A stretch of DNA of 64,000 bases from Torpedo marmorata. Lineage: Eukaryota. The stretch spans positions 60,884,001 through 60,948,000 of the forward strand of contig OZ360234.1 in the NCBI GenBank assembly GCA_977017645.1. The letters run 5' to 3'. Positions 1 through 64,000 of this stretch are shown here, one piece after another. Positions within the stretch are counted from its first letter, which is position 1, and the number at the start of each line of letters is the position of its first letter. The position numbers and the translations under genes are program-made. Under the pieces are notes generated by a model, which was not told the origin of the DNA, searched no databases, and saw only the letters and a list, made by a program, of their open reading frames with translations.

Positions 1-248
1 CACACCATCTAGTTTTGTTCTTGAAAGCCAGTCCCAGCCCCATGTGAGATCTCGTGGCCTGTGACCACATATCTGCATTTGGACACTCAATTTATATAGC
101 ATGGGCTAAATGCAAAGTGCATGTTTTACAATGTTCTGTCACCATAAATTGATCAAGCTTGTGTTTGATGCAAAAAGTTATTTTGGATTCTTCTGTCATT
201 TCTTTTAATTTAACTCTGATTTAGGATTTGAAATCTCTCTACTATAAA

Positions 249-736
249 CCGTATATACTCATTTAAAAGTCAATACCATGTAAAAGTTGACCCCCTATTT
301 TTAGCTTAAAAATCTGGAATTTTCCATATATTTCATGTAAAAGTCGACTTTAGTCTCTCACCTCGGCCCCGGCCACCTGCAGGCTGGGGTACCCAATGCC
401 TTGGTCGTGAACTCGCACTTTGGTACTGGCCGTCCGCCCGTTGGAGTTCCCGACGCCTTGACCATGACTTCCCACCTGGCCCAGGTCGCCCGCCCATCAG
501 AACTCCGGACGCCTTGAACGCAGACTTCCCACCCAGCCCCAGCTGCTCGCCCATTGGAGCTCCCGATGCCTGGAACGTGGACTCACGCCTCGGCCGCCCG
601 CCCATCGGAACTCCCAATGCCTCCGATGACACCGTTACTTACCGTGGTCAAAATTAGTATCCATGTGATAAACAGCCCCATAAATTTAACGTTAAAAATG
701 GTCTGCAAAATTTGACTTTTATATGAGTATATATGG
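249..736. mobile_element. Non-autonomous Tc1/mariner (Tigger/pogo-like) DNA transposon (MITE) with internal GC-rich minisatellite
   Basis: ~25-bp terminal inverted repeats CCGTATATACTCATTTAAAAGTCAA (249-273) / TTGACTTTTATATGAGTATATATGG (712-736); right end followed by TA; no transposase. Confidence 0.75.
360..628. repeat. Degenerate ~55-60-bp GC-rich tandem repeat (about 4-5 units) inside the MITE
   Basis: Recurring CGCCCATYRGARCTCCYRAYGCCTTGAAC-like unit; explains the repetitive 333..632 ORF. Confidence 0.7.
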
Positions 737-1487
737 TACATGTTCTTTACAATTGGAATATCCATGATTCCACATACATTTCTAATTGAGTCTTTGCCAG
801 AGGATAATTTAAGCTGTTGTCTTCCAGCACCAGACTCTACCTCCTCCCAAACCTACAGCCTTTGTCACCTCTGACGTAGGGGAACACCACTACTTCGGAG
901 TTCTCTCCCAAGTCTTGAGTTATGTTAACTTGCAAAGACATCAACATTCCTTCAATGCCACTGTGTCGAAACAGGGGACTTCTGCTCAATAGTACGCTAG
1001 GAGTGCCTGCACAAGGGCAATTAGGAATGGGCAATAGATGGGCCTGTGTTGCTGCATTACTTGAAAGAAAAGAAAGAATGTTTTCGAAATATAATGAAAG
1101 ATTGCTGAAAAAGTTATAATGAGGAGTTGCAAAACAAAGTCTTTCTGAGACAAGGGTAAGCTATGAATATTGAAACTTCACTGGCAACTTCTTAAGAACA
1201 TTAGAACATTAGAATTAGGAGAAGAGTAGACGATCCAGCCTTTAAGCCTGTTCTAACATTCATCGAGATTTTGGGCTGATCTTTTCCCTCAGGCTCAGTC
1301 CTGTGTCAGTCCCAAATACGCTGATTCCCTTCATACCCAGAAATATGTTTTGAATGAACACAATGACTGAGCCTCTGCAGCCCTTGAAGTGGACAATTCC
1401 AAAGGTTTCCTGTTCTCTCAATGAAGAAATGTCTGCTCCTCTCAGTCCGCCTCTTTTCTTGACTGATATTGTTGTTGCATTTGATAG

Positions 1488-1575
1488 TTATCTCCAATTC
1501 TGTCCGATATTGAGTATCTACAAGACCAGCACCTGCTATTGACCATAAAGTCCACAGATGGATATGAATCCTATG
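1488..1575 (+). CDS. INPPL1: SHIP2/INPPL1-like exon (LSPILSDIEYLQDQHLLLTIKSTDGYESY-G)
   Basis: AG acceptor 1486-1487, GTAAGT donor at 1576; peptide closely matches SHIP2 LKPILADIEYLQDQHLLLTVKSMDGYESYG; 88 nt, phase 0 to 1. Confidence 0.92.
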
Positions 1576-1814
1576 GTAAGTTAAAGCTGTTTTGGTGCTG
1601 TTATATTTATGGGAACAAGGACTTAAGATGGCGAGCTGGAATTTCCTCCTCAGTAATTTGCAAAAAACGAGCAAGATAGTGACAGCTCAGTCTTGTTCTT
1701 TTCCAAAATTTTATTCCCTTCACTTTATAGTTGCAAGTATAGTCAATACTACTCTGCAAACATAAAGCGGGTCACCAAGAATGAATTTCACCATGAGCGT
1801 GTGAGCAAAATACG

Positions 1815-2905
1815 GAGTCATGGAGTTTTACAGCATAAAAATGGACTCTTCAGCCCAACTTGTCTATGATGACCGTTAATTACCCAAATTAGTCCTGTTT
1901 GCCTGCTTCCCATGAAACCTTTCGTTTCCATGTATCTGTCCAAATGCTTTTTAACATTACAATTGTGCTCACCTCTACCACTTCCTCTGGTAGCTCATTC
2001 AATACACCCACCCCACAATCCCCCCCCCTCCCACCCCGTGTGAAATAAGGTGCCCATCACATACCTGTTAAATCTCTCCCTTCTCACCTTAAATACACTT
2101 TCTAGTTTTAGATTCCCCTACCCTGTGAAAAAGACTGTGACTGAGATTTGATAGAGGTATACAAAATTATGATGGGTATAGATAGAGTAAATGCAAGCAG
2201 GCTTTTTCCACTGAGGATAGGTGAGATTAAAAACTAGAGGACATGGGTTAAGGGTGAAAGGGGAAAATTTTAAAAGGAACATTAGGGGGAACTTCTTCAC
2301 GCAGAGAGTGGTGGGAGTGTGGAACGAGCTGCCAGCTGAATTAAATTTTTTAAATTTTAAGTTAGACACACAGCGCTGTAACAGGCCAATTCAGCCCTAC
2401 GAGTCCGTGCCGTCCAAATTACACCCCATTAACCTACACCCTGGTATGTTTTTGAAGGGTGGGAGGAAACCGGAGCCTCCGGAGAAAACCCACGCAGACA
2501 CGGGGAAAATGTACAAACTCCTTACAGACAGCGCGGTATTCGAACCCAGGTCCGGTCCCGATTGCTGGCGCTGTAAAGGCGTTGCGCTAACTGCTACGCC
2601 AACCGAATTGGTGAATGCAGGTTCAATTTTGACTTTTAAGAAAATTTTGGACAGGTACGTGAACAGGAGGGGTATGGAGGCATATGGTTCTGATGCAGGT
2701 CAGTGGGACTAGGCAGAAAAATAGTTCAGCACAGACTCGAAGGGCTGAAGGGCCTGTTTCCGTGCTGTAGTGTTCTATGATTCTTATGGTTCTATAAATG
2801 CCCCTCATGATTTTATAAGCCTCTATAAAGACTCCCCTCAGACTCCTATGTTCCAGGGAGATGTCTCAGCCTCCTTATAATTCAGGCCTGCTAGTCCTGG
2901 CAACA
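1815..2905. mobile_element. Cluster of CR1-type LINE 3' fragments: a minus-strand relic interrupted by a plus-strand relic (~2142-2790), itself interrupted by a SINE
   Basis: CR1 C-terminal signatures (DLIEVYKIM, TRGHGLRV, RGNFFTQRVVGVWNELP) and typical 3' tails. Confidence 0.75.
2342..2604 (-). mobile_element. tRNA-head SINE inserted in a CR1 relic
   Basis: A-rich tail plus tRNA-like head (GGTTGGCGTAGCAGTTAGC...GGGTTCGAATACC on - strand); GAATT on both sides; same family at ~12330-12592. Confidence 0.7.
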
Positions 2906-3219
2906 TATAAAAAGGGATAAATGCCTGTTTTGTATGATCAATGGGCCACAGTCACTGCAGCTGATAAAGCCAAGGCTCGCCTGTAAATAGACATTTGGGG
3001 GCATTGTTTAAGCAGATCCTGCTTCTTCCTATCCTTCTAAAGGTAGCTTGCAATTTTAGGCCAGCAGGTTCAAGGCCATAAGGAAACATAGTAAGAGGTC
3101 AATTACATTTTTGACTGGCTTTCATGAAAGATGATATCCAAACTGGTGTAAGGATATCTGCATCCAATTAGAATGTGATTACCAGGTATTTCTGAGGCTT
3201 TTAGACTTCACTTGTGACT

Positions 3220-4166
3220 TGTTACAAATTCAAACCAGCAACGACAGAAGACGCAATGCAAAAGGGGTAAAATTGAAATTTATATTTATTAAAGTCAATT
3301 AAACATATAATTTCACAACAATTAACCCCATTATAAACGTCTATAAATACTATTCTTATCTAAAATGTGTGTGTGTGTTTGTGTGTGTGTGTAAAGCCCA
3401 GACCATTACAGTCTGTGCCCAACCCTCATGTAAAAATGGAAAACCTTCCCCAAAACCCGCAGGTCAGTCATAAAAACAAGTCAGTCCCAAAAATACAGTC
3501 CACAAAATTTCACTCTCTATGTTCAGGGTCCAAATTCAGCTCTGTGTGCTGGCAAGAAGGACTTCTTAATGATCGTTGGAGAGAGAGACAATGACTGTTT
3601 ATGCTTACGAATGTTTGGCCTGCTTTTCTTCTCTGTTGACTTTCCCTTCTGGTAGTTTCACAAGGATTGCGACTCCAAATCCGTTTTGGATTGAGGCGTG
3701 TACTTGGATCTCACAGCCTGTCTCGTTGATCTCTCGCCTGTTCTTCACAAAAGTTGCCTTCAACTCAGGATTTTGCTGAATCACCAAGGCCTTGTTTTTC
3801 TCCCAGCCTTTTCCCCTGGGATGCACAAGCCTGGATTTTGCTGATTCAAGAGGCTCTGTGCTCTTCTCCCATCCTTTTCCTCTGGGATGCACAAGCCTGG
3901 ATTTTGTTGGGTTCTCCCGCCTTTGCAACTCCACAACTGAACTTTTAAGGCCTTTTTAGCGGAGGTCTTCACCTGCCTTTTCAAAAGTCCAACCAAGTAT
4001 ATCTTTCCACAGTTTGTCTCCCCCTGGTGCCTCTCTCTCGGTAAGTACAACAAGTCCTGGGCAAGTTAACTCTTTCAGTACCAGGTCCCAGTGTGTACTC
4101 CAAAAGACTTCATTCATCCTTCCTGCTGACCGTCCGCAGTCGAAATGGTCGTCATGGTCCATAACA
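3220..4166 (-). mobile_element. Solo LTR of the Gmr1-like Gypsy family
   Basis: TGTTACA...ATAACA termini, 4-bp TSD GACT (3216-3219 / 4167-4170), homologous to LTRs at 15105, 16960, 24217, 27906, 38778, 43674. Confidence 0.95.
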
Positions 4167-4254
4167 GACTGAAGCCTGGTCCTTTAAAAAATATGCACAA
4201 GGGAGAACATGGAATATTGTTTCAATGCTAAAATAGAAGACATCAACTTTTATA

Positions 4255-4470
4255 TTTTTAATTTTTTTTAAACGTAGACATACAGGCCCTTTCGGTCCAC
4301 AAGCACATGCTGCCCAATTACACCCAATTGATCTACACCCCTCAGGGAAAACCCACGCAGATGTGGGGAGAACGTATAAACTCCTTTCAGACAGCACGGG
4401 ATTCGATCTCCGGTCCCGATCGCTGGTGCTGTAACAGCATTACACTAACCGCTATGCTAACCATGCCACT
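4255..4470 (-). mobile_element. tRNA-head SINE (degenerate)
   Basis: Same head and tail layout as 2342-2604 and 12330-12592. Confidence 0.6.
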
Positions 4471-4809
4471 TTTCTGTTCTTGTTCTTCTGCAATGTATTC
4501 CATATCTGCCTGATGCTGTCTGATTGGTAACTCTGTGAATCAGCTCTCTTGAAGAACAAAGTGTCTCCTTCACACCAAATTCTGAGTTAAAGCACATTGT
4601 CCTGTCACTCATCTCTCTCTGTCACATGGCCTCTTTCTTTTCTCAGTGTCTTGGATCTTGGAGGTAATTTTTCAAGCCCACCCTACCAATGAGTAGTTTC
4701 CTCAGCAGCATTCGGGGCCCTGTTGATAATAGGTGAGTGGTGACATGGCCAAATCAACATCAAGGATTTAAGGAAAGATACATTGATGCCTCTCTTGAGT
4801 GACATTGTT

Positions 4810-5128
4810 AGGGTAGACAGTCAGACTCTTTTCCCCAAGGTAACAGCATCATTTTCCAGAGGAGATGCATTAAGGTGAGGGGAGAAAGTTTAAGGGAGAT
4901 GTGCAGGGCAAATTCTTTGTTCAGAGAGTGCTGGGTGCTGGGAACGGGCTGCCAGGAACAGAGGGAAGCAGAGACAATAGTAGTGTTTAAGAGGCTTGCA
5001 GACAGACACATGAATATGAAGGGGATGGAAGCAAGCAACAGAGTCTTAGTTGATTTGGATATGATGTTCGACACAGACATATGAGCTGAAAAGCCTGCTC
5101 CTTTGCTGTACCTTCTATGTTCTATGTG
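4810..5128 (+). mobile_element. Old CR1 LINE 3' fragment
   Basis: Degenerate CR1 3' coding end and (TTCTATG)n-like tail. Confidence 0.6.
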
Positions 5129-5857
5129 TGAGCCATGCTATTTCTTAGGCACATGTGACAGCTGTGTAAAACAGGTTTAGCATGAACAGGCATTGCCCAG
5201 TTTTTTTCTGGTGGGCTGACAGTGTGATCAGTGGCTGCCACTGAATAAGGTTAAAACGTACACTAAACACAACCTGCAAGAGGAACAAGCAGAATCAGTA
5301 GAAGAAAAAGAATGGTCAACGTTTTGGGCTGAAACCCTTCATTGAGACTGGGAATGTGGAGAAGAGAAGCTAGCATGAGTCCCGTTGCCGAGTTCCTCCA
5401 GCAGACTGCGATTAGCTACAGATTCCAGTGTTAGCAGTCTCCTGTGTGTCCTCAGGTTAAAAAGTAAACTCTGTACCATGGAGTCCATTGCCTTCCCGCA
5501 CCACATTCCCACCATCCACTAGACACCAAGGTGCAGAATTTGAATTAAGGCATGCGACCAGTGGGGAAGGTTCATATCGTGGCAATGGGTAACCTCCCTA
5601 TGGAGATAAGTTATGTAAGACTGGATCGGAGTGACATTTATAACTGGAATTCGGATGCACACTCTGTATCAAACACCCATCTCTGCTGCTCGTTATCTCC
5701 CACTCCATTTAAAATCAGCTCAAAAAATCTCCTTGAAAAATATTTCAAATCAGCAGCTCCAAGGAGGTTAAAATTAATTGCAGAAAATATAGTTCAATAC
5801 CATTAAAGGGTGCTTGTGAATCCTGTGGCCAACATTTCCATGTTAATATGCTTGAAA

Positions 5858-6582
5858 GGCTCAGCAGGTCAAACAGCGTCCTTTTTGTAGCAAAGGTAGA
5901 AATACATAACCAACGTTTCGGGCCTGAGCCCTTCATCAAGGTATGAGAGTATGCCGGCAGGCATCCGAACAAAAGGGTAGTGGGGAGGAGGGGTGGCAAA
6001 GGCAGGAGATGATAGGTGGATGAGGGGAGGGAGGGGACAGCAGCAATGAGGGGTAGGAGGGATGGCTGGGTGGGTAAGGGGGAAGGGTGGGGAAAAACTG
6101 GAAAGACAGGAAAGGGGGAGGCGAAAGAAAAGGTGAGCAAGTTTAGTAGAAGGCAGAGAAATCAATGTTAATGCCATTTGGCTGAGAGTGCCCAGACGGA
6201 AGATAAGGTGTTGTTCCTCCAATTTGCGGGTGGTCAGGGTAAGATAGTGCAAAAGGCCATGGACAGACATGTGAGTCCAGGAGTGTGACCCAGAATTGAA
6301 ACGGTTGGCTACTGGGAGGTCTCTGTGGTTGCGGACGAAGAGGACGCTGTGGTTGCGGACGGACAGTTGCTGCTGTCCCCTTCCTCCCCTCATCCACCTA
6401 TCATCTCCTGCCTTTGCCAGCCCCCCTCCCCCCTACCCTTTTGTTCAGATGCCTGCCGGCATACTCTCATACCTTGATGAAGGGCTCAGGCCCGAAATGT
6501 TGGTTATGTATTTCTACATACAGGACACTGTTTGACCTGCTGAGCTTCTCCAACGTTTTGTGTTTTTTACTTCAACTACTTC
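5858..6582. mobile_element. Penelope-like element relic with inverted pseudo-LTRs (fold-back), 15-bp TSD
   Basis: ~200-bp inverted arms (~5858-6046 / ~6367-6553); GIY-YIG C-terminal peptide RKLEEQHLIFRLGTL on - strand; TTAATATGCTTGAAA at 5843-5857 and 6583-6597. Confidence 0.85.
5905..5945 (-). ncRNA. Candidate minimal type I hammerhead ribozyme (Penelope-associated); second copy at 6468-6508 (+)
   Basis: CAUACC-UUGAUGA-A-GGGC(UCAG)GCCC-GAAAC-GUU-GGUUAUG: stem I, core with U instead of C3, stem II hairpin, palindromic stem III. Confidence 0.55.
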
Positions 6583-6620
6583 TTAATATGCTTGAAACCT
6601 TGCTTGCTGTCCATTTGCAG

Positions 6621-6776
6621 GAGAGTGCTGTATTGCACTGAAGTCCTTGATTGGAAGCACGCCACAGAGGTTTGAGACTGGTCTGTCTCACTTGGGAGAT
6701 GAGTCAGGATCTTTCCGTGTGACAATGAGGGTCGTTGTTCCTGCAGAGCGTAAACGAACTCGGGAACGCCTCTATG
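6621..6776 (+). CDS. INPPL1: SHIP2/INPPL1-like exon (ECCIALKSLIGSTPQRFETGLSHLGDESGSFRVTMRVVVPAERKRTRERLY)
   Basis: TTTGCAG acceptor, GTGAGT donor at 6777; 156 nt, phase 1-1; matches SHIP2 ECVVALKSMIGSTAQQF...RERLY. Confidence 0.93.
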
Positions 6777-7499
6777 GTGAGTTGCCAAGACAGGAGTATC
6801 CTCAGCTGCCAGAGTTCACAGGTTCCCCATCACTTCAGTGAAACAGAAGGATTCACAAGATCAATAAGGCAAAACACCGCAGATGCTGAACATCTGAGAT
6901 TAAAAAAGGCTGCAATTGCCCAGCAGGTTTGGCAGGATCTGTGGAGAGGGAAAAGGGAGTTTATGTGTCCAGTCAACAGAACTAGGAAAAGTAGGAAATT
7001 ATGCATGTTTTAAGTTGCGGAGGAGAGAAGAAAGGAAAGTCTGAGACAGGGTGAGACCGAGAGAGATTAGTGTTGATATCTGTTGAGAGAGGATTATGAA
7101 CATCGAGTTTCTCGAGCAGTTTGTTTATATTGGCTAATCTGACAGGACTGTGTGTAAATGGAGGGAGATGAATGAAAGCAGAGGAGATGTTAAACATGCC
7201 ACAACTCTGAGTTACAGAGGACAGCTGGAGAAGTGAAATAATCCACAGGTCAGTCAGCATCCGTGGAGGGAGAAAATACGAGTTCACGTTACATATCTAT
7301 GGAATGATAAAGTGGTCTCCAAAATTTGGAGGTAACTCAATTTCTTTTTCCGCAGATGCTGCCTGACCTGCTGAGTGTTTCCAATGTTTTTTGTTTGATT
7401 TCCAACATTTATTCTTTTTTTAAATAAAATTTTCACCCGTGTTACCATTTGCTGATGTGCCCATGCCACCAAAATACACCTAGATAAGGACACTTTTGA

Positions 7500-8530
7500 C
7501 ACAAACGTGAAGGCTCATTACTTAGGATTATTAAACTCATTGTTGAGTTTGATGGGTTAGAACAAAAGATGCAGTGCTGTTCCTTGAGCTTATATTGGAG
7601 TTCTTTTGAAGAGTGTATAAGGTCAAAAATAGAGAGATTAGAGTGGGAGTGTGATGGGAATTAAAGAGACAACCCTGGTCTCACTCCATCAGAGTTATTT
7701 CCTTGGTTTAGTCATCCTACGATCTACTTCCTCTACAACTTAAAAATGACCTATTCTCTTTCTTTCCCAGTTCCAATGGAGAGTTTCAAGTTGAAACAAT
7801 AACTCAGTTTCTCCTTTCTGCCTGACTTGCTGAGTATTTTATTTGATTTCATTTCTGAGTAAATGGAGGGGTTCTGCAAAGCATTTACCCAATCTGTGTT
7901 TGCTTTCTCCAATGCAGAGGTGACCACATAGTGAGCAATAAATGCAGAGCACTACATTGGACGAAGTGCAAGTAAATTGTTGCTTTGTCTGCAAGGCATG
8001 TTTGGTCCCTGGGTGGTTGAAAAGGGCAGGGTAAAAGGTCTGGTGTTGCAGTTCCAGGCATTGGAGGAGTAGAGTGATAAGGGGAATGTGTGTTGGTGGA
8101 AATGGAAGGGTGATCCACAGAATGAATGGACCATTCGGAATGCTGAGCAGGATGGGAAGGGTAGGGAAAGGTGTGTCTGGTTGGATCCCGATTGAAGGTG
8201 GCAGTAATTACAGTATGTTGGTAGTGTGCCATGAGAGAATAGGAAAACCCTATCCTTGTTCTAAATGGGAGGAGATGGGGTGAGAGCAGGATTTAATGAA
8301 ATGGAACATAAGCAGTTGAGAGCCCTGTCAACTATGACAAAAGGCGACCATAGCTAAGGAAGACATCTCAAAAGTATGGTGTGGAAAATCTCATCATCAG
8401 AGCTGGAACTGGAGAATGGAGTTGCGTCCTTACAGGAAGCAGATAGGGGGAAGAATAATTAATTTGTGAAACCTGTGGACTGGAAGTGGATATTGGTCAC
8501 TAACCTTTCCCCTAGACTTAGAGATGGTAA
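7500..8530 (-). mobile_element. Old Penelope-like element fragment (GIY-YIG endonuclease region)
   Basis: - strand of ~7880-7985 translates QQFTCTSSNVVLCIYCSLCGHLCIGESKHRLGKC, a degenerate PLE GIY-YIG motif; frameshifted. Confidence 0.7.
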
Positions 8531-8547
8531 AGAACTGGTTGCATTGT

Positions 8548-8765
8548 TCTCATACAACATTATTACAGCACCAGTGACCTGGGTTCAAATCCGTGCTGGC
8601 TATAAGGAGTATGTTCTCCTCGTGTCTGTGTGGGTTTCCTCCAGGAGCTTTACTTCCCTCCCACATTCCAAAGATGGACAGAGTTAACTGGTCACATGGG
8701 TGTATTTGGGTGGCGTGGGCACATGGGCCGGAAGGGCCTTTTGCCATGCTGTATCTCTAAATTAG
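8548..8765 (+). mobile_element. tRNA-head SINE (degenerate)
   Basis: GACCTGGGTTCAAATCC B-box-like motif; body shared with other SINE copies. Confidence 0.55.
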
Positions 8766-8825
8766 ATCACCGAAAAGGTATGTGATCAGTTCACAACCGT
8801 CTGATGTTTATTCTTCTTGTGACAG

Positions 8826-8907
8826 AGTGGATCAGTTCTGAAAGGGATGCGAGCATAACTTCAAAAGATAAAGCTCAATCATCTCAACCAATGCAGGAAT
8901 GCACTGG
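8826..8907 (+). CDS. INPPL1: SHIP2/INPPL1-like exon (EWISSERDASITSKDKAQSSQPMQECTG)
   Basis: GACAG acceptor, GTAAGC donor at 8908; continues RERLY-E-WIS as in SHIP2; 82 nt, phase 1 to 2. Confidence 0.88.
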
Positions 8908-9339
8908 GTAAGCAGTTTGTTCTGTGGAATACCTTTTGGAAACTCGGGAAGCTGTCAACATGGTATCTTTTCTTTAAAAAACAGCCATGTCGTGCATTGT
9001 TCTTGACCCCAGTGTCTTGTTTAACAGCCATACCATTTAATTATCTCCTGAATCCTAAGGAATTTTCCCAACCACTTTCTCTTCATGCTCGATTGAAGAG
9101 TTGTACTAGTTTACATCTCATGAAGTCTGATCCCTCCTGAACATTGTTCGTGTGACATTTCCCCTTGCATCATGTTGATCAGCTATCCCACAAAGTATAG
9201 CGTATAGAATGAAAATAATTGTGCACATCTACAGCTTATTTGGCCAATTATACCCATGTTGGCTCTTTGAAAATTAATTCAAGCCGACTCTTCTGTCCCT
9301 CTTTTACCCATAACTCTTTAAGTCATTCAACCTTCTGTC

Positions 9340-9450
9340 CAACTCCTTGATGAAGAGCTCAAGCCTGAAACGTTGGTTATGTATTTTTATCTTTGCTATA
9401 TACAGGACACTGTTTGACCTGCTGAGTTTCTCCAGCATTGTGTTTTTACT
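9340..9450 (+). mobile_element. Short Penelope pseudo-LTR fragment with degenerate hammerhead core
   Basis: Homologous to 6470-6570 (CCTTGATGAAG...GAAACGTTGGTTATG...GACCTGCTGAG). Confidence 0.7.
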
Positions 9451-10099
9451 CTGTCCAATTCCCTTTAAAATTCCTTTTGATCAGCTCCTGGCTCTTTTTC
9501 AAGTGAAGCATTCCAGATTCATAAGACCATAAGACATAGGATCAGAAATACGCTATTCAGCCCATCGAGTCTGTCCCACCATTGAATCATGAGTTGATCC
9601 ATTTTGGCTGAGAAAAATTCATATCTCTCCATAAGTTCTTTTGTCAATGATTTCTATGCATGCTCCCACATTACTGCTCCTTGTCACAGGGAATAGTCTT
9701 TTATTTCCCAACTAGATGACCCCTCTCCATATCAAAGAAAACAATTCCAGTTTTCCATGCCCTCATAACTGAAGGTTTCATCTCTGGTAAATATTCCATT
9801 AAATCTTTTGATCGTTCTTCATCCAAAATCATTACATATTTCCAAAGGTGCGAAGAGTTGATCATAATATCTCAGATAGGGAACAATAACCAATTTATAA
9901 AAACCTAACAAACCCCTTTTTTATATGCTGGTAAACACAAGTAATCAATTTTTTAGCCTAATTTCAATTTAAGGATTTGAGTAAACGCGTGATTTTAATT
10001 TTAGTAAGGACAAACTTTAAACAAAAGGTTCAAGAGAAAAATGTTTGTTTGTTACCATCCATATGGAATCAAGGGAACTATCATATTGTACCAACTGTG

Positions 10100-11145
10100 A
10101 ATCTAATCAGAATCAGAATCAGAATTTATTGTCATGAACAAGTCATGAAATTCGGTGCTTTGCGGCAGCATCATAGTGCAATTAACATTCATATTAACCA
10201 TTCTAACGACATTACTATATAAAATTATAAACAATAGTGCACTAGTGTCTTTGGTTCATTGATTGTTCAGGAATCTGATGGCAGCGGGGAAGAAGCTGAC
10301 CTTGTGCCGTTGAGTGCTCGTCTTTAGGCTCCTGTACCTTTTCCCCGATGGAAGCAGCGTGAAGAGGGCATGGCCTGGGTGGTGGGGGTCCTTGAGGATA
10401 GAGGCTGCTTTATTAAGACATCGCCTCATGTAGATGTCCTCGATGGAGTGAAGTTTGGTGCCCGTGATGTCACAAGCCGAGGTAACAACCTTCTGGAGTT
10501 TGCACTTGTCCTGGGAGTTGGCACCACCATACCAGGCAGTGATGCAACCAGCTAGAATGCTCTCCACGGTACACCTGTAGAAGTTCACAAGAGTCTTTGG
10601 CGACATACCGAATCTCCGCAATCGCCTCACAAAGTATAGCCGCTGACGAGCCTTTTTTGTGATTGCATCCACGTGGATGCTCCAGGACAGATCCTCGGAG
10701 ATGTTGACACCCAGGAATTTGAAGTTCTTGACCCTCTCCACGACTGAGCCCTCGATGAGGACTGGGTTGTGTTCCCCTGACTTCCTCCTGAAGTCCACAA
10801 TCATCTCCTTGGTTTTACTGACGTTGAGCTCGAGGTTGTTGTCATTACACCATTCAATGAGCTGATCTATCTCCCTCCTGTACGCTTCCTCATTGCCGTT
10901 TGTGATTCTGCCGACAACTGTGGTGTCATCGGCAAACTTGTATATGTCATTGGAATTGTGCCTGGCCTCACAGTCATGAGTGTATAGCGAGTAGAGCAGT
11001 GGGCTAAGCACACATCCTTGGGGTGCGCCTGTGTTGATAATCAGTGAAGAGGAGACGTTGTTTCCAATTCGTACTGACTGTGGTCTTCCGATGAGAAAGT
11101 CAAGGATCCAGTTGCAGAGTGGGGTACAGAGGCCTAGAGGCCATG
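10100..11145 (-). mobile_element. 5'-truncated Rex1/Babar-type LINE with an uninterrupted RT C-terminal ORF (10256-~11140)
   Basis: [43 protein letters not shown] motifs; 3' tail of (TCTGAT)n repeats after GACAATAAA. Confidence 0.9.
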
Positions 11146-11360
11146 AACTGCACACTCACAAAGAATAGGTAAGATTTTTAACAAAAAATTAAATGTTTTG
11201 AAGTGGAAACAAATAGTTGAAAAGTCAGGTTTCTTTTTAACTTAGAGTACACTTAAGACAAGCCTAATTCCGAATGAGAAATGGCATCGGTTTTTATAAC
11301 GTGGTTTCGGTCCGAATGAGGCATTTCATGGCATTTTTTTACTGAATTGGAACTTCACAG

Positions 11361-11498
11361 AATCAGTGGAAAAAGATCTGGTCAGAGCTCAGCTTTCTCT
11401 GAAGACGTCAGCGCAATGTTTTCCAAATCCCCTGATGATCATGGGACTGCTGCCACAGGAAGCAAAGGGAAGGCAAGTGAAGAGGCCATTCAGTCAAG
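11361..11498 (+). CDS. INPPL1: Probable SHIP2/INPPL1-like exon (ISGKRSGQSSAFSEDVSAMFSKSPDDHGTAATGSKGKASEEAIQS-R)
   Basis: TTCACAG acceptor, GT donor at 11499; 138 nt, phase 2-2, compatible with the neighbouring exons; weak similarity to the SHIP2 linker. Confidence 0.7.
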
Positions 11499-11599
11499 GT
11501 ATAGTATTATTCATCACCTCAGAGGCAGCACTGAAATGGACACTTGTCTTCTCATCACTTTTACGCTATTACTTTAAAACATTGGATGCTGGCAGGGTG

Positions 11600-12270
11600 A
11601 CAGATTATGCTATGGACCAAATCTGGCTGCTTTGCAATAGGAAGGATGTCATTAAACTGGAAAGGGTGCAGAAAAGATTTATGAGGATGTTACAGGAATG
11701 GAGGGCTTGCGTTATAAGGAGAAACTGCACAGGCCGGGTGTTTTTTCCCTGGAGCATAGGAGAATGAGGGATGACCTTATGGAGGTACATAAAATTATGA
11801 GGGGCATAGAGAAGGTGAATAGTCAAAGTCTTTTCCCCAGGATAGAGGAGTCTAAAATTAGAGGGCATAGGTTTAAGGTAAGAGTAGAAATATTTAAAAG
11901 GAGCTTGCAGGACATCTTCTACATGCAGATGGTGGGGGTATGTGTAACGAGCTGCCAGAAAAAGCTATAGAGATCGGTGATCTGGAGAAATGTTGTTTCG
12001 TCACTTTCTATATGTAGTCAGATGATAATAATCTTGAATTTGAACTTGAACATTTGGACAAATACATGGACAGGAAAGCTTCAGAGATATGGCTAAAAGC
12101 AAGCAAATTGAACTAGCGCAGATGGGCAACTGGCCAGCATAAATGTGTTGGGCTGAAGGGCCTGTTTCCATGCTATAAAACTGACTGTAAGTGCTCATGA
12201 ATAGAATTATTATAGATGGGTTAGGATGGACCCGGTGGGCCGACTGACCTGTTTCTGCGCTGTATGACAC
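11600..12270 (+). mobile_element. CR1 LINE 3' fragments
   Basis: KDVIKLERVQKRFMRML, FSLEHRRMRDDLMEVHKIMRG, RGHRFKV motifs. Confidence 0.75.
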
Positions 12271-12329
12271 TAATGGATGATGTAACTGATGAGCACCTTG
12301 CCCTTTTAACTCCGACAGCTGAAACCAAA

Positions 12330-12592
12330 TTTAATTTTTTTTAAATTTAGACATACAACACGGTAACAGGCCATTTCGGCCCACGAGTCCGTGCCGCCAA
12401 ATTTACACCCAATGAAACTTACCCCACCGGTACATTTCGAACGGTGGGAGGAAACCGGAGCCCACGGGGGAAACCCACACAGACATGAGGAGAACGTACA
12501 AACTCCTTACAGACAGAGTGGGATTCAAACCCCGGTCCCAATCGCTGGCGCTGTAAAGGCATTGCGCTAACCGCTACGCCAACCGTGCTGCA
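12330..12592 (-). mobile_element. tRNA-head SINE
   Basis: Head GCAGCACGGTTGGCGTAGCGGTTAGCGC...GGGTTTGAATCCC on - strand; A-rich tail. Confidence 0.75.
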
Positions 12593-13217
12593 CAGGGAAT
12601 AAAGGATTTTCTTCTGTAAAAATTATATGTAGTATAAGTAGTTTTGGCCCAATTACTTTGGACACAAGTTCAGAGAACAAAGTCACAAAATATTTGACAC
12701 CAAACTGATCAGTTTCCATTTCTCTTACTAGTCTGGCAAAAATGGAAATATTACTGAGCTCCTGATATTAAACATTGGAGGAGCAGAGTGAATAGCCCTT
12801 TCCTGCATTCTGTCTGACCTGAAACAGTCGAGTGTTGTTGGGTACCTAAGGTCAAGTATGTGTTGTGAATGAGAAATGGCATTTGAAAAAGCACGATACA
12901 ATGATGTGAAGTGATCACAAATAACTGCCTGGTATCTGTCCATCAGCTCACCTCAAGAGAAAAGGGAATGATCACAAAGGGGAGATAAATACAGAGTTGA
13001 CATTCTTGAAAAATGCCTTCAAATAATTCCAGCAGCACTCTCTGCTTTCAGACTAACATTTATATAAATCATTCAAGCTGGAGTAATCGAAGGTCAGCAC
13101 AGCGTTCCTTATTAGAGAGATATTGAAGCAGAGAAATAGCATTGTGTACGGGTTGAAGGATGTTTACATGTTTACAGGGCTATGACCCAATCCTGCTGTT
13201 AAATTATAAGATGGACT

Positions 13218-13585
13218 TGTAACCGACTGCTACGAAGAAACACACACACGCAGTGTGGAAGGTTAAGCTCCTTAATTTATTGAGGCTGGAAATGTTTCTT
13301 TTATACAGTTGGAGTTCCTGCCATTTGGTTGATTGGTTGACATCAGCCGCATGAATAACAATAGCGGGCGGGAACGTTCTTGCATATGAATACCCTTCTT
13401 CCCCAGCCTGGTATTGATCTGTTAGCTGGGCAGCTTGGCCAGCGCCATTTTAGGGCTGCTGGTCTTGTACTGCTCCAGCTTTCAACTGCAGCGGTTCGCT
13501 GTGCTAAGGGTCGCGTTACAGTGTGTTATGCCGCTGTTTACTACCGCGCACGCCAGCTCGATCTCCGCGGTGGCGGGCCGCCACA
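13218..13585. mobile_element. Solo LTR of a second, GC-rich family
   Basis: TG...CA termini, 4-bp TSD GACT (13214-13217 / 13586-13589), TTTATT near the left end suggests - orientation. Confidence 0.8.
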
Positions 13586-13644
13586 GACTATTGATTAGGT
13601 AACATGAGTTTGAGTCCATCCACTGCATGTAGGAAACTTAAATT

Positions 13645-14230
13645 ACATTAAATTTAGACATATAGCACAAACCCGTACCCCCAAATAACTAATTAACCTA
13701 CAATCCCCGTACGTTTTTGAAGGGTGGGAGGAAACCAGACCACCTGGAGGAAGCCCATGCAAACACAGAGAGAATGTACAAACTCCTTACAGCCAGCACT
13801 GGATTCAAACCCGGTCGCTGTTGCTGTAATACCGTCACGCTAACCGTGCCGCCCAATTAAATTAATCTCAACAGCTAGTATAATTGAATTAAATTGACTT
13901 GTTTATTGTCACATGTACTGAGATGCTGCATGCTATCCAAGCAAGTCAACTCACATGGCAGATTGTGCATTAACAAACAAATATATATAACAATATGGGG
14001 ATTAGTGTTACAATATGCCAAATAGTACAGGTTATGGAGAAGAACACAAAAACATTGTGCGTGGTACAGATAAAAAGTACAATCAAAAATAGTGAAAGGG
14101 CATTATTTTTTGCCAGAGTGAGACCCATTTAAGAGTCCGATAACAGCAGGAAATAAACTGTCCTTGAATCTGGAGGTTCATGCTTTTAAGTTCATGTATC
14201 TTCTGCCTGATGGAAGGGGGGGATAGGAAG
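13645..14230 (-). mobile_element. SINE (~13645-13856) followed by an old Rex1/Babar 3' fragment (~13890-14230)
   Basis: Similarity to the SINE and LINE 3' ends elsewhere in the window. Confidence 0.55.
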
Positions 14231-14484
14231 AGAATATGTGTGGAGTGGGATTGTGACCTGTGAGGTCACAGTTGTGACCTACTGGACCAAGTACTGGGAG
14301 GTAAGATGGGTGGCTCTTTTCGACCAGTATGGAGACAATGGCCCGAATGGCCACCTCTGTGTTGTATATTTTCTATGAATGACACTTCTTACATTCAATT
14401 ATCTTTCTTCCTTTCTGGGGACACTGAATTGAGCAGGAGCTCGATGCTGTTTAGTGTCACTTCCAACAAAAAATCAGGAAGGGA

Positions 14485-14735
14485 GTGACAGCACCAATAG
14501 CCTGAATACGACTGGGATTGTCTGATCTCGGAAGCGAAGCAGGCACAGGACTGGTCAGTACTTGGAGGGGAGACTGCCGAGGAACACCAGGTGCTGTAGG
14601 ATTCTGTGAGGGGTGCTGGACAAAGTAGCGACCCTCTGTCTGCCTTACGGTAGTCAAAAATTAAAGAATTTCATGTATATTACATTCTAAAAAATGTAGT
14701 ATTACGTGACAATAATGGAACCTTTACCTTTACCT
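14485..14735 (+). mobile_element. 5S rRNA-derived SINE (SINE3-type)
   Basis: Head GTCTGATCTCGGAAGCGAAGCAGG...CTGGTCAGTACTTGGA-GGGAGAC...CCAGGTGCTGTAGG aligns to 5S rRNA; non-5S body; GACAATAA + (CCTTTA)n tail; second copy at 47173-47419. Confidence 0.85.
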
Positions 14736-14769
14736 ACGAACACTCCAATCTTTCATGCTCGACGCTCAG

Positions 14770-14919
14770 TCTGCTGGAGGACCTCAGCAGATCGAGCAAG
14801 ATCAGTGGGAGAAAAAGAATTGTTAAAGTTTCAGGCGGAACCCTTCCATGAGGATCAAAATCCCAGCAATTCTTTTTCTCCCACTGATGCTGCTCGGCTC
14901 GCTGACTTCCTCCAGCAGA
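14770..14919. repeat. Short fold-back (Penelope pseudo-LTR-derived) palindrome
   Basis: TCTGCTGGAGGA...ATCAGTGGGAGAAAAAGAATTG / CAATTCTTTTTCTCCCACTGAT...TCCTCCAGCAGA inverted arms. Confidence 0.75.
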
Positions 14920-16959
14920 TGGATTCCAGCATCTGCATTCTCTCCTGTGTCTCCAGCCTTTCATGCTATTTGATTGTGCCTCATGCACCTGTGCTCCTTG
15001 TGCACTTCCTACAAAAATAACTACCGGTAGATAAATACCAGAGATGGGATACCTCGCTTGTTTTCCCCTCTTTCCTAGTTGAATGTAATTACAGTTATAC
15101 CTACTGTTACAAACTAAAACCAGCAAAGACAGAAGACGCAATACAAAAGGGGTAAAATTGAAATTTATATTTATTAAAGACAATTAAACATATAATTTCT
15201 TTCCAATTAACCCCACTATAAACGTCTATAAACACTATTCTTATCTAAAGAGTGTGTGTGTGTGTAAAGCCCACACCATTACAGTCTGTGCCCAACCCTC
15301 ATGTAAAAATGGAAAACCTTCCCCAAAACCCCCAGGTCAGTCATAAAAACAAGTCAGTCCCAAAAATACAGTCCACAAAAATCACTCTCTATGTTCAGGG
15401 TCCAAATTCAGCTCTGTGTGCTGGCACGAAGGACTTCTTAATGAACGTTGGAGAGAGAGACAATAACTGTTTAAGCTTACGAATGCTTGGCCTGCATTTC
15501 TTCTTTGATGACTTTCCCTTTAAGTAGGTACACGAGGATTGCGATTCCAAATCAGTTTTGGATTGAGGCGTATACTTGGATCTCACAGCCGGTCTCATTG
15601 ATCTCACGCCTGTTCTCCACGAAAGTTGATATAAATCAGGATTTTGTTGATACAGGAGGCCATGTGCTATTCTCCCAGCCTTTTCCCCTGGGATGCACAA
15701 GCCTGGATTTGGCTGTTCCAGCCTCTTGCAACTCCAAACTAAATCTGAATGCTTTTTGCAGAGGTTTTCACCTGCTTTTGCAAAAGTGCAACAAAGTATC
15801 TTTCCACAGCCTATCTCTCTCTCGGTGTTTCTCTCTCTCTCTTTGAGTACACCCCGTCCTGGGCAAGTTAACTCTTTCAGTACCCTAACTTTGTCAGTAA
15901 ATTTTTCTCCTTCCTGCGTGTTATGCCTCTTCTCACTCTGAATACAAGCATTAGGTGTTGCATCCTTTTCTCTCTTCTTTTTCAACACTGGACAGCTTTC
16001 TAGCATATGACCAGCCTTCCTACAGTAGTGGCAAATGGGACCCGAAGGGTTTTCCCTTTTCCACTTTCCTTCATCTCTTTCCTTAACAACACTTCCAAAT
16101 TTACTTTCCACTAGCTTGGGATTATCCAAAGTGCCCTTTTGGAAAATTCTGCCTGACGTCCACTTAGGCTTGTGGGTTAAAACATATTCATCTGCTAATT
16201 TAGCTGAATTTTGCCAAGTTTTCATGTCATTAATATCCTTAATGCCTTAATATCCTCAGGTACACACCTTTTTATCTCCTCAATTAGTATCGATTCTCTC
16301 AATTGATTGTAATCATTGTTTACTGCCTTAGATGTGCACCACTGGTCAAAACACACAAGCTTTTCATAGGCAAACTCTGTGTAAGAGTGGGTTGCTGATC
16401 TTTTTAAATTTCTAAACTTCTGTGTAGCCTTTTTCACCGTTTCATTATCAGCAGCTTACTCCATGGTAAGAGAAGAATAAGCCTGCTGAGCTTTTCCTTT
16501 AGTTACACTTTGTAACATAAGAGTATTGGTCTTGTGGCCATTTTAATTTCACAGCCACCTTCTCAAAATGCTGGAAGTACTTATCTATTTCTGCCTCCTC
16601 AAATGGAGGAACCAACCTAACTTCTCTACTGGCCAAAAACCTCTCTGCAGGATGACAAATTTGATCTTGGTGCTCTTCTTGTCTCCTCTCATTTTCCAAC
16701 TTAATCTTTTCCAGCTCATATTGCCTAATTTTCTCCTCATTCTCTAATCTCTTTTGGTCCAATTCCGTGTCTAATCTCTTTTGTTCCCTGGCTACCTCCA
16801 AGTCTAATCTTTTTTGTTCCAATTCCCTGTCTAATTTCTTTTTTTTTGTATATTTTATTTTTAATTTTAAATTTTCAGACAGTAATACATACGTAAATAA
16901 TATACATTATTAATTTCAGTAAATAAAAAACATAATTATATTTGTATTACATAGTGTAA

Positions 16960-19900
16960 TGTTACAAGATTCAAACCAGCAACGACAGAAGACGCTATGC
17001 AAAAGGGGTAAAATTGAAATTTATATTTATTAAAGACAATTAAACATATAATTTCACAACAATTAACCCCACTATAAACGTCTATAAACACTATTCTTAT
17101 CGAAAAGGTGTGTGTGTGTTTGTGTGTGTGTGTGTAAAGCTCAGACCATTACAGTCTGTGCCCAACCCTCATGTAAAAATGGAAAAACGTTCCCCAAAAA
17201 CCCCAGGTCAGTCATAAAAACAAGTCAGTCAAAAAAAATAATACAGTCCACAAAAATTCACTCTCAATGTTCAGGATCCAAATTCAGCTCTGTGTGCTGG
17301 CAAGCAGGACTTCTTAATGAACGTTGGAGAGAGACAATGACTGTTTATGCTTACGAATACTTGACTTGCTTTTCTTCTCTGATGACTTTCCTTTTTGGTA
17401 GAGATTCACGAGGATTGCGACTCCAAATCAGTATACCACTGATTGAGGCGTGTACTTGGATCTCACAGCTGGTCTCGCTGATCTCACGCCTGTTCTCCAC
17501 AAAAGTTGCTTTAACTCAGGATTTTGCTGAGACAGGAGGCCATGTGCTATTCTCCCAGCCTTTTTCCCTGGGATGCACAAGCCTGGATTTTGCTGTGTTC
17601 TCTAGCCTTTGCAACGCCAAACTGCCACTGAAACTGAATGTTTTTTGCAGAGGTTTGCACCTGCTTTTGCAAAAGTGCAACAAAGTATCTTTTCCACAGC
17701 CTGTCTCTCTCTGCTCTCTCTCTCTCTCTGGGTACACCAAGTCCTGGGCAAGTTAACTCTTTCAGTACCTGGTCCCAGTGTGTACTCCAAAAGACTTCAT
17801 CCTTCCTGCTGACCGTCCACAGTCCAACTGGTCAGTCATGGTCCATAACACCTCCCACCCACAAAGAAAATTTTGGTCTGCAAGAACAAAATTTTTGAAA
17901 TTAATTGAGGTGTCACAATATAAACAAAATCTACAATGTTCATCCACAAACACAAAATATGAACTATTTTCATTTATAAAGTTTAGCATCGAGAAAGACA
18001 ATCAGCAATTACATTATCTTTCCCTTTTATATGTGTTATTACCAAATCATATTCTTGCAAAATTAGACTCCAATTCAATAACCGTCGATTCTTATTTTTC
18101 ATTTTACAAAGAAAAACCAATGGATTATGGTCAGTATACACTATGAGTGGTTTTTGAGCTGTACAGATATACACATCAACGTGTTGTAGAGCCAACACAA
18201 GAGCCAACAACTCTTTTTCTATGATTGAATAATTCCTTTGATGATCATTGAACTTCTTCGAGAAGTAGGATACCGGATGGTCAATGTCCTCTTCGTTCTT
18301 CTTCTGTAACAGCACCGCGCCCACAGCTTCATCGCTGGAAACCACGGCTAAAGAAAACGACTGTTCTAAATTAGGTGACTTAAGCACAGGTTGGTGGCAT
18401 AACATGGCTTTCAATTTGACAAATGCTTCCTGACAACCTGTCAACCATACAAATTTTTCTCTTTTTCTAAGCAAATTTGTGAGAGGGAGCGCAAGATCAG
18501 CAAAGTTTTTACAGAACTTGCGGTAGTAGCCAATCATTCCCAGGAACCTCCTCAGAGTTTTCTTACCAGTTGGAACAGGGAACTCGGAAATAGTCACAAC
18601 CTTTTCCTCTACTGGCGCCAACTTCCCCTGTCCTACTACATAACCCAGAGTATTAACAGTCCCATGACCCTCTCTGAAACAGGTTTTATCTGTCTCCTCC
18701 TTACCACTGTCGTTAACCAGCACCTCTGGTAAATGTTCAGTCCCTTTTTTCGGCACCTGTTCAAAATATGGCTTAATCATATTCACATGACAGACCTCTG
18801 TGTCTCGTCTGCGATTAGGTGTTTCTATGACATAGGTGACATCATTAATTTTTGCCTTAACTCTATAGGGTCCTGAAAATCTAGCCCGAAGAGGATTTGA
18901 ATGGATGGGAAACAGAACTAATACATTCTCACCAGGTTTAAAAGTTCTCATCTTAGCCTTTCGATCATACCAAACCTTCATTTTCTGTTGAGTGGCCTTC
19001 AAAGTCTCCTTTGCCATCTCACAAGCCCTATGCAACCGATCCTTAAATTTGGAAACATAATCGAACAGATTTAAATGCACATCACTATTAATCCACTGTT
19101 CTTTTAATAATCTTAAAGGACCTCTCACCTCATGTCCAAAAACTAACTCAAATGGACTAAAACCAAGTGATTCTTGGACAGACTCCCTCGCTGCAAATAA
19201 CAACAAATGAACCCCCTCATCCCAATCCTTTTCCTTTTCACAAAAATAGGTTCTAATCATGTTTTTCAATGTCGAATGGAACCTCTCCAAGGCCCCTTGA
19301 CTTTCTGGATGGTACACAGAGGATACAATCTGTTTAACTCCCAGTCCATCAACCATTTGTTGGAAAAACAAGATTTACCATTAGTTTTAACATTAGACGC
19401 TGAAAAGGCTTTTGATAGATTAGAATGGAATTTTTTATTTAAGGTATTGGAGAAATTAGGCTTTGGAAATACATTTATTAATTGGATTAAAACTATATAT
19501 AAAGAACCATCTGCTAAAGTAGTTACAAATGGACAAATTTCCTCAAAATTTCCTTTGACTCATTCTACTAGACAGGGATGTCATCTGTCACCAGCATTAT
19601 TTATTTTGGCGATAGAACCTTTGGCTGAATTAGTTAGAAAAGATCCTAAAATAGTTGGTATTAAAGTTGGTACAGAAGAACATAAAATTAGCTTGTTTGC
19701 AGATGATGAACTGATATATATGACAAAATCTATTACATCACTTCAACAATTATCTATTATATTAAGAGACTATGGGGAAATATCTGGATATAAAATTAAT
19801 TTTGATAAAAGTGAAATAATGGCATTATCTCAAGGTGATTATAGTAGATGTAAAGAAATTACACAATTTAAATGGGCAAAGGAGGGAATTAAATATTTGG

Positions 19901-22900
19901 GAGTAAAGGTTGATACAAAATTGGATAATTTATATAAATTAAATTATTTACCATTATTTGCAAAAATAAAGAAAGACTTAGAGAATTGGAAAGATTTACC
20001 TATAACTTTAATGGGAAGAGTAAATTGTATTAAAATGAATATTTTTCCAAGAATTCAGTATCTTTTTCAATCAATTCCTTATGGAATTCCTCAAAATTTT
20101 TTAAAGATTTAAATTTAATTACTAGGAATTTTTTTATGGAAAGGAAAGTTAGCAAGAGTAGGTATGGAAAAACTAACTTGGAATTATGAAATGGGTGGTT
20201 TACAACTTCCTAATTTTCAAAATTATTATAAAGCAGCTCAATTAAAATTTGTTAATGAATTTTTTGATTCAACTAAATCTTCTGCTTGGATTAAGATAGA
20301 ATTAAATAATATAGGAAAAGACCTCAAAGAAGAAATTATTTATAAATGGGATTCTAAATTAATATCAATAAAAAAGAAGAATTCGCCTATTTTAAAACAT
20401 TTGTTAGAAATATGGAATAAGACGGATAAGGAAATAGGAGCAAAAGGATTGATTTCTTCAAAGATGCCTTTATATCAAAATGGACTTATTCCATTTAATA
20501 TTAATAATCAATTATTTAAAATTTGGTTTCAAAAAGGAGTTAAGAAGATTAGTGATTGTTTTGAAGCTGGGAAATTTATTACGTTTCAAAGAATGAAAGA
20601 TAAATTTAATATATTGGATAATACATTTTTGGCTTATTATCAAATTAAAGCTTTTTTGACTGAGAAATTAGGTTATGCTTTGACTTTTCCAAGACAAAAT
20701 GAATTAGAATTATTAGTTACTAATGGAGATGTTAATAAATTTATTTCTCAAATGTATAAATTGTTTCAGAGGAAAATGCCTAAAGTAGGACTGCATAAAT
20801 CAAGATTAAAATGGGAATTAGATTTGAATGTAAGTATAGATGAAAATCATTGGAAAGAATTATGTAAATTAAGTATGACGAAGATTATCAACGTTAGATA
20901 TAGACTAGTTCAATATAATTTTTTTCATCAATTATATTTAACACCTAAAAAATTAAAGAAATTTAATCCGGCATTATCAGGTTTATGTTTTAGATGTAAT
21001 AAAGAGGAAGGGTCTTTTGTACATTGTACATGGTTTACCCAAAAGTTTATGAATTTTGGTTGAAAGTTAAAAAAATTTTTGATAAAGTATTTTAGATTAC
21101 ATTTCCAATGGATCCTATGATATTTTTGTTTGGAGATATTAAAAAATTTAGTATTAAGAAGAAATTAAATATGTATCAAGTAGAATTTTTGCGAATTGCT
21201 TCAGCTGTTTCAAAGAAATGCATTGCTATTACTTGGAAATCTGATTTAGATTTAGGATTAGAAAGATGGCATGCAGAACTTCGTTCGTGTATACCACTTG
21301 AAAAAATTACTTATAATTTATGTAATAAATATCATTTTTTCTTAAAAATTTGGAGCCCATATATGAAAGCTGTTGGTTTAAGGATATGAAGATCTCTGGA
21401 TATCAGATCTACTGGCACACTTGACCTCCATAATAGAATTAGTTTATAGATGGCATTCCCCTTACTCTACCTTTTTCTTTCTTTCTTTTTTCTATTTTTA
21501 CTTTTTATTTTATTTTTACTAGATTAGTGGGGGTGGGGGGGTTGGGGAGGGGAGGGAGGGAGGGGGAGAAAATGTATCACAAATAATTTGATAATTTTAT
21601 ATTCTATTTTATGTATTTTGTGATTAAAAATTTTAAATAAAATATTTAAAAAAAAAAAAAAAAAAAAAAAACCATTTGTTGGTAAACGCCTGACATGAAA
21701 TTACTGCCCTGATCTGATTGAATTTCCCTTGGCAAACCTACCAAGGTGAAAAACTTTACCATAGCCTTTACAATTGACTTTGCTTTTATGTTTCTCAGAG
21801 GAATGGCCTCTGGAAATCTGGTGGCTGCAGACATAATTGTTAACAAATACTCATTCCCCGCTTTGGTTTTGGGCAATGGGCCAACACAGTCCACAATCAC
21901 TCTCGAGAAAGGCTCACTGAAAGCAGGGATAGGTTGCAAGGGTGCCACCGGGGGACCCTGATTAGGTTTACTCACCACCTGACAAGTGTGACAGGCCCGG
22001 CAAAAGCTTACAACCTCCCTTCTCAAACTGGGCCAATAAAATTGTTTCATTATCTTCCTTATAGTTTTCTTCACCCCAAGGTGACCACCTAAGGGTGTAC
22101 TATGAGCCAAAGTTATTATTGCATCCCTATATACTTTAGGGATCACAACCTGCTGCACTACTGCCCATTCTTCATTGGCAGGAACATCACATGGTCTCCA
22201 CTTTCTCATCAACACCCCATCTTTTTCATAATAACCCACTGGCACCTTTTTAATATCTTCTTCAGAGAGAACCTTATCCCTCACCTCAGCAAGATCAGAA
22301 TCGTCCTTTTGCCTTGCTATTAGCTCCAGTTGGGATAGTGACAAGTCTGTGCCTTTAGGTGTCTTATCAGTGGATGGGTGTAACATTGGAGATTACTCAA
22401 CCTTTTCCAGGTGTTTTTGATTATCACCGACTTTTTCTTTCACCAATTTATTTTCCACTGCCTTCTCTACAGTGACATTTTTCTTAGACATGGCCCTGGT
22501 TATGGCACATGCCAGATAAATATCAGAGTCTTTCTCTGACTTATCAATGACTGGCTTAATGGTCATTCTCAATGCAGGAACTACTTTACCCTTGGCCAAG
22601 TCATTGCCTAGCAACAGTGAGACTCCTACTGGGAACTCTGATCTCACTACTATTATAACAGGTCCTTCCACCAAGTCTGAGTCCAATACTATTTTGTGCA
22701 AAGGAATGGAATCAACATCATCCCCAATTCTTTAATTAAATTTATATCACCAGTGTCAGTAGCTTCACAAAATTCCAAGACGCTATCTAACACAAGTGAC
22801 TGAGCAGCTCCAGTATCTCGCAAGATTTTCACTGGAACTTGTTTTGATCCTGCCTTAACTGAAACAAAACCATCAGTCACAAAAGGTTTAAATACATCTC

Positions 22901-25102
22901 TAACTTTGTCAGTAAATTTATCTCCTTCCTGCGTGTTATGACTCTTCTCACTGAATACAAGCATTAGGTGTTGCATCCTTTTCTCTCTTCTTTTTCAACA
23001 CTGAACAACTTGCTCGCATATGACCAGCCTTCCTACATTAGTGGCAAATGGGACCCGAAGTGTTTTCCCTTTTCCACTTTCCTTCATCCATTTCCATAAC
23101 ACCACTTCCAAATTTACTTTCCACTTGCTTGGGATTATCCACAGTGACCTTTTGGAAAATTCTACCTAACGTCCACTTAGGCTTGTGGGTTAAAGCATAT
23201 TCATCTGCTAACTTAGCTGAATTTTGCCAAGTTTTCACGTCCTTTTCATCTAAGTATGCCTTAATATCCTCAGGAACACACCTTTTTAATCTCCTCGATT
23301 ATTATCAATTCTCTCAATTGATTGTAATCATTGTTTACTGCCTTATATGCGCACCACCGGTCAAAACACATAACCTTTTCATAGGCAAACTCTGTGTAAG
23401 ATTGGGTTGCTGCTCTTTTTAAATTTCTAAACTTCTGTCTATAAGCCTCTGGAACTAACTCATAACCCTGGAGTATAGCCTTTTTCACCGTTTCATAATC
23501 AGCAGCTTGCTCTGTGGTAAGAGTAGTATAAGCTTGCTGAGCTTTTCCTTTAATTACACTTTGTAACATAAGAGACCATTGGTCTTGTGGCCATTTTAAT
23601 TTCACAGCCACCTTCTCAAAATGTTGGAAGTACTTATCTATTTCTGCCTCCTCAAATGGAGGAACCAACCTAACTTCTCTACTAGCCAAAAACCCCACAG
23701 CAGGATGACGAATTTGATCTTGGTGCTCTTCTTGTCTCCTCTCATTTTCCACCCTCATCTTTTCCAGCTCATATCTCCTATTTTTCTCATTGTTCTCATA
23801 TCTCTTTTCTTCCAATTCCAATTCTAATTTCTTTTGTTCCCTGGTTGCCTCCAATTCTAATTTCTTTAGTTCCAACTGTATGTTTTCAGAAGGTTTACCC
23901 TTGGGAAACTGCTCTAACACGCTCTCCTCAAACTTTTTTTCTTTTATATAGTATTTGACAATTTTTCTCCCAATCTCTGCCTTTTTTCATAAATGGTTTT
24001 ACCGAAGCAATGCCCGACTCTGTTGCTGTAGCCACTAACTGTTCCTTTTTCACCTTTTTTAAAGTATCAGGTTCACGTGATTCCAAAAATGTTCCTACAT
24101 CCATTGTTGCTGGTTTTTCATTACACACACACTAAAACCATGTCTAAAACCAGAATGGGATTCCTTCAATTACCAAGATGGATTTTTAATTTAAATCCAA
24201 GGACGAGCCCCAATTTTGTTACAAGATTCAAACCAGCAACGACAGAAGACGTAATGCAAAAGGGGTAAAATTGAAATTTATATTTATTAAAGACAATTAA
24301 ACATATAATTTCACAACAATTAACCCCACTATAAACGTCTATAAACACTATTCTTATCTAAAAGGTGTGTGTGTGTGTGTGTGTGTGTAAAGCCCAGACC
24401 ATTACAGTCTGTGCCCAACACTCATGTAAAAATGGAAAAACTTTCCCCAAAAATCCCAGGTCAGTCATAAAAACAAGTCATTCAAAAAAATAATACAGTC
24501 CACAAAATTTCACTCTCTATGTTCAGAATCCAAATTCAGCTCTGTGTGCTGGCAAGCAGGACTTCTTAATGAACGCTGGAGAGAGACAATTACTGTTTAT
24601 GCTTACGAATACTTGACTTGCTTTTCTTCTTTGATGACTTTCCTTTTTGGTAGAGATTCACGAGGATTGCGACTCCAAATCAGTATACCACTGATTGAGG
24701 CGTGTACTTGGATCTCACAGCTGGTCTCGCTGATCTCACGCCTGTTCTCCACAAAAGTTGCTTTAACTCAGGATTTTGCTGAGACAGGAGGCCATGTGCT
24801 ATTCTCCCAGCCTTTTTCCCTGGGATGCACAAGCCTGGATTTTGCTGTGTTCTCTAGCCTTTGCAACTCCAAACTGCCACTGAATCTGAATGCTTTTTGC
24901 AGAGGTTTGCACCTGCTTTTGCAAAAGTGCAACAAACTATCTTTTCCACAGCCTGTCCCTCTCTGGTCTCTCTCTCTCTCTGGGTACACCAAGTCCTGGG
25001 CAAGTTAACTCTTTCAGTACCTGGTCCCAGTGTGTACTCCAAAAGACTTCATCCTTCCTGCTGACCGTCTGCAGTCCAAATGGTCAGTCATGGTCCATAA
25101 CA
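16960..25102 (-). mobile_element. Inner Gmr1-like LTR retrotransposon (Gag-PR-IN-[RT deleted]-RNaseH), frameshifted
   Basis: LTRs 16960-17850 and 24217-25102; TSD GTAA/GTAT; PBS next to 24217; PPT next to 17850; Gag LVPPF...LVPEAYRQKFR, protease LRDTGA, integrase HHCC/DDE, RNase H ELLAL-YTDH-ADCLSR. Confidence 0.95.
19364..21669 (+). mobile_element. 5'-truncated L1-clade LINE inserted into the integrase of the inner LTR element
   Basis: RT and C-terminal ORF pieces 19364-20112, 20164-21063, 21108-21389; AATAAA and long poly(A) 21648-21669; TSD AACCATTTGTTGG (19351-19363 / 21670-21682); same family as 56945-62889. Confidence 0.95.
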
Positions 25103-28100
25103 GTATCTAACCCTTCCCTGAACCCCCCCAACCCCTTATATCTTCCAAACACTTCAAGTTAAAATTATTGCTTAATATTTAATGTTTCTGTCCCACTCTC
25201 CACCCTTTCCCTCCCTTTAAATTCCCTTCCCTTACTAAAAACTAAAAAAAGAAAAGAAAAGAAGGTAGTGTAGTATTACTTATTAAAACATCTGTACGAT
25301 CGCTGCTGGGTCCACAGTTCGATGCATGGTATTCAACAGTATTTTTATTATTTAAATTTGAGAGAGTTAACAGGGTCTATAACGTAGAGCAACACATTTA
25401 AATATTCATACCTAATGATTGGATATATGGTCGCCAAATTTGCAAGAAGACCCCATATTTATTTCTCATATTATATGTTATTTTTTCCAATGGAATACAA
25501 CTCCACATCTCTGTATTCCATCTATCCATACCTAAATTTGTATCTGATTTCCAAGTTACTGCTATATACTTCCTTGCTACTGCTAAAGCAATTTTTATAA
25601 ATTTCAATTGATATGTTGATAACTTCAACTTTGGTCTAGTTCCTTCCACATTCCCTCATAAAAATAAATCAGGGTTTTGTGGAAATGTGACACCTGTAAT
25701 TTGTTTTAACAAATTCCCTCACTCCATCCAATTTTTTTTTACCTTAGAGCATAACCATGTTGAATTAAAAAAGTTCCCTCTTCTTCACCACATCTAAAAC
25801 AGTTGTTTGATAATGTAGATTTTATCTTATTCCATTTTTGTGGTGTAAGATATAATTGATGTAAAAAATTATACTGTACTAATCTATATCTTACATTAAT
25901 AGTGTTGGGCATGCTATCTTGACATAAATCCGACCATCTTTTTTCATCAATTATAACATTAAGATCTTGTTCCCATCTCTGTTGAGATTTATGAAGTCCT
26001 TGTTTTAAGGTTCCCCTTTGTAACAAGGAATATATTATAGAAGTAAATTTTTTAATATTTCCTTTCCTAATAAGAGTTTCCACTTCACTACAATTTTGTA
26101 ACAACATATCCGGACCTAATTTTTCCCTTAAATATCCTCTTAATTGAAAATAACAAAAAAGAGTATTATTCAGTATTCCATATTTGTTTCTTAGCTGTGT
26201 AAATGACATAAATTGCTTTCCTTCATAACAATCTTCTATCTTCTTTATTCCTTTCTGTGACCATATATTTAAAAATTGATTACCTTTTGTAAAGGGTATG
26301 AGATTATTCTGTATCAATGACGTTTTAGGTGATATAGTTCCTTTCATCCCTATCTCATCATTAATCTTGTTCCATGCAGTAATCAAATGTTTTAATAATG
26401 GTGTTTCTTTAACTCCTATCAATAATTTTGAGTTCCATTTATATATAAATTCTTCTGGTACTTTCTCTCCTATTTCTCCTAACTCTATTCCGACCCATGC
26501 AGGTCTTTCTTCACTTTCAAAAAAGGAAGTAACAAATCTCATTTGTGCCGCTTGATAATAATTTTTAAAATTAGGGAGGTTTAAACTTCCCAATTCATAT
26601 TTCCATGTTAAACATTCCATAGAGACTCTTGACATTTACCTTTCCAAAGAAATTTTCTCACTTGTTTATTTAAATCCTGGAAAAAACCTGTGGTAGTAAA
26701 ATAGGTATAGTTTGATACAAATATTGTATCCTTGGAAATATATTCATTTTAATACAGTTAACTCTTCCTATCAAAGTAATAGGTAAATTAATCCATTTTT
26801 CCAAATCTTCTTTAATCTTTTTAAGTAATGGTAGATAATTCCATTTATATAAATTTTTAAAATTATTGTCTGTTCGAATCCCAAGGTATTTTATCCCATT
26901 ATGCGGCCATTTAAACTGAGTATTTCTTTTACATGTAGTATAATCTCCCTCTGTAAGAGGCATAATTTCACTTTTATCCCAATTTATCTTATAACCTGAA
27001 ACTTTCCCATATTCTTCCAATTTAAAATGCAATCTTTGCAAAGAGGTCTCAGGCTCTGTCAAATATATTAAAACATCATCCGCAAATAAGCTGATTTTAT
27101 GTTGTTCTTGACCAACTCTAAATCCCTTAATTACTGAGTCACTTCTAATTGCCTCTGAAAGTGGTTCTATAGCTAATATAAATAAAGCTGGTGACAATGG
27201 GCACCCTTGTCGACAAGATCTTGTCAAACAAAACAAAGTTGATGTTTGTCCATTAGTCACTACTTTAGCTTTTGGAGTGTTATATAATGCTTTAATCCAA
27301 TTTATATAAGTCTGTCCAAATCCAAATTTCTCCAATACTTTAAACAAAAAATCCCATTCCAATCTATCAAAAGCTTTTTCTGCATCTAATGCCAGCGCAA
27401 CACTTATTACTTTTCTTTTTTGAGCTAAATGAACAATACTAAGTAACCTTGCTACATTGTCAGCTGCTTGTCTTTTTTTTATAATATCTGTTTGATCCAT
27501 ATGTCTAATTTCTTTTGTTCCAATTCCAATTTCTTTAGTTCCAACTGTATGTTTTCAGAAGGCTTACCCTTGGGAAACTGCTCTAACACGCTCTCCTCAA
27601 ACTTTTTCCCTTTTATATAGTATTTGGCAATTTTTATCCCAATCTCTGCCTTTTTCATTGATGGTTTTACAGAAGCAATGCCCAACTCTGTTGCTATCGC
27701 CACTAACTGTTCATTTTTAGCCTTTTTTAAAGTATCGGGTTCAGGTAATTCCAAAATATTTTCTACATCCATTGTTGCTGTTTTTTTTGTTACACACACA
27801 CTAGCTATTAATTAGCTTTATAAAAAGGAATGTCTTAAACCAGACTGGGATTCCTTCAATTACCAAGATGGATCTTGATTCAAATCCTCGGATGATCCCC
27901 CAATTTGTTACAAATTCAAACCAGCAACGACAGAAGACGCAATGCAAAAGGGGTAAAATTGAAATTACTATTTATTAAAGACAATTAAACATATAATTTC
28001 TTTCCAATTAACCCCACTATAAACGTCTATAAACACTATTCTTATCTAAAGAGTGAGTGTGTGTGTGTGCGTGTGTGTGTAAAGCCCAGACCATTACAGT

Positions 28101-28647
28101 CTGTGCCCAACCCTCCTGTAAAAATGGAAAACCTTCCCCAAAACCCCCAGGTCAGTCATAAAAATAAGTCAGTCCCAAAAATACAGTCCACAAAAATCAC
28201 TCTCTATGTTCAGGGTCAAAATTCAGCTCTGTGTGCTGGCAAGAAGGACTTCTTAATGAACGTTGGAGAGAGAGAGACAATAACTGTTTAAGCTTACGAA
28301 TGCTTGGCCTGCTTTTCTTCTCTGATGACTTTCCCTTTTAGTCGGTACACGAGGATTGCGATTCCAAATCAGTTTTGGATTGAGGCGTATACTTGGATCT
28401 CACAGCCGGTCTCATTGATCTCACGCCTGTTCCCCACGAAAGTTGATTTAAATCAGGATTTTGCTGATACAGGAGGCCATGTGCTATTCTCCCAGCCTTT
28501 TCCCCTGGGATGCACAAGCCTGGATTTGGCTGTGTTCTCCAGCCTTGCAACTCCAAACTATTGAATCTGAATGCTTTTTGCAGAGGTTTGCACCTGCTTT
28601 TGCAAAAGTGCATCAAAGTATCTTTCCACAGCCTGTCTCTCTCTCTC

Positions 28648-28683
<36 letters not shown>

Positions 28684-29354
28684 CACCCCGTCCTGGGCAA
28701 ATTAACTCTTTCAGTACCTGGTCCCAGTATGTACTCCAAAAGACTTCATCCTTCCTGCTGACCGTCCACAGTCCAAATGGTCAGTCATGGTCCATAACAC
28801 TACCTTATCATGATTAACTCGGCAGAGAACATAGTGAGAATATATAAAGTTCCTGTACCTCATTGCTGCCCAAAACAGAGCAATCTGCTAACAATGTCAA
28901 TATTTTATTTCCTAATTATCAGTTAGCTGGCAGGGGTTGGTCCCATACAGAGTAAGTGGTGATTTCTGAGAACTTGTGCATAAAAGTGATGATGGTGATG
29001 TATCAATTTGTAACTTTATATATTCGGGCGAGGGTTGACGTTTCCCTTGAAAGAGCAGCAAAAAAGACCAAAAAATCTTTGTTAGTATTAGATGCTGTCG
29101 GAACAGTATCCTTAGGAAGTTGTCCTGGGAACATTGGGAGGGCACTACTTATTCATGCAGAATCCAGATTCCTGGACCGTATTTTGGGATAGGTATTCAG
29201 GAGAGCTTTTCACTTTCACTTGCTAAATGTGGTCTTAATACTGGACCCCTTTTTAAATTCATTTAGTAAATCTGAAACCTCTATCACTTACTCAAAATGA
29301 CCTTGAATTAAGGATAAATGATAATCTCCAATAACTTTAATATTTTATTTTCAG

Positions 29355-30111
29355 GCTGAAACCAAATAATACTGCAGATGATGATCCTCACTCAAACAGT
29401 TTCAACAACCCAGCCTATTTTGTACTTGAAGGACTTCCCTACTCCCAATCTGGGACAAGCTGTCAGGAAAATCCAGGGAATCCGGTGTTGAAACCTATCC
29501 CCAGGAACAAGGCACACCCTCTTCCTCCAACACCAATGGAGAAGCCAAAGGATTACCCTCTCCGACACCTAAACAATGAAGGTGTTTCCTCCGAGCATGA
29601 AGGCCTTTTAGATCAAAACCAACAAATGTTCCACAAACAAATGGAAGTTGAAATGCAGAACAACCCACTCTATGCCAGTTCTGAAGATGTTTGGGGTAAG
29701 CCAGCCCAGGCTTCACAGACCAAAGTTGGCCAAGAGTGGCTCAAGAGTCCAGCACCAGCTAGGGACCCCGTTGAGTTCAAAGCTCGCACCATGGCACCGA
29801 GAATCAGGCCCCAGCTGTCGGCCATGAGTGGGCCCCAAGCTTGCCTGATCAATGAGGTCAGAGACAAGATCAGCGAAAGGAGGTCAGAGGAGCTATTTGT
29901 TAGCCACATGGCAAAATTGTTGAGTGATAAGGACCGTCAGTCCAACAGAGGTGAGCTACCCGTTCCTGTTCGCGAGCGTCCTGTCAAAAGTCCTCGGCTG
30001 CCGGCGAGGAACAAAGCACCAGAGGTACAGCCTCGACCTGCACGGGCTGATTGTGGACACCTGAATGTGCCTCCACCACTGCCAGTCAAGAGCAGGACAA
30101 TGGAACTTGGG
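29355..30111 (+). CDS. INPPL1: SHIP2/INPPL1-like large exon: proline-rich tail with NPAY and NPLY motifs
   Basis: TTTTCAG acceptor, GTAAGT donor at 30112; 757 nt open; RLKP...NSFNNPAYFVLEGLP matches SHIP2 RLKP...NSFNNPAYYVLEGVP. Confidence 0.93.
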
Positions 30112-31412
30112 GTAAGTCATGGAAAAAAAAGATGAATTAATCGTTTTAGATACAGAGTTTTACCCACTGAACAACCACATTTGTGTTTCAACCAAACCTA
30201 ATTTATATCATAAATGCAAATGAAAATCCATCTCCCCAAATACCTTGTGGATAAATGTATTGCCAAAGATAGGACTGAGATGCATAAGCTTTGGTCAGTC
30301 CCTAATTTGAGATGAGTTGAATATCATGGTTAGATTTGTAAATCCTGGGAAAGGTTGTCAAACTACTGGATTAATCCATAGGCCTGGAAAAAGGGCTCAG
30401 AGACTTTACGATGGCAGATAGGGAATTTAAATTTAAATTTAATTAAATAAATCTTGAATAAACTCAAGCTAGAGTCAGCAATAGTGACCACTGAACTCCT
30501 AAATTGTTGTAAGAACTAATATACCTTGGCCGTCTAACCCATATAATAGTTGACTTCCCAGGTGCCCTCTCATGTAGTTGAGCAACCCAATGATAAGGAG
30601 CAATGATAGAAACAAATTCTGACCTTTACAACAATGCTTACATCCTGCAAATGAATGAACAAATATGTCCGCAATTAAAATGGAGCAAATGAACTCAATG
30701 TGTGCGTTTACGCATCTGGTAAATTGTTTTGAATCTTTCTCAACTTTTGCAATCTTTACGTGTTTGAATATATTTGTTTAGGTTAATTTTTAAGATGAGT
30801 CATTATTTTTATCATTCCCTTTATCAAAATGGAACTGGAATACTGAGGCAGTGCTGCACTGTCAGCTTTTGCATGCCAATTTTGAGATAAGACATTAAAC
30901 TGTGGTACCCCTTGCCCTCGGGTTGATGCAGAAGATCCCTTGACTTTACTTTGAAAAAAAATAGAGACCTCTTGATATGCAACACTGTTCCCATCCCTTA
31001 ACTAGCCTCATTAGATTATTTGGCCTTTCCTGCATTACTGTTTGTTGGACCTTTCTCTGCACAATCTAGCAATTGTGGTTTCTACACTACCAACAATGAC
31101 CATGATTCGGTCATTCTCTTGGCTGTAAATCGCGGAGATGTTCCTAGGTGGAAAAAGTCCGTCTATAAATGCAAGTCTTTCTCAATATACATCAGTAAGG
31201 TTGCTCCCTGAAGTATCTTCATCAGCCAGTGACCAAGGTTATTTGAACGTGTGAAATATGACCTGAGAGTGCATTAGAGAGCCTCAGCGTTACTGTCCTC
31301 AGCATAAACCAAAAAGAGTCACTAACATTTGTATGCAAAAAAGGTTACATTTAAGAAATGAATGTCCTTCTTCATCCAAAAAATGATAAATGTGTTTTCC
31401 TGTCTCTTTTAG

Positions 31413-31528
31413 ACTTCTGAGAACCGTAATAGTTCTAGTATCATCTCAGAGTTTCTGAAGCACTTGGGCTTGGAGAAATATGAAAGTGGTCTGATTGAGA
31501 GTGGATGGGATAACTTGGAATACTGGAG
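31413..31528 (+). CDS. INPPL1: SHIP2/INPPL1-like exon, SAM domain first half (ISEFLKHLGLEKYESGLIESGWDNLEYW)
   Basis: Polypyrimidine tract + AG acceptor, GTAATT donor at 31529; matches SHIP2 SAM WLRAIGLERYEEGLVHNGWDDLEFL. Confidence 0.93.
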
Positions 31529-31594
31529 GTAATTATCATGAGAACATCATACCCAGTGGTTTCTGCTTGCTATTTACATTGCATTATTCACAAG

Positions 31595-32190
31595 TGCAGC
31601 ACAGTTAGTGTAGAGGTTAGTGCAACGTTATTACAGCGCCAGTGACCTGGGTTTGAATCCGGCACTGTCTGTAAGGAGTTTGTACACTCTCCCCATGTCT
31701 GTGTGGCTTTTCCCCAGGTGCTCCAGTTTCCGCCAACCCTTCAAAACGTATGGGGGTTGCAGGTTGATTGGGGTATTTGGGCAGCACGGACTCGTGGGTC
31801 TAATTTAATTTCAGAATCAGAATCAAAATTTATTGTCATGAACATGTCACGAAATTTGTTGTTTTGCGGCAGCATTACAGTGCAACCTTTTACATAAACC
31901 ACCTTACAAAATTTTTAAAAATAGTTCAAGAAATAGTCAAGGTAAGGCAGTATCTGTGGTTCATTATTCATTCAGGAATCTGATAGCAGCGGGGAAGAAG
32001 CTGTCCTTGTGCCGTTGAGTGCTCGTCTTCAGGCTCCTGTACCTTTTTCATGATGGTAGCAGTGAAGATGTCATGGCCTGATGGTGGGGGTCCTTGAGGA
32101 TAGAGGCTGCTTTCTTAAGATACCGCCCCTTGTTGATGTCCTAGATGGAGTGAAGACTGTTGCCTATGATGTTGCAGGCTGAGGAATTTA
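31595..32190. mobile_element. SINE (+, ~31595-31805) tail-to-tail with a Rex1/Babar 3' fragment (-, ~31810-32190)
   Basis: SINE head GCAGCACAGTTAGTGTAG...GGGTTTGAATCC; LINE part is closely similar to 10100-10480. Confidence 0.75.
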
Positions 32191-33187
32191 AAGTACAGCC
32201 TACTATTTATTACACAGCTGCTACCACAAAGTTTGAACCTTATTGAGGTTCTAGTCCAGTGTAGAGAGAGTGTCGTGCATATATGGAGCGAGCTTCCAGA
32301 AGAAGTGGTTAGGAGGGTACAATTATGACATTTAAAAGACATTTGAATCGATATATGAATATGAAAGGGGTTAACAGGTATGAGTCATGCACAAGCAAAT
32401 GGGACTAGCTTAGATGGTCATCAACTTGGTTTCATTGATGAGTTGGACTGAAGTGTCTGTTTCCCTGTTGTAGAGCTCCATTAGCAGAATATGAGGCTTT
32501 ATAAACTGGACCACTTCACATCAATTCCAGTTGGTGAGAGTCCTGCACATGGGACTGCCCATAACTGAGCATCAAGTGATACTAGACCAACACATGGTCT
32601 CTTCAATCCTAGGACTAAACCCAAAAAATTTTGTTGAGGGTGTCTTCCAGCAGTGAAGGTGTTTGTATGCAATCCCCACCCCCCACCACCCCCCCCCAGC
32701 TTTCTATGACTGCAGCAATTTGTGGGCATTCATACGCTGCTGAAGATATTCTTCCCAAAACTGAAAGAACATTCTTTTCTTCTGCCCAGTAGTTTCCATG
32801 CCCACAGAGAACCAATATGGAATCCATAGTGGGCTCAAAGTGTGTGAAATAATAATTGTGTCATTAGCCCTTAGGGCATTTTCAGATCAATAAAGGCCTG
32901 GGCTCCCTCCCCCCTTCTCCTACTCCCCTGGTCCCACCACACCAAGCAGCTGGGTACTCTCTGAGCACTTCAACCCATGGGAATGTTTTCATTTCCTCTC
33001 TGCCCCTGCAGGCATATCTTAGTCAATCAGATAAATGATATTTACAAAGCCATGTTAAAGGCCATGGAGTTTGCAAGGTTTGATCTGAGCAGTTGGTTGA
33101 GGAATATAATTGCAACAATGGCTTTAACTTTATGAAAAAAAAAGTTTACCATTGAGAGCCAATAACTCTGCTGTCTCTTCAATTCAG

Positions 33188-33281
33188 TGGCATCACCGAT
33201 GATGACTTACAAGAAGCTGGTGTCACTGATGCCACCCACAGGAAGACCCTTCTGGAATTCACATCTCATAATAAGCCTTGA
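33188..33281 (+). CDS. INPPL1: SHIP2/INPPL1-like terminal coding exon, SAM second half (SGITDDDLQEAGVTDATHRKTLLEFTSHNKP*)
   Basis: TTCAG acceptor; phase fits the previous exon; matches SHIP2 SDITEEDLLEAGVQDPAHKRLLL; TGA at 33279-33281. Confidence 0.93.
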
Positions 33282-33739
33282 AGGTACCTCAGCATAACAG
33301 GAAGAGGACCACTGGTTTCTCTTTATGGACCTTATGATTACATTTTGTTTCAAAAATAAGTCCTGTCTGAACAAGAAAACATTGGATGAACTAGTGAATC
33401 AGATCACATCCTGATGTTTCTTTAAGATGTTTGGAAAGAATTGGATGCCTCAAGGTTCTGGTCGAATTCTGGCGGCAAACATTCCGGCAAAATGGTAGTG
33501 TTTAATGGTAGTGTGGAATTTAATGCTGGTAGTCAGCAGAACCTCTGCTTGAATTTTACAAGAAAATTGGTGGCTGGAAAATGGGACCGGAATTGGGAGA
33601 AGGGATTCCCTTAAATTGGAGCCCACTTTCGAGTGTTAGTGAGAGCTGGCACGCCATATGGGGGAAGATACAAGGACATTTGCAGTGCCCATGAGTACAG
33701 TATGAAATGACCAGGACTCCTAAAGGCTTTGTTTAGAAG

Positions 33740-33830
33740 TACAGTAAAACCCCCCGTATCTGGCACCTATGGGGAATGGTGAATGTTTTTGCCGGTTGCT
33801 TGAATTCTGGCTCGCGGGGATTTTGCTGTA
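33740..33830. mobile_element. Small Tigger/pogo-like DNA transposon relic in the probable 3'UTR
   Basis: TA-CAGTAAAACCCCCCGTATCTGG start and GGGGATTTTGCTG-TA end (imperfect TIRs); same terminus type as at ~50631. Confidence 0.55.
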
Positions 33831-35538
33831 CCATGTTTCCAATCTTCACAGGCTAAACAGAAGGAAATTCAAACTTGTAAGTATGATGCCTGCCATATCA
33901 GTGTCAGAAAATTTACAGGCTGTCAGGATCCTTGCAAATATTTAGGGACCAACATCAATTTGAAGCCCACTGTGCAAACCTGGAACTCTCGACGGAGCCT
34001 CAGAAATGACCACACCAAGCTGCCACTAGAAATATCGGCCAATTCCTCCAATTAAGTACATCTTACTCAAGTTGGTCTTTCAGGACATATTTCTTGGCTG
34101 ACATATTGGAGGCTCATATGTCTGTTTAGATTCTGAAAAAAAAGTCAAGTCAGGAGAAGCAGGAGTGTGAACATTTAGCCATTTATATTGCACTCAAGTT
34201 TCTTTGATTTTTCGAGCCATTCACACAAACCTCCACCCACATCCTGTGCTGCTCGTTAATGTCGTACACACCTCGTATAAAAGATCAATTTACTGTATGT
34301 GAACTCCCTATGTTTCTACCAGCTCTATATAAGCTGGAAACATATGCAAAGCACAAGCTACTTTGCTGGTGTTCGATGATGATTTTGATACATCTCCATC
34401 TTTGAGAACTGAATTGAATTTCCCTTATCAAAGCATGGAAATATCTGATTCCATCTTTTTAATCAATGGGTTCTAATGAGATTAAATGAGCTTGATGGCT
34501 GCAAAGTTTAACATTCCCTCATTCGTAGGTTTTAATGGAGTCAAGCTTGCCTAGCTCATGGACATCAGTTAGTGACATTTTTTTCCATGCTTTATACCTT
34601 GTTTTTAATGTTCTGAACAACGTTAGTGTGATTTTAGGAAATTTTAGAGTTTGCTGATCGAAAGATTAGTGCAAACCTAGATGCAATGTTCTATTCAGAA
34701 TTCAATCGCCCCTGCCCCCCATTTTTAAATTACCGTAGAAGTTTTTTTTAGGTTTCCCATCTTTTTTTCACTGCAAGGGCAAACAAACAAAAGACCAAGG
34801 TCACTGCCAGTGCTTGCAGAGATGTCCAAGTATTTCCTGCCATCTTACATGCTGCTCTGCAGTCCTTGTGGGGATGCCTCTGGTCTAAGGATTGCAACCT
34901 CACCACAAAACAGTCAAAATTCTAACCAAATTTATCTTTAATTCACTCACATCGGGGCACTAATCTAGGGGGCTGGATCCCATACCCTTTATGGATTAAC
35001 ACCTGATCATCATGAGGTTACAACCAATGGAATAAGAACCAGTTCAACTCTAGCCCAAACATGATGATTCTGTCTCCCATGCAGTGATGATGGACATTTA
35101 GTATTTGCAGAATTATATTAATCTCATTGGTCAGAAAGTTGCACACAAGGAAGGAAATCCCAAAGATGTATGGAAACAGATTATGCAATTTCTTTGAAGT
35201 TGAAATGGAAACACAGAATGTAGCCATGCTACATAGAATTACACTGAAACACAGGCATCTGAGCAACATTTTACCAAGTTCTTAGAGCAAGAATCTTTGA
35301 GAAATTGCATTTTCTTTTGGAAGCATTCTGGTTGCACCACATCAGGGCTTTGCACATGTGGCTCAATGCTGTCTTTCAGTGTGATTTTGTTCAACAGGGA
35401 AATGATCTAAGCTTGCTAGTCTTTCATTCTGAAGGTATAATCCCTTTGAAATGGAAAGCCATTGCCAAGAATTGTTGCATGTTGCATATCTTTGAATATT
35501 TTATTTTGCATTGAAATCATACTGGACAATTGTTATTA

Positions 35539-35544
35539 ATTAAA
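35539..35544 (+). terminator. Candidate polyadenylation signal (ATTAAA) of the INPPL1-like gene; alternative AATAAA at 35630-35635
   Basis: Followed by a T/GT-rich downstream element; ends a ~2.3-kb repeat-poor stretch after the stop codon. Confidence 0.4.
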
Positions 35545-36004
35545 GCATTGTTACGTTTTCTTCTTTTTTTTGGGGGGTGAGTTTTATTAAAAAAACAATT
35601 GCATCTCTGAAGTGCACACAAAAAAATTAAATAAAAAGATTTTGATAACATATTTCTTCTGCCTTTCTGCAAACTTCTGCTAAATTAAACCACAAAAGCA
35701 GATGGGCTTGGTTGACAATTTCTTCTGCAATGTGCTAAGAGGAAGCTGGTTAAAGGTCACATTTAGAATGTGTCAGAATATACAGAGGCTGACATCAAAT
35801 CACATTATCAAATTACTTTATGTGCAACCTTAATGTGTGCAAATTGGTTGCCAGGTCTCACTACATTTCATTAATTAACTATGTGTAAAATGTTTTGACC
35901 ATCAATAATAATAGAGGTTCTGTGTGATCACTCAACGAACCAGGAACAAAGCAAAAATATTTTCGCATGTACACTTCAGGATAACATATTCTGTGTGCGT
36001 ACTT

Positions 36005-38165
36005 TTCTTTTCTTTTTTAAATCTCTTAATTAATTCCATAAAATCATGGATATAACAGTTCATTCACTATATACGTTTACAGAGAAAAAGCAAAGAAAAG
36101 CATTATCACATGTTCCATTAATCCATCCATAACAGAGTATACATTACAGATATATATCAATTTTTTTCTTTACAATTTAGTATTATAATACCAATAGATA
36201 TAAAAAGAAACAAGCCACGAAAAAAAGATAACATAGTAATTTCATCATAATACATTTTTTTATAAAAGCTAAAGCAATCTAAACTAGCCTACCACTGACC
36301 CCCACCCCAGAATTGCACTGATCTGTAGAGATAATATAACTTCAAATCATGAGGAATCATAAACTCTGATAATAGTCCATAAAGGAACCCCAAATATTAG
36401 TAGATTTTAGGTTTAATTTAATATTTGAACATCTAATTTTTTCTAATGTTAAATAGGACATTAAACTTGATAGCCAATCTTCATAGATAGGAGGATTACC
36501 GTCCTTCCATTTTGGAAGATCTGTCGCCTTGCAACCAGAGAAGAAAAAGCAATCACATGTTTTTGATTATTAGTAAGATCATGATTACTAGGATAATTTA
36601 TATCAAATATTGCTATAAATGGATTTGGATCTAATTGAGTAGCTAAAACCAAAGAAAGAGTGCAAAAAATTTTGTTCCAAAATCTAACTAACTTAGAGCA
36701 CAACCAAAACATGTGAAATAATGTACCTTCATGAACATTATATCTATCACACATAGATGATATATTTGATGTAAATTTAGCCAGTAAAGATTTTGAGTAA
36801 TGAGCTCTGTGAACTACTTTGAATTGAATTAAATTATGTCTTGCACAAATGAAGAGGTATGGATATGGTCCAAAATATTGGACCACACTGAAGGTGAAAA
36901 AACTTCTAAAAAATCTCTTTCCCAAGCCTCCTTTATTTTATCCACATGCTGTATCACATTTTCTTTTAAAAGGTTATAAAATACTGACAATGGTTTTGGT
37001 ATATCAGAAGTGATAGTAAAAACCTTTTCTATGATTACTAACTTTAAATCTAAAGGAAACTCCAATCTAAAAAAATTTATATAATTCCTAACTTGAAAGT
37101 ATCTAAAATAATTGTTTCCAGATAAGTTATACTTATTAACCATCTGTTCAAAAGTAATAAAATTAGAGTCTATATACAAGTCTTTAAATGAACATACACC
37201 GTGATCTTGCCAAATCTGGAATCCTCTATCCCCACTAGCTGGGGTAAAAAGGTATTGAAATTTATTGTACTATCAAGCAAGAAATTAAGGAAATTATTTT
37301 CTTTTCTGAATTGGAACCATATTTTTAACATTGTTTAACTATCTTGTTATTAGAAATTTTGGAATATTTAAAGGGTGAAGGCATTCCTAATATAGATACT
37401 AACGAATGTTTACCTATAACCTTCATTTCTGATTTCATCCATTTAAATCTTTCTTGATAATTCTTAAAATGTATCCCAATATTAATAAATCTAATGTTTG
37501 CAGCCCAATAATAATTCCTGAAATTAGGTAAAGCAAAGCCACCATGTGGTTTGTCATTTTGTAGTACTTCCTTTCTTACTCTTGGTCTTTTACCATTCCA
37601 AATAAAAGATGAAGTTAAAGAGTCTATTTGATCAAAAAATACTTTAGGGAGAAATACTGGAAGTGCTTGGAATACATACAAAAAGTTAGGTAAAATATTC
37701 ATTTTTATAATGTTTATACGACCAATTAAAGACATCATTAACGGAGACCACCCTTTAGTTAAATTTTTAACTTTAATCAATAGAGGAAGAAAATTCTCTT
37801 TATATAGGTGATCAAATTTCACTGTAATGCTTACCCCAAGATATGTTAAATATTTTTTAACTACCTTAAAAGGAACTTGAAATAGTAGTACATTAGGTGA
37901 TTTTATCACCATTAATTCGTTTTTACCTAAATTCAATTTATATCCCGATAAACTTCCAAATCTATCCAGTAATTGTAAAATCACTGTAACAGAATTTTTA
38001 GGATCTGAAACAAACAGCAGCAGGTTATCTGCATATATGATACTTTATTTTCCGTTCCCTCTCTTACAATGCCTATAATATTTTCTGATTGTTTAACTGC
38101 CAATGCTAACGGTTCCAAAGCAATGTCAAATAATAATGGGCTTAGTGGACATCCCTGTCTTGATA
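36005..38165 (-). mobile_element. Degenerate 5'-truncated L1-clade LINE (third family)
   Basis: RQGCPLSP at the 5' break, YAD motif, SGYKLNLGK, IGRINIIKMNILP, QFKVVHR; several frameshifts; T-rich 3' end at ~36005. Confidence 0.85.
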
Positions 38166-39504
38166 CTTTCCTTAGATGGAATTTGTGAACTTGGTCATTA
38201 TTATTTTCAAGATAAGAGAAGGTAACAATAAATAAATATCTCGGAAGGACGTGAAGAGGTAGGAAATAATCTTAGATAGTGCAAGAACTTGAGATAATAT
38301 AGGTCTGAAAAAGGAGGCGACAAATTCGGCATGTGCAAAATTATCACAGTGAATGCAGAAATCAGAATTGCTTTGTATGCTAGCCCATGTCAAGTGATTT
38401 GAAATCAAACCATGTCGTGCAATTTGAAGCAAGGTACATCCAATTATTTCTGACATTCCACTTCAAAAGTACTTTATTTTGAGACAGTTTAAAACAGACA
38501 TAGGGAGCAAAATATTAATGTAAGGCTTTTTCTTTTTGTCGATTTAATTTGAGACATTACAATAAATAACCCCAAAGAATTAGTAACATTTTACCCTTCC
38601 TTAAAAATATTTCATTTCTGAAGCAAAATGTGTTCCTCAATTAACTAAACTGCGACATTATGAAATAAATCTGAATTTTTTTAGGACTGTATTATCTTGG
38701 ATCTCATCACACTCAAGCACACATCAGATAATGAAAATCATGTCATTTTTAATGAAAATGTAATAATTCTTGCCTATTGTTACAAATTCAAACCAGCAAC
38801 GACAGAAGACGCAATGCAAAAGGGGTAAAATTGAAATTATTATTTATTAAACACAAGTAAACATATAATTTCACAACAATTAACCCCACTATAAACGTCT
38901 ATAAACTCTATTCTTATCTAAAAGGTGTGTGTGTGTGTATGTGTGTGTAAAAAGCCCAGACCATTACAGTCTGTGCCCAACCCTTATGTAAAAATGGAAA
39001 AACTTTCCCTAAAAACCCCAGGTCAGTCATAAAAACAAGTCAGTCAAAAAAAGAGAATAATACAGTCCACAAAATCCACTCTCTAAGTTCAGGCTTCAAA
39101 TTCAGCTGTGTCTGGTAGAAATACTTCTGAATGAACGTTGGAGAGAGACAATGACTGTTTATGCTTACAAATACTTGTTTTCTTCTCTGATGACGTCCCC
39201 TTCTTGGGTGTTCATAAGGATTGTCTGTTCAGATCAGTATACCACTGATTTAGGCGTATGCTTGAATCTCACAGCTAGTCTCGCTGATCTCACGCCTGTT
39301 CTCCACAGAAGTTGCTTTTTCTCAGAATTTCTCTGAGACAGGAGGCCATGTGCTATTTTGCCAGATTTTCTCTGACTATGCACAAACCTGGATTTGGCTG
39401 TGTTCTGTAGCCTTTGCAACTCACAACTGTGTGCTTTGCAGAGATCTGCCCCTGCTTTTTGCAAAAGTGCAACAATGTATCTTTTCCACAGTCTGTCTCT
39501 CTCT

Positions 39505-39537
<33 letters not shown>

Positions 39538-39656
39538 GTACACCAAGTCCTGGGGAAGTTACCTTTTTCAGTAATTGGCCCCAGTGTGTAATCCAAAAGA
39601 CTTCATCCTTCCTGCTGACCGTCCGCAGTCCAAATGGTCAGTCATGGTCCATAACA

Positions 39657-39668
39657 CCTCCCACCCAC
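39657..39668 (-). promoter_or_regulatory. Polypurine tract
   Basis: GTGGGTGGGAGG abutting the 3' LTR; identical at 17851-17862. Confidence 0.75.
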
Positions 39669-39789
39669 AAAGGAAATTTTGGTCTGCAAGAACAAAATTT
39701 AGGAAAGTAATTGAGGTGTCAGAATATAAACAAAATCTACAATGTTCATCCACAAATACAAAATATGAACTATTTTCATTGATAAAGTT

Positions 39790-42700
39790 TAACATCCAGA
39801 AAGACAATCAGCAATTACATTATCTTTCCCTTTTATATGAGTGATTACCAAATTATATTCTTGTAAAATTAGACTCCAATTCAACAACCGTCAATTCTTA
39901 TTTTTCATTTTACAAAGAAAAACCAATGGATTATGGTCAGTATACACTATGAGTGGTTTTTGAGCTGTACAGATATACACATCAAAGTGTTGTAGAGCCA
40001 ACACAAGAGCTAACAACTCTTTCTCTATAGTTGAATAATTCCTTTGATGATCATTGAACTTCTTCGAGAAGTAGGATACCGGATGTTCAATGTCCTCTTC
40101 GTTCTTCTTCTGTAACAGCACTGCACCCACAGCTTCATCGCTGGCATCCACGGCTAAAGAAAACGACTGTTCTAAATTAGGTGACTTAAGCACAGGTTGG
40201 TGGCATAACATGGCTTTCAATTTGACAAATGCTTCCTGACAACCTGTTGACCATACAAATTTTTCTTTCTTTCTAAGCAAATTTGTGAGAGGGAGCGCAA
40301 GATCAGCAAAGTTTTTACAGAACTTGCGGTAGTAGCCAATCATTCCCAGGAACCTCCTCAGAGTTTTCTTACCAGTTGGAACAGGGAACTCGGAAATAGC
40401 CACAACCTTTGCCTCTACTGGCGCCAACCTCCCCTGTCCTACTACATAACTCAGAGAATTAACAGTTCCATGACCCTCTCTGAAACTGGTTTTATCTGTC
40501 TCCTCCTTACCCCTGTCAATAACCAGTACCTCTGGTACATTTTCAGTCCCTTTGTGTGGCACCTGTTCAAAATACGGCTTAATCATATTCACATGACAGA
40601 CCTGTGTGTCTCGTCTGCGATTAGGTGTTTCTATGACATAGGTGACATCATTAAATTTTGACTTAGCTCTATAGGGTCCTGAAAATCTAGCCCTAAGAGG
40701 ATTTGAATGGATGGGAAACAGAACTAGTACGTTCTCACCAGGTTTAAAAGTTCTCATCTTTGCCTTTCGATCATACCAAACCTTCATTCTCTGTTGAGTG
40801 GCCTTTAAATTCTCCTATGTAACCGATCCTTAAATTTGGAAACATAATCGAACAGATTTAAATGCACATCACGATTAATCCACTGTTCTTTTAATAATCT
40901 TAAAGGACCTCTCACCTCATGTCCGAAAACTAACTCAAATGGACTAAAACCAAGTGAGTCTTGGACAGACTCCCTCGCTGCAAATAACAACAAATGAACC
41001 CCTTCATCCCAATCCTTTTCCTTCTCACAACAATAGGTTCTAATCATGGTTTTCAAAGTCGAATGGAACCTCTACAAGGCCCCTTGACTTTCTGGATGGT
41101 ACGCAGAGGATACAATCTGTTTAACTCCTAGTCCACCAACCACTTGTTGGAAAACGCCTGACATGAAATTACTGCCCTGATCTGATTGAATTTCCCTTGG
41201 CAAACCTACCAAGGTGAAAAACTTTACCATAGCCTTTACAATGGACTTTGCTTTTATGTTTCTCAGAGGAATGGCCTCTGGAAATCTGGTGGCTGCACAC
41301 ATAATTGTTAACAAATATTCATTCCCTGCTTTGGTTTTGGGCAATGGGCCAACACAGTCCACAATGACTCTCGAGAAAGGCTCACTGAAAGCAGGGATAG
41401 GTTGCAAGGGTGCCACCGGGGGACCCTGATTAGGTTTACCCACCACCTGACAAGTGTGACAGGCCCGGCAAAAGCTTACAACCTCCCTTCTCAAATTGGG
41501 CCAATAAAATTGTTTCGTTATCTTCCGTATAGTTTTCTTCACACCAAGATGACCACCTAAGGGTGTACTATGAGCCAAAGTTATTATTTCATCCCTATAT
41601 ACTTTAGGGATTACAACCTGCTGCACTACTGCCCATTCTTCATTGGCAGGAACATCACGTGGTCTCCACTTTCTCATCAACACCCCATCTTTTTCATAAT
41701 ACCCAACTGGCACCTTTTTAATCTCCTCTTCAGGGAGAACCTTATCCCTCACCTCAGCAAGATCAGGATCGTCCTTTTGCCTTGCTATTAACTCCTGTCG
41801 GGATAGTGACAAATCTGTGCCTTTAGGTGTCTTATCAGTGGATGGGTGTAACATAGGAGATTGCTCAACCTTTTCCAGGTTTTCTTGATTGTCAGTTTCT
41901 TTTTTTTTTACCAAGTTATTTTCCACTGCCTTCTCTACAGTGACATTTTTCTTAGACATGGCCCTGGTTATGGCACATGCCGAATAAATATCAGAGTCTT
42001 TCTCTGACTTATCAATGACTGGCTTAGTGGTCATTCGCACTGCAGGAACTACTTTACCCTTGGCCAAGTCATTGCCTAACAACAGTGAGACTCCTTCTAC
42101 TGGCAACTCTGATCTCACTCCTATTATAACTGGTCCTTCCACCAAGTCTGAGTGCAATACTATTTTGTGCAAAGGAATGGACTCTACCTCACCACCAATT
42201 CCTTTAATTAAATTTATGTCACCGGTGTCAGTAGCTTCACAAAATTCCAAGACACTATCTAACACAAGTGACTGAGCAGCTCCAGTATCTCGCAAGATTT
42301 TCACTGGAACTTGTTTTGATCCTGCCTTAACTGAAACAAAACCATCAGTCACAAAAGGTTTAAATACATCTTTAACTTTGTCAGTAAATTTATCTCCTTC
42401 CTGGGTGTTATACATCTTCTCACTCTGAATACAAGCATTAGGTGTTGCATCCTTTTCTCTCTTCTTTTTCAACACTGGACAGCTTGCTATCATATGACCA
42501 GCCTTCCTACAGTAGTGGCAAATGGGACCCGAATTGTTCTCCCTTTTCCACTTTCCTTCATCCCTTTCCTTAACACCACTTCCAAATTTACTTTCCACTT
42601 GCTTCTGATTATCCACCGTGTCCTTTTGGAAAATTCTACCTGACGTCCACTTAGGCTTGTGGGTTAAAGCATATTCATCTGCTAACTTAGCTGACTTTTG

Positions 42701-43567
42701 CTAAGTTTTCACCTCCTTTTCATCTAAGTATGCGTTAATATCCTCAGGAACACACCTTTTTATCTCCTCGATTATTATCAAATCTCTCAATTGATTGTAA
42801 TCATTGTTTACTTCCTTAGATGTGCACCACCTGTCAAAACACACAACTTTTTCATAGGCAAACTCTGTATAAGATTGGGTTGCTGATCTTTTTAAATTTC
42901 TAAACTTCTGTCTATAAGCCTCTTGAACTAACTCATAAGCCTGGAGTATAGCCTTTTTCACCGTTTCATAATCAGCAGCTTGCTCCATGGTAAGAGTACA
43001 ATAAGCTTGCTGAGCTTTTCCTTTAATTACACTTTGTAACATAAGAGACCATTGGTCTTGTGGCCATTTTAATTTCACAGCCACTTTCTCAAAATGTTGG
43101 AAGTACTTATCTATTTCTGCCTCCTCAAATGGAGGAACTAACCTAACTTCTCTACTAGCCAAAAACCCCTCAGCAGGATGACGAATTTGATTTGGGTGCT
43201 CTTCTTGTCTCCTCTCATTTTCCAACCTCATCTTTTCCAACTCATATCTCCTATTTCTCTCATCGTTCTCTAAGTCTAATCTCTTTTGTTCCAATTCCAA
43301 TTTCTTTAGTTCCAACTGTATGTTTTCAGAAGGTTTACCCTTGGAAAACTGCTCTAACACACTCTCCTCAAATTTTTTTTCTTTTATATAGTATTTGACA
43401 ATTTTTCTCCCAATCTCTGACTTTTTCATAGATGCTTTTACCGAAGCAATGCGCAACTCTGTTGCTATAGCCACTAACTGTTGCTTTTTCGCCTTTTTTA
43501 AAATATCAGGTTCAGGTGATTCCAAAAAATGTTCTACATCCATTGTTGCTGGTTTTTCGTTACACAC
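39790..43567 (-). pseudogene. gag-pol polyprotein remnant: Gag (coiled coil, SCAN-like capsid, CCHC), protease, integrase, RT C-terminal remnant/connection, RNase H
   Basis: ORFs 42701-43567, 41072-42616, 40805-41056, 39891-40787 separated by point stops or a small indel; LRDTGA, HSTPLGGH/CRAC HTC, VDCVGP-SDQGSNF-QGAL(E), AVDASD-ELLAL-YTDH. Confidence 0.92.
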
Positions 43568-43652
43568 ACATAGCTTTTAATTAGCTTTACAAAAGGAATG
43601 CCTTAAACCAAACTGGGATTCCTTCAATTACCAAGATGGATTTTGATTCAAA

Positions 43653-43670
43653 TCCTAGGACGAGCCCCCA
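43653..43670 (-). promoter_or_regulatory. tRNA-Pro primer-binding site
   Basis: TGGGGGCTCGTCC(TAGGA) 3 nt after the 5' LTR; matches the tRNA-Pro PBS TGGGGGCTCGTCCGGGAT; variants next to 24217 and 27906. Confidence 0.85.
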
Positions 43671-45467
43671 ATTTGTTACAAATTCAAACCAGCAATGACA
43701 GAAGACGCAATGCAAAAGGGGTAAAATTGAAATTTATATTTATTAAAGACAATTAAACATATAATTTCACAACAATTAACCCCACTATAAACGTCTATAA
43801 ACTCTATTCTTATCTAAAATGTGTGTGTGTAAAGCCCAGACCATTACAGTCTGTGCCCAATCCTTATGTAAAAATGGAAAAACTTTCCCTAAAAACCCCA
43901 GGTCAGTCATAAAAACAAGTCAGTCAAAAAAAGAGAATAATACAGTCCACAAAATCCACTCTCTAAGTTCAGGCTTCAAATTCAGCTGTGTCTGGTAGAA
44001 GTACTTCTGAATGAACGTTGGAGAGAGACAATGACTGTTTATGCTTACAAATACTTGTTTTCTTCTCTGATGTCGTCCCCTTCTTGGGTGTTCATAAGGA
44101 TTGTCTGTTCAGATCAGTATACCACTGATTTAGGCGTATGCTTGAATCTCACAGCTAGTCTCGCTGATCTCACGCCTGTTCTCCACAGAAGTTGCTTTTT
44201 CTCAGAATTTCTCTGAGACAGGAGGCCATGTGCTATTTTGCCAGATTTTCTCTGACTATGCACAAACCTGGATTTGGCTGTGTTCTGTAGCCTTTGCAAC
44301 TCACAACTGTGTGCTTTGCAGAGATCTGCCCCTGCTTTTTGCAAAAGTGCAACAATGTATCTTTTCTACAGTCTGTCTCTCTCTGCTCTCTCTCTCTCTC
44401 TCTCTCTCTGGGTACACCAAGTCCTGGGGAAGTTAACTTTTTCAGTACCTGGCCCCAGTGTGTACTCCAAAAGACTTCATCCTTCCTGCTGACCGTCCGC
44501 AGTCCAAATGGTCAGTCATGGTCCATAACACTATATTCTTACTTATTATCTTCCAAAATAAGAAGAGAGTTTAGGACTTCTTTTGGAAACTACTTTCACC
44601 AACTTGGTGAAATTAAACTCCAAAAAAAGTTCTAAACTCTCAGCTCATTTTGGAAAATAATAAGAACACAAGGAACAGGAGCAAGAGGATGCCATTTGGC
44701 CCATCATTCCTGCTCTGTATTTAATAAGGTCATGGCTGATCTGGCAATGGATTCAGCTCCACCTACATGCCTTTTCCCCTCAACTCTTAATTCCCCAACT
44801 GTGCAGAAATCCATCCAACTGTTCCTTCAAAATGTACGTGGGATATAGATTAATTGAGTGTAATTGGGCGTAAAATAAGTGGTAATTCTGCCTGGCCCAC
44901 AGGAAAAAGAATCTTAGGGTTGTATGTCATGTATGTACTATGACAATAAACCTGAACTGAACTTTTGAACATATGTCGGTCAGGGCCAGATCCCCACTTG
45001 GTACATGGAGTCCAGCATGGGGAAATGTTTCTGTCTATAACTGAACATGAAATGTGTCCTCCTGATATTCAAAATTTGCCATATATTCATCCCAGGTTAA
45101 GTATTTCAAATCAATAAAACTGCAACAAAATCTGCAGAAGATTATGTGCCTCTCAGCATCTCAAGGAACAGTAAAGATAGGCAATCAATGGTGTATTATC
45201 AATATTACTCAACTCAAAACATGTTACTGATGTTTGGTAATGTTTCATACAGGAAATAGTAGTATTGGGCCACAAGAGGGCACCATGGTGCTAAATAGAA
45301 TCTGGGATCAGTGAGATTTTGTATCAATCTCACAGAAGAATTGGATAAGGCCAAAAGATTTATTAAATTCAACCAGACCCAGTGACATAGTGCTGAAACT
45401 TCTCAATTTCATTACTTGGCTTTGAATGTAGCATTATTGGAAAATCTTTACAAGAAATGCACAATCT

Positions 45468-46703
45468 ATGTTCCATACGTTGATTCATTGTAGACACTTG
45501 ATCTGTTAAGTAATTTATAGCTTGAATAAAGGTAGTTGATATTTCTTGTTTACCTTGAAACAGCTGAGTTTCTTCTCCTCCACTTATCTCTTTCCTCTCC
45601 CTCCATCTCTTCTGCTTGTCTCTCCATTCCACCATACAGTTCTTTCTTTTTCCCTTTATCTTCTGAGTCAGTTGACGATGACCTTTCTTCTCCAACAATA
45701 TACTGAATTGAACGGCAGGTTCTTCTTTGGCTGTCAACCTCAGTTGACAGCTCCCGTTGCGTTTGGCTCATGCGCGTCATTTCACGCATGCGCAGTTGTT
45801 CCTTATCTTTTTGTAGTTCTCCAGTCTTCCTTCGAGCACCAGCGCTATCTTCCCCAGCTCCCCGGGAGGACGGCGCTGGCGTTACAATTGCCTTCCCCGT
45901 TCTCGTCTGCATCCCTCTGGGAGGGAGAGGAACTTGATCCCGAGGCTCCATCGCTAAGGTAGGCCGATCTTCTCCTTGAATTAAACTTTCTTTAAACACT
46001 GTTTTCTTTGACTTTTGCTCCTTCCCTTTTCTTGTAGTCACTCTTTAATCATTAACAAACACTCTTAACTTTTTTTTTAATAACCAGATAAAGTTTTATT
46101 GCAGTTTTTGATTAGTTCTGTAGGGAGAGGTGTATTTCCACGACTCCAACCTACGCCATCACGCAACCTCCTCCCAATAGATCCTATGATATTTTTGTTC
46201 GGAGATATTAAAAGAATTAGTATTAAGATGAAATTAAATATGTATCAAATAGAATTTTTGCGAATTGCTTTAGCTGTTTCTAAGAAATGTATTGCTATTA
46301 CATGGAAATCTGATGTAGATTTAGGGTTAGATAGATGGCATGCAGAACTTCGTTCAGCTATACCACTTGAAAAAATTACTTATAATTTACGTAATAAATA
46401 TCATTTCTTTTTGAAAATACGGAGCCCATATATAAAAACGGTTGGTTTAAGGATTTGAAGATTTCTGGATATCAGATCTGACTGGTGAACCTATCTTCTA
46501 CAATAAAATTAGTTTATAGTTATTCTTTTTTAGATTGACATTCTCCTTATTTTATCTTTTTCTTTCTTTCTTTTCCATTTTAGTAGATTAGTAGGGGTGG
46601 GAGGGTTAGGGGGGGGTGAAAATGTATCACATGTATTTTGATAATTTTGCATTTTATACAGTGTATTTTGTGATTTAAAAATTTTAAATAAAATATTAAA
46701 AAA
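45468..46703. mobile_element. L1 insertion with inverted 5' segment (5'UTR + ORF1 start, - strand, 45468-~46170) joined to the 3' end (+ strand, ~46171-46703)
   Basis: ORF 45550-46041 is homologous to ORF1 at 57075; 3' part is homologous to 62360-62880; 16-bp TSD AAGAAATGCACAATCT (45452-45467 / 46704-46719). Confidence 0.93.
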
Positions 46704-46894
46704 AAGAAATGCACAATCTCAGTTAAACACACCAGAAATTGGCAATGATTCAGAATTAATTAGTGTGCTTATGCCCTGACTTTCCAGGACCAGAAGCCTT
46801 TCAATTGCCTTGGATGATCCCTACCTAAACTGGTATTACCTAGGAAAGAAGGAAACTCTGAATTAATCTCAGGTTAAAAACCTAAGATCAGAAA

Positions 46895-47108
46895 GCAGTG
46901 AATATACAAACGTGCTGGAGAAACTCAGCAGGTCCCACAGCGCGTCCATAGAAGGCAAGTATATATATCCAACATTTTGGGCCTGAGCCCTTCATCAACC
47001 AGGCCCGAACTGTTGGTTCTATATCTTTGCCTCCTCTGGACGCTGCGGGACCTGTTGAGTTTCTCCAGCACTTTTGTGTTTTTATTACAATCACAGCATC
47101 TGCAGACA
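46895..47108. repeat. Fold-back Penelope pseudo-LTR relic
   Basis: GTGCTGGAGAAACTCAGCAGGTCC / GGACCTGTTGAGTTTCTCCAGCAC inverted arms around GGGCCTGAGCCCTTCATCAA. Confidence 0.75.
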
Positions 47109-47172
47109 AACTTGTTTCAGATCAAAAAGCAGGAAAATGCCATCCATCTCCTTGGCTTCCTCGGCCGTCTTT

Positions 47173-47419
47173 GGTAAAGGTAAAGTAAAGGTTCCATTAT
47201 TGTCACGTAATACTACATTTAGAATGTAACATACATGAAATTCTTTTAATTTTTGTCTACTGTAAGGCAGACAAAGGGTCGCTATTTTGTCCAGCGCCCC
47301 TCAGAAACCTACAGCACCTGGTGTTCCTTGGTGGTCTCCCCTCCAAGTACTGACCAGTCCTGTGCCTGCTTAGCTTCAGAGATCAGACAATCCCAGTCGT
47401 ATTCAGGCTATTAGTGCTG
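47173..47419 (-). mobile_element. 5S rRNA-derived SINE (second copy)
   Basis: Reverse complement of 14485-14735 including 5S head, body and (CCTTTA)n tail. Confidence 0.85.
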
Positions 47420-48084
47420 AGATGGTCATTACAAACCTTGTGTGCCAAATAGCCTGCTTCTATGCTTTGAATACGTAGATCTCCTACAGCAACACTTTCC
47501 CATCCCTTAACCCCTGTAATTTCTAAAAAATTTTGTTGTTCTTCTCTTGAAATACATCACAACTAAGCATTGATCTGGAAAATCCCAAATTTCATAATAT
47601 TCTACATGAGGAAATATATCGTTATCTCATTCCCAGATGGCCAATTCTTCACCCTGAAAATATCATCAGATACTCAGCCGGCAGAAACCTACATAAGAGC
47701 AGAAGAAAATAGAAGTAGGCCACTCATCCCTTCAAGCCTGCCCTTCCACTTAGCATAATCATAGCCTATCAGCTTCAGGCCCAATCTCTTCCCCATGCCA
47801 GAAAATTCTCTCAGCATCTACTCTTCCAAGCCCACTGAGAATGTTCCATGTTCGAACAAGGTCAACTTACATTGTCTTAAGCTTCAGTGAATGTGGGTGC
47901 ATTCATTACTGTGTTTTAGAGCTGATCAGGAACAGAAGGAGGGGATGATGCACATTTCCAAATTCGGCAACCTATCTTAATGTGAATTAAAATTCTAAGT
48001 TGCACGCAGTGCAGATATGATGCACACCAAAGCTGCATGAAGAGACTTAAATCTAAGATGAGACATTCTTGCTGCGCTGAACTC

Positions 48085-50010
48085 TATTCATCACTTTGCA
48101 ACTGGATCCTCGATTTCATTATCAGCAGACTCCAAATTGTGCAGATCGGCAACATCTCACCCTCCACACTGACCATCAGGTCAGGGCCACCTCAAAGCTG
48201 CATGCTTCGGATCTTGGTCTATCCCCTCCACATTCACAATTGCGTTGACAAGTTCGGCTCCAACACAATCTATAAATATACTGATAACACCGCTGTTGTT
48301 GGATGAATAACGGGAAATGATGAGTTGGAATACAGGATGGAGATCGAGAATCTGGTTGTGCCAGAACAACAATTTTGCTCTGAACATCACCAAAACTAAT
48401 GAGTTAATTGTGACCTTTAGGAAGGAAAGGCCAAGGGATCACGCACCTTATTGACAAGTGTTACGTCGCAGACCAGCAGCAATAGAAATTCACCAAGAGA
48501 CTGTTATTGTTTTACTTTTAAAACAATATATTAACAACGACTAATAATATAACATCTTAATTAAATTTACCCCAACTATGCGTGAATATACGTGTGTGTG
48601 TTATCCAAACCATTACAGCTTAGGCACGATTCTGGGAAGTCAATCCAAAGTTCCAGTCTTAGAAATCCTGTGTTGAAACTCAGACTTTTATACTGATGCC
48701 CAGAAGTAATCAAGAAGGAGGTGGGAGAGAATCCTTGTCGAGTTTCTTCCTGAGAAATATCCTTTTGGACGAACGGTTGTCACAATTCCCCTTTTCCTTT
48801 CGTAGGGGAAACGAAATGCGTGACTTCCACAATGCTTCCAAAACCCAGGCACGGGTCAGTCGAAATGAGCATCACCTTTGGTCACAATCCGATGCAGCAA
48901 TTCTTCTACTTTCAAAACCCAGATACGTGTCAAGCAAAGTGACCTTTCCTTTGGTCACGGTGGTTCAATAATTCCCCTGACAGGGAGAATCAGCCGAAGT
49001 GTCCATTTCACTCAGAGTCACTCCACCTCCGTGTTCTTCAGATGGCTGGTGGTCAATAATGAATGCTGTTCCCTTAAGTATCCCACTCACATGACTCTCT
49101 CACCACCTGTGTTCCTGAATAAACAACCATTGTTCTTTCTCTTCCTTCAGAGTATCACTTTGGGTATAATCTGTACTTGATGGTGCCATCCAGCCTCTCC
49201 ACAACTGTGAATGGTTGCAGCCTGTACTAACCCTTAAAGTGACAGTCACACTAAATGAAACAGGAGCTCGTAATACAAGAGAGATGAGGCTCTTGGGAGT
49301 CCACATATCGGAGGACCTCTTCTGGAGCCAACACATTAAAGCAGCTGTGAAGAAGGCACACCAACACTTCTACTTTCTAAGAAGTCTGAGGAGATTTGGC
49401 CTGTCATTAAATACTCCATCAAACCTCTACAGGTGTACTGACTGGTTGCATCACAACCTGGTTTGGAAACTTGAGTGCCCAGGTATGCAGAAGACAACAG
49501 AAATTGGCAAACCTAGCTGCCATCACAGGCACCGACCTCCCATCCATTGATGACATCTACGTGAGACGCTGCCTCAAGAAGGCAAAAAACATCATAAAGT
49601 GCCCCTATCACCCTGGTTACCACCTCTTCTCATTTCTACCTTTAGGCAGAAGATACAGAAGCCTGAAGTCCAGCACCCTCAAGATTCAACAGTTTATATC
49701 CAACAGCTCTCAGGGTCTTAAACCTCCCCATACTATCTTAAACCTCCCCCTAACCATAAGTTAGAGTAGGACCACCAAACGATAATTAGTCTAGGACCAC
49801 CAAAAGATCTGAAACATCACTTTTTTCTTTTGCACTAACTACATTAATTCTATTATCTATTTTTTTCTGTCTAGGCCTGTTGTGGTAATTTAATTTATAC
49901 TATTGTAGTTACTCTATCTTAGGTACCTGTTTGGCTGCAGCAAGTAAGAAATCTGGTGCAGCTGCACATTTCTGTACTTATGTAATGACAATAAACTAAT
50001 TTCATCTAAT
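48085..50010 (+). mobile_element. Old Rex1/Babar LINE relic interrupted by a solo LTR
   Basis: [50 protein letters not shown]; GACAATAAA tail at ~49987. Confidence 0.8.
48459..49275. mobile_element. Solo LTR of a third family
   Basis: TGTTACG...CGTAATA inverted termini (terminal CA mutated); 4-bp TSD CAAG (48455-48458 / 49276-49279); splits the Rex1 relic cleanly. Confidence 0.8.
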
Positions 50011-50442
50011 TTTGTCAAATTCAATTAAACCAATCTTTGTATGATTCTGTGTGCAGAATGGGTAATCTTACCTTTAACATTAATCTGTCCAATTTCAGGA
50101 AATCTTTCTGACAATCTGACTTTAGCACAACACAAGAAGACGAAACCCCATTTCTAGATATTATTTCTTTCTTTCAATATTTAGTTCCTCTGTTCAGTAA
50201 ATATTGGATTAACTGAAATTTAGGCTGTACGAAAGGTTTCATAGAATCATAGTGAGATAAGGCATGGAAACAATCTCTTTTTCCCATTCACGCTAATATG
50301 ATATAAAGCTCATGTTTTTTTAAAAATTTATTTTTAATTTAGACATACGAGTCCACGCCACCCACATTATTCTCCCCACATTCTCTTCAATCCTACTCCC
50401 ACAGATTCTACCATTCATCTACATCCCAAGCACAATTACAGT

Positions 50443-50880
50443 AACAAATTGTCTACCAGCCCATACTATATGTCTTTGGAATATGGGAATAAATCACATC
50501 CCATGTTTATTATGGAGAACGTTACATCCTCCTGCACTTACTTTCTGAAAGAGCGGTGCTATCTTATGAGCTCTCAGCTGCACTGAGTTAATGAGAGGTC
50601 TATGGGTGGGTAAAGGAAAACCAATCCCAATACAGTAAAACCCATGTAATCCAGAGTTAAAGCAACCGGCAGCCTCAAGCTACCAGCAAAAAAAAAATCG
50701 AGGAAAATAAATTTAAAAAATTTAAAATAAATCAGAATAAAATAATAGGTAAAAAATACATAAGTTTAAAATTGTAAAAGTAAATGTTCTCTGAAGTAAC
50801 ACATAAACCTTTGGTGAAGATGGGTGCAAATATTCAGCCAGCGGAGTGCATTGGTCGTGCTTTGCTCATAGCATCTGTTT
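50443..50880 (+). repeat. Left copy of a ~438-bp direct duplication; right copy = 56556-56944 plus 62906-62953
   Basis: Collinear match with about 20 differences by eye. Confidence 0.93.
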
Positions 50881-53800
50881 TTTTTCTTTCTAAATATTTT
50901 TATTGAACTTTGAATTTTACATAAGTAAACAGATATATTCAGAAAATTTGTAAAATACACAACTGAGATGTCAAATATAAAGAAATCAACAGAGTTATCT
51001 AATTTATAAAGTACATCTATTAAGTAACAAAACATCTTACAATTTTATCCTGAATGTTATATTTTTATTTTCTCCCCCATCTCTTGAGCCCATTACCAAG
51101 TCGAAGTTATATAATTAAAGTATGCCTTGTACCTGGAGTTATATAATAAAATGTTGGAAGACAGGTTTTATAATAAAACTAGAGGTTCTGAAAGTAGCTC
51201 AGGAAAGGTCCCCATAGGTTTTGAAACCTTATGTCTGAGTCACTAACAGAATAACAAATCTTTTCTAGATTTAAACAGGACATAATATCCCTCAACCACT
51301 GAGCATGAGTGGGCGGGGCAGCATCCCTGCATTTTAGTAATATCGCACGTCTGGCCAAAAGAGAAGCAAAAGACAGAACCTGAGATTTAATTGGAGTCAA
51401 ACGGACGTCATCCTCTCCAGTGATACCAAAGAGGGCAACCAGAGGGTTAGGTTCGAGGTTTAAATTAAGGATTAAGGATAGGGTTTGGAAAACATCCCTC
51501 CAATATTTTTCAAGGCAAGGGCACGTCCAAAACATATGAATGAGAGAGGTCTCATCTCTCTTACATTTATCGCAACAGGAATTTACATCTGGATAAATAT
51601 GAGATAATTTAGCTTTAGATATATGAGCTCTATGCACAACTTTAAATTGCAACAAACAATGATGGGCACAGAGGGATGTGGAGTTAACCAATTTAAGGAT
51701 TAAATCCCAAACCTCATCAGAGAATGAAAGGCTTAAGTCCTGTTCCCATACAGATTTTATTTTATCAAGAGGGGCAGTCCTTAAACCTGCCAGTTTATCA
51801 TAAATCACTGATATTAAACCTTTAAGAGTCGGTTGTAAATTAAAAAACACATCAACAATATTCGTATCAGGTACACCAGGAAAGTTAGGTATCTGAGAGT
51901 GGAGAAAATGTCTGATTTGCAAGTATCTAAAAACATGGGTATTTCGTAAATTAAACTTTTCAGAAAGTTGTTCAAATGATGCAAAGCAATTATCAATGAA
52001 AAGATTTTTTAAAACACTTAATACCCAGTCTATACCATTCTTGAAATGCAGAATCGTGCAAAGAAGGTTGGAAGAAATGATTGGATAGAATAGGGCTTCA
52101 AAGAGAGAAACCATAAAATCCAAAATGTTTTCTGAATTGGGCCATATCCTTACAGTGTGCCTAACAACTGGATTATCAATAGATTTATCTAAGGAAAAAG
52201 GAAGTGAGGATCCAAGAAAAGCTGGAATGGAGAGATTTTTAGCTGTGCGCAGCTCCATTGCTACCCACAATGGACAGTCAAGTCGTTTATGAAAGTGTAT
52301 CCAAAACATAATGTTGCATATATTAGCTGCCCAGTAATAAAATTGGAAATTAGGCAGCACCGTACCTCCATTTCTTTTAGATTTGTGAAGGTGAACTTTA
52401 CTTAACCGAGATCGCTTACTCTTCCATATATAGGACGATATAATAGAGTCTAATGAGTAAAAAAAAGATTTACGAATAAAAGTTGGTATTGTCTGAAAAA
52501 GATATAAAAATTTAGGCAAAATATTCATTTTGATAGAGTTAATGCGGCCCACCAAAGATGTGGACAAGGGTGACCACTGCGTTAAATGCTGTTTCACCTG
52601 TTTTAACAGGGTAAGAAAATTTTCTTTAAAAAGACACATGTTTTCTTGTAACTGTAATACCTAAATAAGTAAATTGTTCTTTCACAACCTTAAAAGGAAA
52701 GTTAGTATACATTGATGCAGTTGTATTCACAGGGAACAGTTCACTTTTATGCAAATTTAGTTTGTACCCTGAAAACTGTCTAAATTGAGTAAGTAACGAC
52801 AACATAGAAGGTCGGGAGGTTTCAGGGCTTGATATAAAAAGCAAAAGATCATCTGCATAAAGGGAAACTTTATGTTTCACTCCCTTCCTCCAAATCCCTA
52901 GGATGTCCTCGCAGCTTCGAAATGCAATTGCTAATGGCTCTATAGCCAAATCAAAAAGTAATGGACTTAGAGGACACACTTGTCAGGTTCCCCGTTGGAG
53001 ATTAAAAGGTTGTGACTGTTGAAAGTTAGTGAGAATTGAAGCAGTAGGGCACAAGTACAGTAATCTTATCAATGCAATAAAACTTGGACCAAAATTAAAT
53101 TTTTCTAACATCGCAAATAAATACCTCCACTCCACACGGTCAAATGCTTTCTCCGCATCTAAAGAAAGGACACAATCAGGAACCACACCTGAGTGTGAGT
53201 ATAAAATTTCAAATAAGCGACGTATATTGAAATAAGAGTATCCATTTTTAATAAAGCCGGTTTGGTCCTCGGATATAATGATGGTAAAATATTCTCCAAT
53301 CTACAGGCCAAAAGTTAGCCAAAATTTTAACATCTTCATTTAATAAAGAAATTTGCCTGTAGGAGGAGCACTCTATAGGACCTTTGCCTTTCTTTGCAAT
53401 AAGAGAAACACCAGCCTCATTAAATGATGCTGGGAGCTTACCTTCCTTAAACGAATCAGACAACACAAAACTTAAATAAGGTGAGAGCAAAGTAGAAAAT
53501 GATTTAAAAAATTCCACAGGAAACCCATCGGGACCCGGTAATATTGCAGATTGCAAAGAGGAGATAGCCGCAGTTATCTCTATTTGTGACATAGATTCAC
53601 CTAATCTCATTTTGTTATCTGGAGAAAGCGTGGGAATATTTAAACAATTTAAAAAATTCTCCATCTAACTATTACCATTCTGAAATTCAGAAGTGTAAAG
53701 TCAGGAGTAAAAATTCCTGAATGTGTCATTAATCTTGGAGTGATCCGAAGTAACATTACCATCCTCCATTTTAATTTTTGTAATTTGCCGTCTTGTTTCA

Positions 53801-56555
53801 AATCCTCTCAACTGATTAGCTAACAACTTGCCAGATTTATCACCGTGAATATAGAACAGACTCTTATTCTTCAAAAGTTGTATGTGTTGAGAGAAGATCA
53901 AATTTAGCTTGAAGTTCCAATTGCTTTTTATATAATTCTGGATTTCTAACTTAAGCGTATTGATGATCTATTTCTTTAATTTGATTAAATAATTCCAAAC
54001 GTTCTTTATTAGCCCTTCTTTTCATATTCACGGTATTGGAGATAATTTGCACCCTTAGGTAGGCTTTCAATGCATCCCAGACAATCAGACTGGAGGTTTC
54101 TGAAAAAGGCATTTGTACTAAAGAAAAAGGTTATCTGCTTCTCCATAAATTTCACAAAATCACTATCAGACAGTAAAGTCGAATTGAAACGTCAGTGTCT
54201 ATTTATTTTAGGAAGGTCAGGAAGGGTCATAGATAGTACAATAGGGGCATGATCAGATATCAGTATACTCTTGTAGTCACAAGAGCGAGTCAATGGGATT
54301 AATTGATTATCAATAAGAAAATAGTCAATCCTAGAAAAAGTATGATGATCATGTGAAAAGAAAGAATACTCTCTTATATTTGGATAAAGAAAACGCCATA
54401 CGTCAAAAATACCATAATCTGATAGAAAGGATTGAATAAATGAGGTGGACTTACTCACTATTGCAGGGTTAGGAGAAGATCGATCCATCACAGAATCAAA
54501 CCAACAATTGAAATCTCCACCAAGCACAAGAGAGTATGCATCCAGATCAGGGAAAGAAGAAAAAAAAATTTCAAAAAACCCCTCATCATCCACATTAGGG
54601 GCATAAACGTTAGTGAGAACCACCAATTTAGTATACAGTTTCCCTGAGACAATAATGTAACGACCATTAGTATCTGATATTACATTGTGATGAACAAAGG
54701 GAATATTTTGATTAATAAGAATCGAGGCCCCCCTAGCTTTTGCCTGAAAAGTGGAGTGAAAATGCTGCCTCCTCCACCGTGCCATGAGACGCGAAGTATC
54801 AGAGCTACGAATATGTGTTTCTTGTAAAAAAGAAATTGCTGTTTTAAGTTGTTGAAGATGAGAAAGAATTTTCTTTCTCTTAACAGGATGGTTTAATCCT
54901 TTAACATTCCAACTAACAAAATTTTAAAAATTATCTATTGTCGATGATTAGAGAAGTGAGTTGAAAAAAAGACATGTTAACAAAACTCCAGGTGTTGGCC
55001 TTGAAGCAAGAACAGAGCATACAGCAAATATTCAAATAAAAACAACGCACAAGGACAAAGCTCATGTATTCGCCTAACACAATAACAACCTTGAAAAGAC
55101 CCACTCCTACCCACCCATCTTCCCCGCTCCCACCCGAAAACCAGACAGCTGCCCAAGACCCCAGCAGCAAGCTCATTGAACCAAACATTTCTCACCCAAA
55201 AAAAATCTTCCTGTCCCATGTAATAACATATTGGCTCCAATAATGTTATTAAAACAAAACTCTGCACTCCGAAAACAATATATAACTTGAATCGGAATAC
55301 AACCATTTATAAAAAAACAACTACTTTTAGAATTTCTTATACAATTCTAAAAAGTATATTACGAAATAGAAATATAAACTGCTACTAGAAAAACTAAGTA
55401 TAAACTTTCCCCAATGTTTTTCCCACTAAGACTGAATAAATCCCAGAATTTAAAGGAAAAAAAACTCACAAAACAACAGTCCAAATGGGTATATTACCCC
55501 ATAAAGTGTTACCAGAACAGAGAGGACCAGACAGTCCTCGCCACTAAATACTGTATGACAAAAGCTATAAAGCTTCAAAATAGTAATAGTCAAATAGCCT
55601 CAGTCACCAAGAAAATATTTACGAAGGGTGCAAAGTGGAAGGGAGACCATCTATATCATTCCGGGCCTCAACGACTGAACGAAACCACTTTTTGCGTCCA
55701 CTGGTGAGTGTGATACGGAGTTGTGCAGGATACAGCAAGGAGGGCTTAAATCCTCGGTTGTATAATTCTGACATTACTTCTCTCTACTCAGCTCGCTGAT
55801 TCACAACTTCAGGAGTATAATCTTCCACCACTCGGATCTGTTGACCATGATATTCCAGTTTCCCTCTCCGCCGGACCTCACGGATCAGAGTGTCCTTTAT
55901 CTGATAGCAATATAAGCGAATGATAATCGAGCGTGGTCTCTGTCCTGGAGCCAGTTTAGGCACTAAAGAGCGGTGAGCTCAATCGATCTCCGACGGGGAT
56001 GGAAGTGTCTCCTTCCCGAAAACCTCACATAACAAGTCAGATAAAAATTTTGTAGGTTGCCCTCTTTCAGTAGATTCTGCCAAGCCCAAGATATGCAGGT
56101 TCTGTCGTCTGCTCCGGCTCTCCAGATCAACAACTTTAGTCATTAACTTTGAATTACTTTCACATAAACTGGAGCAGACATTTCTAATTCAGTAACACGT
56201 TGGCTTAGGTTTTCAGAAGCGTGCTCCAGAGATAACAAACGCTGGCCGTGCTCCACCACAAACGACCGGATATGATTGATTTTGACCGAACAGGCAAAGA
56301 GAAGCTTTGAAGTCAGCAGTCTGTCGATCCAGTAGGGTAGAAATAGCCTCTATTGTTAGACTAGCAGTCGTTTCTTCTTTTTCTTCTTTTTTCACAGATT
56401 TCCCACTTCTTGAAGTCATTTTGAAGCAAACAAGAGTAAAAGCTGCAAAATATATAACACTTTGGTTGTAAAATAGAAAGGTAAAAAGTGAAAAAGATAG
56501 AGAGTAGACAGAAGCTCCTGATAGTTGCGTCTACACCATATCACAGCTGGCCAGA
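50881..56555 (-). mobile_element. Full-length but degenerate L1-clade LINE
   Basis: ORF1 start 56419 (MTSRSGK; SRRQNL-ILGL motif), APE endonuclease (SWNVKGLN, LQETH, GGDFN, SRIDYF, ISDH), RT (LDAEKAFD, LYADD), CDKC..H..C; many stops and frameshifts; A-rich tail at 50881. Confidence 0.93.
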
Positions 56556-57074
56556 AACAAATTGTCCACCAACCCATACTGTATGTCTTTGGAATATGGG
56601 AATAAATCACATCCCATGTTTATTGTGGAGAACGTTATATCTTCCTGCACTTACTTTCTGAAAGAGCGGTGCTATCTTGTGAGCTCTCAGCTTCACTGAG
56701 TTAATGAGAGGTCTATGGGTGGGTAAAGGACAACCAATCCCAATACAATAAAACCCGTGTTATCCAGAGTTCAAGCAACCGGCAGCCTCAAGCTACCGGC
56801 AAATAAAAATCGAGAAAAATAAATTTTAAAAATTTAAAATAAATCAGAATAAAATAAAAGGTAAAAAATACATAAGTTAAAAATTGTGAAAGTAAATGTT
56901 CTCTGAAGTAACACATAAACCTTTGGTGAAGATGGGTGCAAATAGGGGCGTGGCGTGATGGCGTAGGTTGGAGTCGTGAAATACACTCCTCCCACAGAAT
57001 TAATCAAAAACCGTAATTTAAAACTTCATCTAACTATTCAAAAGTAGTTAAAACTCTTTCTTAAAGAATAAAGA

Positions 57075-58565
57075 ATGACTACAAGAAAAGGTAAAGATCA
57101 GAAGACAAAGAAAGCAGTGTTAAAAGGAAGTCCAACTCTAGTAGAAGATAGGCCTAACTTAGCGATGGAACCTCGGGATGAAGTTCCTCTCCCTCCTCGG
57201 AAGATGCAGACTCGAATGGGTAAGCCTGTAGTGACGCCAGCGCTGTCCTCCCGGGGAGCTGGGGAAGATGGCGCTGGTGCCCGGAAGAAAACGGGACTAC
57301 AGAAAGAACCCGACGCAACGCGCGTGTGCGAAATGACGCGCTCGATTGAAAAACAACGGGAGCTGCCAGCTGAAGCTGACAGCTCAAAAAAATCACCTCG
57401 TTCGATTCAATATATTGTTGGAGAGGAGGGTTCATCATCATCCTCAACGGATTCAGAAGATAAAGGAAAGAAGAAGAAACTGTATGTAGAATCTGAAGGA
57501 GAATTAGAAGACATGGAGGGAGAGGAAAGAAATATAATTGGAGGAGAAGAAGCCTATTTGTTTCAAGGTAAACAAGAAATTTCAACTACTTTTATGCAAG
57601 CATTGAATTATTTAACAGATCAAGTGTCTACAATGAATCAACGTATAGAAAATGGATTTAAAGCTATGGATACTAATTTTACACAATTTAGGGAAGAAAT
57701 AAAAGATATTAAACATAATATGAAAAAGAATTCAACTACTGTGGATAAAGTTGTATTGAAAGTTCAGAAAGTTGAAAATGATGTTAAAGAATGTCGTGAT
57801 GAGGTGGTGGATTGTAAAGATACAGTGGACAAAATGGAAAATTCATTTACAGCCTGGGAATTACAAAAAAATCAACTTTTACAAAAAATAGACACATTGG
57901 AGAATCAAAGTCGTAGAAATAATGTTAAAATTGTGGGACTTCCAGAAGATTTTGAAGGGATGAATCCAACTGATTTTTTTCAAGAATGGATTCCAGCTAC
58001 TTTGGGTATTGAAAATTTTCCTTATGGTCTGGAACTGGATAGAGCTCATAGAGATAATAGAAGGAAACCATATTCTGGTCAAGCGCCACGCTCAGTGTTA
58101 ATTAGATGTCTTCGTTACCAGGATAAAGAGAAAATATTAAGATTGGCAGTTCAAAATGCGAGAGAGAGAAAAGCTCCATTGATGATTAATAAAAACAGAG
58201 TATTTTTTTATGCAGATTTGAGTGCAGTAATAATTAAAAAACGCAAAGAGTTTAATCCAGCTAAAGCAATTTTTTGGAAGAAGGGGTATAAATTTTCTTT
58301 TAGATATCCTGCGATATTGAAAGTTCAGTCTCGAGACAATCAATCAAAGTTTTTCACGGATTATCAAGAAGCTTTGGAATTTGCTAATACGTTGCCAAAT
58401 ATAAAACAAGATCAAGATTTGCCTGGCTACCCTCAAGTCAGTATACCTATTCAAGACTTGTTACACTTGACGGAGAATCTTCAAGTACCTCCACGAAGAG
58501 ATGAATTGGTTGAATTGACCGATGAGCAAGTTAATAGAGATTTGGAAGAAGCTGGACTTGGATGA
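57075..58565 (+). CDS. L1 ORF1p (496 aa): long disordered N-terminus, coiled coil, RRM/CTD
   Basis: LENQSRRNNVKIVGLPE, LELDRAHR, PRSVLIR, FYADLS, RYPAIL motifs of L1 ORF1. Confidence 0.92.
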   Translation: MTTRKGKDQKTKKAVLKGSPTLVEDRPNLAMEPRDEVPLPPRKMQTRMGKPVVTPALSSRGAGEDGAGARKKTGLQKEPDATRVCEMTRSIEKQRELPAEADSSKKSPRSIQYIVGEEGSSSSSTDSEDKGKKKKLYVESEGELEDMEGEERNIIGGEEAYLFQGKQEISTTFMQALNYLTDQVSTMNQRIENGFKAMDTNFTQFREEIKDIKHNMKKNSTTVDKVVLKVQKVENDVKECRDEVVDCKDTVDKMENSFTAWELQKNQLLQKIDTLENQSRRNNVKIVGLPEDFEGMNPTDFFQEWIPATLGIENFPYGLELDRAHRDNRRKPYSGQAPRSVLIRCLRYQDKEKILRLAVQNARERKAPLMINKNRVFFYADLSAVIIKKRKEFNPAKAIFWKKGYKFSFRYPAILKVQSRDNQSKFFTDYQEALEFANTLPNIKQDQDLPGYPQVSIPIQDLLHLTENLQVPPRRDELVELTDEQVNRDLEEAGLG

Positions 58566-58857
58566 AGAATTGACATTAATTTGTTATGTAAATTCTGTTG
58601 GGGGGGGTGGACTTTTTGTCTTCTCCGTACCTAACCACATACCACTTTAGTGGCGAGGGCCACTTCCCGAACAGAAGAGGGGGGGTAATACTGGTGTAAA
58701 TTACCAGTAATTTTATATTGGGTTTTTCTTTTTAGTTTTTTATTATCTTCTTTTTTTTTTCTGTCTTTATCTTTGTTTAAGGAGATGTCAAGTTTATTAC
58801 AAATGTGGAAAGGGGTACCGGCTGGCCTGATGAGGAGAAAATTATTAAATATTAGTA

Positions 58858-61800
58858 ATGGCGGATAGTAAGCTAATAAATGTTGTAAGTATTAATATAA
58901 ATGGGCTAAATAATCCGATTAAACGGAAGAGAACTTTGGCATATATTAAGAAGTTAAAAGTTGATATTGCTTTTTTACAAGAGACGCATTTGACAGAGGC
59001 AGAACACCAGAAATTGAAAAGAGATTGGGTTGGTCAAGTGGTTGCGTCCTCATTTAATTCTAAAGCAAAAGGAGTTGCTATTTTAATTAATAAAAAGCTA
59101 CCTTTTAAGTTACAGTCTGTAGTTTTAGATGTTTCAGGTAGATATGTTTTAATAAATTGTCAGATATATTCAGAAATGTGGACACTTATGAATATATATG
59201 TGCCAAATACGCAAGATGAACAATTTATTCAAGATTCTTTCATGCATTTATCAGAAGCAAATGAGAATATCTTAATCGGTGGAGACTTCAATTGTTGTTT
59301 TGATCCGATACTAGATAAAACATCAAAGTCAATTATTAGAACTAAAACTGCAAAAAAAATTATTTCTTTGATGAAAGATTTAAATTTAATTGATATTTGG
59401 AGGAAGTTGAATCCAAGAGAAAGAGACTACTCTTTTTATTCTTTTAGGCATGATTCTTATTCTAGAATAGATATGTTTTTATTATCATCTCATCTACAAG
59501 ATAGAGTTACTCAAATACAGTATAAAGCAAGAATAATTTCTGATCATTCGCCTTTAATAATGTCATGTATAATTCCTGAAAAGGAGAAAATTGCTTATAG
59601 ATGGAGATTTAATTCTTCCTTATTGAAAAGACCGGATTTTTGTAATTATATAAGAAGAGAAATTCACGAATTTTTACAGATTAATTCTAATTCGGTTGAT
59701 AATAAATTTATTATTTGGGAGACTTTAAAGGCTTATTTAAGAGGTCAAATAATAAGTTATTCAGCAAAGGTTAAAAAAGAATATGTTCAGGAATTAGATA
59801 AATTGGAAAAGGAGATTGAATTTTTGGAGAAAGATTTACAAAAGAAAAGATCAGAGGAGAAAAAAAGGAATTTGATTGGAAAAAAATTGTATTATAATAC
59901 GTTACAAACATATAAAATGGAGAAAGTAATTGAAAGAACTAAGCAAAGATATTATGAATTGGGAGAAAGAGCACATAAAGTATTGGCATGGCAATTAAAG
60001 AAAGAGCAAACTTCTAGAACTATAAATGCTGTTAAAAAGAATTCAAAGAAAATAACGTATAAACATCGGGAAATAAATGATTCTTTTAGGGAATTTTATG
60101 TAAATTTATATAAATCACAAACTGATAAAGATGATTTTAAAATTAATGCATTTTTATCAAAAATTAAGTTACCTAGATTGAATACTCAAAACAAGGAATT
60201 TTTAGATTTACCATTTACGATGAGAGAAGTTAGTGAGGTTCTTAGTTCTTTAACAAATGGAAAGTCTCTGGGTGAAGATGGTTTCCCATCAGAATTTTAT
60301 AAGGAATTTAAAGACGTATTGATACCCCCATATATGGAGGTGTTAAAACAAATAATGGAATCTCGCTCTTTACCGGAAACATTTTCGAATGCAATAATAA
60401 CAGTTATACCCAAAAAAGACAGAGATGTGTTGAAAACAGAATCATATAGACCAATTTCATTGTTAAATGTGGATTATAAGATAATGGCGAAAATATTGGC
60501 AAATAGACTTGCCAAATATTTACCAGATTTAATTCATGAGGATCAAGCAGGTTTCATTAAGAATAGATATTCAAAAGACAATATAGCTAGGTTAATTAGT
60601 TTAATAAATGTGGCGCAAAAGAAAGAGGAATTAGCATTAGTTTTAACATTAGATGCTGAAAAGGCTTTTGATAGACTAGAGTGGAATTATTTATTTAAAG
60701 TATTGGAAAAATTTGGTTTTGGAATTACATTTATTAATTGGATTAAAACTATATATAAGGAACCTTCTGCTAGGGTGGTTACAAATGGACAAATTTCTTC
60801 AAAGTTTTTGTTGACTAGGTCGACACGGCAAGGATGCCCGTTGTCACCTGCATTATTTGTTTTAGCAATTGAACCTTTGGCAGAATTAATTAGACAAGAT
60901 GTTAAGATTGTGGGTATTAAAGTTGGAAGGGAAGAACATAAGATTAGTTTATTTGCAGATGATGTATTGATATATATGATAAAACCTATTACTTCTTTAA
61001 TACAATTGGATGTTTTATTGAAAGAATATGGGGAGATATCTGGTTATAAAATTAATTCTGATAAAAGTGAAATTATGGCGTTAACACAAGGGGATTATAA
61101 TAAATGTAAGGAAATTACACAATTTAAATGGTCAAAAGAAGGAATTAAATATTTAGGTATAAAGATAGATACAAAACTAGTTAACTTATATAAACTAAAT
61201 TATTTACCATTATTTGTGAAAATCAAAAAGGATTTAGAAAGTTGGAAAGATTTACCTATAACTTTAATAGGAAGGGTAAATTGTATTAAAATGAATGTCT
61301 TTCCAAGAATTCAATATCTTTTTCAATCAATTCCTTATGAAATTCCTCAGAAATGTTTTAAAGATTTAAATTTAATTATTAGGAAGTTTTTGTGGAAGGG
61401 TAAATTGGCGAGAGTAGCTATGGAGAAATTAACTTGGAATTATGATTTGGGTGGTTTACAACTTCCTAATTTTCAAAATTATTATAAAGCAGCTCAATTA
61501 GGATTTATTAACGAAATGTTTGATTCAGTAAAATCTTCTGCTTGCAGTCGAATAGAATTAAATAATATAGGAGAAGATTTGAAAGAAGAAGTTATTTATA
61601 AATGGAATTCTAAACAAATATTATTAAGAGGTAAAAATTCTCCTATTTTTAGACATTTGTTAGAAATATGGAATAGATTGGATAAAGAGATAGGAACGAA
61701 AGGTTTAATTTCCCTAAGAATGCCTATATATCAAAATAGACTTATTCCATTTGCTTTTGATAATCAATTATTTAAAATTTGGTTTCAAAAGGGAATTAAG

Positions 61801-62523
61801 AAAATAAATGACTGTTTTGAAGCTGGTAAATTTATTACTTTTCAAAGAATGAAAGATAAGTTTAATATATTAGACAATACGTTCTTTGCCTATTTCCAAA
61901 TTAAAGCATTTTTAGTTGAAAGGTTGGGTCATAGTTTGACTTTACCTCGACAAAGTGAATTTGAATTATTAGTTACAAATGGAGGTGTAAATAAGTTTAT
62001 TTCTCAAATGTATAAACTATTACAGAGGAAAATGCCTAAAGTAGCTATTCACAAATCAAGATTAAAATGGGAATCAGATTTGAATGTAATAATAGAAGAA
62101 AAGCATTGGAAAGAATTATGTAAACTAAGTATGACTAAGATTATTAATGTTAGATATAGATTAGTGCAGTATAATTTTTTCCATCAATTATATTTAACAC
62201 CTAAAAGATTAAAGAAATTTAACCCGACATTATCAGATTTATGTTTTAGATGTAATAGGGAGGAAGGTTCTTTTGTACACTCTACATGGTTTTGTCCAAA
62301 GATATATGATTTTTGGTTGAAAGTTAAAAAGTTTTTAGATAAAGTATTAAGAATTACACTCCCAATGGATCCTATGATATTTTTATTTGGAGATATTAAA
62401 AGAATTAGTATTAGGATGAAATTAAATATGTATCAAATAGAATTTTTGAGAATTGCTCTAGCTGTTGCTAAGAAATGCATTGCTATTACTTGGAAGTCTG
62501 ATGTAGATTTGGGTTTAGAATGA
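58858..62523 (+). CDS. L1 ORF2p (1221 aa): APE endonuclease, RT, Cys-rich domain; premature TGA removes the last ~40 aa
   Basis: NINGLN, LQETH, GGDFN, SRID, SDH; YRPISLLN, LDAEKAFD, RQGCPLSP, FADD; CFRC-x8-H-x4-C; reading frame resumes after the TGA to ~62646. Confidence 0.95.
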   Translation: MADSKLINVVSININGLNNPIKRKRTLAYIKKLKVDIAFLQETHLTEAEHQKLKRDWVGQVVASSFNSKAKGVAILINKKLPFKLQSVVLDVSGRYVLINCQIYSEMWTLMNIYVPNTQDEQFIQDSFMHLSEANENILIGGDFNCCFDPILDKTSKSIIRTKTAKKIISLMKDLNLIDIWRKLNPRERDYSFYSFRHDSYSRIDMFLLSSHLQDRVTQIQYKARIISDHSPLIMSCIIPEKEKIAYRWRFNSSLLKRPDFCNYIRREIHEFLQINSNSVDNKFIIWETLKAYLRGQIISYSAKVKKEYVQELDKLEKEIEFLEKDLQKKRSEEKKRNLIGKKLYYNTLQTYKMEKVIERTKQRYYELGERAHKVLAWQLKKEQTSRTINAVKKNSKKITYKHREINDSFREFYVNLYKSQTDKDDFKINAFLSKIKLPRLNTQNKEFLDLPFTMREVSEVLSSLTNGKSLGEDGFPSEFYKEFKDVLIPPYMEVLKQIMESRSLPETFSNAIITVIPKKDRDVLKTESYRPISLLNVDYKIMAKILANRLAKYLPDLIHEDQAGFIKNRYSKDNIARLISLINVAQKKEELALVLTLDAEKAFDRLEWNYLFKVLEKFGFGITFINWIKTIYKEPSARVVTNGQISSKFLLTRSTRQGCPLSPALFVLAIEPLAELIRQDVKIVGIKVGREEHKISLFADDVLIYMIKPITSLIQLDVLLKEYGEISGYKINSDKSEIMALTQGDYNKCKEITQFKWSKEGIKYLGIKIDTKLVNLYKLNYLPLFVKIKKDLESWKDLPITLIGRVNCIKMNVFPRIQYLFQSIPYEIPQKCFKDLNLIIRKFLWKGKLARVAMEKLTWNYDLGGLQLPNFQNYYKAAQLGFINEMFDSVKSSACSRIELNNIGEDLKEEVIYKWNSKQILLRGKNSPIFRHLLEIWNRLDKEIGTKGLISLRMPIYQNRLIPFAFDNQLFKIWFQKGIKKINDCFEAGKFITFQRMKDKFNILDNTFFAYFQIKAFLVERLGHSLTLPRQSEFELLVTNGGVNKFISQMYKLLQRKMPKVAIHKSRLKWESDLNVIIEEKHWKELCKLSMTKIINVRYRLVQYNFFHQLYLTPKRLKKFNPTLSDLCFRCNREEGSFVHSTWFCPKIYDFWLKVKKFLDKVLRITLPMDPMIFLFGDIKRISIRMKLNMYQIEFLRIALAVAKKCIAITWKSDVDLGLE

Positions 62524-63265
62524 TGGCATGCAGAACTTCGTTCATGTATACCACTTGAAAAAATTACTTATAATTTACGTAATAAATATCATTTCTTTTT
62601 GAAAACATGGAGCCCATACATAAAAGCGGTTAGTTTAAAAATTTGAAGATCTCCAGAGATCAGATCAGACTGGTGAACCTATTTTCCACAAAAGATTTGG
62701 CTGATAGTTGTTTTTTTTTAGACACTCTCCTTATTCTATTTCTTTCTTTTCTTTATTTTTAGATTAGTGGGGGTGGGAGGGCTAGGGTGGGGAGAAAATG
62801 TATCACATGTATTTTAATAATTGTATACTTTGCCTTGTGTATTTTGTGATTTAAAATTTTAAATAAAATATTCAAAAAAAACAAAAAAAAAGATGGGTGC
62901 AAATAATCAGCCAGCGGAGTGCATTGGTCGTGCTTTGCTCATAGCATCTGTTTGAATAAAGTTGTGTGAAACAGCAATGGCGTCGCTCCAGGATGAAGAG
63001 CTGGTTGATGCCGCTCGCCGTTAGGGTGACTCTCTTAATGTGTCTCCTTATCGCTGCTTAGTAATAGTCGCCCCGGTCAGAGGCTTTATCTTTAAACTTG
63101 GAGGAGAGGGAGGTTAATTATCTATAATGTTATTGTTTGTCTTTCGGGCAGCTCCGTGGAGGGGGAGGAACCTGCAGATGCATGTTAAATGTTTTCAAAG
63201 AATGTAACCGAAAATAAAGTAAAATTAAGGTTTACATATTCATGCATGTTCAGTGTAAGTACAGT

Positions 63266-64000
63266 ATAACATAGAACATTGCAGCACAGTACAGGCCCTT
63301 CGGCCCTCAATGTTATGCCAATCTATATATTCCAACCAAAAAAATACTAAATATTTCCTACCTTATAACCCTCTATTTTTCTTTCATCCATGTACCTGTA
63401 TAAGAGTCTCTTACATGCCCCAAATGTTTCAGCCTCCACCATTATCCCTCGCAAGGCATTCCAGGCAACTCTCTGTGTAAAAAAAAATACCCCTGATGTC
63501 TCCCCTAAACTTTCCTCCCTTCATTTTATAGAGATGTCCCCTGGTGTTTATTATTCCTGCCCTGGGAAACAGGCGCTGGCTGTCCACCTTATTTATGCCT
63601 CTCAGAATCTTGTAGACCTCTATTAAGTCTCCTCTCATCCTTCTTCGCTCCAAAGAAAAAAGTCCCTGCTCTGCTAACCTTGCTTCATAAGACTTATTTT
63701 CCAATCCAGGCAACACCCTGATAAATCTCCTCTGCACCCTCTCCATAGCTTCCACATCCTTCCTATTATGAGGTGACCAGAACTGAACACAATTCTCTGT
63801 GTGGTCTCACCAGAGGTTTGTAGATTTGCAACATGACCTCTCGACTCTTGGAACTCAACCCCCCTGTTAATGAAGCTCGGCATCCCATAGGCCTTAACTA
63901 TCCTATCAACCTGCACGGCAACGTTGAGAGAATCCAAACGTCCCTCTATTCCTCCACACTGTTAAGTATCCAACCATTAACTCTGTATTCAGCCTTCTGG
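63266..64000 (-). mobile_element. CR1 LINE 3' part (continues beyond the window)
   Basis: MERVQRRFIRVLPGL, LFSLERRRMRGDLIEVYKILRG, TRGH motifs; (TTCTATG)n-type tail. Confidence 0.85.

Follow-up and report, generated by a model that had tools for sequence, protein, structure and literature searches.

In plants and vertebrates, nested retrotransposon clusters are known in which younger elements lie inside older ones, the layers being ordered by their TSDs and LTR divergence. The nest described here, located in an intron of a SHIP1/2-family inositol phosphatase gene, is the same in kind, but its LTR and L1 layers alternate within a divergence spread of about 2 percentage points. Its LTR elements resemble the Gmr1 clade of Ty3/Gypsy, for which the reports describe a SCAN-like capsid, the order PR-INT-RT-RH and one gag-pol frame (PMC8220671; bioRxiv 2025.03.03.638093; PMC11117352). 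Unlike that clade as portrayed there, about three quarters of the family copies lack the RT core, INT and RNase H being retained in frame. The mouse IAP 1Δ1 is presented as a non-autonomous element with an internal deletion and one open frame that is dominant among new insertions, its fusion protein being reported to act in cis (PMC6466679). The RT-less form likewise carries a frame-keeping internal deletion; however, the retrovirus-derived 1Δ1 loses 1.9 kb of gag and pol, whereas here gag, PR, INT and RNase H are kept and the RT core alone is gone. Partly coding, non-autonomous families that co-evolve with a helper are further known from plants, namely BARE-2, wheat Quinta, Sabrina, Angela, TR-GAG and sugar-beet families, and the reports mention template switching or gene conversion as proposed ways of moving LTRs between such elements and their helpers (PMC11302176, PMC9744471, bioRxiv 2026.03.01.708851). 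The RT-less form is similarly partly coding and non-autonomous; the plant families, however, are separate sub-families in which gag, or the whole of RT and INT, is absent or the frames have decayed, whereas the RT-less and RT-bearing forms are here indistinguishable more than 50 nt from the deletion. The nest by itself is ordinary and serves as a tidy local clock; the polymerase-less LTR family is the more unusual point.

The window (the whole stretch of 64,000 nucleotides of Torpedo marmorata DNA that was analysed) contains the following features.

3220-4166, minus strand: solo LTR of the same LTR family, TSD GACT
11499-29354, plus strand: host intron of 17,856 bp, GT..AG, of the SHIP1/2-family inositol phosphatase gene
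15105-15884, minus strand: remnant of the 3' LTR of the outer element (junction 15884/15885 in 1 of 40 scored places)
15885-16842, minus strand: 3' part of the outer element gag, up to the L1-A target site
16843-16959, minus strand: L1-A poly(A) and end of the 3'UTR
16960-17850, minus strand: inner element 3' LTR (891 bp), with the PPT just inside
17851-19363, minus strand: C-part of the inner element integrase, joined in frame with RT thumb and RNase H
19364-21669, plus strand (same strand as the host gene): L1-B, 5'-truncated, 2.3 kb, with poly(A) and AATAAA at 21636
21670-24216, minus strand: inner element PBS, gag (SCAN-like capsid, zinc knuckle), protease and integrase N-part
24217-25102, minus strand: inner element 5' LTR (886 bp)
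25103-27501, minus strand: L1-A, 5'-truncated ORF2 (RT and C-terminal part) and 3'UTR
27502-27905, minus strand: outer element PBS, leader and 5' part of gag
27906-28799, minus strand: outer element 5' LTR (894 bp)
38778-44530, minus strand: third member of the same LTR family, uninterrupted and RT-less (TSD CTAT, LTRs 1.7% apart), a natural empty-site control

The intron thus contains an LTR > L1 > LTR > L1 nest, and the four alternating levels of the original prediction were borne out by the TSDs, all four of which were checked against empty sites, and by correct LTR pairing. The outer element (15105-28799; 13,695 bp, the nest having been put at about 13.7 kb within a 17.9-kb intron) has TG..CA ends, and both copies of the predicted TSD CTAC were found (15101-04 and 28800-03). 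Its gag is indeed split by L1-A on the minus strand, the TSD of which (TGTCTAATTTCTTTT) occurs exactly twice in the window (16828 and 27502; T-run at 16838-47), and 10 of 10 gag relatives examined read through this site without an L1. Three of these contained flank-15mer-flank once, six had an extra natural 27-bp gag repeat unit, indicating that the 15-bp TSD sits in a tandem gag repeat, and one was different. The inner element (16960-25102) lies in the L1-A 3'UTR, as claimed, at a site that is empty in 19 of 19 L1-A relatives with a 4-base overlap; as the latter reads GTAT in 18 relatives and GTAA in one, the left GTAA of the predicted GTAA/GTAT TSD is a mutated GTAT. Similarly, the predicted splitting of the inner integrase by a plus-strand L1 was recovered, AACCATTTGTTGG being present at both ends of L1-B (19351 and 21670; poly(A) precedes the second copy). 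The uninterrupted copy at 38778-44530, which represents the empty site, overlaps both flanks by 17 bp, so that this TSD measures 13-17 bp. The LTRs pair by subfamily, divergence being 3.3% within the outer and 2.6% within the inner pair, against 7.4-8.7% for cross pairs. Both L1 layers are truncated and show L1-clade features, namely an L1-like ORF2 RT, poly(A), variable TSDs and 5' truncation, with matches to human L1 ORF2p (E 1e-58 to 1e-65) far above R2. In a full-length relative (56950-62890; 84% to L1-B and 68% to L1-A), two ORFs are present and include endonuclease and RT.

The proposed order of events is supported by the nesting topology, the empty sites and the ordered divergences; that the LTR family and two L1 families were active in overlapping periods is supported as well. 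Two-branch divergences follow the nesting (outer LTRs 3.3%, L1-A at most 3.1%, inner LTRs 2.6% and L1-B at most 1.7%, the L1 values being upper bounds from the nearest relative among 19 each). Dating by LTR divergence placed the outer pair above the inner one, as expected, but the two pairs are statistically inseparable (25/778 versus 23/886; p = 0.47). The distance of L1-A from the column-commonest letter (2.5%) exceeds half of the outer LTR divergence (1.6%); taken as an age, it would invert the order, and it is read instead as subfamily drift. In two related organisms (X2 and X3), the outer insertion was absent, one contig per organism spanning both outer flanks with 26-29 letters between, whereby flank matches were assigned to the same contig on equal length and depth. 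The nest most probably (a probability of about 85%) represents four separate retrotransposition events, likely successive at this place; targeting is likely unneeded, given the great abundance of both the LTR family and L1 in the genome, and the inner RT-less copy likely moved with the enzyme of complete relatives. A Gmr1-like LTR element would first have inserted antisense into the intron, at the site empty in both related organisms, followed by L1-A in its gag, by an LTR copy of a second subfamily in the L1-A 3'UTR, and by L1-B in the integrase of that copy. The outer element would have lost its pol and PPT after insertion, and an inverted duplication 250 kb away may date from around the third of these insertions.

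The domain order, the SCAN-like capsid and the homologues assign the LTR family to Gmr1-like Ty3/Gypsy elements, with the order gag-PR-INT-RT-RH. The Pfam order H2C2-rve-p58_C-RT_RNaseH places the integrase upstream of RT/RNase H and is collinear with full-length homologues, and the SCAN-like capsid (PF02023) was found above the cut-off in the third copy (E 9e-9) and below it in the inner copy (E 2e-5). TG..CA LTR ends, a PPT, a short TSD and a PBS, which we take to resemble the end of tRNA-Pro, are present; a tRNA gene looked for in the window was not found. The RT thumb/RNase H part is 77% identical to a protein annotated from Pristis pectinata.

The inner copy carries an in-frame deletion of 771 bp (257 codons) of the RT core, including the catalytic motif, at about 18670-18680, which the original prediction had not recorded. 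Neither the inner nor the third copy has a counterpart to residues 917-1196 of P0003, which contain the catalytic motif, and hence no RT core is encoded. The RT-less form makes up about three quarters of the LTR family (17,910 exact 23-mers genome-wide for the RT-less junction versus 6,175 for the RT-bearing one, reversed controls giving 0; 6 versus 1 in arbitrary stretches, two more not being classed). It has itself multiplied and is a non-autonomous family, as its members share the defect and have paired LTRs and TSDs of their own. Indeed, of 40 RT-less copies fetched, the 39 that gave usable alignments have a single breakpoint in common, and among 33 complete elements 30 have paired LTRs and TSDs with at most one mismatch. 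The TSD and dating counts exclude 27 of 60 loci that were incomplete or interrupted, and the 40 listed elements are all from one contig (first 13 Mb and 56 Mb). RT-bearing partners exist, one of them adjoining the inverted duplicate; they are 93-97% alike inside, have the same LTR ends, and show a dN/dS of 0.07 for shared variants of the RT core. The best 150 matches to a foreign RT were discarded as partners, the 10 fetched at length representing a different family (70-77% identity). Median LTR ages of the RT-less (1.4%, n = 13) and RT-bearing (2.2%, n = 9) forms did not differ significantly (p = 0.32). Shared variants of the RT-less form gave dN/dS values of 0.13-0.47 without a shared stop, singletons 0.67-1.05, and private-shared variants comprised 8 N and 4 S; selection on its own proteins is unsupported, as almost every shared variant is found in RT-bearing copies too. 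Among 120 long homologues, two had a comparable shortening and no RT motif. The literature searched yielded neither an RT-less Gmr1 family nor an account of this expansion, although subscription journals, repeat databases and supplements may contain one.

RT-less and RT-bearing copies are intermixed in every tree, and a single RT-less clade was rejected (AU p 4e-110 for gag and 0.005 for RNase H). Only 8 of 4,040 columns separate both forms, all at most 50 nt from the junction (7 of 4,015 in a list-only set of 20 + 20), and several of these columns are still in an ancestral state in the oldest RT-less copies, whose LTRs differ by 5.5-6.1%. Judged from these sequences, the pattern likely reflects one old deletion allele kept matched to its helper by recombination, whereby RT-less members probably borrow RT from complete relatives while exchanging sequence with them. 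RT-less RNA would be co-packaged with RT-bearing RNA and copied by the RT of its partner, template switching swapping all but the bases adjoining the deletion; gene conversion between genomic copies could be another source of mixing. The interspersion in trees would also fit a deletion that recurs at a microhomology hotspot instead of one allele spread by recombination, as would the imperfect 11-bp repeats (8/11 alike) that flank the deleted 771 bp and the two of 37 junction reads with RT-bearing letters over the next 15 bases. Such recurrence is nevertheless unlikely, as marker bases flanking the junction on either side are common to RT-less copies of all ages from 0.1 to 3.7% and are lacking in same-age RT-bearing copies, and the oldest RT-bearing haplotype is matched by the oldest RT-less copies, to which several of the exceptions are due. 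Splicing was rejected as origin of the deletion, the deleted stretch having no fitting GT..AG ends on either strand.

A single deletion allele maintained by recombination may, at somewhat less than even odds, be a selfish one, which would have persisted in one freely recombining Gmr1-like population from the oldest to the youngest datable copies, would make up about 75% of a family that numbers tens of thousands of copies and added approximately 200-600 Mb, and may win because it still provides Gag, protease, integrase and RNase H in cis, the behaviour reported for mouse IAP 1Δ1. The family provides abundant natural material for asking by what means a defective retroelement remains compatible with its helper, and what share it can reach before the helper becomes limiting; with dated copies numbering in the tens of thousands, a single breakpoint and linked markers, the template-switching distance and the defective-to-helper ratio through time become directly measurable. 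It is also a likely major contributor to this 6.2-Gb cartilaginous-fish genome, and RT-based annotation would undercount it.

Such nests are likely about as frequent as chance predicts in so repeat-rich a genome. The LTR family occupied 6.1% of 80 arbitrary 10-kb stretches (bootstrap 3.2-9.5%), and approximately 2-28 four-level nests are expected by chance, given assumed inputs (mean L1 of 1.6 kb, 30-50% of elements younger). That TE interiors act as tolerated landing sites, as had been suggested, found no backing in enrichment. Of the 40 listed elements, 9 carry L1 inserts, 11 in all. The density of L1 inserts inside elements is 47/Mb versus 42-74/Mb in arbitrary DNA, 3 of 33 elements are located in an L1 versus an L1 share of 11.9% (p = 0.79), and the base bias in the TSDs of 30 elements is weak. 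Hence, a nest that reflects targeting of, or selection for, such interiors is quite improbable, even though all four family members in the host gene are antisense to it, which may reflect selection on orientation, and several further elements also lie in LINEs.

Co-arrival of some layers, for instance of L1-B as an antisense passenger of the inner element, would make the local order differ from the nesting order; the poly(A) signal of an antisense L1-B would not stop the element RNA, and a second genomic copy of the L1-A junction exists. This possibility is very slight, as the L1-B junction was found in one of 40 scored places, the window itself, L1-B (at most 1.7%) is younger than the inner LTR pair (2.6%), and the second L1-A junction belongs to a 3.6-kb DNA duplication with intron and exon but without a second LTR or poly(A) end. 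The duplicate, which is inverted, lies 250 kb away and went unmentioned in the original prediction, includes the L1-A junction together with the 5' end of the outer element and the following host exon; a mobile composite of outer element and L1-A was likewise rejected. Mis-assembly, although the nest consists almost entirely of high-copy repeats, can practically be dismissed, given a TSD of its own at every junction, LTR pairing by subfamily, no N in the window, an L1-A junction reproduced at 97% in an independent place, and an outer left junction unchanged over 15036-15125 in a contig of another sample, which has just 21 letters on the LTR side.

The outer element is itself incomplete, a further feature that had not been noted before. 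Its 3' LTR is cut at 15884 and joined directly to the gag/PR boundary, so that approximately the first 80 bp of this LTR, the PPT and all pol are missing (about 2.8 kb versus the inner copy). The deletion would postdate insertion, because the 5' LTR has the U3 stretch that the 3' LTR lacks, both stemming from one template. An inherited PPT-less outer subfamily was rejected, given the single occurrence of the junction among 40 scored places.

Exon variants of sample X1 were considered as representing the inverted duplicate, which was rejected (14 of 37 match). The SHIP1/2-family assignment of the host gene is based on PF24147 in the exons upstream of the intron, the splice joint of which is present in a contig of a relative, from a source run that is only presumed to be RNA.

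When the window sequence was re-examined, the coordinates and the four TSDs of the original prediction, which described an outer LTR element interrupted by a minus-strand L1 (L1-A), an inner LTR element and a plus-strand L1 (L1-B), were all borne out.

Host intron, nest and distant copy (window positions unless a contig is named)
11499-29354, host intron of a SHIP1/2-family gene
15105-28799, outer LTR element, TSD CTAC on both sides
G000:C47:60,654,991-60,662,731 (L114-L115), inverted duplicate, 3.6 kb, of window 26946-30529, containing the 5' LTR of the outer element together with intron sequence and the exon that follows

The TSD of L1-A is 15 bp long, with two exact matches in the window, and its target site lacks the L1 in ten gag relatives, three of which carry a single 15-mer and six an extra natural repeat unit. 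All 19 L1-A relatives are empty at the inner element's site, and since 18 of them read GTAT, the GTAA/GTAT mismatch reflects one later change. Similarly, the L1-B site is empty in an uninterrupted family member (third copy; 38778-44530), where the alignments of both flanks overlap by 17 bp. Cross pairs of LTRs differ by 7.4-8.7% and the pairing follows subfamily. For both L1-A and L1-B, human L1 ORF2p is the closest match. All four family members in the gene (window 3220, 15105, 16960 and 38778) are antisense to it; L1-B is in sense and has a poly(A) signal at 21636. The window further contains a full-length L1 (56950-62890; open frames of 497 and 1224 residues; 84% alike to L1-B; flanking repeat AGATGGGTGCAAATA), a 5'-inverted L1 (45455-46715; 5' part minus, 3' end plus; TSD-like AAATGCACAATCT), and a decayed L1 (36000-38777) directly adjoining the third copy.

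The predicted order of events was supported, as the two-branch divergences fall in nesting order, namely outer LTRs (3.3%), L1-A (at most 3.1%; closest of the 13 that overlap sufficiently, among 19 relatives fetched), inner LTRs (2.6%), and L1-B (at most 1.7%; nearest of 19). The proposed LTR-LTR dating placed the outer pair above the inner one, but the counts were not significantly different (p = 0.47), and the divergence of L1-A from its relatives' commonest letters (2.5%), more than half that of the outer LTRs, points against the nesting order. An independent line comes from the L1-A/gag junction, a second copy of which lies inside the inverted duplicate, indicating that L1-A was already inserted when the duplicate arose. 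Of 40 scored places, the window alone has the L1-B junction. Empty states, which the original prediction had proposed to look for, were found in two related organisms, since both outer flanks lie on one contig in each, with 26-29 letters between them; the outer left junction appears, on thin evidence, to be present in a closer sample.

The outer element lacks pol, and its 3' LTR ends at 15884, fused to the gag/PR boundary, a junction unique among 40 scored places. With this truncation the PPT is lost, as are about 80 bp of U3; the missing U3 stretch is present in the outer 5' LTR, which, given LTR copying, indicates a loss after insertion. The duplicate is 2.5-3.1% diverged from window 26946-30529. 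A further L1 (4.2 kb; TSD of about 14 bp) subsequently interrupted the copied exon, and the end of the duplicate has no poly(A).

Nested elements are commonplace. The family made up 6.1% (bootstrap 3.2-9.5%) of 80 arbitrarily chosen 10-kb stretches, and L1-like DNA 11.9%. Among 40 elements picked at even steps from junction lists, nine held 11 L1 inserts, a density of 47 per Mb versus 42-74 per Mb in arbitrary DNA, and three of 33 complete elements were located in an L1 (p = 0.79), leaving unsupported the claim that TE interiors are tolerated landing sites. A rough product with partly assumed inputs (24,000-59,000 elements) gives 2-28 expected four-level nests. Hence, the nest is no more than chance, and scanning many windows should turn up some.

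The inner and third copies encode gag (SCAN-like, zinc knuckle), protease, integrase, RT thumb, and RNase H, an order reported in a single frame for Gmr1-like elements in the available parts of PMC8220671, bioRxiv 2025.03.03.638093 and PMC11117352. About 250 RT residues are gone, including the catalytic motif, and the frame is continuous across the junction. The missing 771 bp, bordered by imperfect 11-bp repeats, are present in a member at G000:C47:60.68 Mb, itself a broken copy. Exact 23-mers numbered 17,910 for the RT-less junction and 6,175 for the RT-bearing state (reversed controls, 0); arbitrary stretches held six RT-less copies versus one RT-bearing copy, and two of neither call. RT-less copies share one breakpoint, have LTR pairs 0.1 to 6.1% apart, and possess their own TSDs, indicating that the defective form itself multiplied across the entire visible history of the family.

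Both forms are intermixed in the gag, integrase, and RNase H trees; a single RT-less clade was rejected by a tree topology test. They differ at 8 of 4,040 columns, none of which lies more than 50 nt from the junction; this contrast is slightly blurred by one RT-bearing row (L272) whose 5' columns came from a neighbouring RT-less copy. The oldest RT-less copies retain ancestral letters at several of these eight columns. The simplest, and likely, reading is one old deletion, which may have arisen by a template switch at short repeats and would then have been carried along through putative co-packaging with RT-bearing RNA and repeated template switches between the two forms. As rival explanations, gene conversion could take the place of co-packaging, and recurrent deletion that of one old deletion. 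Purifying selection is seen in RT-less copies (dN/dS 0.13-0.47 on shared variants), but as these variants are common to the presumed RT-bearing helper as well, it is no proof of function for the gag, protease, integrase, and RNase H of RT-less copies.

LTR families that are non-autonomous but retain part of their coding capacity are well known, such as IAP 1Δ1, which likewise has an in-frame deletion and for which a cis effect is reported (available part of PMC6466679), and wheat Quinta, Sabrina and Angela, BARE-2, and sugar-beet families (available parts of PMC11302176, PMC9744471 and bioRxiv 2026.03.01.708851). Compared with these families as described there, the RT core alone is deleted here, in a vertebrate Gmr1-like family, at a frequency of about 75% and with no distinct lineage beyond 50 nt. 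No account of an RT-less Gmr1-like family was found in the literature, repeat databases and subscription journals lying outside the search. In a single record, the sea-cucumber Gmr1-like protein P0089, the RT core is also absent between integrase and RNase H; this gap may be a gene-model artefact.

Tandem arrays with shared LTRs (LTR-internal-LTR-internal-LTR) occur in the retrieved sequences L242, L243, L252, and L235, the central LTR pair of L242 being 0.1% apart. A second abundant Gmr1-like family (L123-L132) has RT, is 70-77% alike inside, and carries different LTRs. At the LTR end (window 28720-28800), summed contig depth was about 5 million in sample X1, versus 11-15 on unique DNA, and 390 versus 16 and 68 versus 10 in two other organisms; these depths, which are no copy count, hint at a lineage-specific expansion of the family.

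Follow-up and report, generated by a model that had tools for sequence, protein, structure and literature searches.

A polymerase-lacking form of a Gmr1-like LTR retrotransposon in Torpedo marmorata very probably persists as a freeloading allele of one recombining family

The 64,000 nt window analysed here (Torpedo marmorata contig OZ360234.1, positions 60,884,001 to 60,948,000) contains a full-length LTR retrotransposon, copy A (38778..44530), whose polyprotein passes from integrase (IN) to RNase H without a reverse transcriptase (RT) core, raising the question of whether such RT-less (ΔRT) copies form a family of their own or a version of an RT-bearing one. Copy A and all its parts lie on the minus strand, between target-site duplications (TSDs) reading CTAT (38774–38777 and 44531–44534). 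Its 5′ LTR (43674..44530, TGTTA...TAACA) and 3′ LTR (38778..39656) are 95.9 % identical by blastn with gaps, with identical bases at 843 of 857 aligned positions. The primer-binding site (PBS, 43649..43670) is complementary to the 3′ end of host tRNA-Pro, and the form found in sibling copies, when reverse-complemented, falls on tRNA-Pro genes called by ARAGORN at 4 of 12 loci. A polypurine-rich tract (PPT, 39657..39672) is located upstream of the 3′ LTR.

A single polyprotein frame, Gag-protease (PR)-IN-(ΔRT)-thumb-RNase H, spans 39789..43543, and in copy A it is dead, being broken by three stops (42701, 41072 and 39891) and a 19 nt deletion near 40826. A Pfam scan of seven ORFs detected SCAN, zinc knuckle, Integrase_H2C2, rve, Integrase_p58_C and RT_RNaseH domains, and gave no RVT_1 match. 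The SCAN-type C-terminal domain of the Gag capsid (42707..42925; PF02023, E value 9e-9) scored above the cut-off, while the CCHC zinc knuckle of the nucleocapsid, CHYCRKAGHMIASC (42473..42520), was assigned from its sequence and a weak Pfam match below the cut-off. The aspartic protease region, with approximate boundaries (42040..42373), was placed by alignment to relatives and a DTG motif near 42281–42289, the Pfam scan giving no match there. Integrase (40572..41611) comprises an H2C2 finger, the core and an SH3-like C-terminal domain (PF17921, PF00665 and PF22938), and it is followed by the deletion junction (40465..40472), the last palm strand and thumb of RT (40167..40464) and a Ty3-type RNase H with its D-E-D-D residues present (39789..40166; PF17917). 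The ORF at 39894–40814 reads HVNMIKPY...EETDKTSFREGHGTVNSLSYVVGQG...LRRFLGMIGYYRKF across the junction, as the first-pass annotation had described. That annotation had also placed a connection domain after the junction; instead, this segment matches residues 256–434 of Ty3 RT (4OL8), the best solved-structure match (E value 1e-29), and Ty3-type RT lacks a connection subdomain according to PMC5371799. A small-deletion hotspot that recurs in sibling copies (40074..40086) is intact in copy A. A general CpG-centred deletion process was considered and rejected, since one site accounted for 15 of the 32 CpG-touching deletions.

Compared with RT-bearing (RT+) copies of the same family, copy A has a gap of exactly 771 nt, in frame, that removes the end of the linker and the RT fingers and palm, so the reported absence of this region was borne out. 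The junction lies in an 8 nt near-repeat, which in RT+ copies reads CATGGRAC at the left breakpoint and CATGC[T/G]AC at the right. Residues 917–1196 of a sawfish relative (P0001) were unmatched in the copy A polyprotein, and the closest protein, from Pristis pectinata, was 77 % identical in thumb-RNase H; none of the 88 protein matches to the junction region carried the ΔRT junction. A search for a partner that carries RT and shares the LTRs, PBS and PPT succeeded: such copies, with RT between IN and RNase H and 91–93 % identity to copy A in these two regions, make up ~27 % of the family. RT-bearing sister families at 72–77 % identity, recovered with the sawfish RT, share the PBS but have other LTRs, and were rejected as the needed partner. 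The proposed Gmr1-like membership agrees with the PR-IN-RT-RNase H order, SCAN-Gag, LTRs, tRNA PBS, PPT and short TSD.

To count the two forms we used matched 29-mers, which detected 15,840 deleted and 5,721 RT-bearing copies, while reversed-pattern controls gave 0. The RT-less form has thus multiplied as such, as had been claimed, and the opposite case, in which most copies would carry RT and only two the deletion, does not apply. A search with a right-side junction pattern returned 15 one-base slips and no RT, and a pattern with 14,617 matches was rejected as junction-specific because the near-repeat at the breakpoints makes RT+ copies match too. All sampled copies were drawn by exact 29-mers from the window and the initial 45 Mb of a single contig, with anchors that admit only forms retaining RNase H; in a position-ordered sample 32 of 40 copies were ΔRT. 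Among copies with both LTRs called, a perfect 4 bp TSD was present in 30 of 32 ΔRT and 6 of 9 RT+ copies. Median LTR divergence was 0.020 in both forms (p 0.95) and their rare-allele load was equal (p 0.57, 53 versus 67 copies), showing that ΔRT copies are independent insertions of the same age range as RT+ copies. From the oldest to the youngest tertile the ΔRT share rose from 14/40 to 22/40, a descriptive trend in an enriched sample. Runs of three other organisms (B, C and F) contained an identical 771 nt skip next to contigs that carry RT, and the joint was not seen in organism E, one of the four runs compared, where cover was thin.

The near-repeat flanking the breakpoints, together with the recurrent small-deletion hotspot elsewhere in the element, could suggest that the 771 nt are lost repeatedly, during copying or after insertion, so that no inherited allele exists. 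However, a derived base 8 nt to the right of the junction was present in 49 of 52 ΔRT copies and in none of 64 RT+ copies, and further nested marks flank the junction on both sides. Since fresh deletions would have RT+ flanks, these shared marks indicate that recurrent deletion is not the main source, and we regard it as a very improbable explanation of the ΔRT form. The 3 of 52 ΔRT copies without the commonest mark are what recurrence would predict, and a minority of independent events may exist beside the inherited allele. The marks are nested in time, and the two forms are interleaved on the family time axis.

The single junction at very high copy number, the derived marks near it and the existence of RT-bearing sister families would all be expected if the ΔRT copies had evolved independently as an RT-less family and took their polymerase from a different one, as the first-pass annotation had proposed. 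Linkage was measured in 53 ΔRT and 67 RT+ copies. Mean r2 with RT status was 0.30 within 60 nt of the junction and 0.007–0.011 in four farther bins, and beyond 60 nt 121 of 125 common alleles occurred in at least two copies of each form. Trees of three segments needed 14–17 changes of RT status, close to the shuffled means of 16–21, instead of the single one expected for a separate family, so that RT-less copies were not monophyletic along the element, r2 being ~0.01 beyond 60 nt. Given also the same-LTR RT+ copies, a separate family is refuted unless the sample is unrepresentative, and we give it almost no credence. Judged from this linkage, the ΔRT copies are an allele of one family, not a separate lineage, and the element in the window is one of ~15,800 detected copies with the in-frame 771 nt deletion, beside ~5,700 RT-bearing ones. 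It very probably spreads as a freeloading allele that is packaged with its RT-bearing siblings, copied by their polymerase and recombined with them.

Recombination was also evident in the four-gamete test, positive at 612 of 2,485 site pairs. The paired LTRs of an element agreed at 2,274 of 2,341 polymorphic calls (97.1 %), versus 58.5 % between elements, and gene conversion after insertion was rejected by this test as the source of mosaicism. Since paired LTRs are concordant and haplotypes are mosaic, recombination preceded integration, and it is likely to have taken place in shared particles; from the linkage pattern we infer that ΔRT and RT+ RNAs were co-packaged. The distinguishable LTR subtypes previously assigned to copy A and to the second ΔRT copy of the window (copy B) resolve into mosaic haplotypes of one recombining pool. 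The view that the RT-less form needs polymerase in trans was supported.

To determine how the coding regions evolve, we compared alleles within and between forms. The alignment excluded copy L226 (no anchor) and copy B, skipped gag-repeat codon columns and had 30,834 of 329,775 aligned bases masked as low identity. Across the pooled copies, purifying selection acts on Gag, PR, IN and RNase H. The RT core of RT+ copies had 4 amino-acid and 11 synonymous shared changes, versus 178 and 46 among singletons (p 4e-5), which by this measure places it under purifying selection, and its catalytic D residues were intact in 62/62, 57/61 and 60/61 copies. Without the CpG filter, two stop alleles reached at least six copies, and one of them proved to be an Arg codon in both forms.

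A more cooperative arrangement would treat the ΔRT copies as helpers: their polyprotein would provide Gag, PR and IN together with a functional thumb-RNase H and would adjust the balance of Gag to polymerase, with selection keeping both forms. Consistent with this, the deletion is in frame and stops just short of the thumb, no ΔRT stop allele reached at least five copies against 81 synonymous alleles (p 5e-8), and the RNase H catalytic residues were intact in 51/51, 45/48, 49/49 and 48/48 cases. In addition, Ty3 RNase H activity is attributed to a subunit with an occluded polymerase site in PMC5371799, and both forms persist through family history and in the three other organisms. However, recombination with RT+ copies would produce each of these features as well, and exchange explains the intact ΔRT RNase H equally well. 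In the zone beside the junction, the only one in which ΔRT evolves alone, we found 10 amino-acid changes and 1 synonymous one, including changes in the first codons of the palm-strand/thumb segment that are confined to ΔRT copies; change there is unconstrained. Apparently private ΔRT alleles (1 amino-acid and 4 synonymous in IN, 1 and 3 in RNase H) had suggested selection on ΔRT itself; when 40 further RT+ copies were included, these carried them as well. Amino-acid and synonymous alleles did not differ in their distribution between forms (p 0.17), which is neutral either way. Taken together, we consider the helper system unlikely. We doubt to the same degree its fuller version, a heritable division of labour in which the ΔRT three quarters would act as a second genome segment contributing capsid and integrase along with an independent thumb-RNase H subunit, the minority would give polymerase, and frequency-dependent selection would keep the ratio stable across species.

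Under the freeloading reading, the deletion would have arisen once, a template jump in the course of reverse transcription being the likely cause, and the junction would thereafter have gathered its own changes stepwise. ΔRT and RT+ RNAs, to judge from linkage, would have shared particles through many cycles, and copy-choice recombination would have kept all sequence farther than ~60 nt from the junction within a common gene pool, therefore keeping LTRs, gag, PR, IN and RNase H matched to the helper. Established retroelement biology suggests that a one-frame polyprotein makes polymerase in excess and that a few molecules per particle are enough, so polymerase would be the part most easily shared. 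With Gag translation retained, an RNA 12 % shorter would have an advantage in cis, and the ΔRT share would be capped once RT+ copies become rare.

Gmr1-like Ty3/Gypsy elements have a SCAN-type capsid and the PR-IN-RT-RNase H order and are abundant in fish, according to bioRxiv 10.1101/2025.03.03.638093. By sequence comparison this family resembles them in capsid, order and Ty3-type RT/RNase H, and differs in that ~73 % of its detected copies lack the polymerase core. The review PMC6466679 describes mouse IAP I-delta-1 as a non-autonomous, trans-complemented form with an internal deletion and an open fused frame, the source of most new insertions, with a fusion protein reportedly active in cis. 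Both systems have a shared in-frame internal deletion multiplied by new insertions; in that text, however, I-delta-1 is retrovirus-derived and lacks 1.9 kb across gag and pol, whereas this family loses the polymerase core only and keeps Gag, PR, IN, thumb and RNase H whole. In cattle ERVK[2-1-LTR], as presented in PMC10924933, a defective D-type majority (85 %) recombines with a competent C-type, high linkage is restricted to the edges of the variable segment, and co-packaging was inferred by the four-gamete test. The defective majority, recombination with a partner and linkage confined to the boundary are common to both families, although the D-type is described there as having no functional genes, a replaced centre and ~400 loci. 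The cattle simulations in that study predict rapid displacement and family collapse, unlike the coexistence of both forms here through family history, in more than 20,000 copies and several organisms.

Mosaic insertions also arise in Arabidopsis ONSEN, by pairwise recombination within the family during transposition; its abstract (PMC5668417), which presents a Copia element with induced bursts, mentions no dominant polymerase-deletion allele. Plant TR-GAG and sugar-beet non-autonomous LTR families are mobile without full pol, and 15 sugar-beet families retain some pol domain, partly decayed, as separate families, in PMC13570524; here, unlike in those families, the replicating pool retains an intact frame and still forms a single gene pool with the helper. 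Neither this family nor a Gmr1-like family with a deletion allele that removes RT alone was described in the openly accessible main texts. The ΔRT form is likely a freeloader of long standing within one family, not a new kind of element, and in our analysis it resembles I-delta-1 and the cattle C/D pairs while being set apart by polymerase-only loss and long coexistence.

With one defined null allele and more than 20,000 datable copies, the family documents retrotransposon cheating and sex on an unusually large scale and with unusual clarity: three quarters of copies dropped the polymerase while no stop allele spreads. The presence of both forms through time and across several species makes testable the shared-goods status of retroelement proteins, the recombination frequency of co-packaged genomes and whether defective forms must ruin their family, as the cattle ERVK simulations predict (PMC10924933). 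RT-based surveys and trees would overlook most copies of this family, and copy trees and subfamily labels mislead where the pool is in linkage equilibrium.

Other family members are present in the window. A protein atlas search with a host ORF at 29341–30135 gave no usable match. Copy B (16960..25102, minus strand) carries the same junction near 18659–18666, as previously stated, with the TSD GTAA/GTAT (one mismatch) against CTAT in copy A, and its integrase is split by an inserted LINE at ~19368–21670. Copy C (15105..28799, minus strand; TSD CTAC) contains copy B and a LINE, and has lost PR and all that follows it up to where the 3′ LTR begins, including the PPT. A solo LTR of the family lies at 3220..4166 with the TSD GACT.

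The element at 38778-44530 on the minus strand (copy A) carries LTRs at 43674-44530 and 38778-39656, a CTAT target-site duplication (TSD), and the primer-binding site (PBS) and polypurine tract (PPT) recorded in the first-pass annotation; the host tRNA-Pro pairs with the family PBS. Pfam matches comprised SCAN, three integrase domains (zinc finger, core and C-terminal) and RNase H, with no RVT_1 match in the seven ORFs scanned. Beyond the integrase end, the frame continues into sequence aligning with Ty3 RT residues 256-434, which correspond to the thumb and RNase H preceded by the last strand of the palm. The annotated loss of the RT fingers and palm with retention of RNase H was thus confirmed, while the connection subdomain proposed after the junction was not, since Ty3-type RT has none according to a section of PMC5371799. 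The same in-frame junction, as annotated, is present in copy B (16960-25102). The order of domains and the SCAN capsid agree with the Gmr1-like group to which the element had been assigned, as described in part of bioRxiv 10.1101/2025.03.03.638093. The top named protein matches came from sawfish and rays, which points to a cartilaginous fish as the likely host. The copy A frame itself is broken by three stops and a 19-nt deletion.

To count deleted (ΔRT) and RT-bearing (RT+) copies, we used matched 29-mers with identical first 24 letters. The genome holds 15,840 matches to the deleted form and 5,721 to the RT-bearing one (73% deleted; controls 0), and an inner RT 29-mer gave 6,021, all being exact-match lower bounds in a 6.2-Gb assembly that possibly includes both haplotypes. 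A position-ordered sample of 40 contained 32 deleted copies and eight with RT. Most copies, and not only the two in the window, therefore lack RT. The deletion spans 771 nt, is in frame and is bounded by CATGGGAC and CATGC[T/G]AC; a first junction pattern was rejected as a deletion-specific marker because it turned out unspecific. Sampling of copies was by exact patterns and covered the initial 45 Mb of a single contig. The pattern of the family left flank followed by something else had 30 matches, and three of the 20 fetched held a full RT whose flanks were each 91–93% identical to copy A. Matches from a sawfish-RT search were rejected as the partner, being only sister families (L031-L080), 72–77% identical; these are older, RT-bearing and Gmr1-like, with 2,788 matches to their RT end, and share the tRNA-Pro PBS start and PPT end with the family, their LTRs being unrelated. 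At family loci L116-L255, about 11 nt of the PBS are constant and several shared variants lie further in (CCGGGA, CCTAGGA, TGCGGGA, CGCGGGA and CCTTGG), without restoring the tRNA sequence. Apparent tandem arrays, with junction matches approximately 4.7–5.7 kb apart as if ΔRT copies shared LTRs, were seen at G000:C31:190184093-190194383, C61:42032367-42046644 and C1:12279516-12290170 (genome contig coordinates).

Both LTRs were called in 32 of 52 deleted copies, 30 of which had a perfect 4-bp TSD (25 different sequences), and in nine of 27 RT+ copies, six with a perfect TSD. Median LTR divergence was 0.020 in both forms (p 0.95). The RT-less form has moved as such, by independent insertion. 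When contigs from four public sequencing runs were aligned to an RT+ copy, organisms B, C and F presented the same 771-nt skip together with contigs inside RT. Shared ancestral insertions make these three non-independent replicates, and contig depth does not measure copy number. No such skip appeared in organism E, whose run was thinly covered. Since the skip is the same in B, C and F, the deletion allele is likely older than the splits of these organisms.

The first-pass annotation had proposed a separate RT-less lineage, which linkage among 53 deleted and 67 RT+ copies contradicts. RT status correlated with common alleles at a mean r2 of 0.30 up to 60 nt from the junction, falling to 0.007, 0.008, 0.011 and 0.009 in successive bins out to 1,300 nt. 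Of 125 distant alleles, 121 were each present two or more times among ΔRT and among RT+ copies; a set of 80 copies showed the same pattern throughout the internal region. RT status has to change 14 times on the gag-PR tree, 17 on the IN tree and 17 on the thumb-RNase H tree (shuffled means 16.4, P 0.11; 20.6, P 0.04; and 19.7, P 0.10), where a clade would need just one, indicating that the RT-less form is an allele and not a lineage. The first principal component tracked copy age (rho 0.82), with both forms interleaved along it. Right of the junction, the oldest deleted copies keep the RT+ bases, and changes accumulate stepwise until young copies carry two or three more; one derived base near the junction, present in 49/52 deleted and 0/64 RT+ copies, argues for one main origin of the deletion. 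In 35 elements with TSDs, paired LTRs agreed at 97.1% of polymorphic calls (58.5% between elements), and 612 of 2,485 site pairs had all four gametes, indicating that the mosaic haplotypes arose before integration. This is as would be expected from copy-choice recombination between co-packaged RNAs; portions of PMC10924933 and PMC5668417 reason similarly from mosaics, the former to co-packaging. One RT-bearing copy (L214) shows ΔRT-type marks to the right of its RT, as though a near-repeat crossover had restored the domain; such marks were found in 1/64 RT+ copies of one set and 0/64 of the position-ordered set.

For selection, singletons served as the neutral yardstick and shared variants were those in at least six of the 53 deleted copies. 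Before masking, relative omega in deleted copies was 0.24 for capsid, 0.12 for PR, 0.22 for IN, 0.10 for RNase H, 0.59 for thumb (not significant) and 1.65 for the linker; overall omega after masking was 0.35 for ΔRT and 0.26 for RT+ copies, the RT of the latter being under constraint. Also after masking, no non-CpG stops reached five or more copies, against 81 synonymous variants (singletons, 99 against 379; p 5e-8). Because shared stops are absent and omega is low, the replicating pool maintains a single open frame. Selection on RNase H and IN holds pool-wide and, because both forms share alleles, is not attributable to the deleted copies themselves. Alleles that seemed private to ΔRT were rejected as a sign of its own selection, being present in RT+ copies of a larger sample, and amino-acid and synonymous alleles were not differently enriched between forms (p 0.17). 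Within 60 nt of the junction, the deleted form alone had ten amino-acid changes and one synonymous; the leftover polymerase end thus looks unconstrained, with events too few to judge frame keeping.

One frameshift was shared, a 7-nt loss in RNase H in eight copies (1,073 exact genome matches). It lies in a deletion hotspot at 40074-40086, where 15 of 71 covering copies from L116-L255 were deleted through the site (7, 11, 15, 17, 20 or 35 nt), compared with a mean cover of 0.37 per column; in one copy a poly-T insertion adjoins the site. Since the hotspot holds many different deletions and their carriers, which are of both forms, are older (p 0.001), we read the loss as recurrent damage. The hotspot itself may reflect microhomology repair of repeated cuts, or slippage by RT.

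We consider it likely that ΔRT is a trans-complemented allele copied by its siblings' polymerase and recombining with them. The deletion would have been born by a template jump, and its RNA would be packaged with RT+ RNA or protein and copied by the sibling polymerase. Constant recombination would stop LTRs and genes from diverging from those of the helper, and would renew RNase H regardless of any use by the deleted copy. On general grounds, the polymerase should be the most shareable product of a one-frame polyprotein, and selection would favour a shorter RNA still making Gag for as long as helpers are not limiting. That deleted copies are instead useful helpers, supplying among other things an RNase H subunit as in the Ty3 RT dimer, described as asymmetric in an excerpt of PMC5371799, seems unlikely to us.

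As a trans-complemented allele, ΔRT would work like IAP IΔ1 and cattle ERVK C/D, as outlined in parts of PMC6466679 and PMC10924933, respectively. In contrast to both, here only the polymerase core is lost, with all other domains kept in frame, and the helper has coexisted across family history and species; simulations for cattle ERVK, in the portion of PMC10924933 concerned, predict displacement. The element is real, abundant and well supported; the 'undescribed system' of the first-pass annotation reduces to a deletion allele, though an unusually clean and informative one. The open literature, as distinct from Repbase, Dfam, subscription journals and supplements, yielded no account of this family or allele; domain-content tables in PMC13570524, to go by part of that source, may contain similar plant cases. 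In a sea-cucumber Gmr1-like gene model (P0087), most of RT is likewise missing in frame, between different breakpoints; this could be an artefact of the gene model or a case that arose independently.

Elsewhere in the window, three-level nesting was observed at 15105-28799 (copy C), which contains copy B and a LINE, the integrase of copy B containing another LINE. A near-intact plus-strand LINE at 57072-62523 (497-aa ORF1, 1,224-aa ORF2 frame), which we take to be L1/Tx1-like, has several broken relatives in the window. A likely host exon at 29341-30135 (plus strand) has two NPxY-like motifs and proline-rich stretches; its presumed resemblance to an inositol-phosphatase or adaptor tail was unsupported in a protein atlas search. 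All three LTR elements lie on the strand opposite to this exon.

Follow-up and report, generated by a model that had tools for sequence, protein, structure and literature searches.

A 438-bp direct repeat brackets an apparently full-length L1 in Torpedo marmorata and is probably a long target-site duplication

The window analysed in the current study is a 64,000-nucleotide stretch of the Torpedo marmorata assembly GCA_977017645.1 (contig OZ360234.1, positions 60,884,001 to 60,948,000 of the forward strand; positions below count from its first letter). On its minus strand lies a decayed L1 (50881..56555) with a 136-nt 5' UTR, an ORF1 running from 56419, an ORF2 at about 54923-51179 interrupted by 6 stops and 7 frameshifts, an AATAAA signal (50904-50899) and a short A tail. 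The ORF1 product is of the L1 type, matching human LINE-1 ORF1p structures (E 5e-12), with Pfam Transposase_22 just below its cut-off (E 5.5e-4). ORF2 carries an APE endonuclease (Exo_endo_phos, E 6e-11), RVT_1 on two pieces and a C-terminal part that matches L1 ORF2p only (E 1e-29); relatives of ORF2 were found in 0 of 13 candidate viral contigs. Based on both ORFs, the element appears to be a LINE of the L1 clade. Motifs at its 5' terminus (56517..56556, minus strand) resemble the L1 starts published for fish, frogs and lizards, and together with the 5' UTR length they fit the fish and frog L1s of PMC5381506, section 9. With a conserved start, a short 5' UTR, an AATAAA signal and an A tail, the copy thus looks full-length, the completeness of the 5' end being judged on these motifs of other vertebrates and not on the L1 family's own end. 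The intergenic locus lies about 17 kb beyond an INPPL1-like gene (measured from its last exon) and shows no sign of function; an Rfam search of 49500-64000 gave no match, and a tRNA search found none.

This L1 is bracketed by two copies of a 438-bp unit, here called B, and with A as the left and C as the right flank the present layout is A-B-L1-B-C. The left copy (50443..50880, with an uncertainty of a few nt at its left boundary) stops at the L1 poly(A), and the right copy begins at the L1 5' end and is found in two parts, its first 389 bp at 56556..56944 and its last 48 bp at 62906..62953, where it terminates with the inferred nick of the first strand, CTGTTT/GAAT. Self-BLAST of the window aligned 50439-50832 with 56552-56944 (94.4%, 394 columns, E 2e-174) and 50817-50880 with 62890-62953 (98.4%, 64 nt), which confirmed a repeat far beyond chance. 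After removal of the L1 nested in the right copy and of one copy of its target-site duplication (TSD), 438 nt align with 437 nt, with 21 substitutions (12 transitions and 9 transversions), 1 gap and a K2P distance of 0.050. A first-pass annotation made from the sequence had described a direct repeat of this length with about 20 differences (~5%), bracketing the minus-strand L1 exactly next to a nick context TGTTT/GAA, and our alignment reproduces its coordinates exactly. The differences are spread evenly along B (P 0.76 and 0.30), and we saw no sign of gene conversion between the copies, the single difference in the last 103 bp being not significant.

What interrupts the right copy is a younger full-length L1 of another family on the plus strand (56945..62889), implied by the first-pass coordinates but unnamed there, with an open ORF1 (496 aa), 1 premature stop in ORF2 and a 16-bp TSD (56929..56944 and 62890..62905) whose copies are identical at 16/16 positions. 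The nested L1 therefore landed after the bracketed one. About 50-60 bp separate the two sites, which fall within one and the same transposon copy. The other L1s in the window had been noted to carry ordinary short TSDs, and this holds for 4 of the 5 (15-18 bp); an old L1 at about 36010-38240 yielded none. The target site is TT/G in 4 of 5 window L1s, one of them read by eye from the flanks.

B is mosaic, being composed of SINE-like, low-copy and transposon DNA. Its proximal part (50443..50630) opens with a SINE-like stretch, followed by low-copy DNA, and in one contig of a relative is continuous with flank A. Its distal part (50631..50880, plus strand) is the left portion of a repeat with very high copy number that starts with TA+CAGT, which we take to be a Tc1/mariner-pogo-like end, and that is cut by the L1 tail; relatives' contigs place the native continuation of this repeat at the start of flank C (62954..62983, plus strand). 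The far end of the transposon was not found within the window. A promoter-like reading of the CpG-richer region at the B|C join (o/e 0.83, 62954-63260) was dropped, as the region proved to be this high-copy repeat. The letter at 50825 is common to both B copies and differs from the high-copy repeat family, so that both copies stem from one local copy. The first-pass annotation had also let a SINE run from flank A into B. Flank A does match SINE copies elsewhere in the window and B starts SINE-like, but the gain in alignment from crossing the A|B join was significant in 0 of 6 window copies: A+B scored the same as A alone in four, and in the other two the gain was small, 66 and 119 out of 300 shuffles reaching it.

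The origin of B was assessed in reads from two related organisms, in runs X1 (organism A), X2, X4 and X5, which represent at most two samples. Their best word share with the window is 0.41, and the 0.08 of organism B is not itself evidence of distance. Contigs of these four runs, out of five listed, were compared with 50250-56555, which contains one B copy. The roughly 250 bp of distal B behave as a high-copy transposon, with a bin depth of 843,826 in X1 and about 91,000-101,000 in X2, X4 and X5, and before 50630 the loose ends of its contigs have mixed flanks. Among the matches listed, repeat contigs leave the window sequence at 50880 and continue as flank C in all four runs (64, 227, 227 and 231 records), agreeing with 62954-62983 at 26-29 of 30 letters when compared by eye. 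Since transposon copies run on into flank C, the L1 tail interrupts a native join at B|C. Six matches of this join to metagenomes were all set aside as chance, only 22-27 nt being matched. The A|B join also looks native in organism A, where among the matches listed one 303-nt X1 contig covers 50375-50677, with 68 nt in flank A and 235 in B, differing from the window at 17 of 303 places. At 50468, in proximal B, there are two contigs in X1, which could be two alleles or two copies, and none in X2, X4 and X5; X1 gave 53 at 50939 and 32 at 56413, both within the L1. Proximal B is hence low-copy, and B is local host DNA that the L1 family does not carry; a unit flanking the same L1 family at other loci was what the first-pass annotation had named as overturning its reading. 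No contig through the whole of A-B-C, or across either B/L1 joint, occurs among the matches listed for the four runs.

We consider it probable that B was duplicated when the L1 inserted and is a 438-bp TSD. The repeat abuts both L1 ends exactly, with an endonuclease-type nick at its tail-side end that agrees with the TT/G preference of L1s in the window, and between the two junction regions no other repeat of at least 6 nt exists and no second, short TSD. Starting from an original site A-B-C, an L1 ribonucleoprotein would have nicked the B|C join (GTTT/GA), the T-rich end would have primed reverse transcription and the entire RNA would have been copied. The cDNA end would then have been joined about 438 bp away at A|B, instead of about 15 bp, so that B was copied to give A-B-L1-B-C. 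This may have happened through a distant second-strand nick, with strand displacement extending to it and fill-in following, or through repair synthesis of B from the free end; both routes lead to the same product and cannot be told apart, and a single locus cannot decide the mechanism. We infer that duplication and insertion were one event, as well as the origin of the second end. The event would have taken place in the germline, followed by neutral decay of both B copies and the L1 and later by the younger L1 entering the right copy. Of the first-pass proposal of a second-strand cleavage far downstream, the duplication at insertion is thus supported by the native joins, the missing short TSD, the complete L1 and the ages, whereas the distant cleavage itself stays conjectural.

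The first-pass annotation had suggested that the B copies provide an LTR-like clock. This clock, which holds only for a duplication of the L1's own age, gives 2.4% per copy (CI 1.5-3.6%), and the 6 ORF2 stops give 3.3% for the bracketed L1 (CI 1.2-7.3%), counted with a guide protein only about 26-45% identical; for the nested L1 the age is 0.3% (CI 0-1.7%). Places that differ from the relatives (40 of 523 rows listed) include at least 3 of those 6 stops. The probability of at least 6 stops is 0.29 at 2.5%, and the stop count does not rule out 6% either (P 0.09). The ages of duplication and L1 thus agree within wide error. When compared with pooled relatives, however, the bracketed L1 differs at 371 of 6306 places in X1 (5.9%) and at 414-425 in X2, X4 and X5 (6.6-6.7%), a place being counted where at least 40% of the read depth disagrees with the window. 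These figures are an upper bound because older subfamilies of another organism are pooled in, but lying well above 2.4% they leave room for an older L1.

An older L1 is what would be expected if the element had first entered the B|C join, making a normal TSD, and a template switch or unequal exchange with an empty allele or sister chromatid had later linked the L1 5' end to the beginning of B there, so that B took the place of the short TSD. The 5.9-6.7% divergence and the stop estimate, also the higher figure, point this way, as does a possible microhomology of 1-3 nt at the 5' joint, where the L1 5' motifs overlap the B boundary by about that much and, past the boundary, a mismatch is followed by three matches (weak microhomology). 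Such a history needs a break that hits the 5' terminus of a 5.7-kb element to within about 3 nt, and the stops are compatible with equal ages, so we regard it as quite unlikely. Still less probable is a tandem duplication of B that preceded an L1 insertion into the first unit, a target deletion across the unit junction then leaving a pseudo-TSD. Target deletions have been reported with L1 and other LINE insertions (PMC5223499, PMC2666801), and no empty ortholog occurs among the relatives' contigs listed; this scenario needs two rare events and predicts B copies older than the L1, while both age measures make the L1 as old or older. Equally improbable is an unequal crossover between two L1s of the same family and orientation, 438 bp apart on different haplotypes, with a hybrid L1 left between two B copies. 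This would produce an identical structure, the L1 ends being intact and an additional short TSD absent, and a related 'pseudo-TSD' model exists for HML-2 (PMC5488345), but it would take two L1s of one family, one a full-length copy, inserting independently within 438 bp at the same time, and the window's one other similar piece shows 64% identity (self-BLAST).

An assembly artefact, in which two haplotypes or loci were joined at repeats, seems more remote again. Neither read set comes demonstrably from the window's own organism, the best share being the 0.41 given above, and large apparent TSDs turned out to be chimeras in single-cell and bulk capture data (PMC4805530). Against this, the 22 evenly spread B-B differences are about as many as separate the window from organism A (17/303), one B copy carries a nested L1 with a perfect TSD, and both joints coincide with L1 termini. 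We give the least credence to B being part of the element, as a terminal repeat or transduced DNA, or being made by the DNA transposon inside it: although one end of a high-copy transposon-like repeat does lie in B, proximal B is low-copy and both L1 ends are multi-copy, B is a mosaic with neither breakpoint at the transposon end (50631), and a second A tail and a short TSD are missing. B as an LTR was rejected, as it starts with AA and ends with TT (not TG..CA), is a mosaic with a low-copy part and encloses an L1; 3' transduction was rejected since B continues into flank A, natively in organism A, and no short TSD exists.

A TSD made at insertion has close counterparts in cultured cells. Servant et al. 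(PMC5223499, citing Gilbert 2002/2005 and Symer 2002) described large-TSD L1 insertions in HeLa and NER-deficient human cells with a poly(A) tail, an endonuclease-type nick, hundreds of duplicated bp and a proposed distal second nick. Their tables give TSDs of 242-516 bp, and up to about 6.8 kb, with a GTTT/g site in Table 1 at a clone with a 1735-bp TSD. Those inserts are new, engineered and about 2-4 kb long, in cultured cells, whereas the present one is old, inherited and full-length, in a non-mammalian vertebrate, with 5% between copies. The same architecture is seen in tandem duplications of 1-10 kb at L1 insertions in cancers and L1-induced clones, taken as large TSDs (bioRxiv 10.1101/2024.12.14.628481). 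Zebrafish ZfL2-2 produced a 1228-bp TSD in 1 of 25 inserts in wild-type chicken DT40 cells (PMC2666801), likewise a long LINE TSD and in repair-proficient non-human cells, but in the L2 clade and in culture. HERV-K (HML-2) has inherited TSDs of 111 and 250 bp and a putative one of 450 bp (PMC5488345), similar in size and open to the same pseudo-TSD doubt, although made by an integrase, and with sequenced empty alleles. Canonical full-length L1s share structure, tail and nick but have a TSD peak at 14-16 bp (PMC2912911, PMC4245944), which B exceeds about 30-fold; the rule holds for the four neighbours in the window that could be measured.

According to PMC2912911 and PMC4245944, full-length L1s nearly always have TSDs of 10-20 bp and the long HeLa TSDs accompanied 5'-truncated inserts, and PMC4805530 gives only canonical sizes for inherited insertions, so that the prior for a long inherited TSD is low. 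The genome survey in PMC2912911 could not have caught a long-TSD class because, as its text describes, only TSDs of 5-30 bp were collected. No inherited L1 with a long TSD was found in the literature searched, where the published ones come from HeLa, DT40, repair-deficient and cancer cells; the accessible parts of PMC8934628, PMC8567694 and 10.1101/522623 contain no long L1 TSD. As such duplications are known from cultured and cancer cells, we regard the locus as an inherited and unusual instance of an error already known, and not as a new kind of element.

How the second strand is cut and joined in L1 insertion is still poorly understood (PMC5223499, PMC4245944), and long TSDs have so far passed for a peculiarity of HeLa or repair-deficient cells. 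A clean inherited case is an argument for the pathway running in a normal vertebrate germline as well, and for the ability of such repeats to persist, where PMC5223499 expected that they might be recombined away. The divergence between the two B copies furthermore dates one L1 copy without a consensus. That long-TSD insertions of full-length L1s form a recurring germline class in this lineage, overlooked as TSD searches stop at about 30 bp, is a speculative and rather doubtful extension. If true, the distant-second-end pathway of HeLa, repair-deficient and cancer cells would also act in normal germ cells, with hundreds of host bases duplicated and LTR-like clocks available for LINEs.

The direct repeat B, described in the first-pass annotation as a 438-bp unit about 5% different between its copies, was confirmed at 50443-50880 and at 56556-56944 plus 62906-62953 by self-comparison of the window (94.4% identity for 50439-50832 versus 56552-56944; 98.4% for 50817-50880 versus 62890-62953). 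The right copy is interrupted by a second element within a perfect 16-bp duplication (56929-56944, 62890-62905); with this element removed, 438 aligned columns contain 12 transitions, 9 transversions and 1 gap (K2P 0.050), distributed evenly along the unit. Comparison of the junction regions of the bracketed L1 (50881-56555, - strand) revealed no further shared repeat of ≥6 nt, so that the 438-bp unit is the sole candidate target-site duplication (TSD), although its boundary can be placed only to within a few bases because the published L1 start motif overlaps the repeat edge by 1-3 nt.

Judged by its sequence, the bracketed element is identified as a complete L1. For its ORF1, the human ORF1p structures gave a match at E 5e-12, endonuclease and RT pieces were detected in ORF2, whose C-terminal part matches L1 ORF2p exclusively, and the 3' end carries AATAAA followed by a short A tail. 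The 5' UTR of 136 nt is similar to those of frog and fish L1s (0.14-0.16 kb) in the accessible text of PMC5381506; the opening bases resemble the zebrafish and lizard L1 starts in its section 9, and two frog L1 motifs occur near their published 30 and 40 nt. The element that splits the right copy (56945-62889, + strand) is likewise a full-length L1, of a different family (ORF2 versus human ORF2p, E 1e-172); its ORF1 is open, and ORF2 contains 1 premature stop. Two unrelated L1 families have inserted ~50-60 bp apart in one copy of a high-copy transposon-like repeat (50817-50880 / 56929-62953).

Related sequence runs came from organism A (1 run, X1, share 0.41) and organism B (4 runs from one sample, share 0.08), and contigs from 4 of the 5 were aligned to 50250-56555. 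Distally, B consists of a very high-copy repeat, with a bin depth in X1 of 843,826 versus 1,229-156,091 over the L1 bins, depth not being equal to copy number. Copies of this repeat start at ~50630 with TA then CAGT and have mixed flanks (at least 93 records, agreement 0.37, in the organism-B run X2). We take this end to be of the Tc1/mariner-pogo type. Beyond 50880 the copies continue with the letters of the outer flank C at 26-29 of 30 positions (at least 64, 227, 227 and 231 records; the comparison was made by eye), indicating that the B|C join is native and that the L1 tail interrupts the repeat. At 50846, a second subfamily diverges into a GC-rich continuation (at least 76-79 records in each run of organism B). 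Two small elements, at 33741-33829 and ~243-740, also have TA ends and carry terminal inverted repeats; the former has an end in common with the repeat in B.

The join between the other flank, A, and B was crossed by one organism-A contig (50375-50677; 17 of 303 letters differ), while no contig through A-B-C or either L1 joint was found among the pieces listed for four related runs, which makes the evidence on the empty site indirect. At 50468, X1 has 2 contigs, both with the letter of the right copy, and the other runs have 0, versus 53 at 50939 and 32 at 56413 in X1; B is therefore not carried with the L1 family, which answers the concern that it might flank that family elsewhere. At 50825 the two copies in the window have the same letter, one absent from the repeat family, pointing to descent from one local copy.

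Divergence between the copies corresponds to 2.4% per copy (CI 1.5-3.6%). The bracketed ORF2 shows 6 stops and 7 frameshifts across 1243 aligned codons, counts that are approximate because the guide protein is only distantly related; from the stops, 3.3% (CI 1.2-7.3%) is obtained, and 7 frameshifts in 3.7 kb are of an order comparable with the single gap over 2 x 438 bp. The nested L1, at 0.3% (CI 0-1.7%), is younger, as its nesting demands. Speaking against equal ages, ≥40% of the aligned depth over 50250-56555 disagrees with the window at 371 of 6306 places for X1 and at 414-425 for X2, X4 and X5 (the latter two also of organism B), a figure of ~6% that overstates the L1 age since older subfamilies of other organisms, at 80% likeness, are pooled; the stop count is compatible with a 6% age (P 0.09).

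We consider it quite probable, and the most likely reading, that B was duplicated in a single event during L1 insertion. The L1 RNA would have been reverse-transcribed in full from a nick at B|C, and the cDNA end would then have been joined at A|B, so that B was copied. Whether this involved a distant second-strand nick, the model in the accessible part of PMC5223499, or replication from a free end, as proposed in that of bioRxiv 2024.12.14.628481, the product alone cannot distinguish. The locus shows four of six marks of a true TSD; for the other two, an empty site and equal age, the evidence is indirect and mixed, respectively.

Every rival would produce the same structure, but with more coincidence. 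Duplication of B after the insertion is improbable, as the break would need to lie ≤3 nt from the L1 5' end. A crossover between two allelic L1s is a little less probable still, on a par with an older tandem duplication followed by L1 insertion with target deletion. Misassembly is very improbable, and that B is part of an element is the least credible of all. The earlier claim of a giant TSD made at insertion is probably right.

TSDs were sought for all five other L1s in the window; the usual short size claimed for them holds for four (15-18 bp), and none was detectable for the oldest. The nick of the bracketed L1, GTTT/GA, resembles an L1 endonuclease site as proposed, but a local TT/G tendency (4 of 5 sites; its neighbours read TCTT/CA, GGTT/GA, TCTT/GT and TTTT/GT, the last read by eye from the flanks) fits it better than the cited human TTTT/AA rule. 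One neighbour (45452-46719) is cut down to ~1.2 kb within a 16-bp TSD by an extreme 5' inversion, its first 700 bp (5' UTR and ORF1 start) being inverted and joined nearly directly to the last 540 bp; this is twin-priming-like, yet the inverted piece extends to the 5' terminus and ~4.7 kb is absent. Between 15100 and 28800 lies a multi-level nest of L1s and LTR elements: a + strand L1 (19366-21665, 17-bp TSD) lies in an LTR element (16957-25102), which in turn sits within a - strand L1 (~16846-27503, 15-18-bp TSD), surrounded by a further LTR-element remnant.

The window is vertebrate DNA, presumably from a cartilaginous fish to judge by its repeat types. The B-flanked L1 is surrounded by LINEs, SINEs and LTR elements, ~17 kb beyond the stop codon of a gene resembling INPPL1 (SHIP2). 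The final exons of this gene (29357-33278) comprise one long proline-rich exon and two that encode a SAM domain (31413-31526, 33189-33278), the first of these two best matching SHIP2/INPPL1. LTR elements at 38777-44531 and 16957-25106 both have a gag with a SCAN domain, and their paired LTRs have diverged at 13 of 859 sites in one case and 23 of 886 in the other; in one element, RNase H and a p58/SH3 piece come after the integrase, and none of the ORFs scanned matched an RT. A 247-bp element occurs twice (14489-14735, 47178-47419; 92% alike, opposite orientation), and one end is presumably a 5S rRNA-derived SINE head.

In the accessible text of the cited papers, TSDs >100 bp are found with up to 10% of HeLa L1 inserts and with 57-91% in NER-deficient lines (PMC5223499), ZfL2-2 produced a 1228-bp TSD in 1 of 25 inserts in DT40 cells (PMC2666801), and inherited HML-2 sites have TSDs of 111 and 250 bp (PMC5488345). 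Canonical sizes only are given for inherited L1s (PMC4805530), full-length L1s have 10-20 bp except 2 of 66 (PMC4245944), and one genome survey was restricted to 5-30-bp TSDs (PMC2912911). The literature covered, mainly the main text of open-access papers, yielded no inherited L1 whose TSD runs to hundreds of bases, which given this scope is weak evidence of absence. The case, one locus with no sign of function, has the same working as the large-TSD L1 insertions of cultured and cancer cells, and it is noteworthy as an old, inherited, full-length and non-mammalian example.
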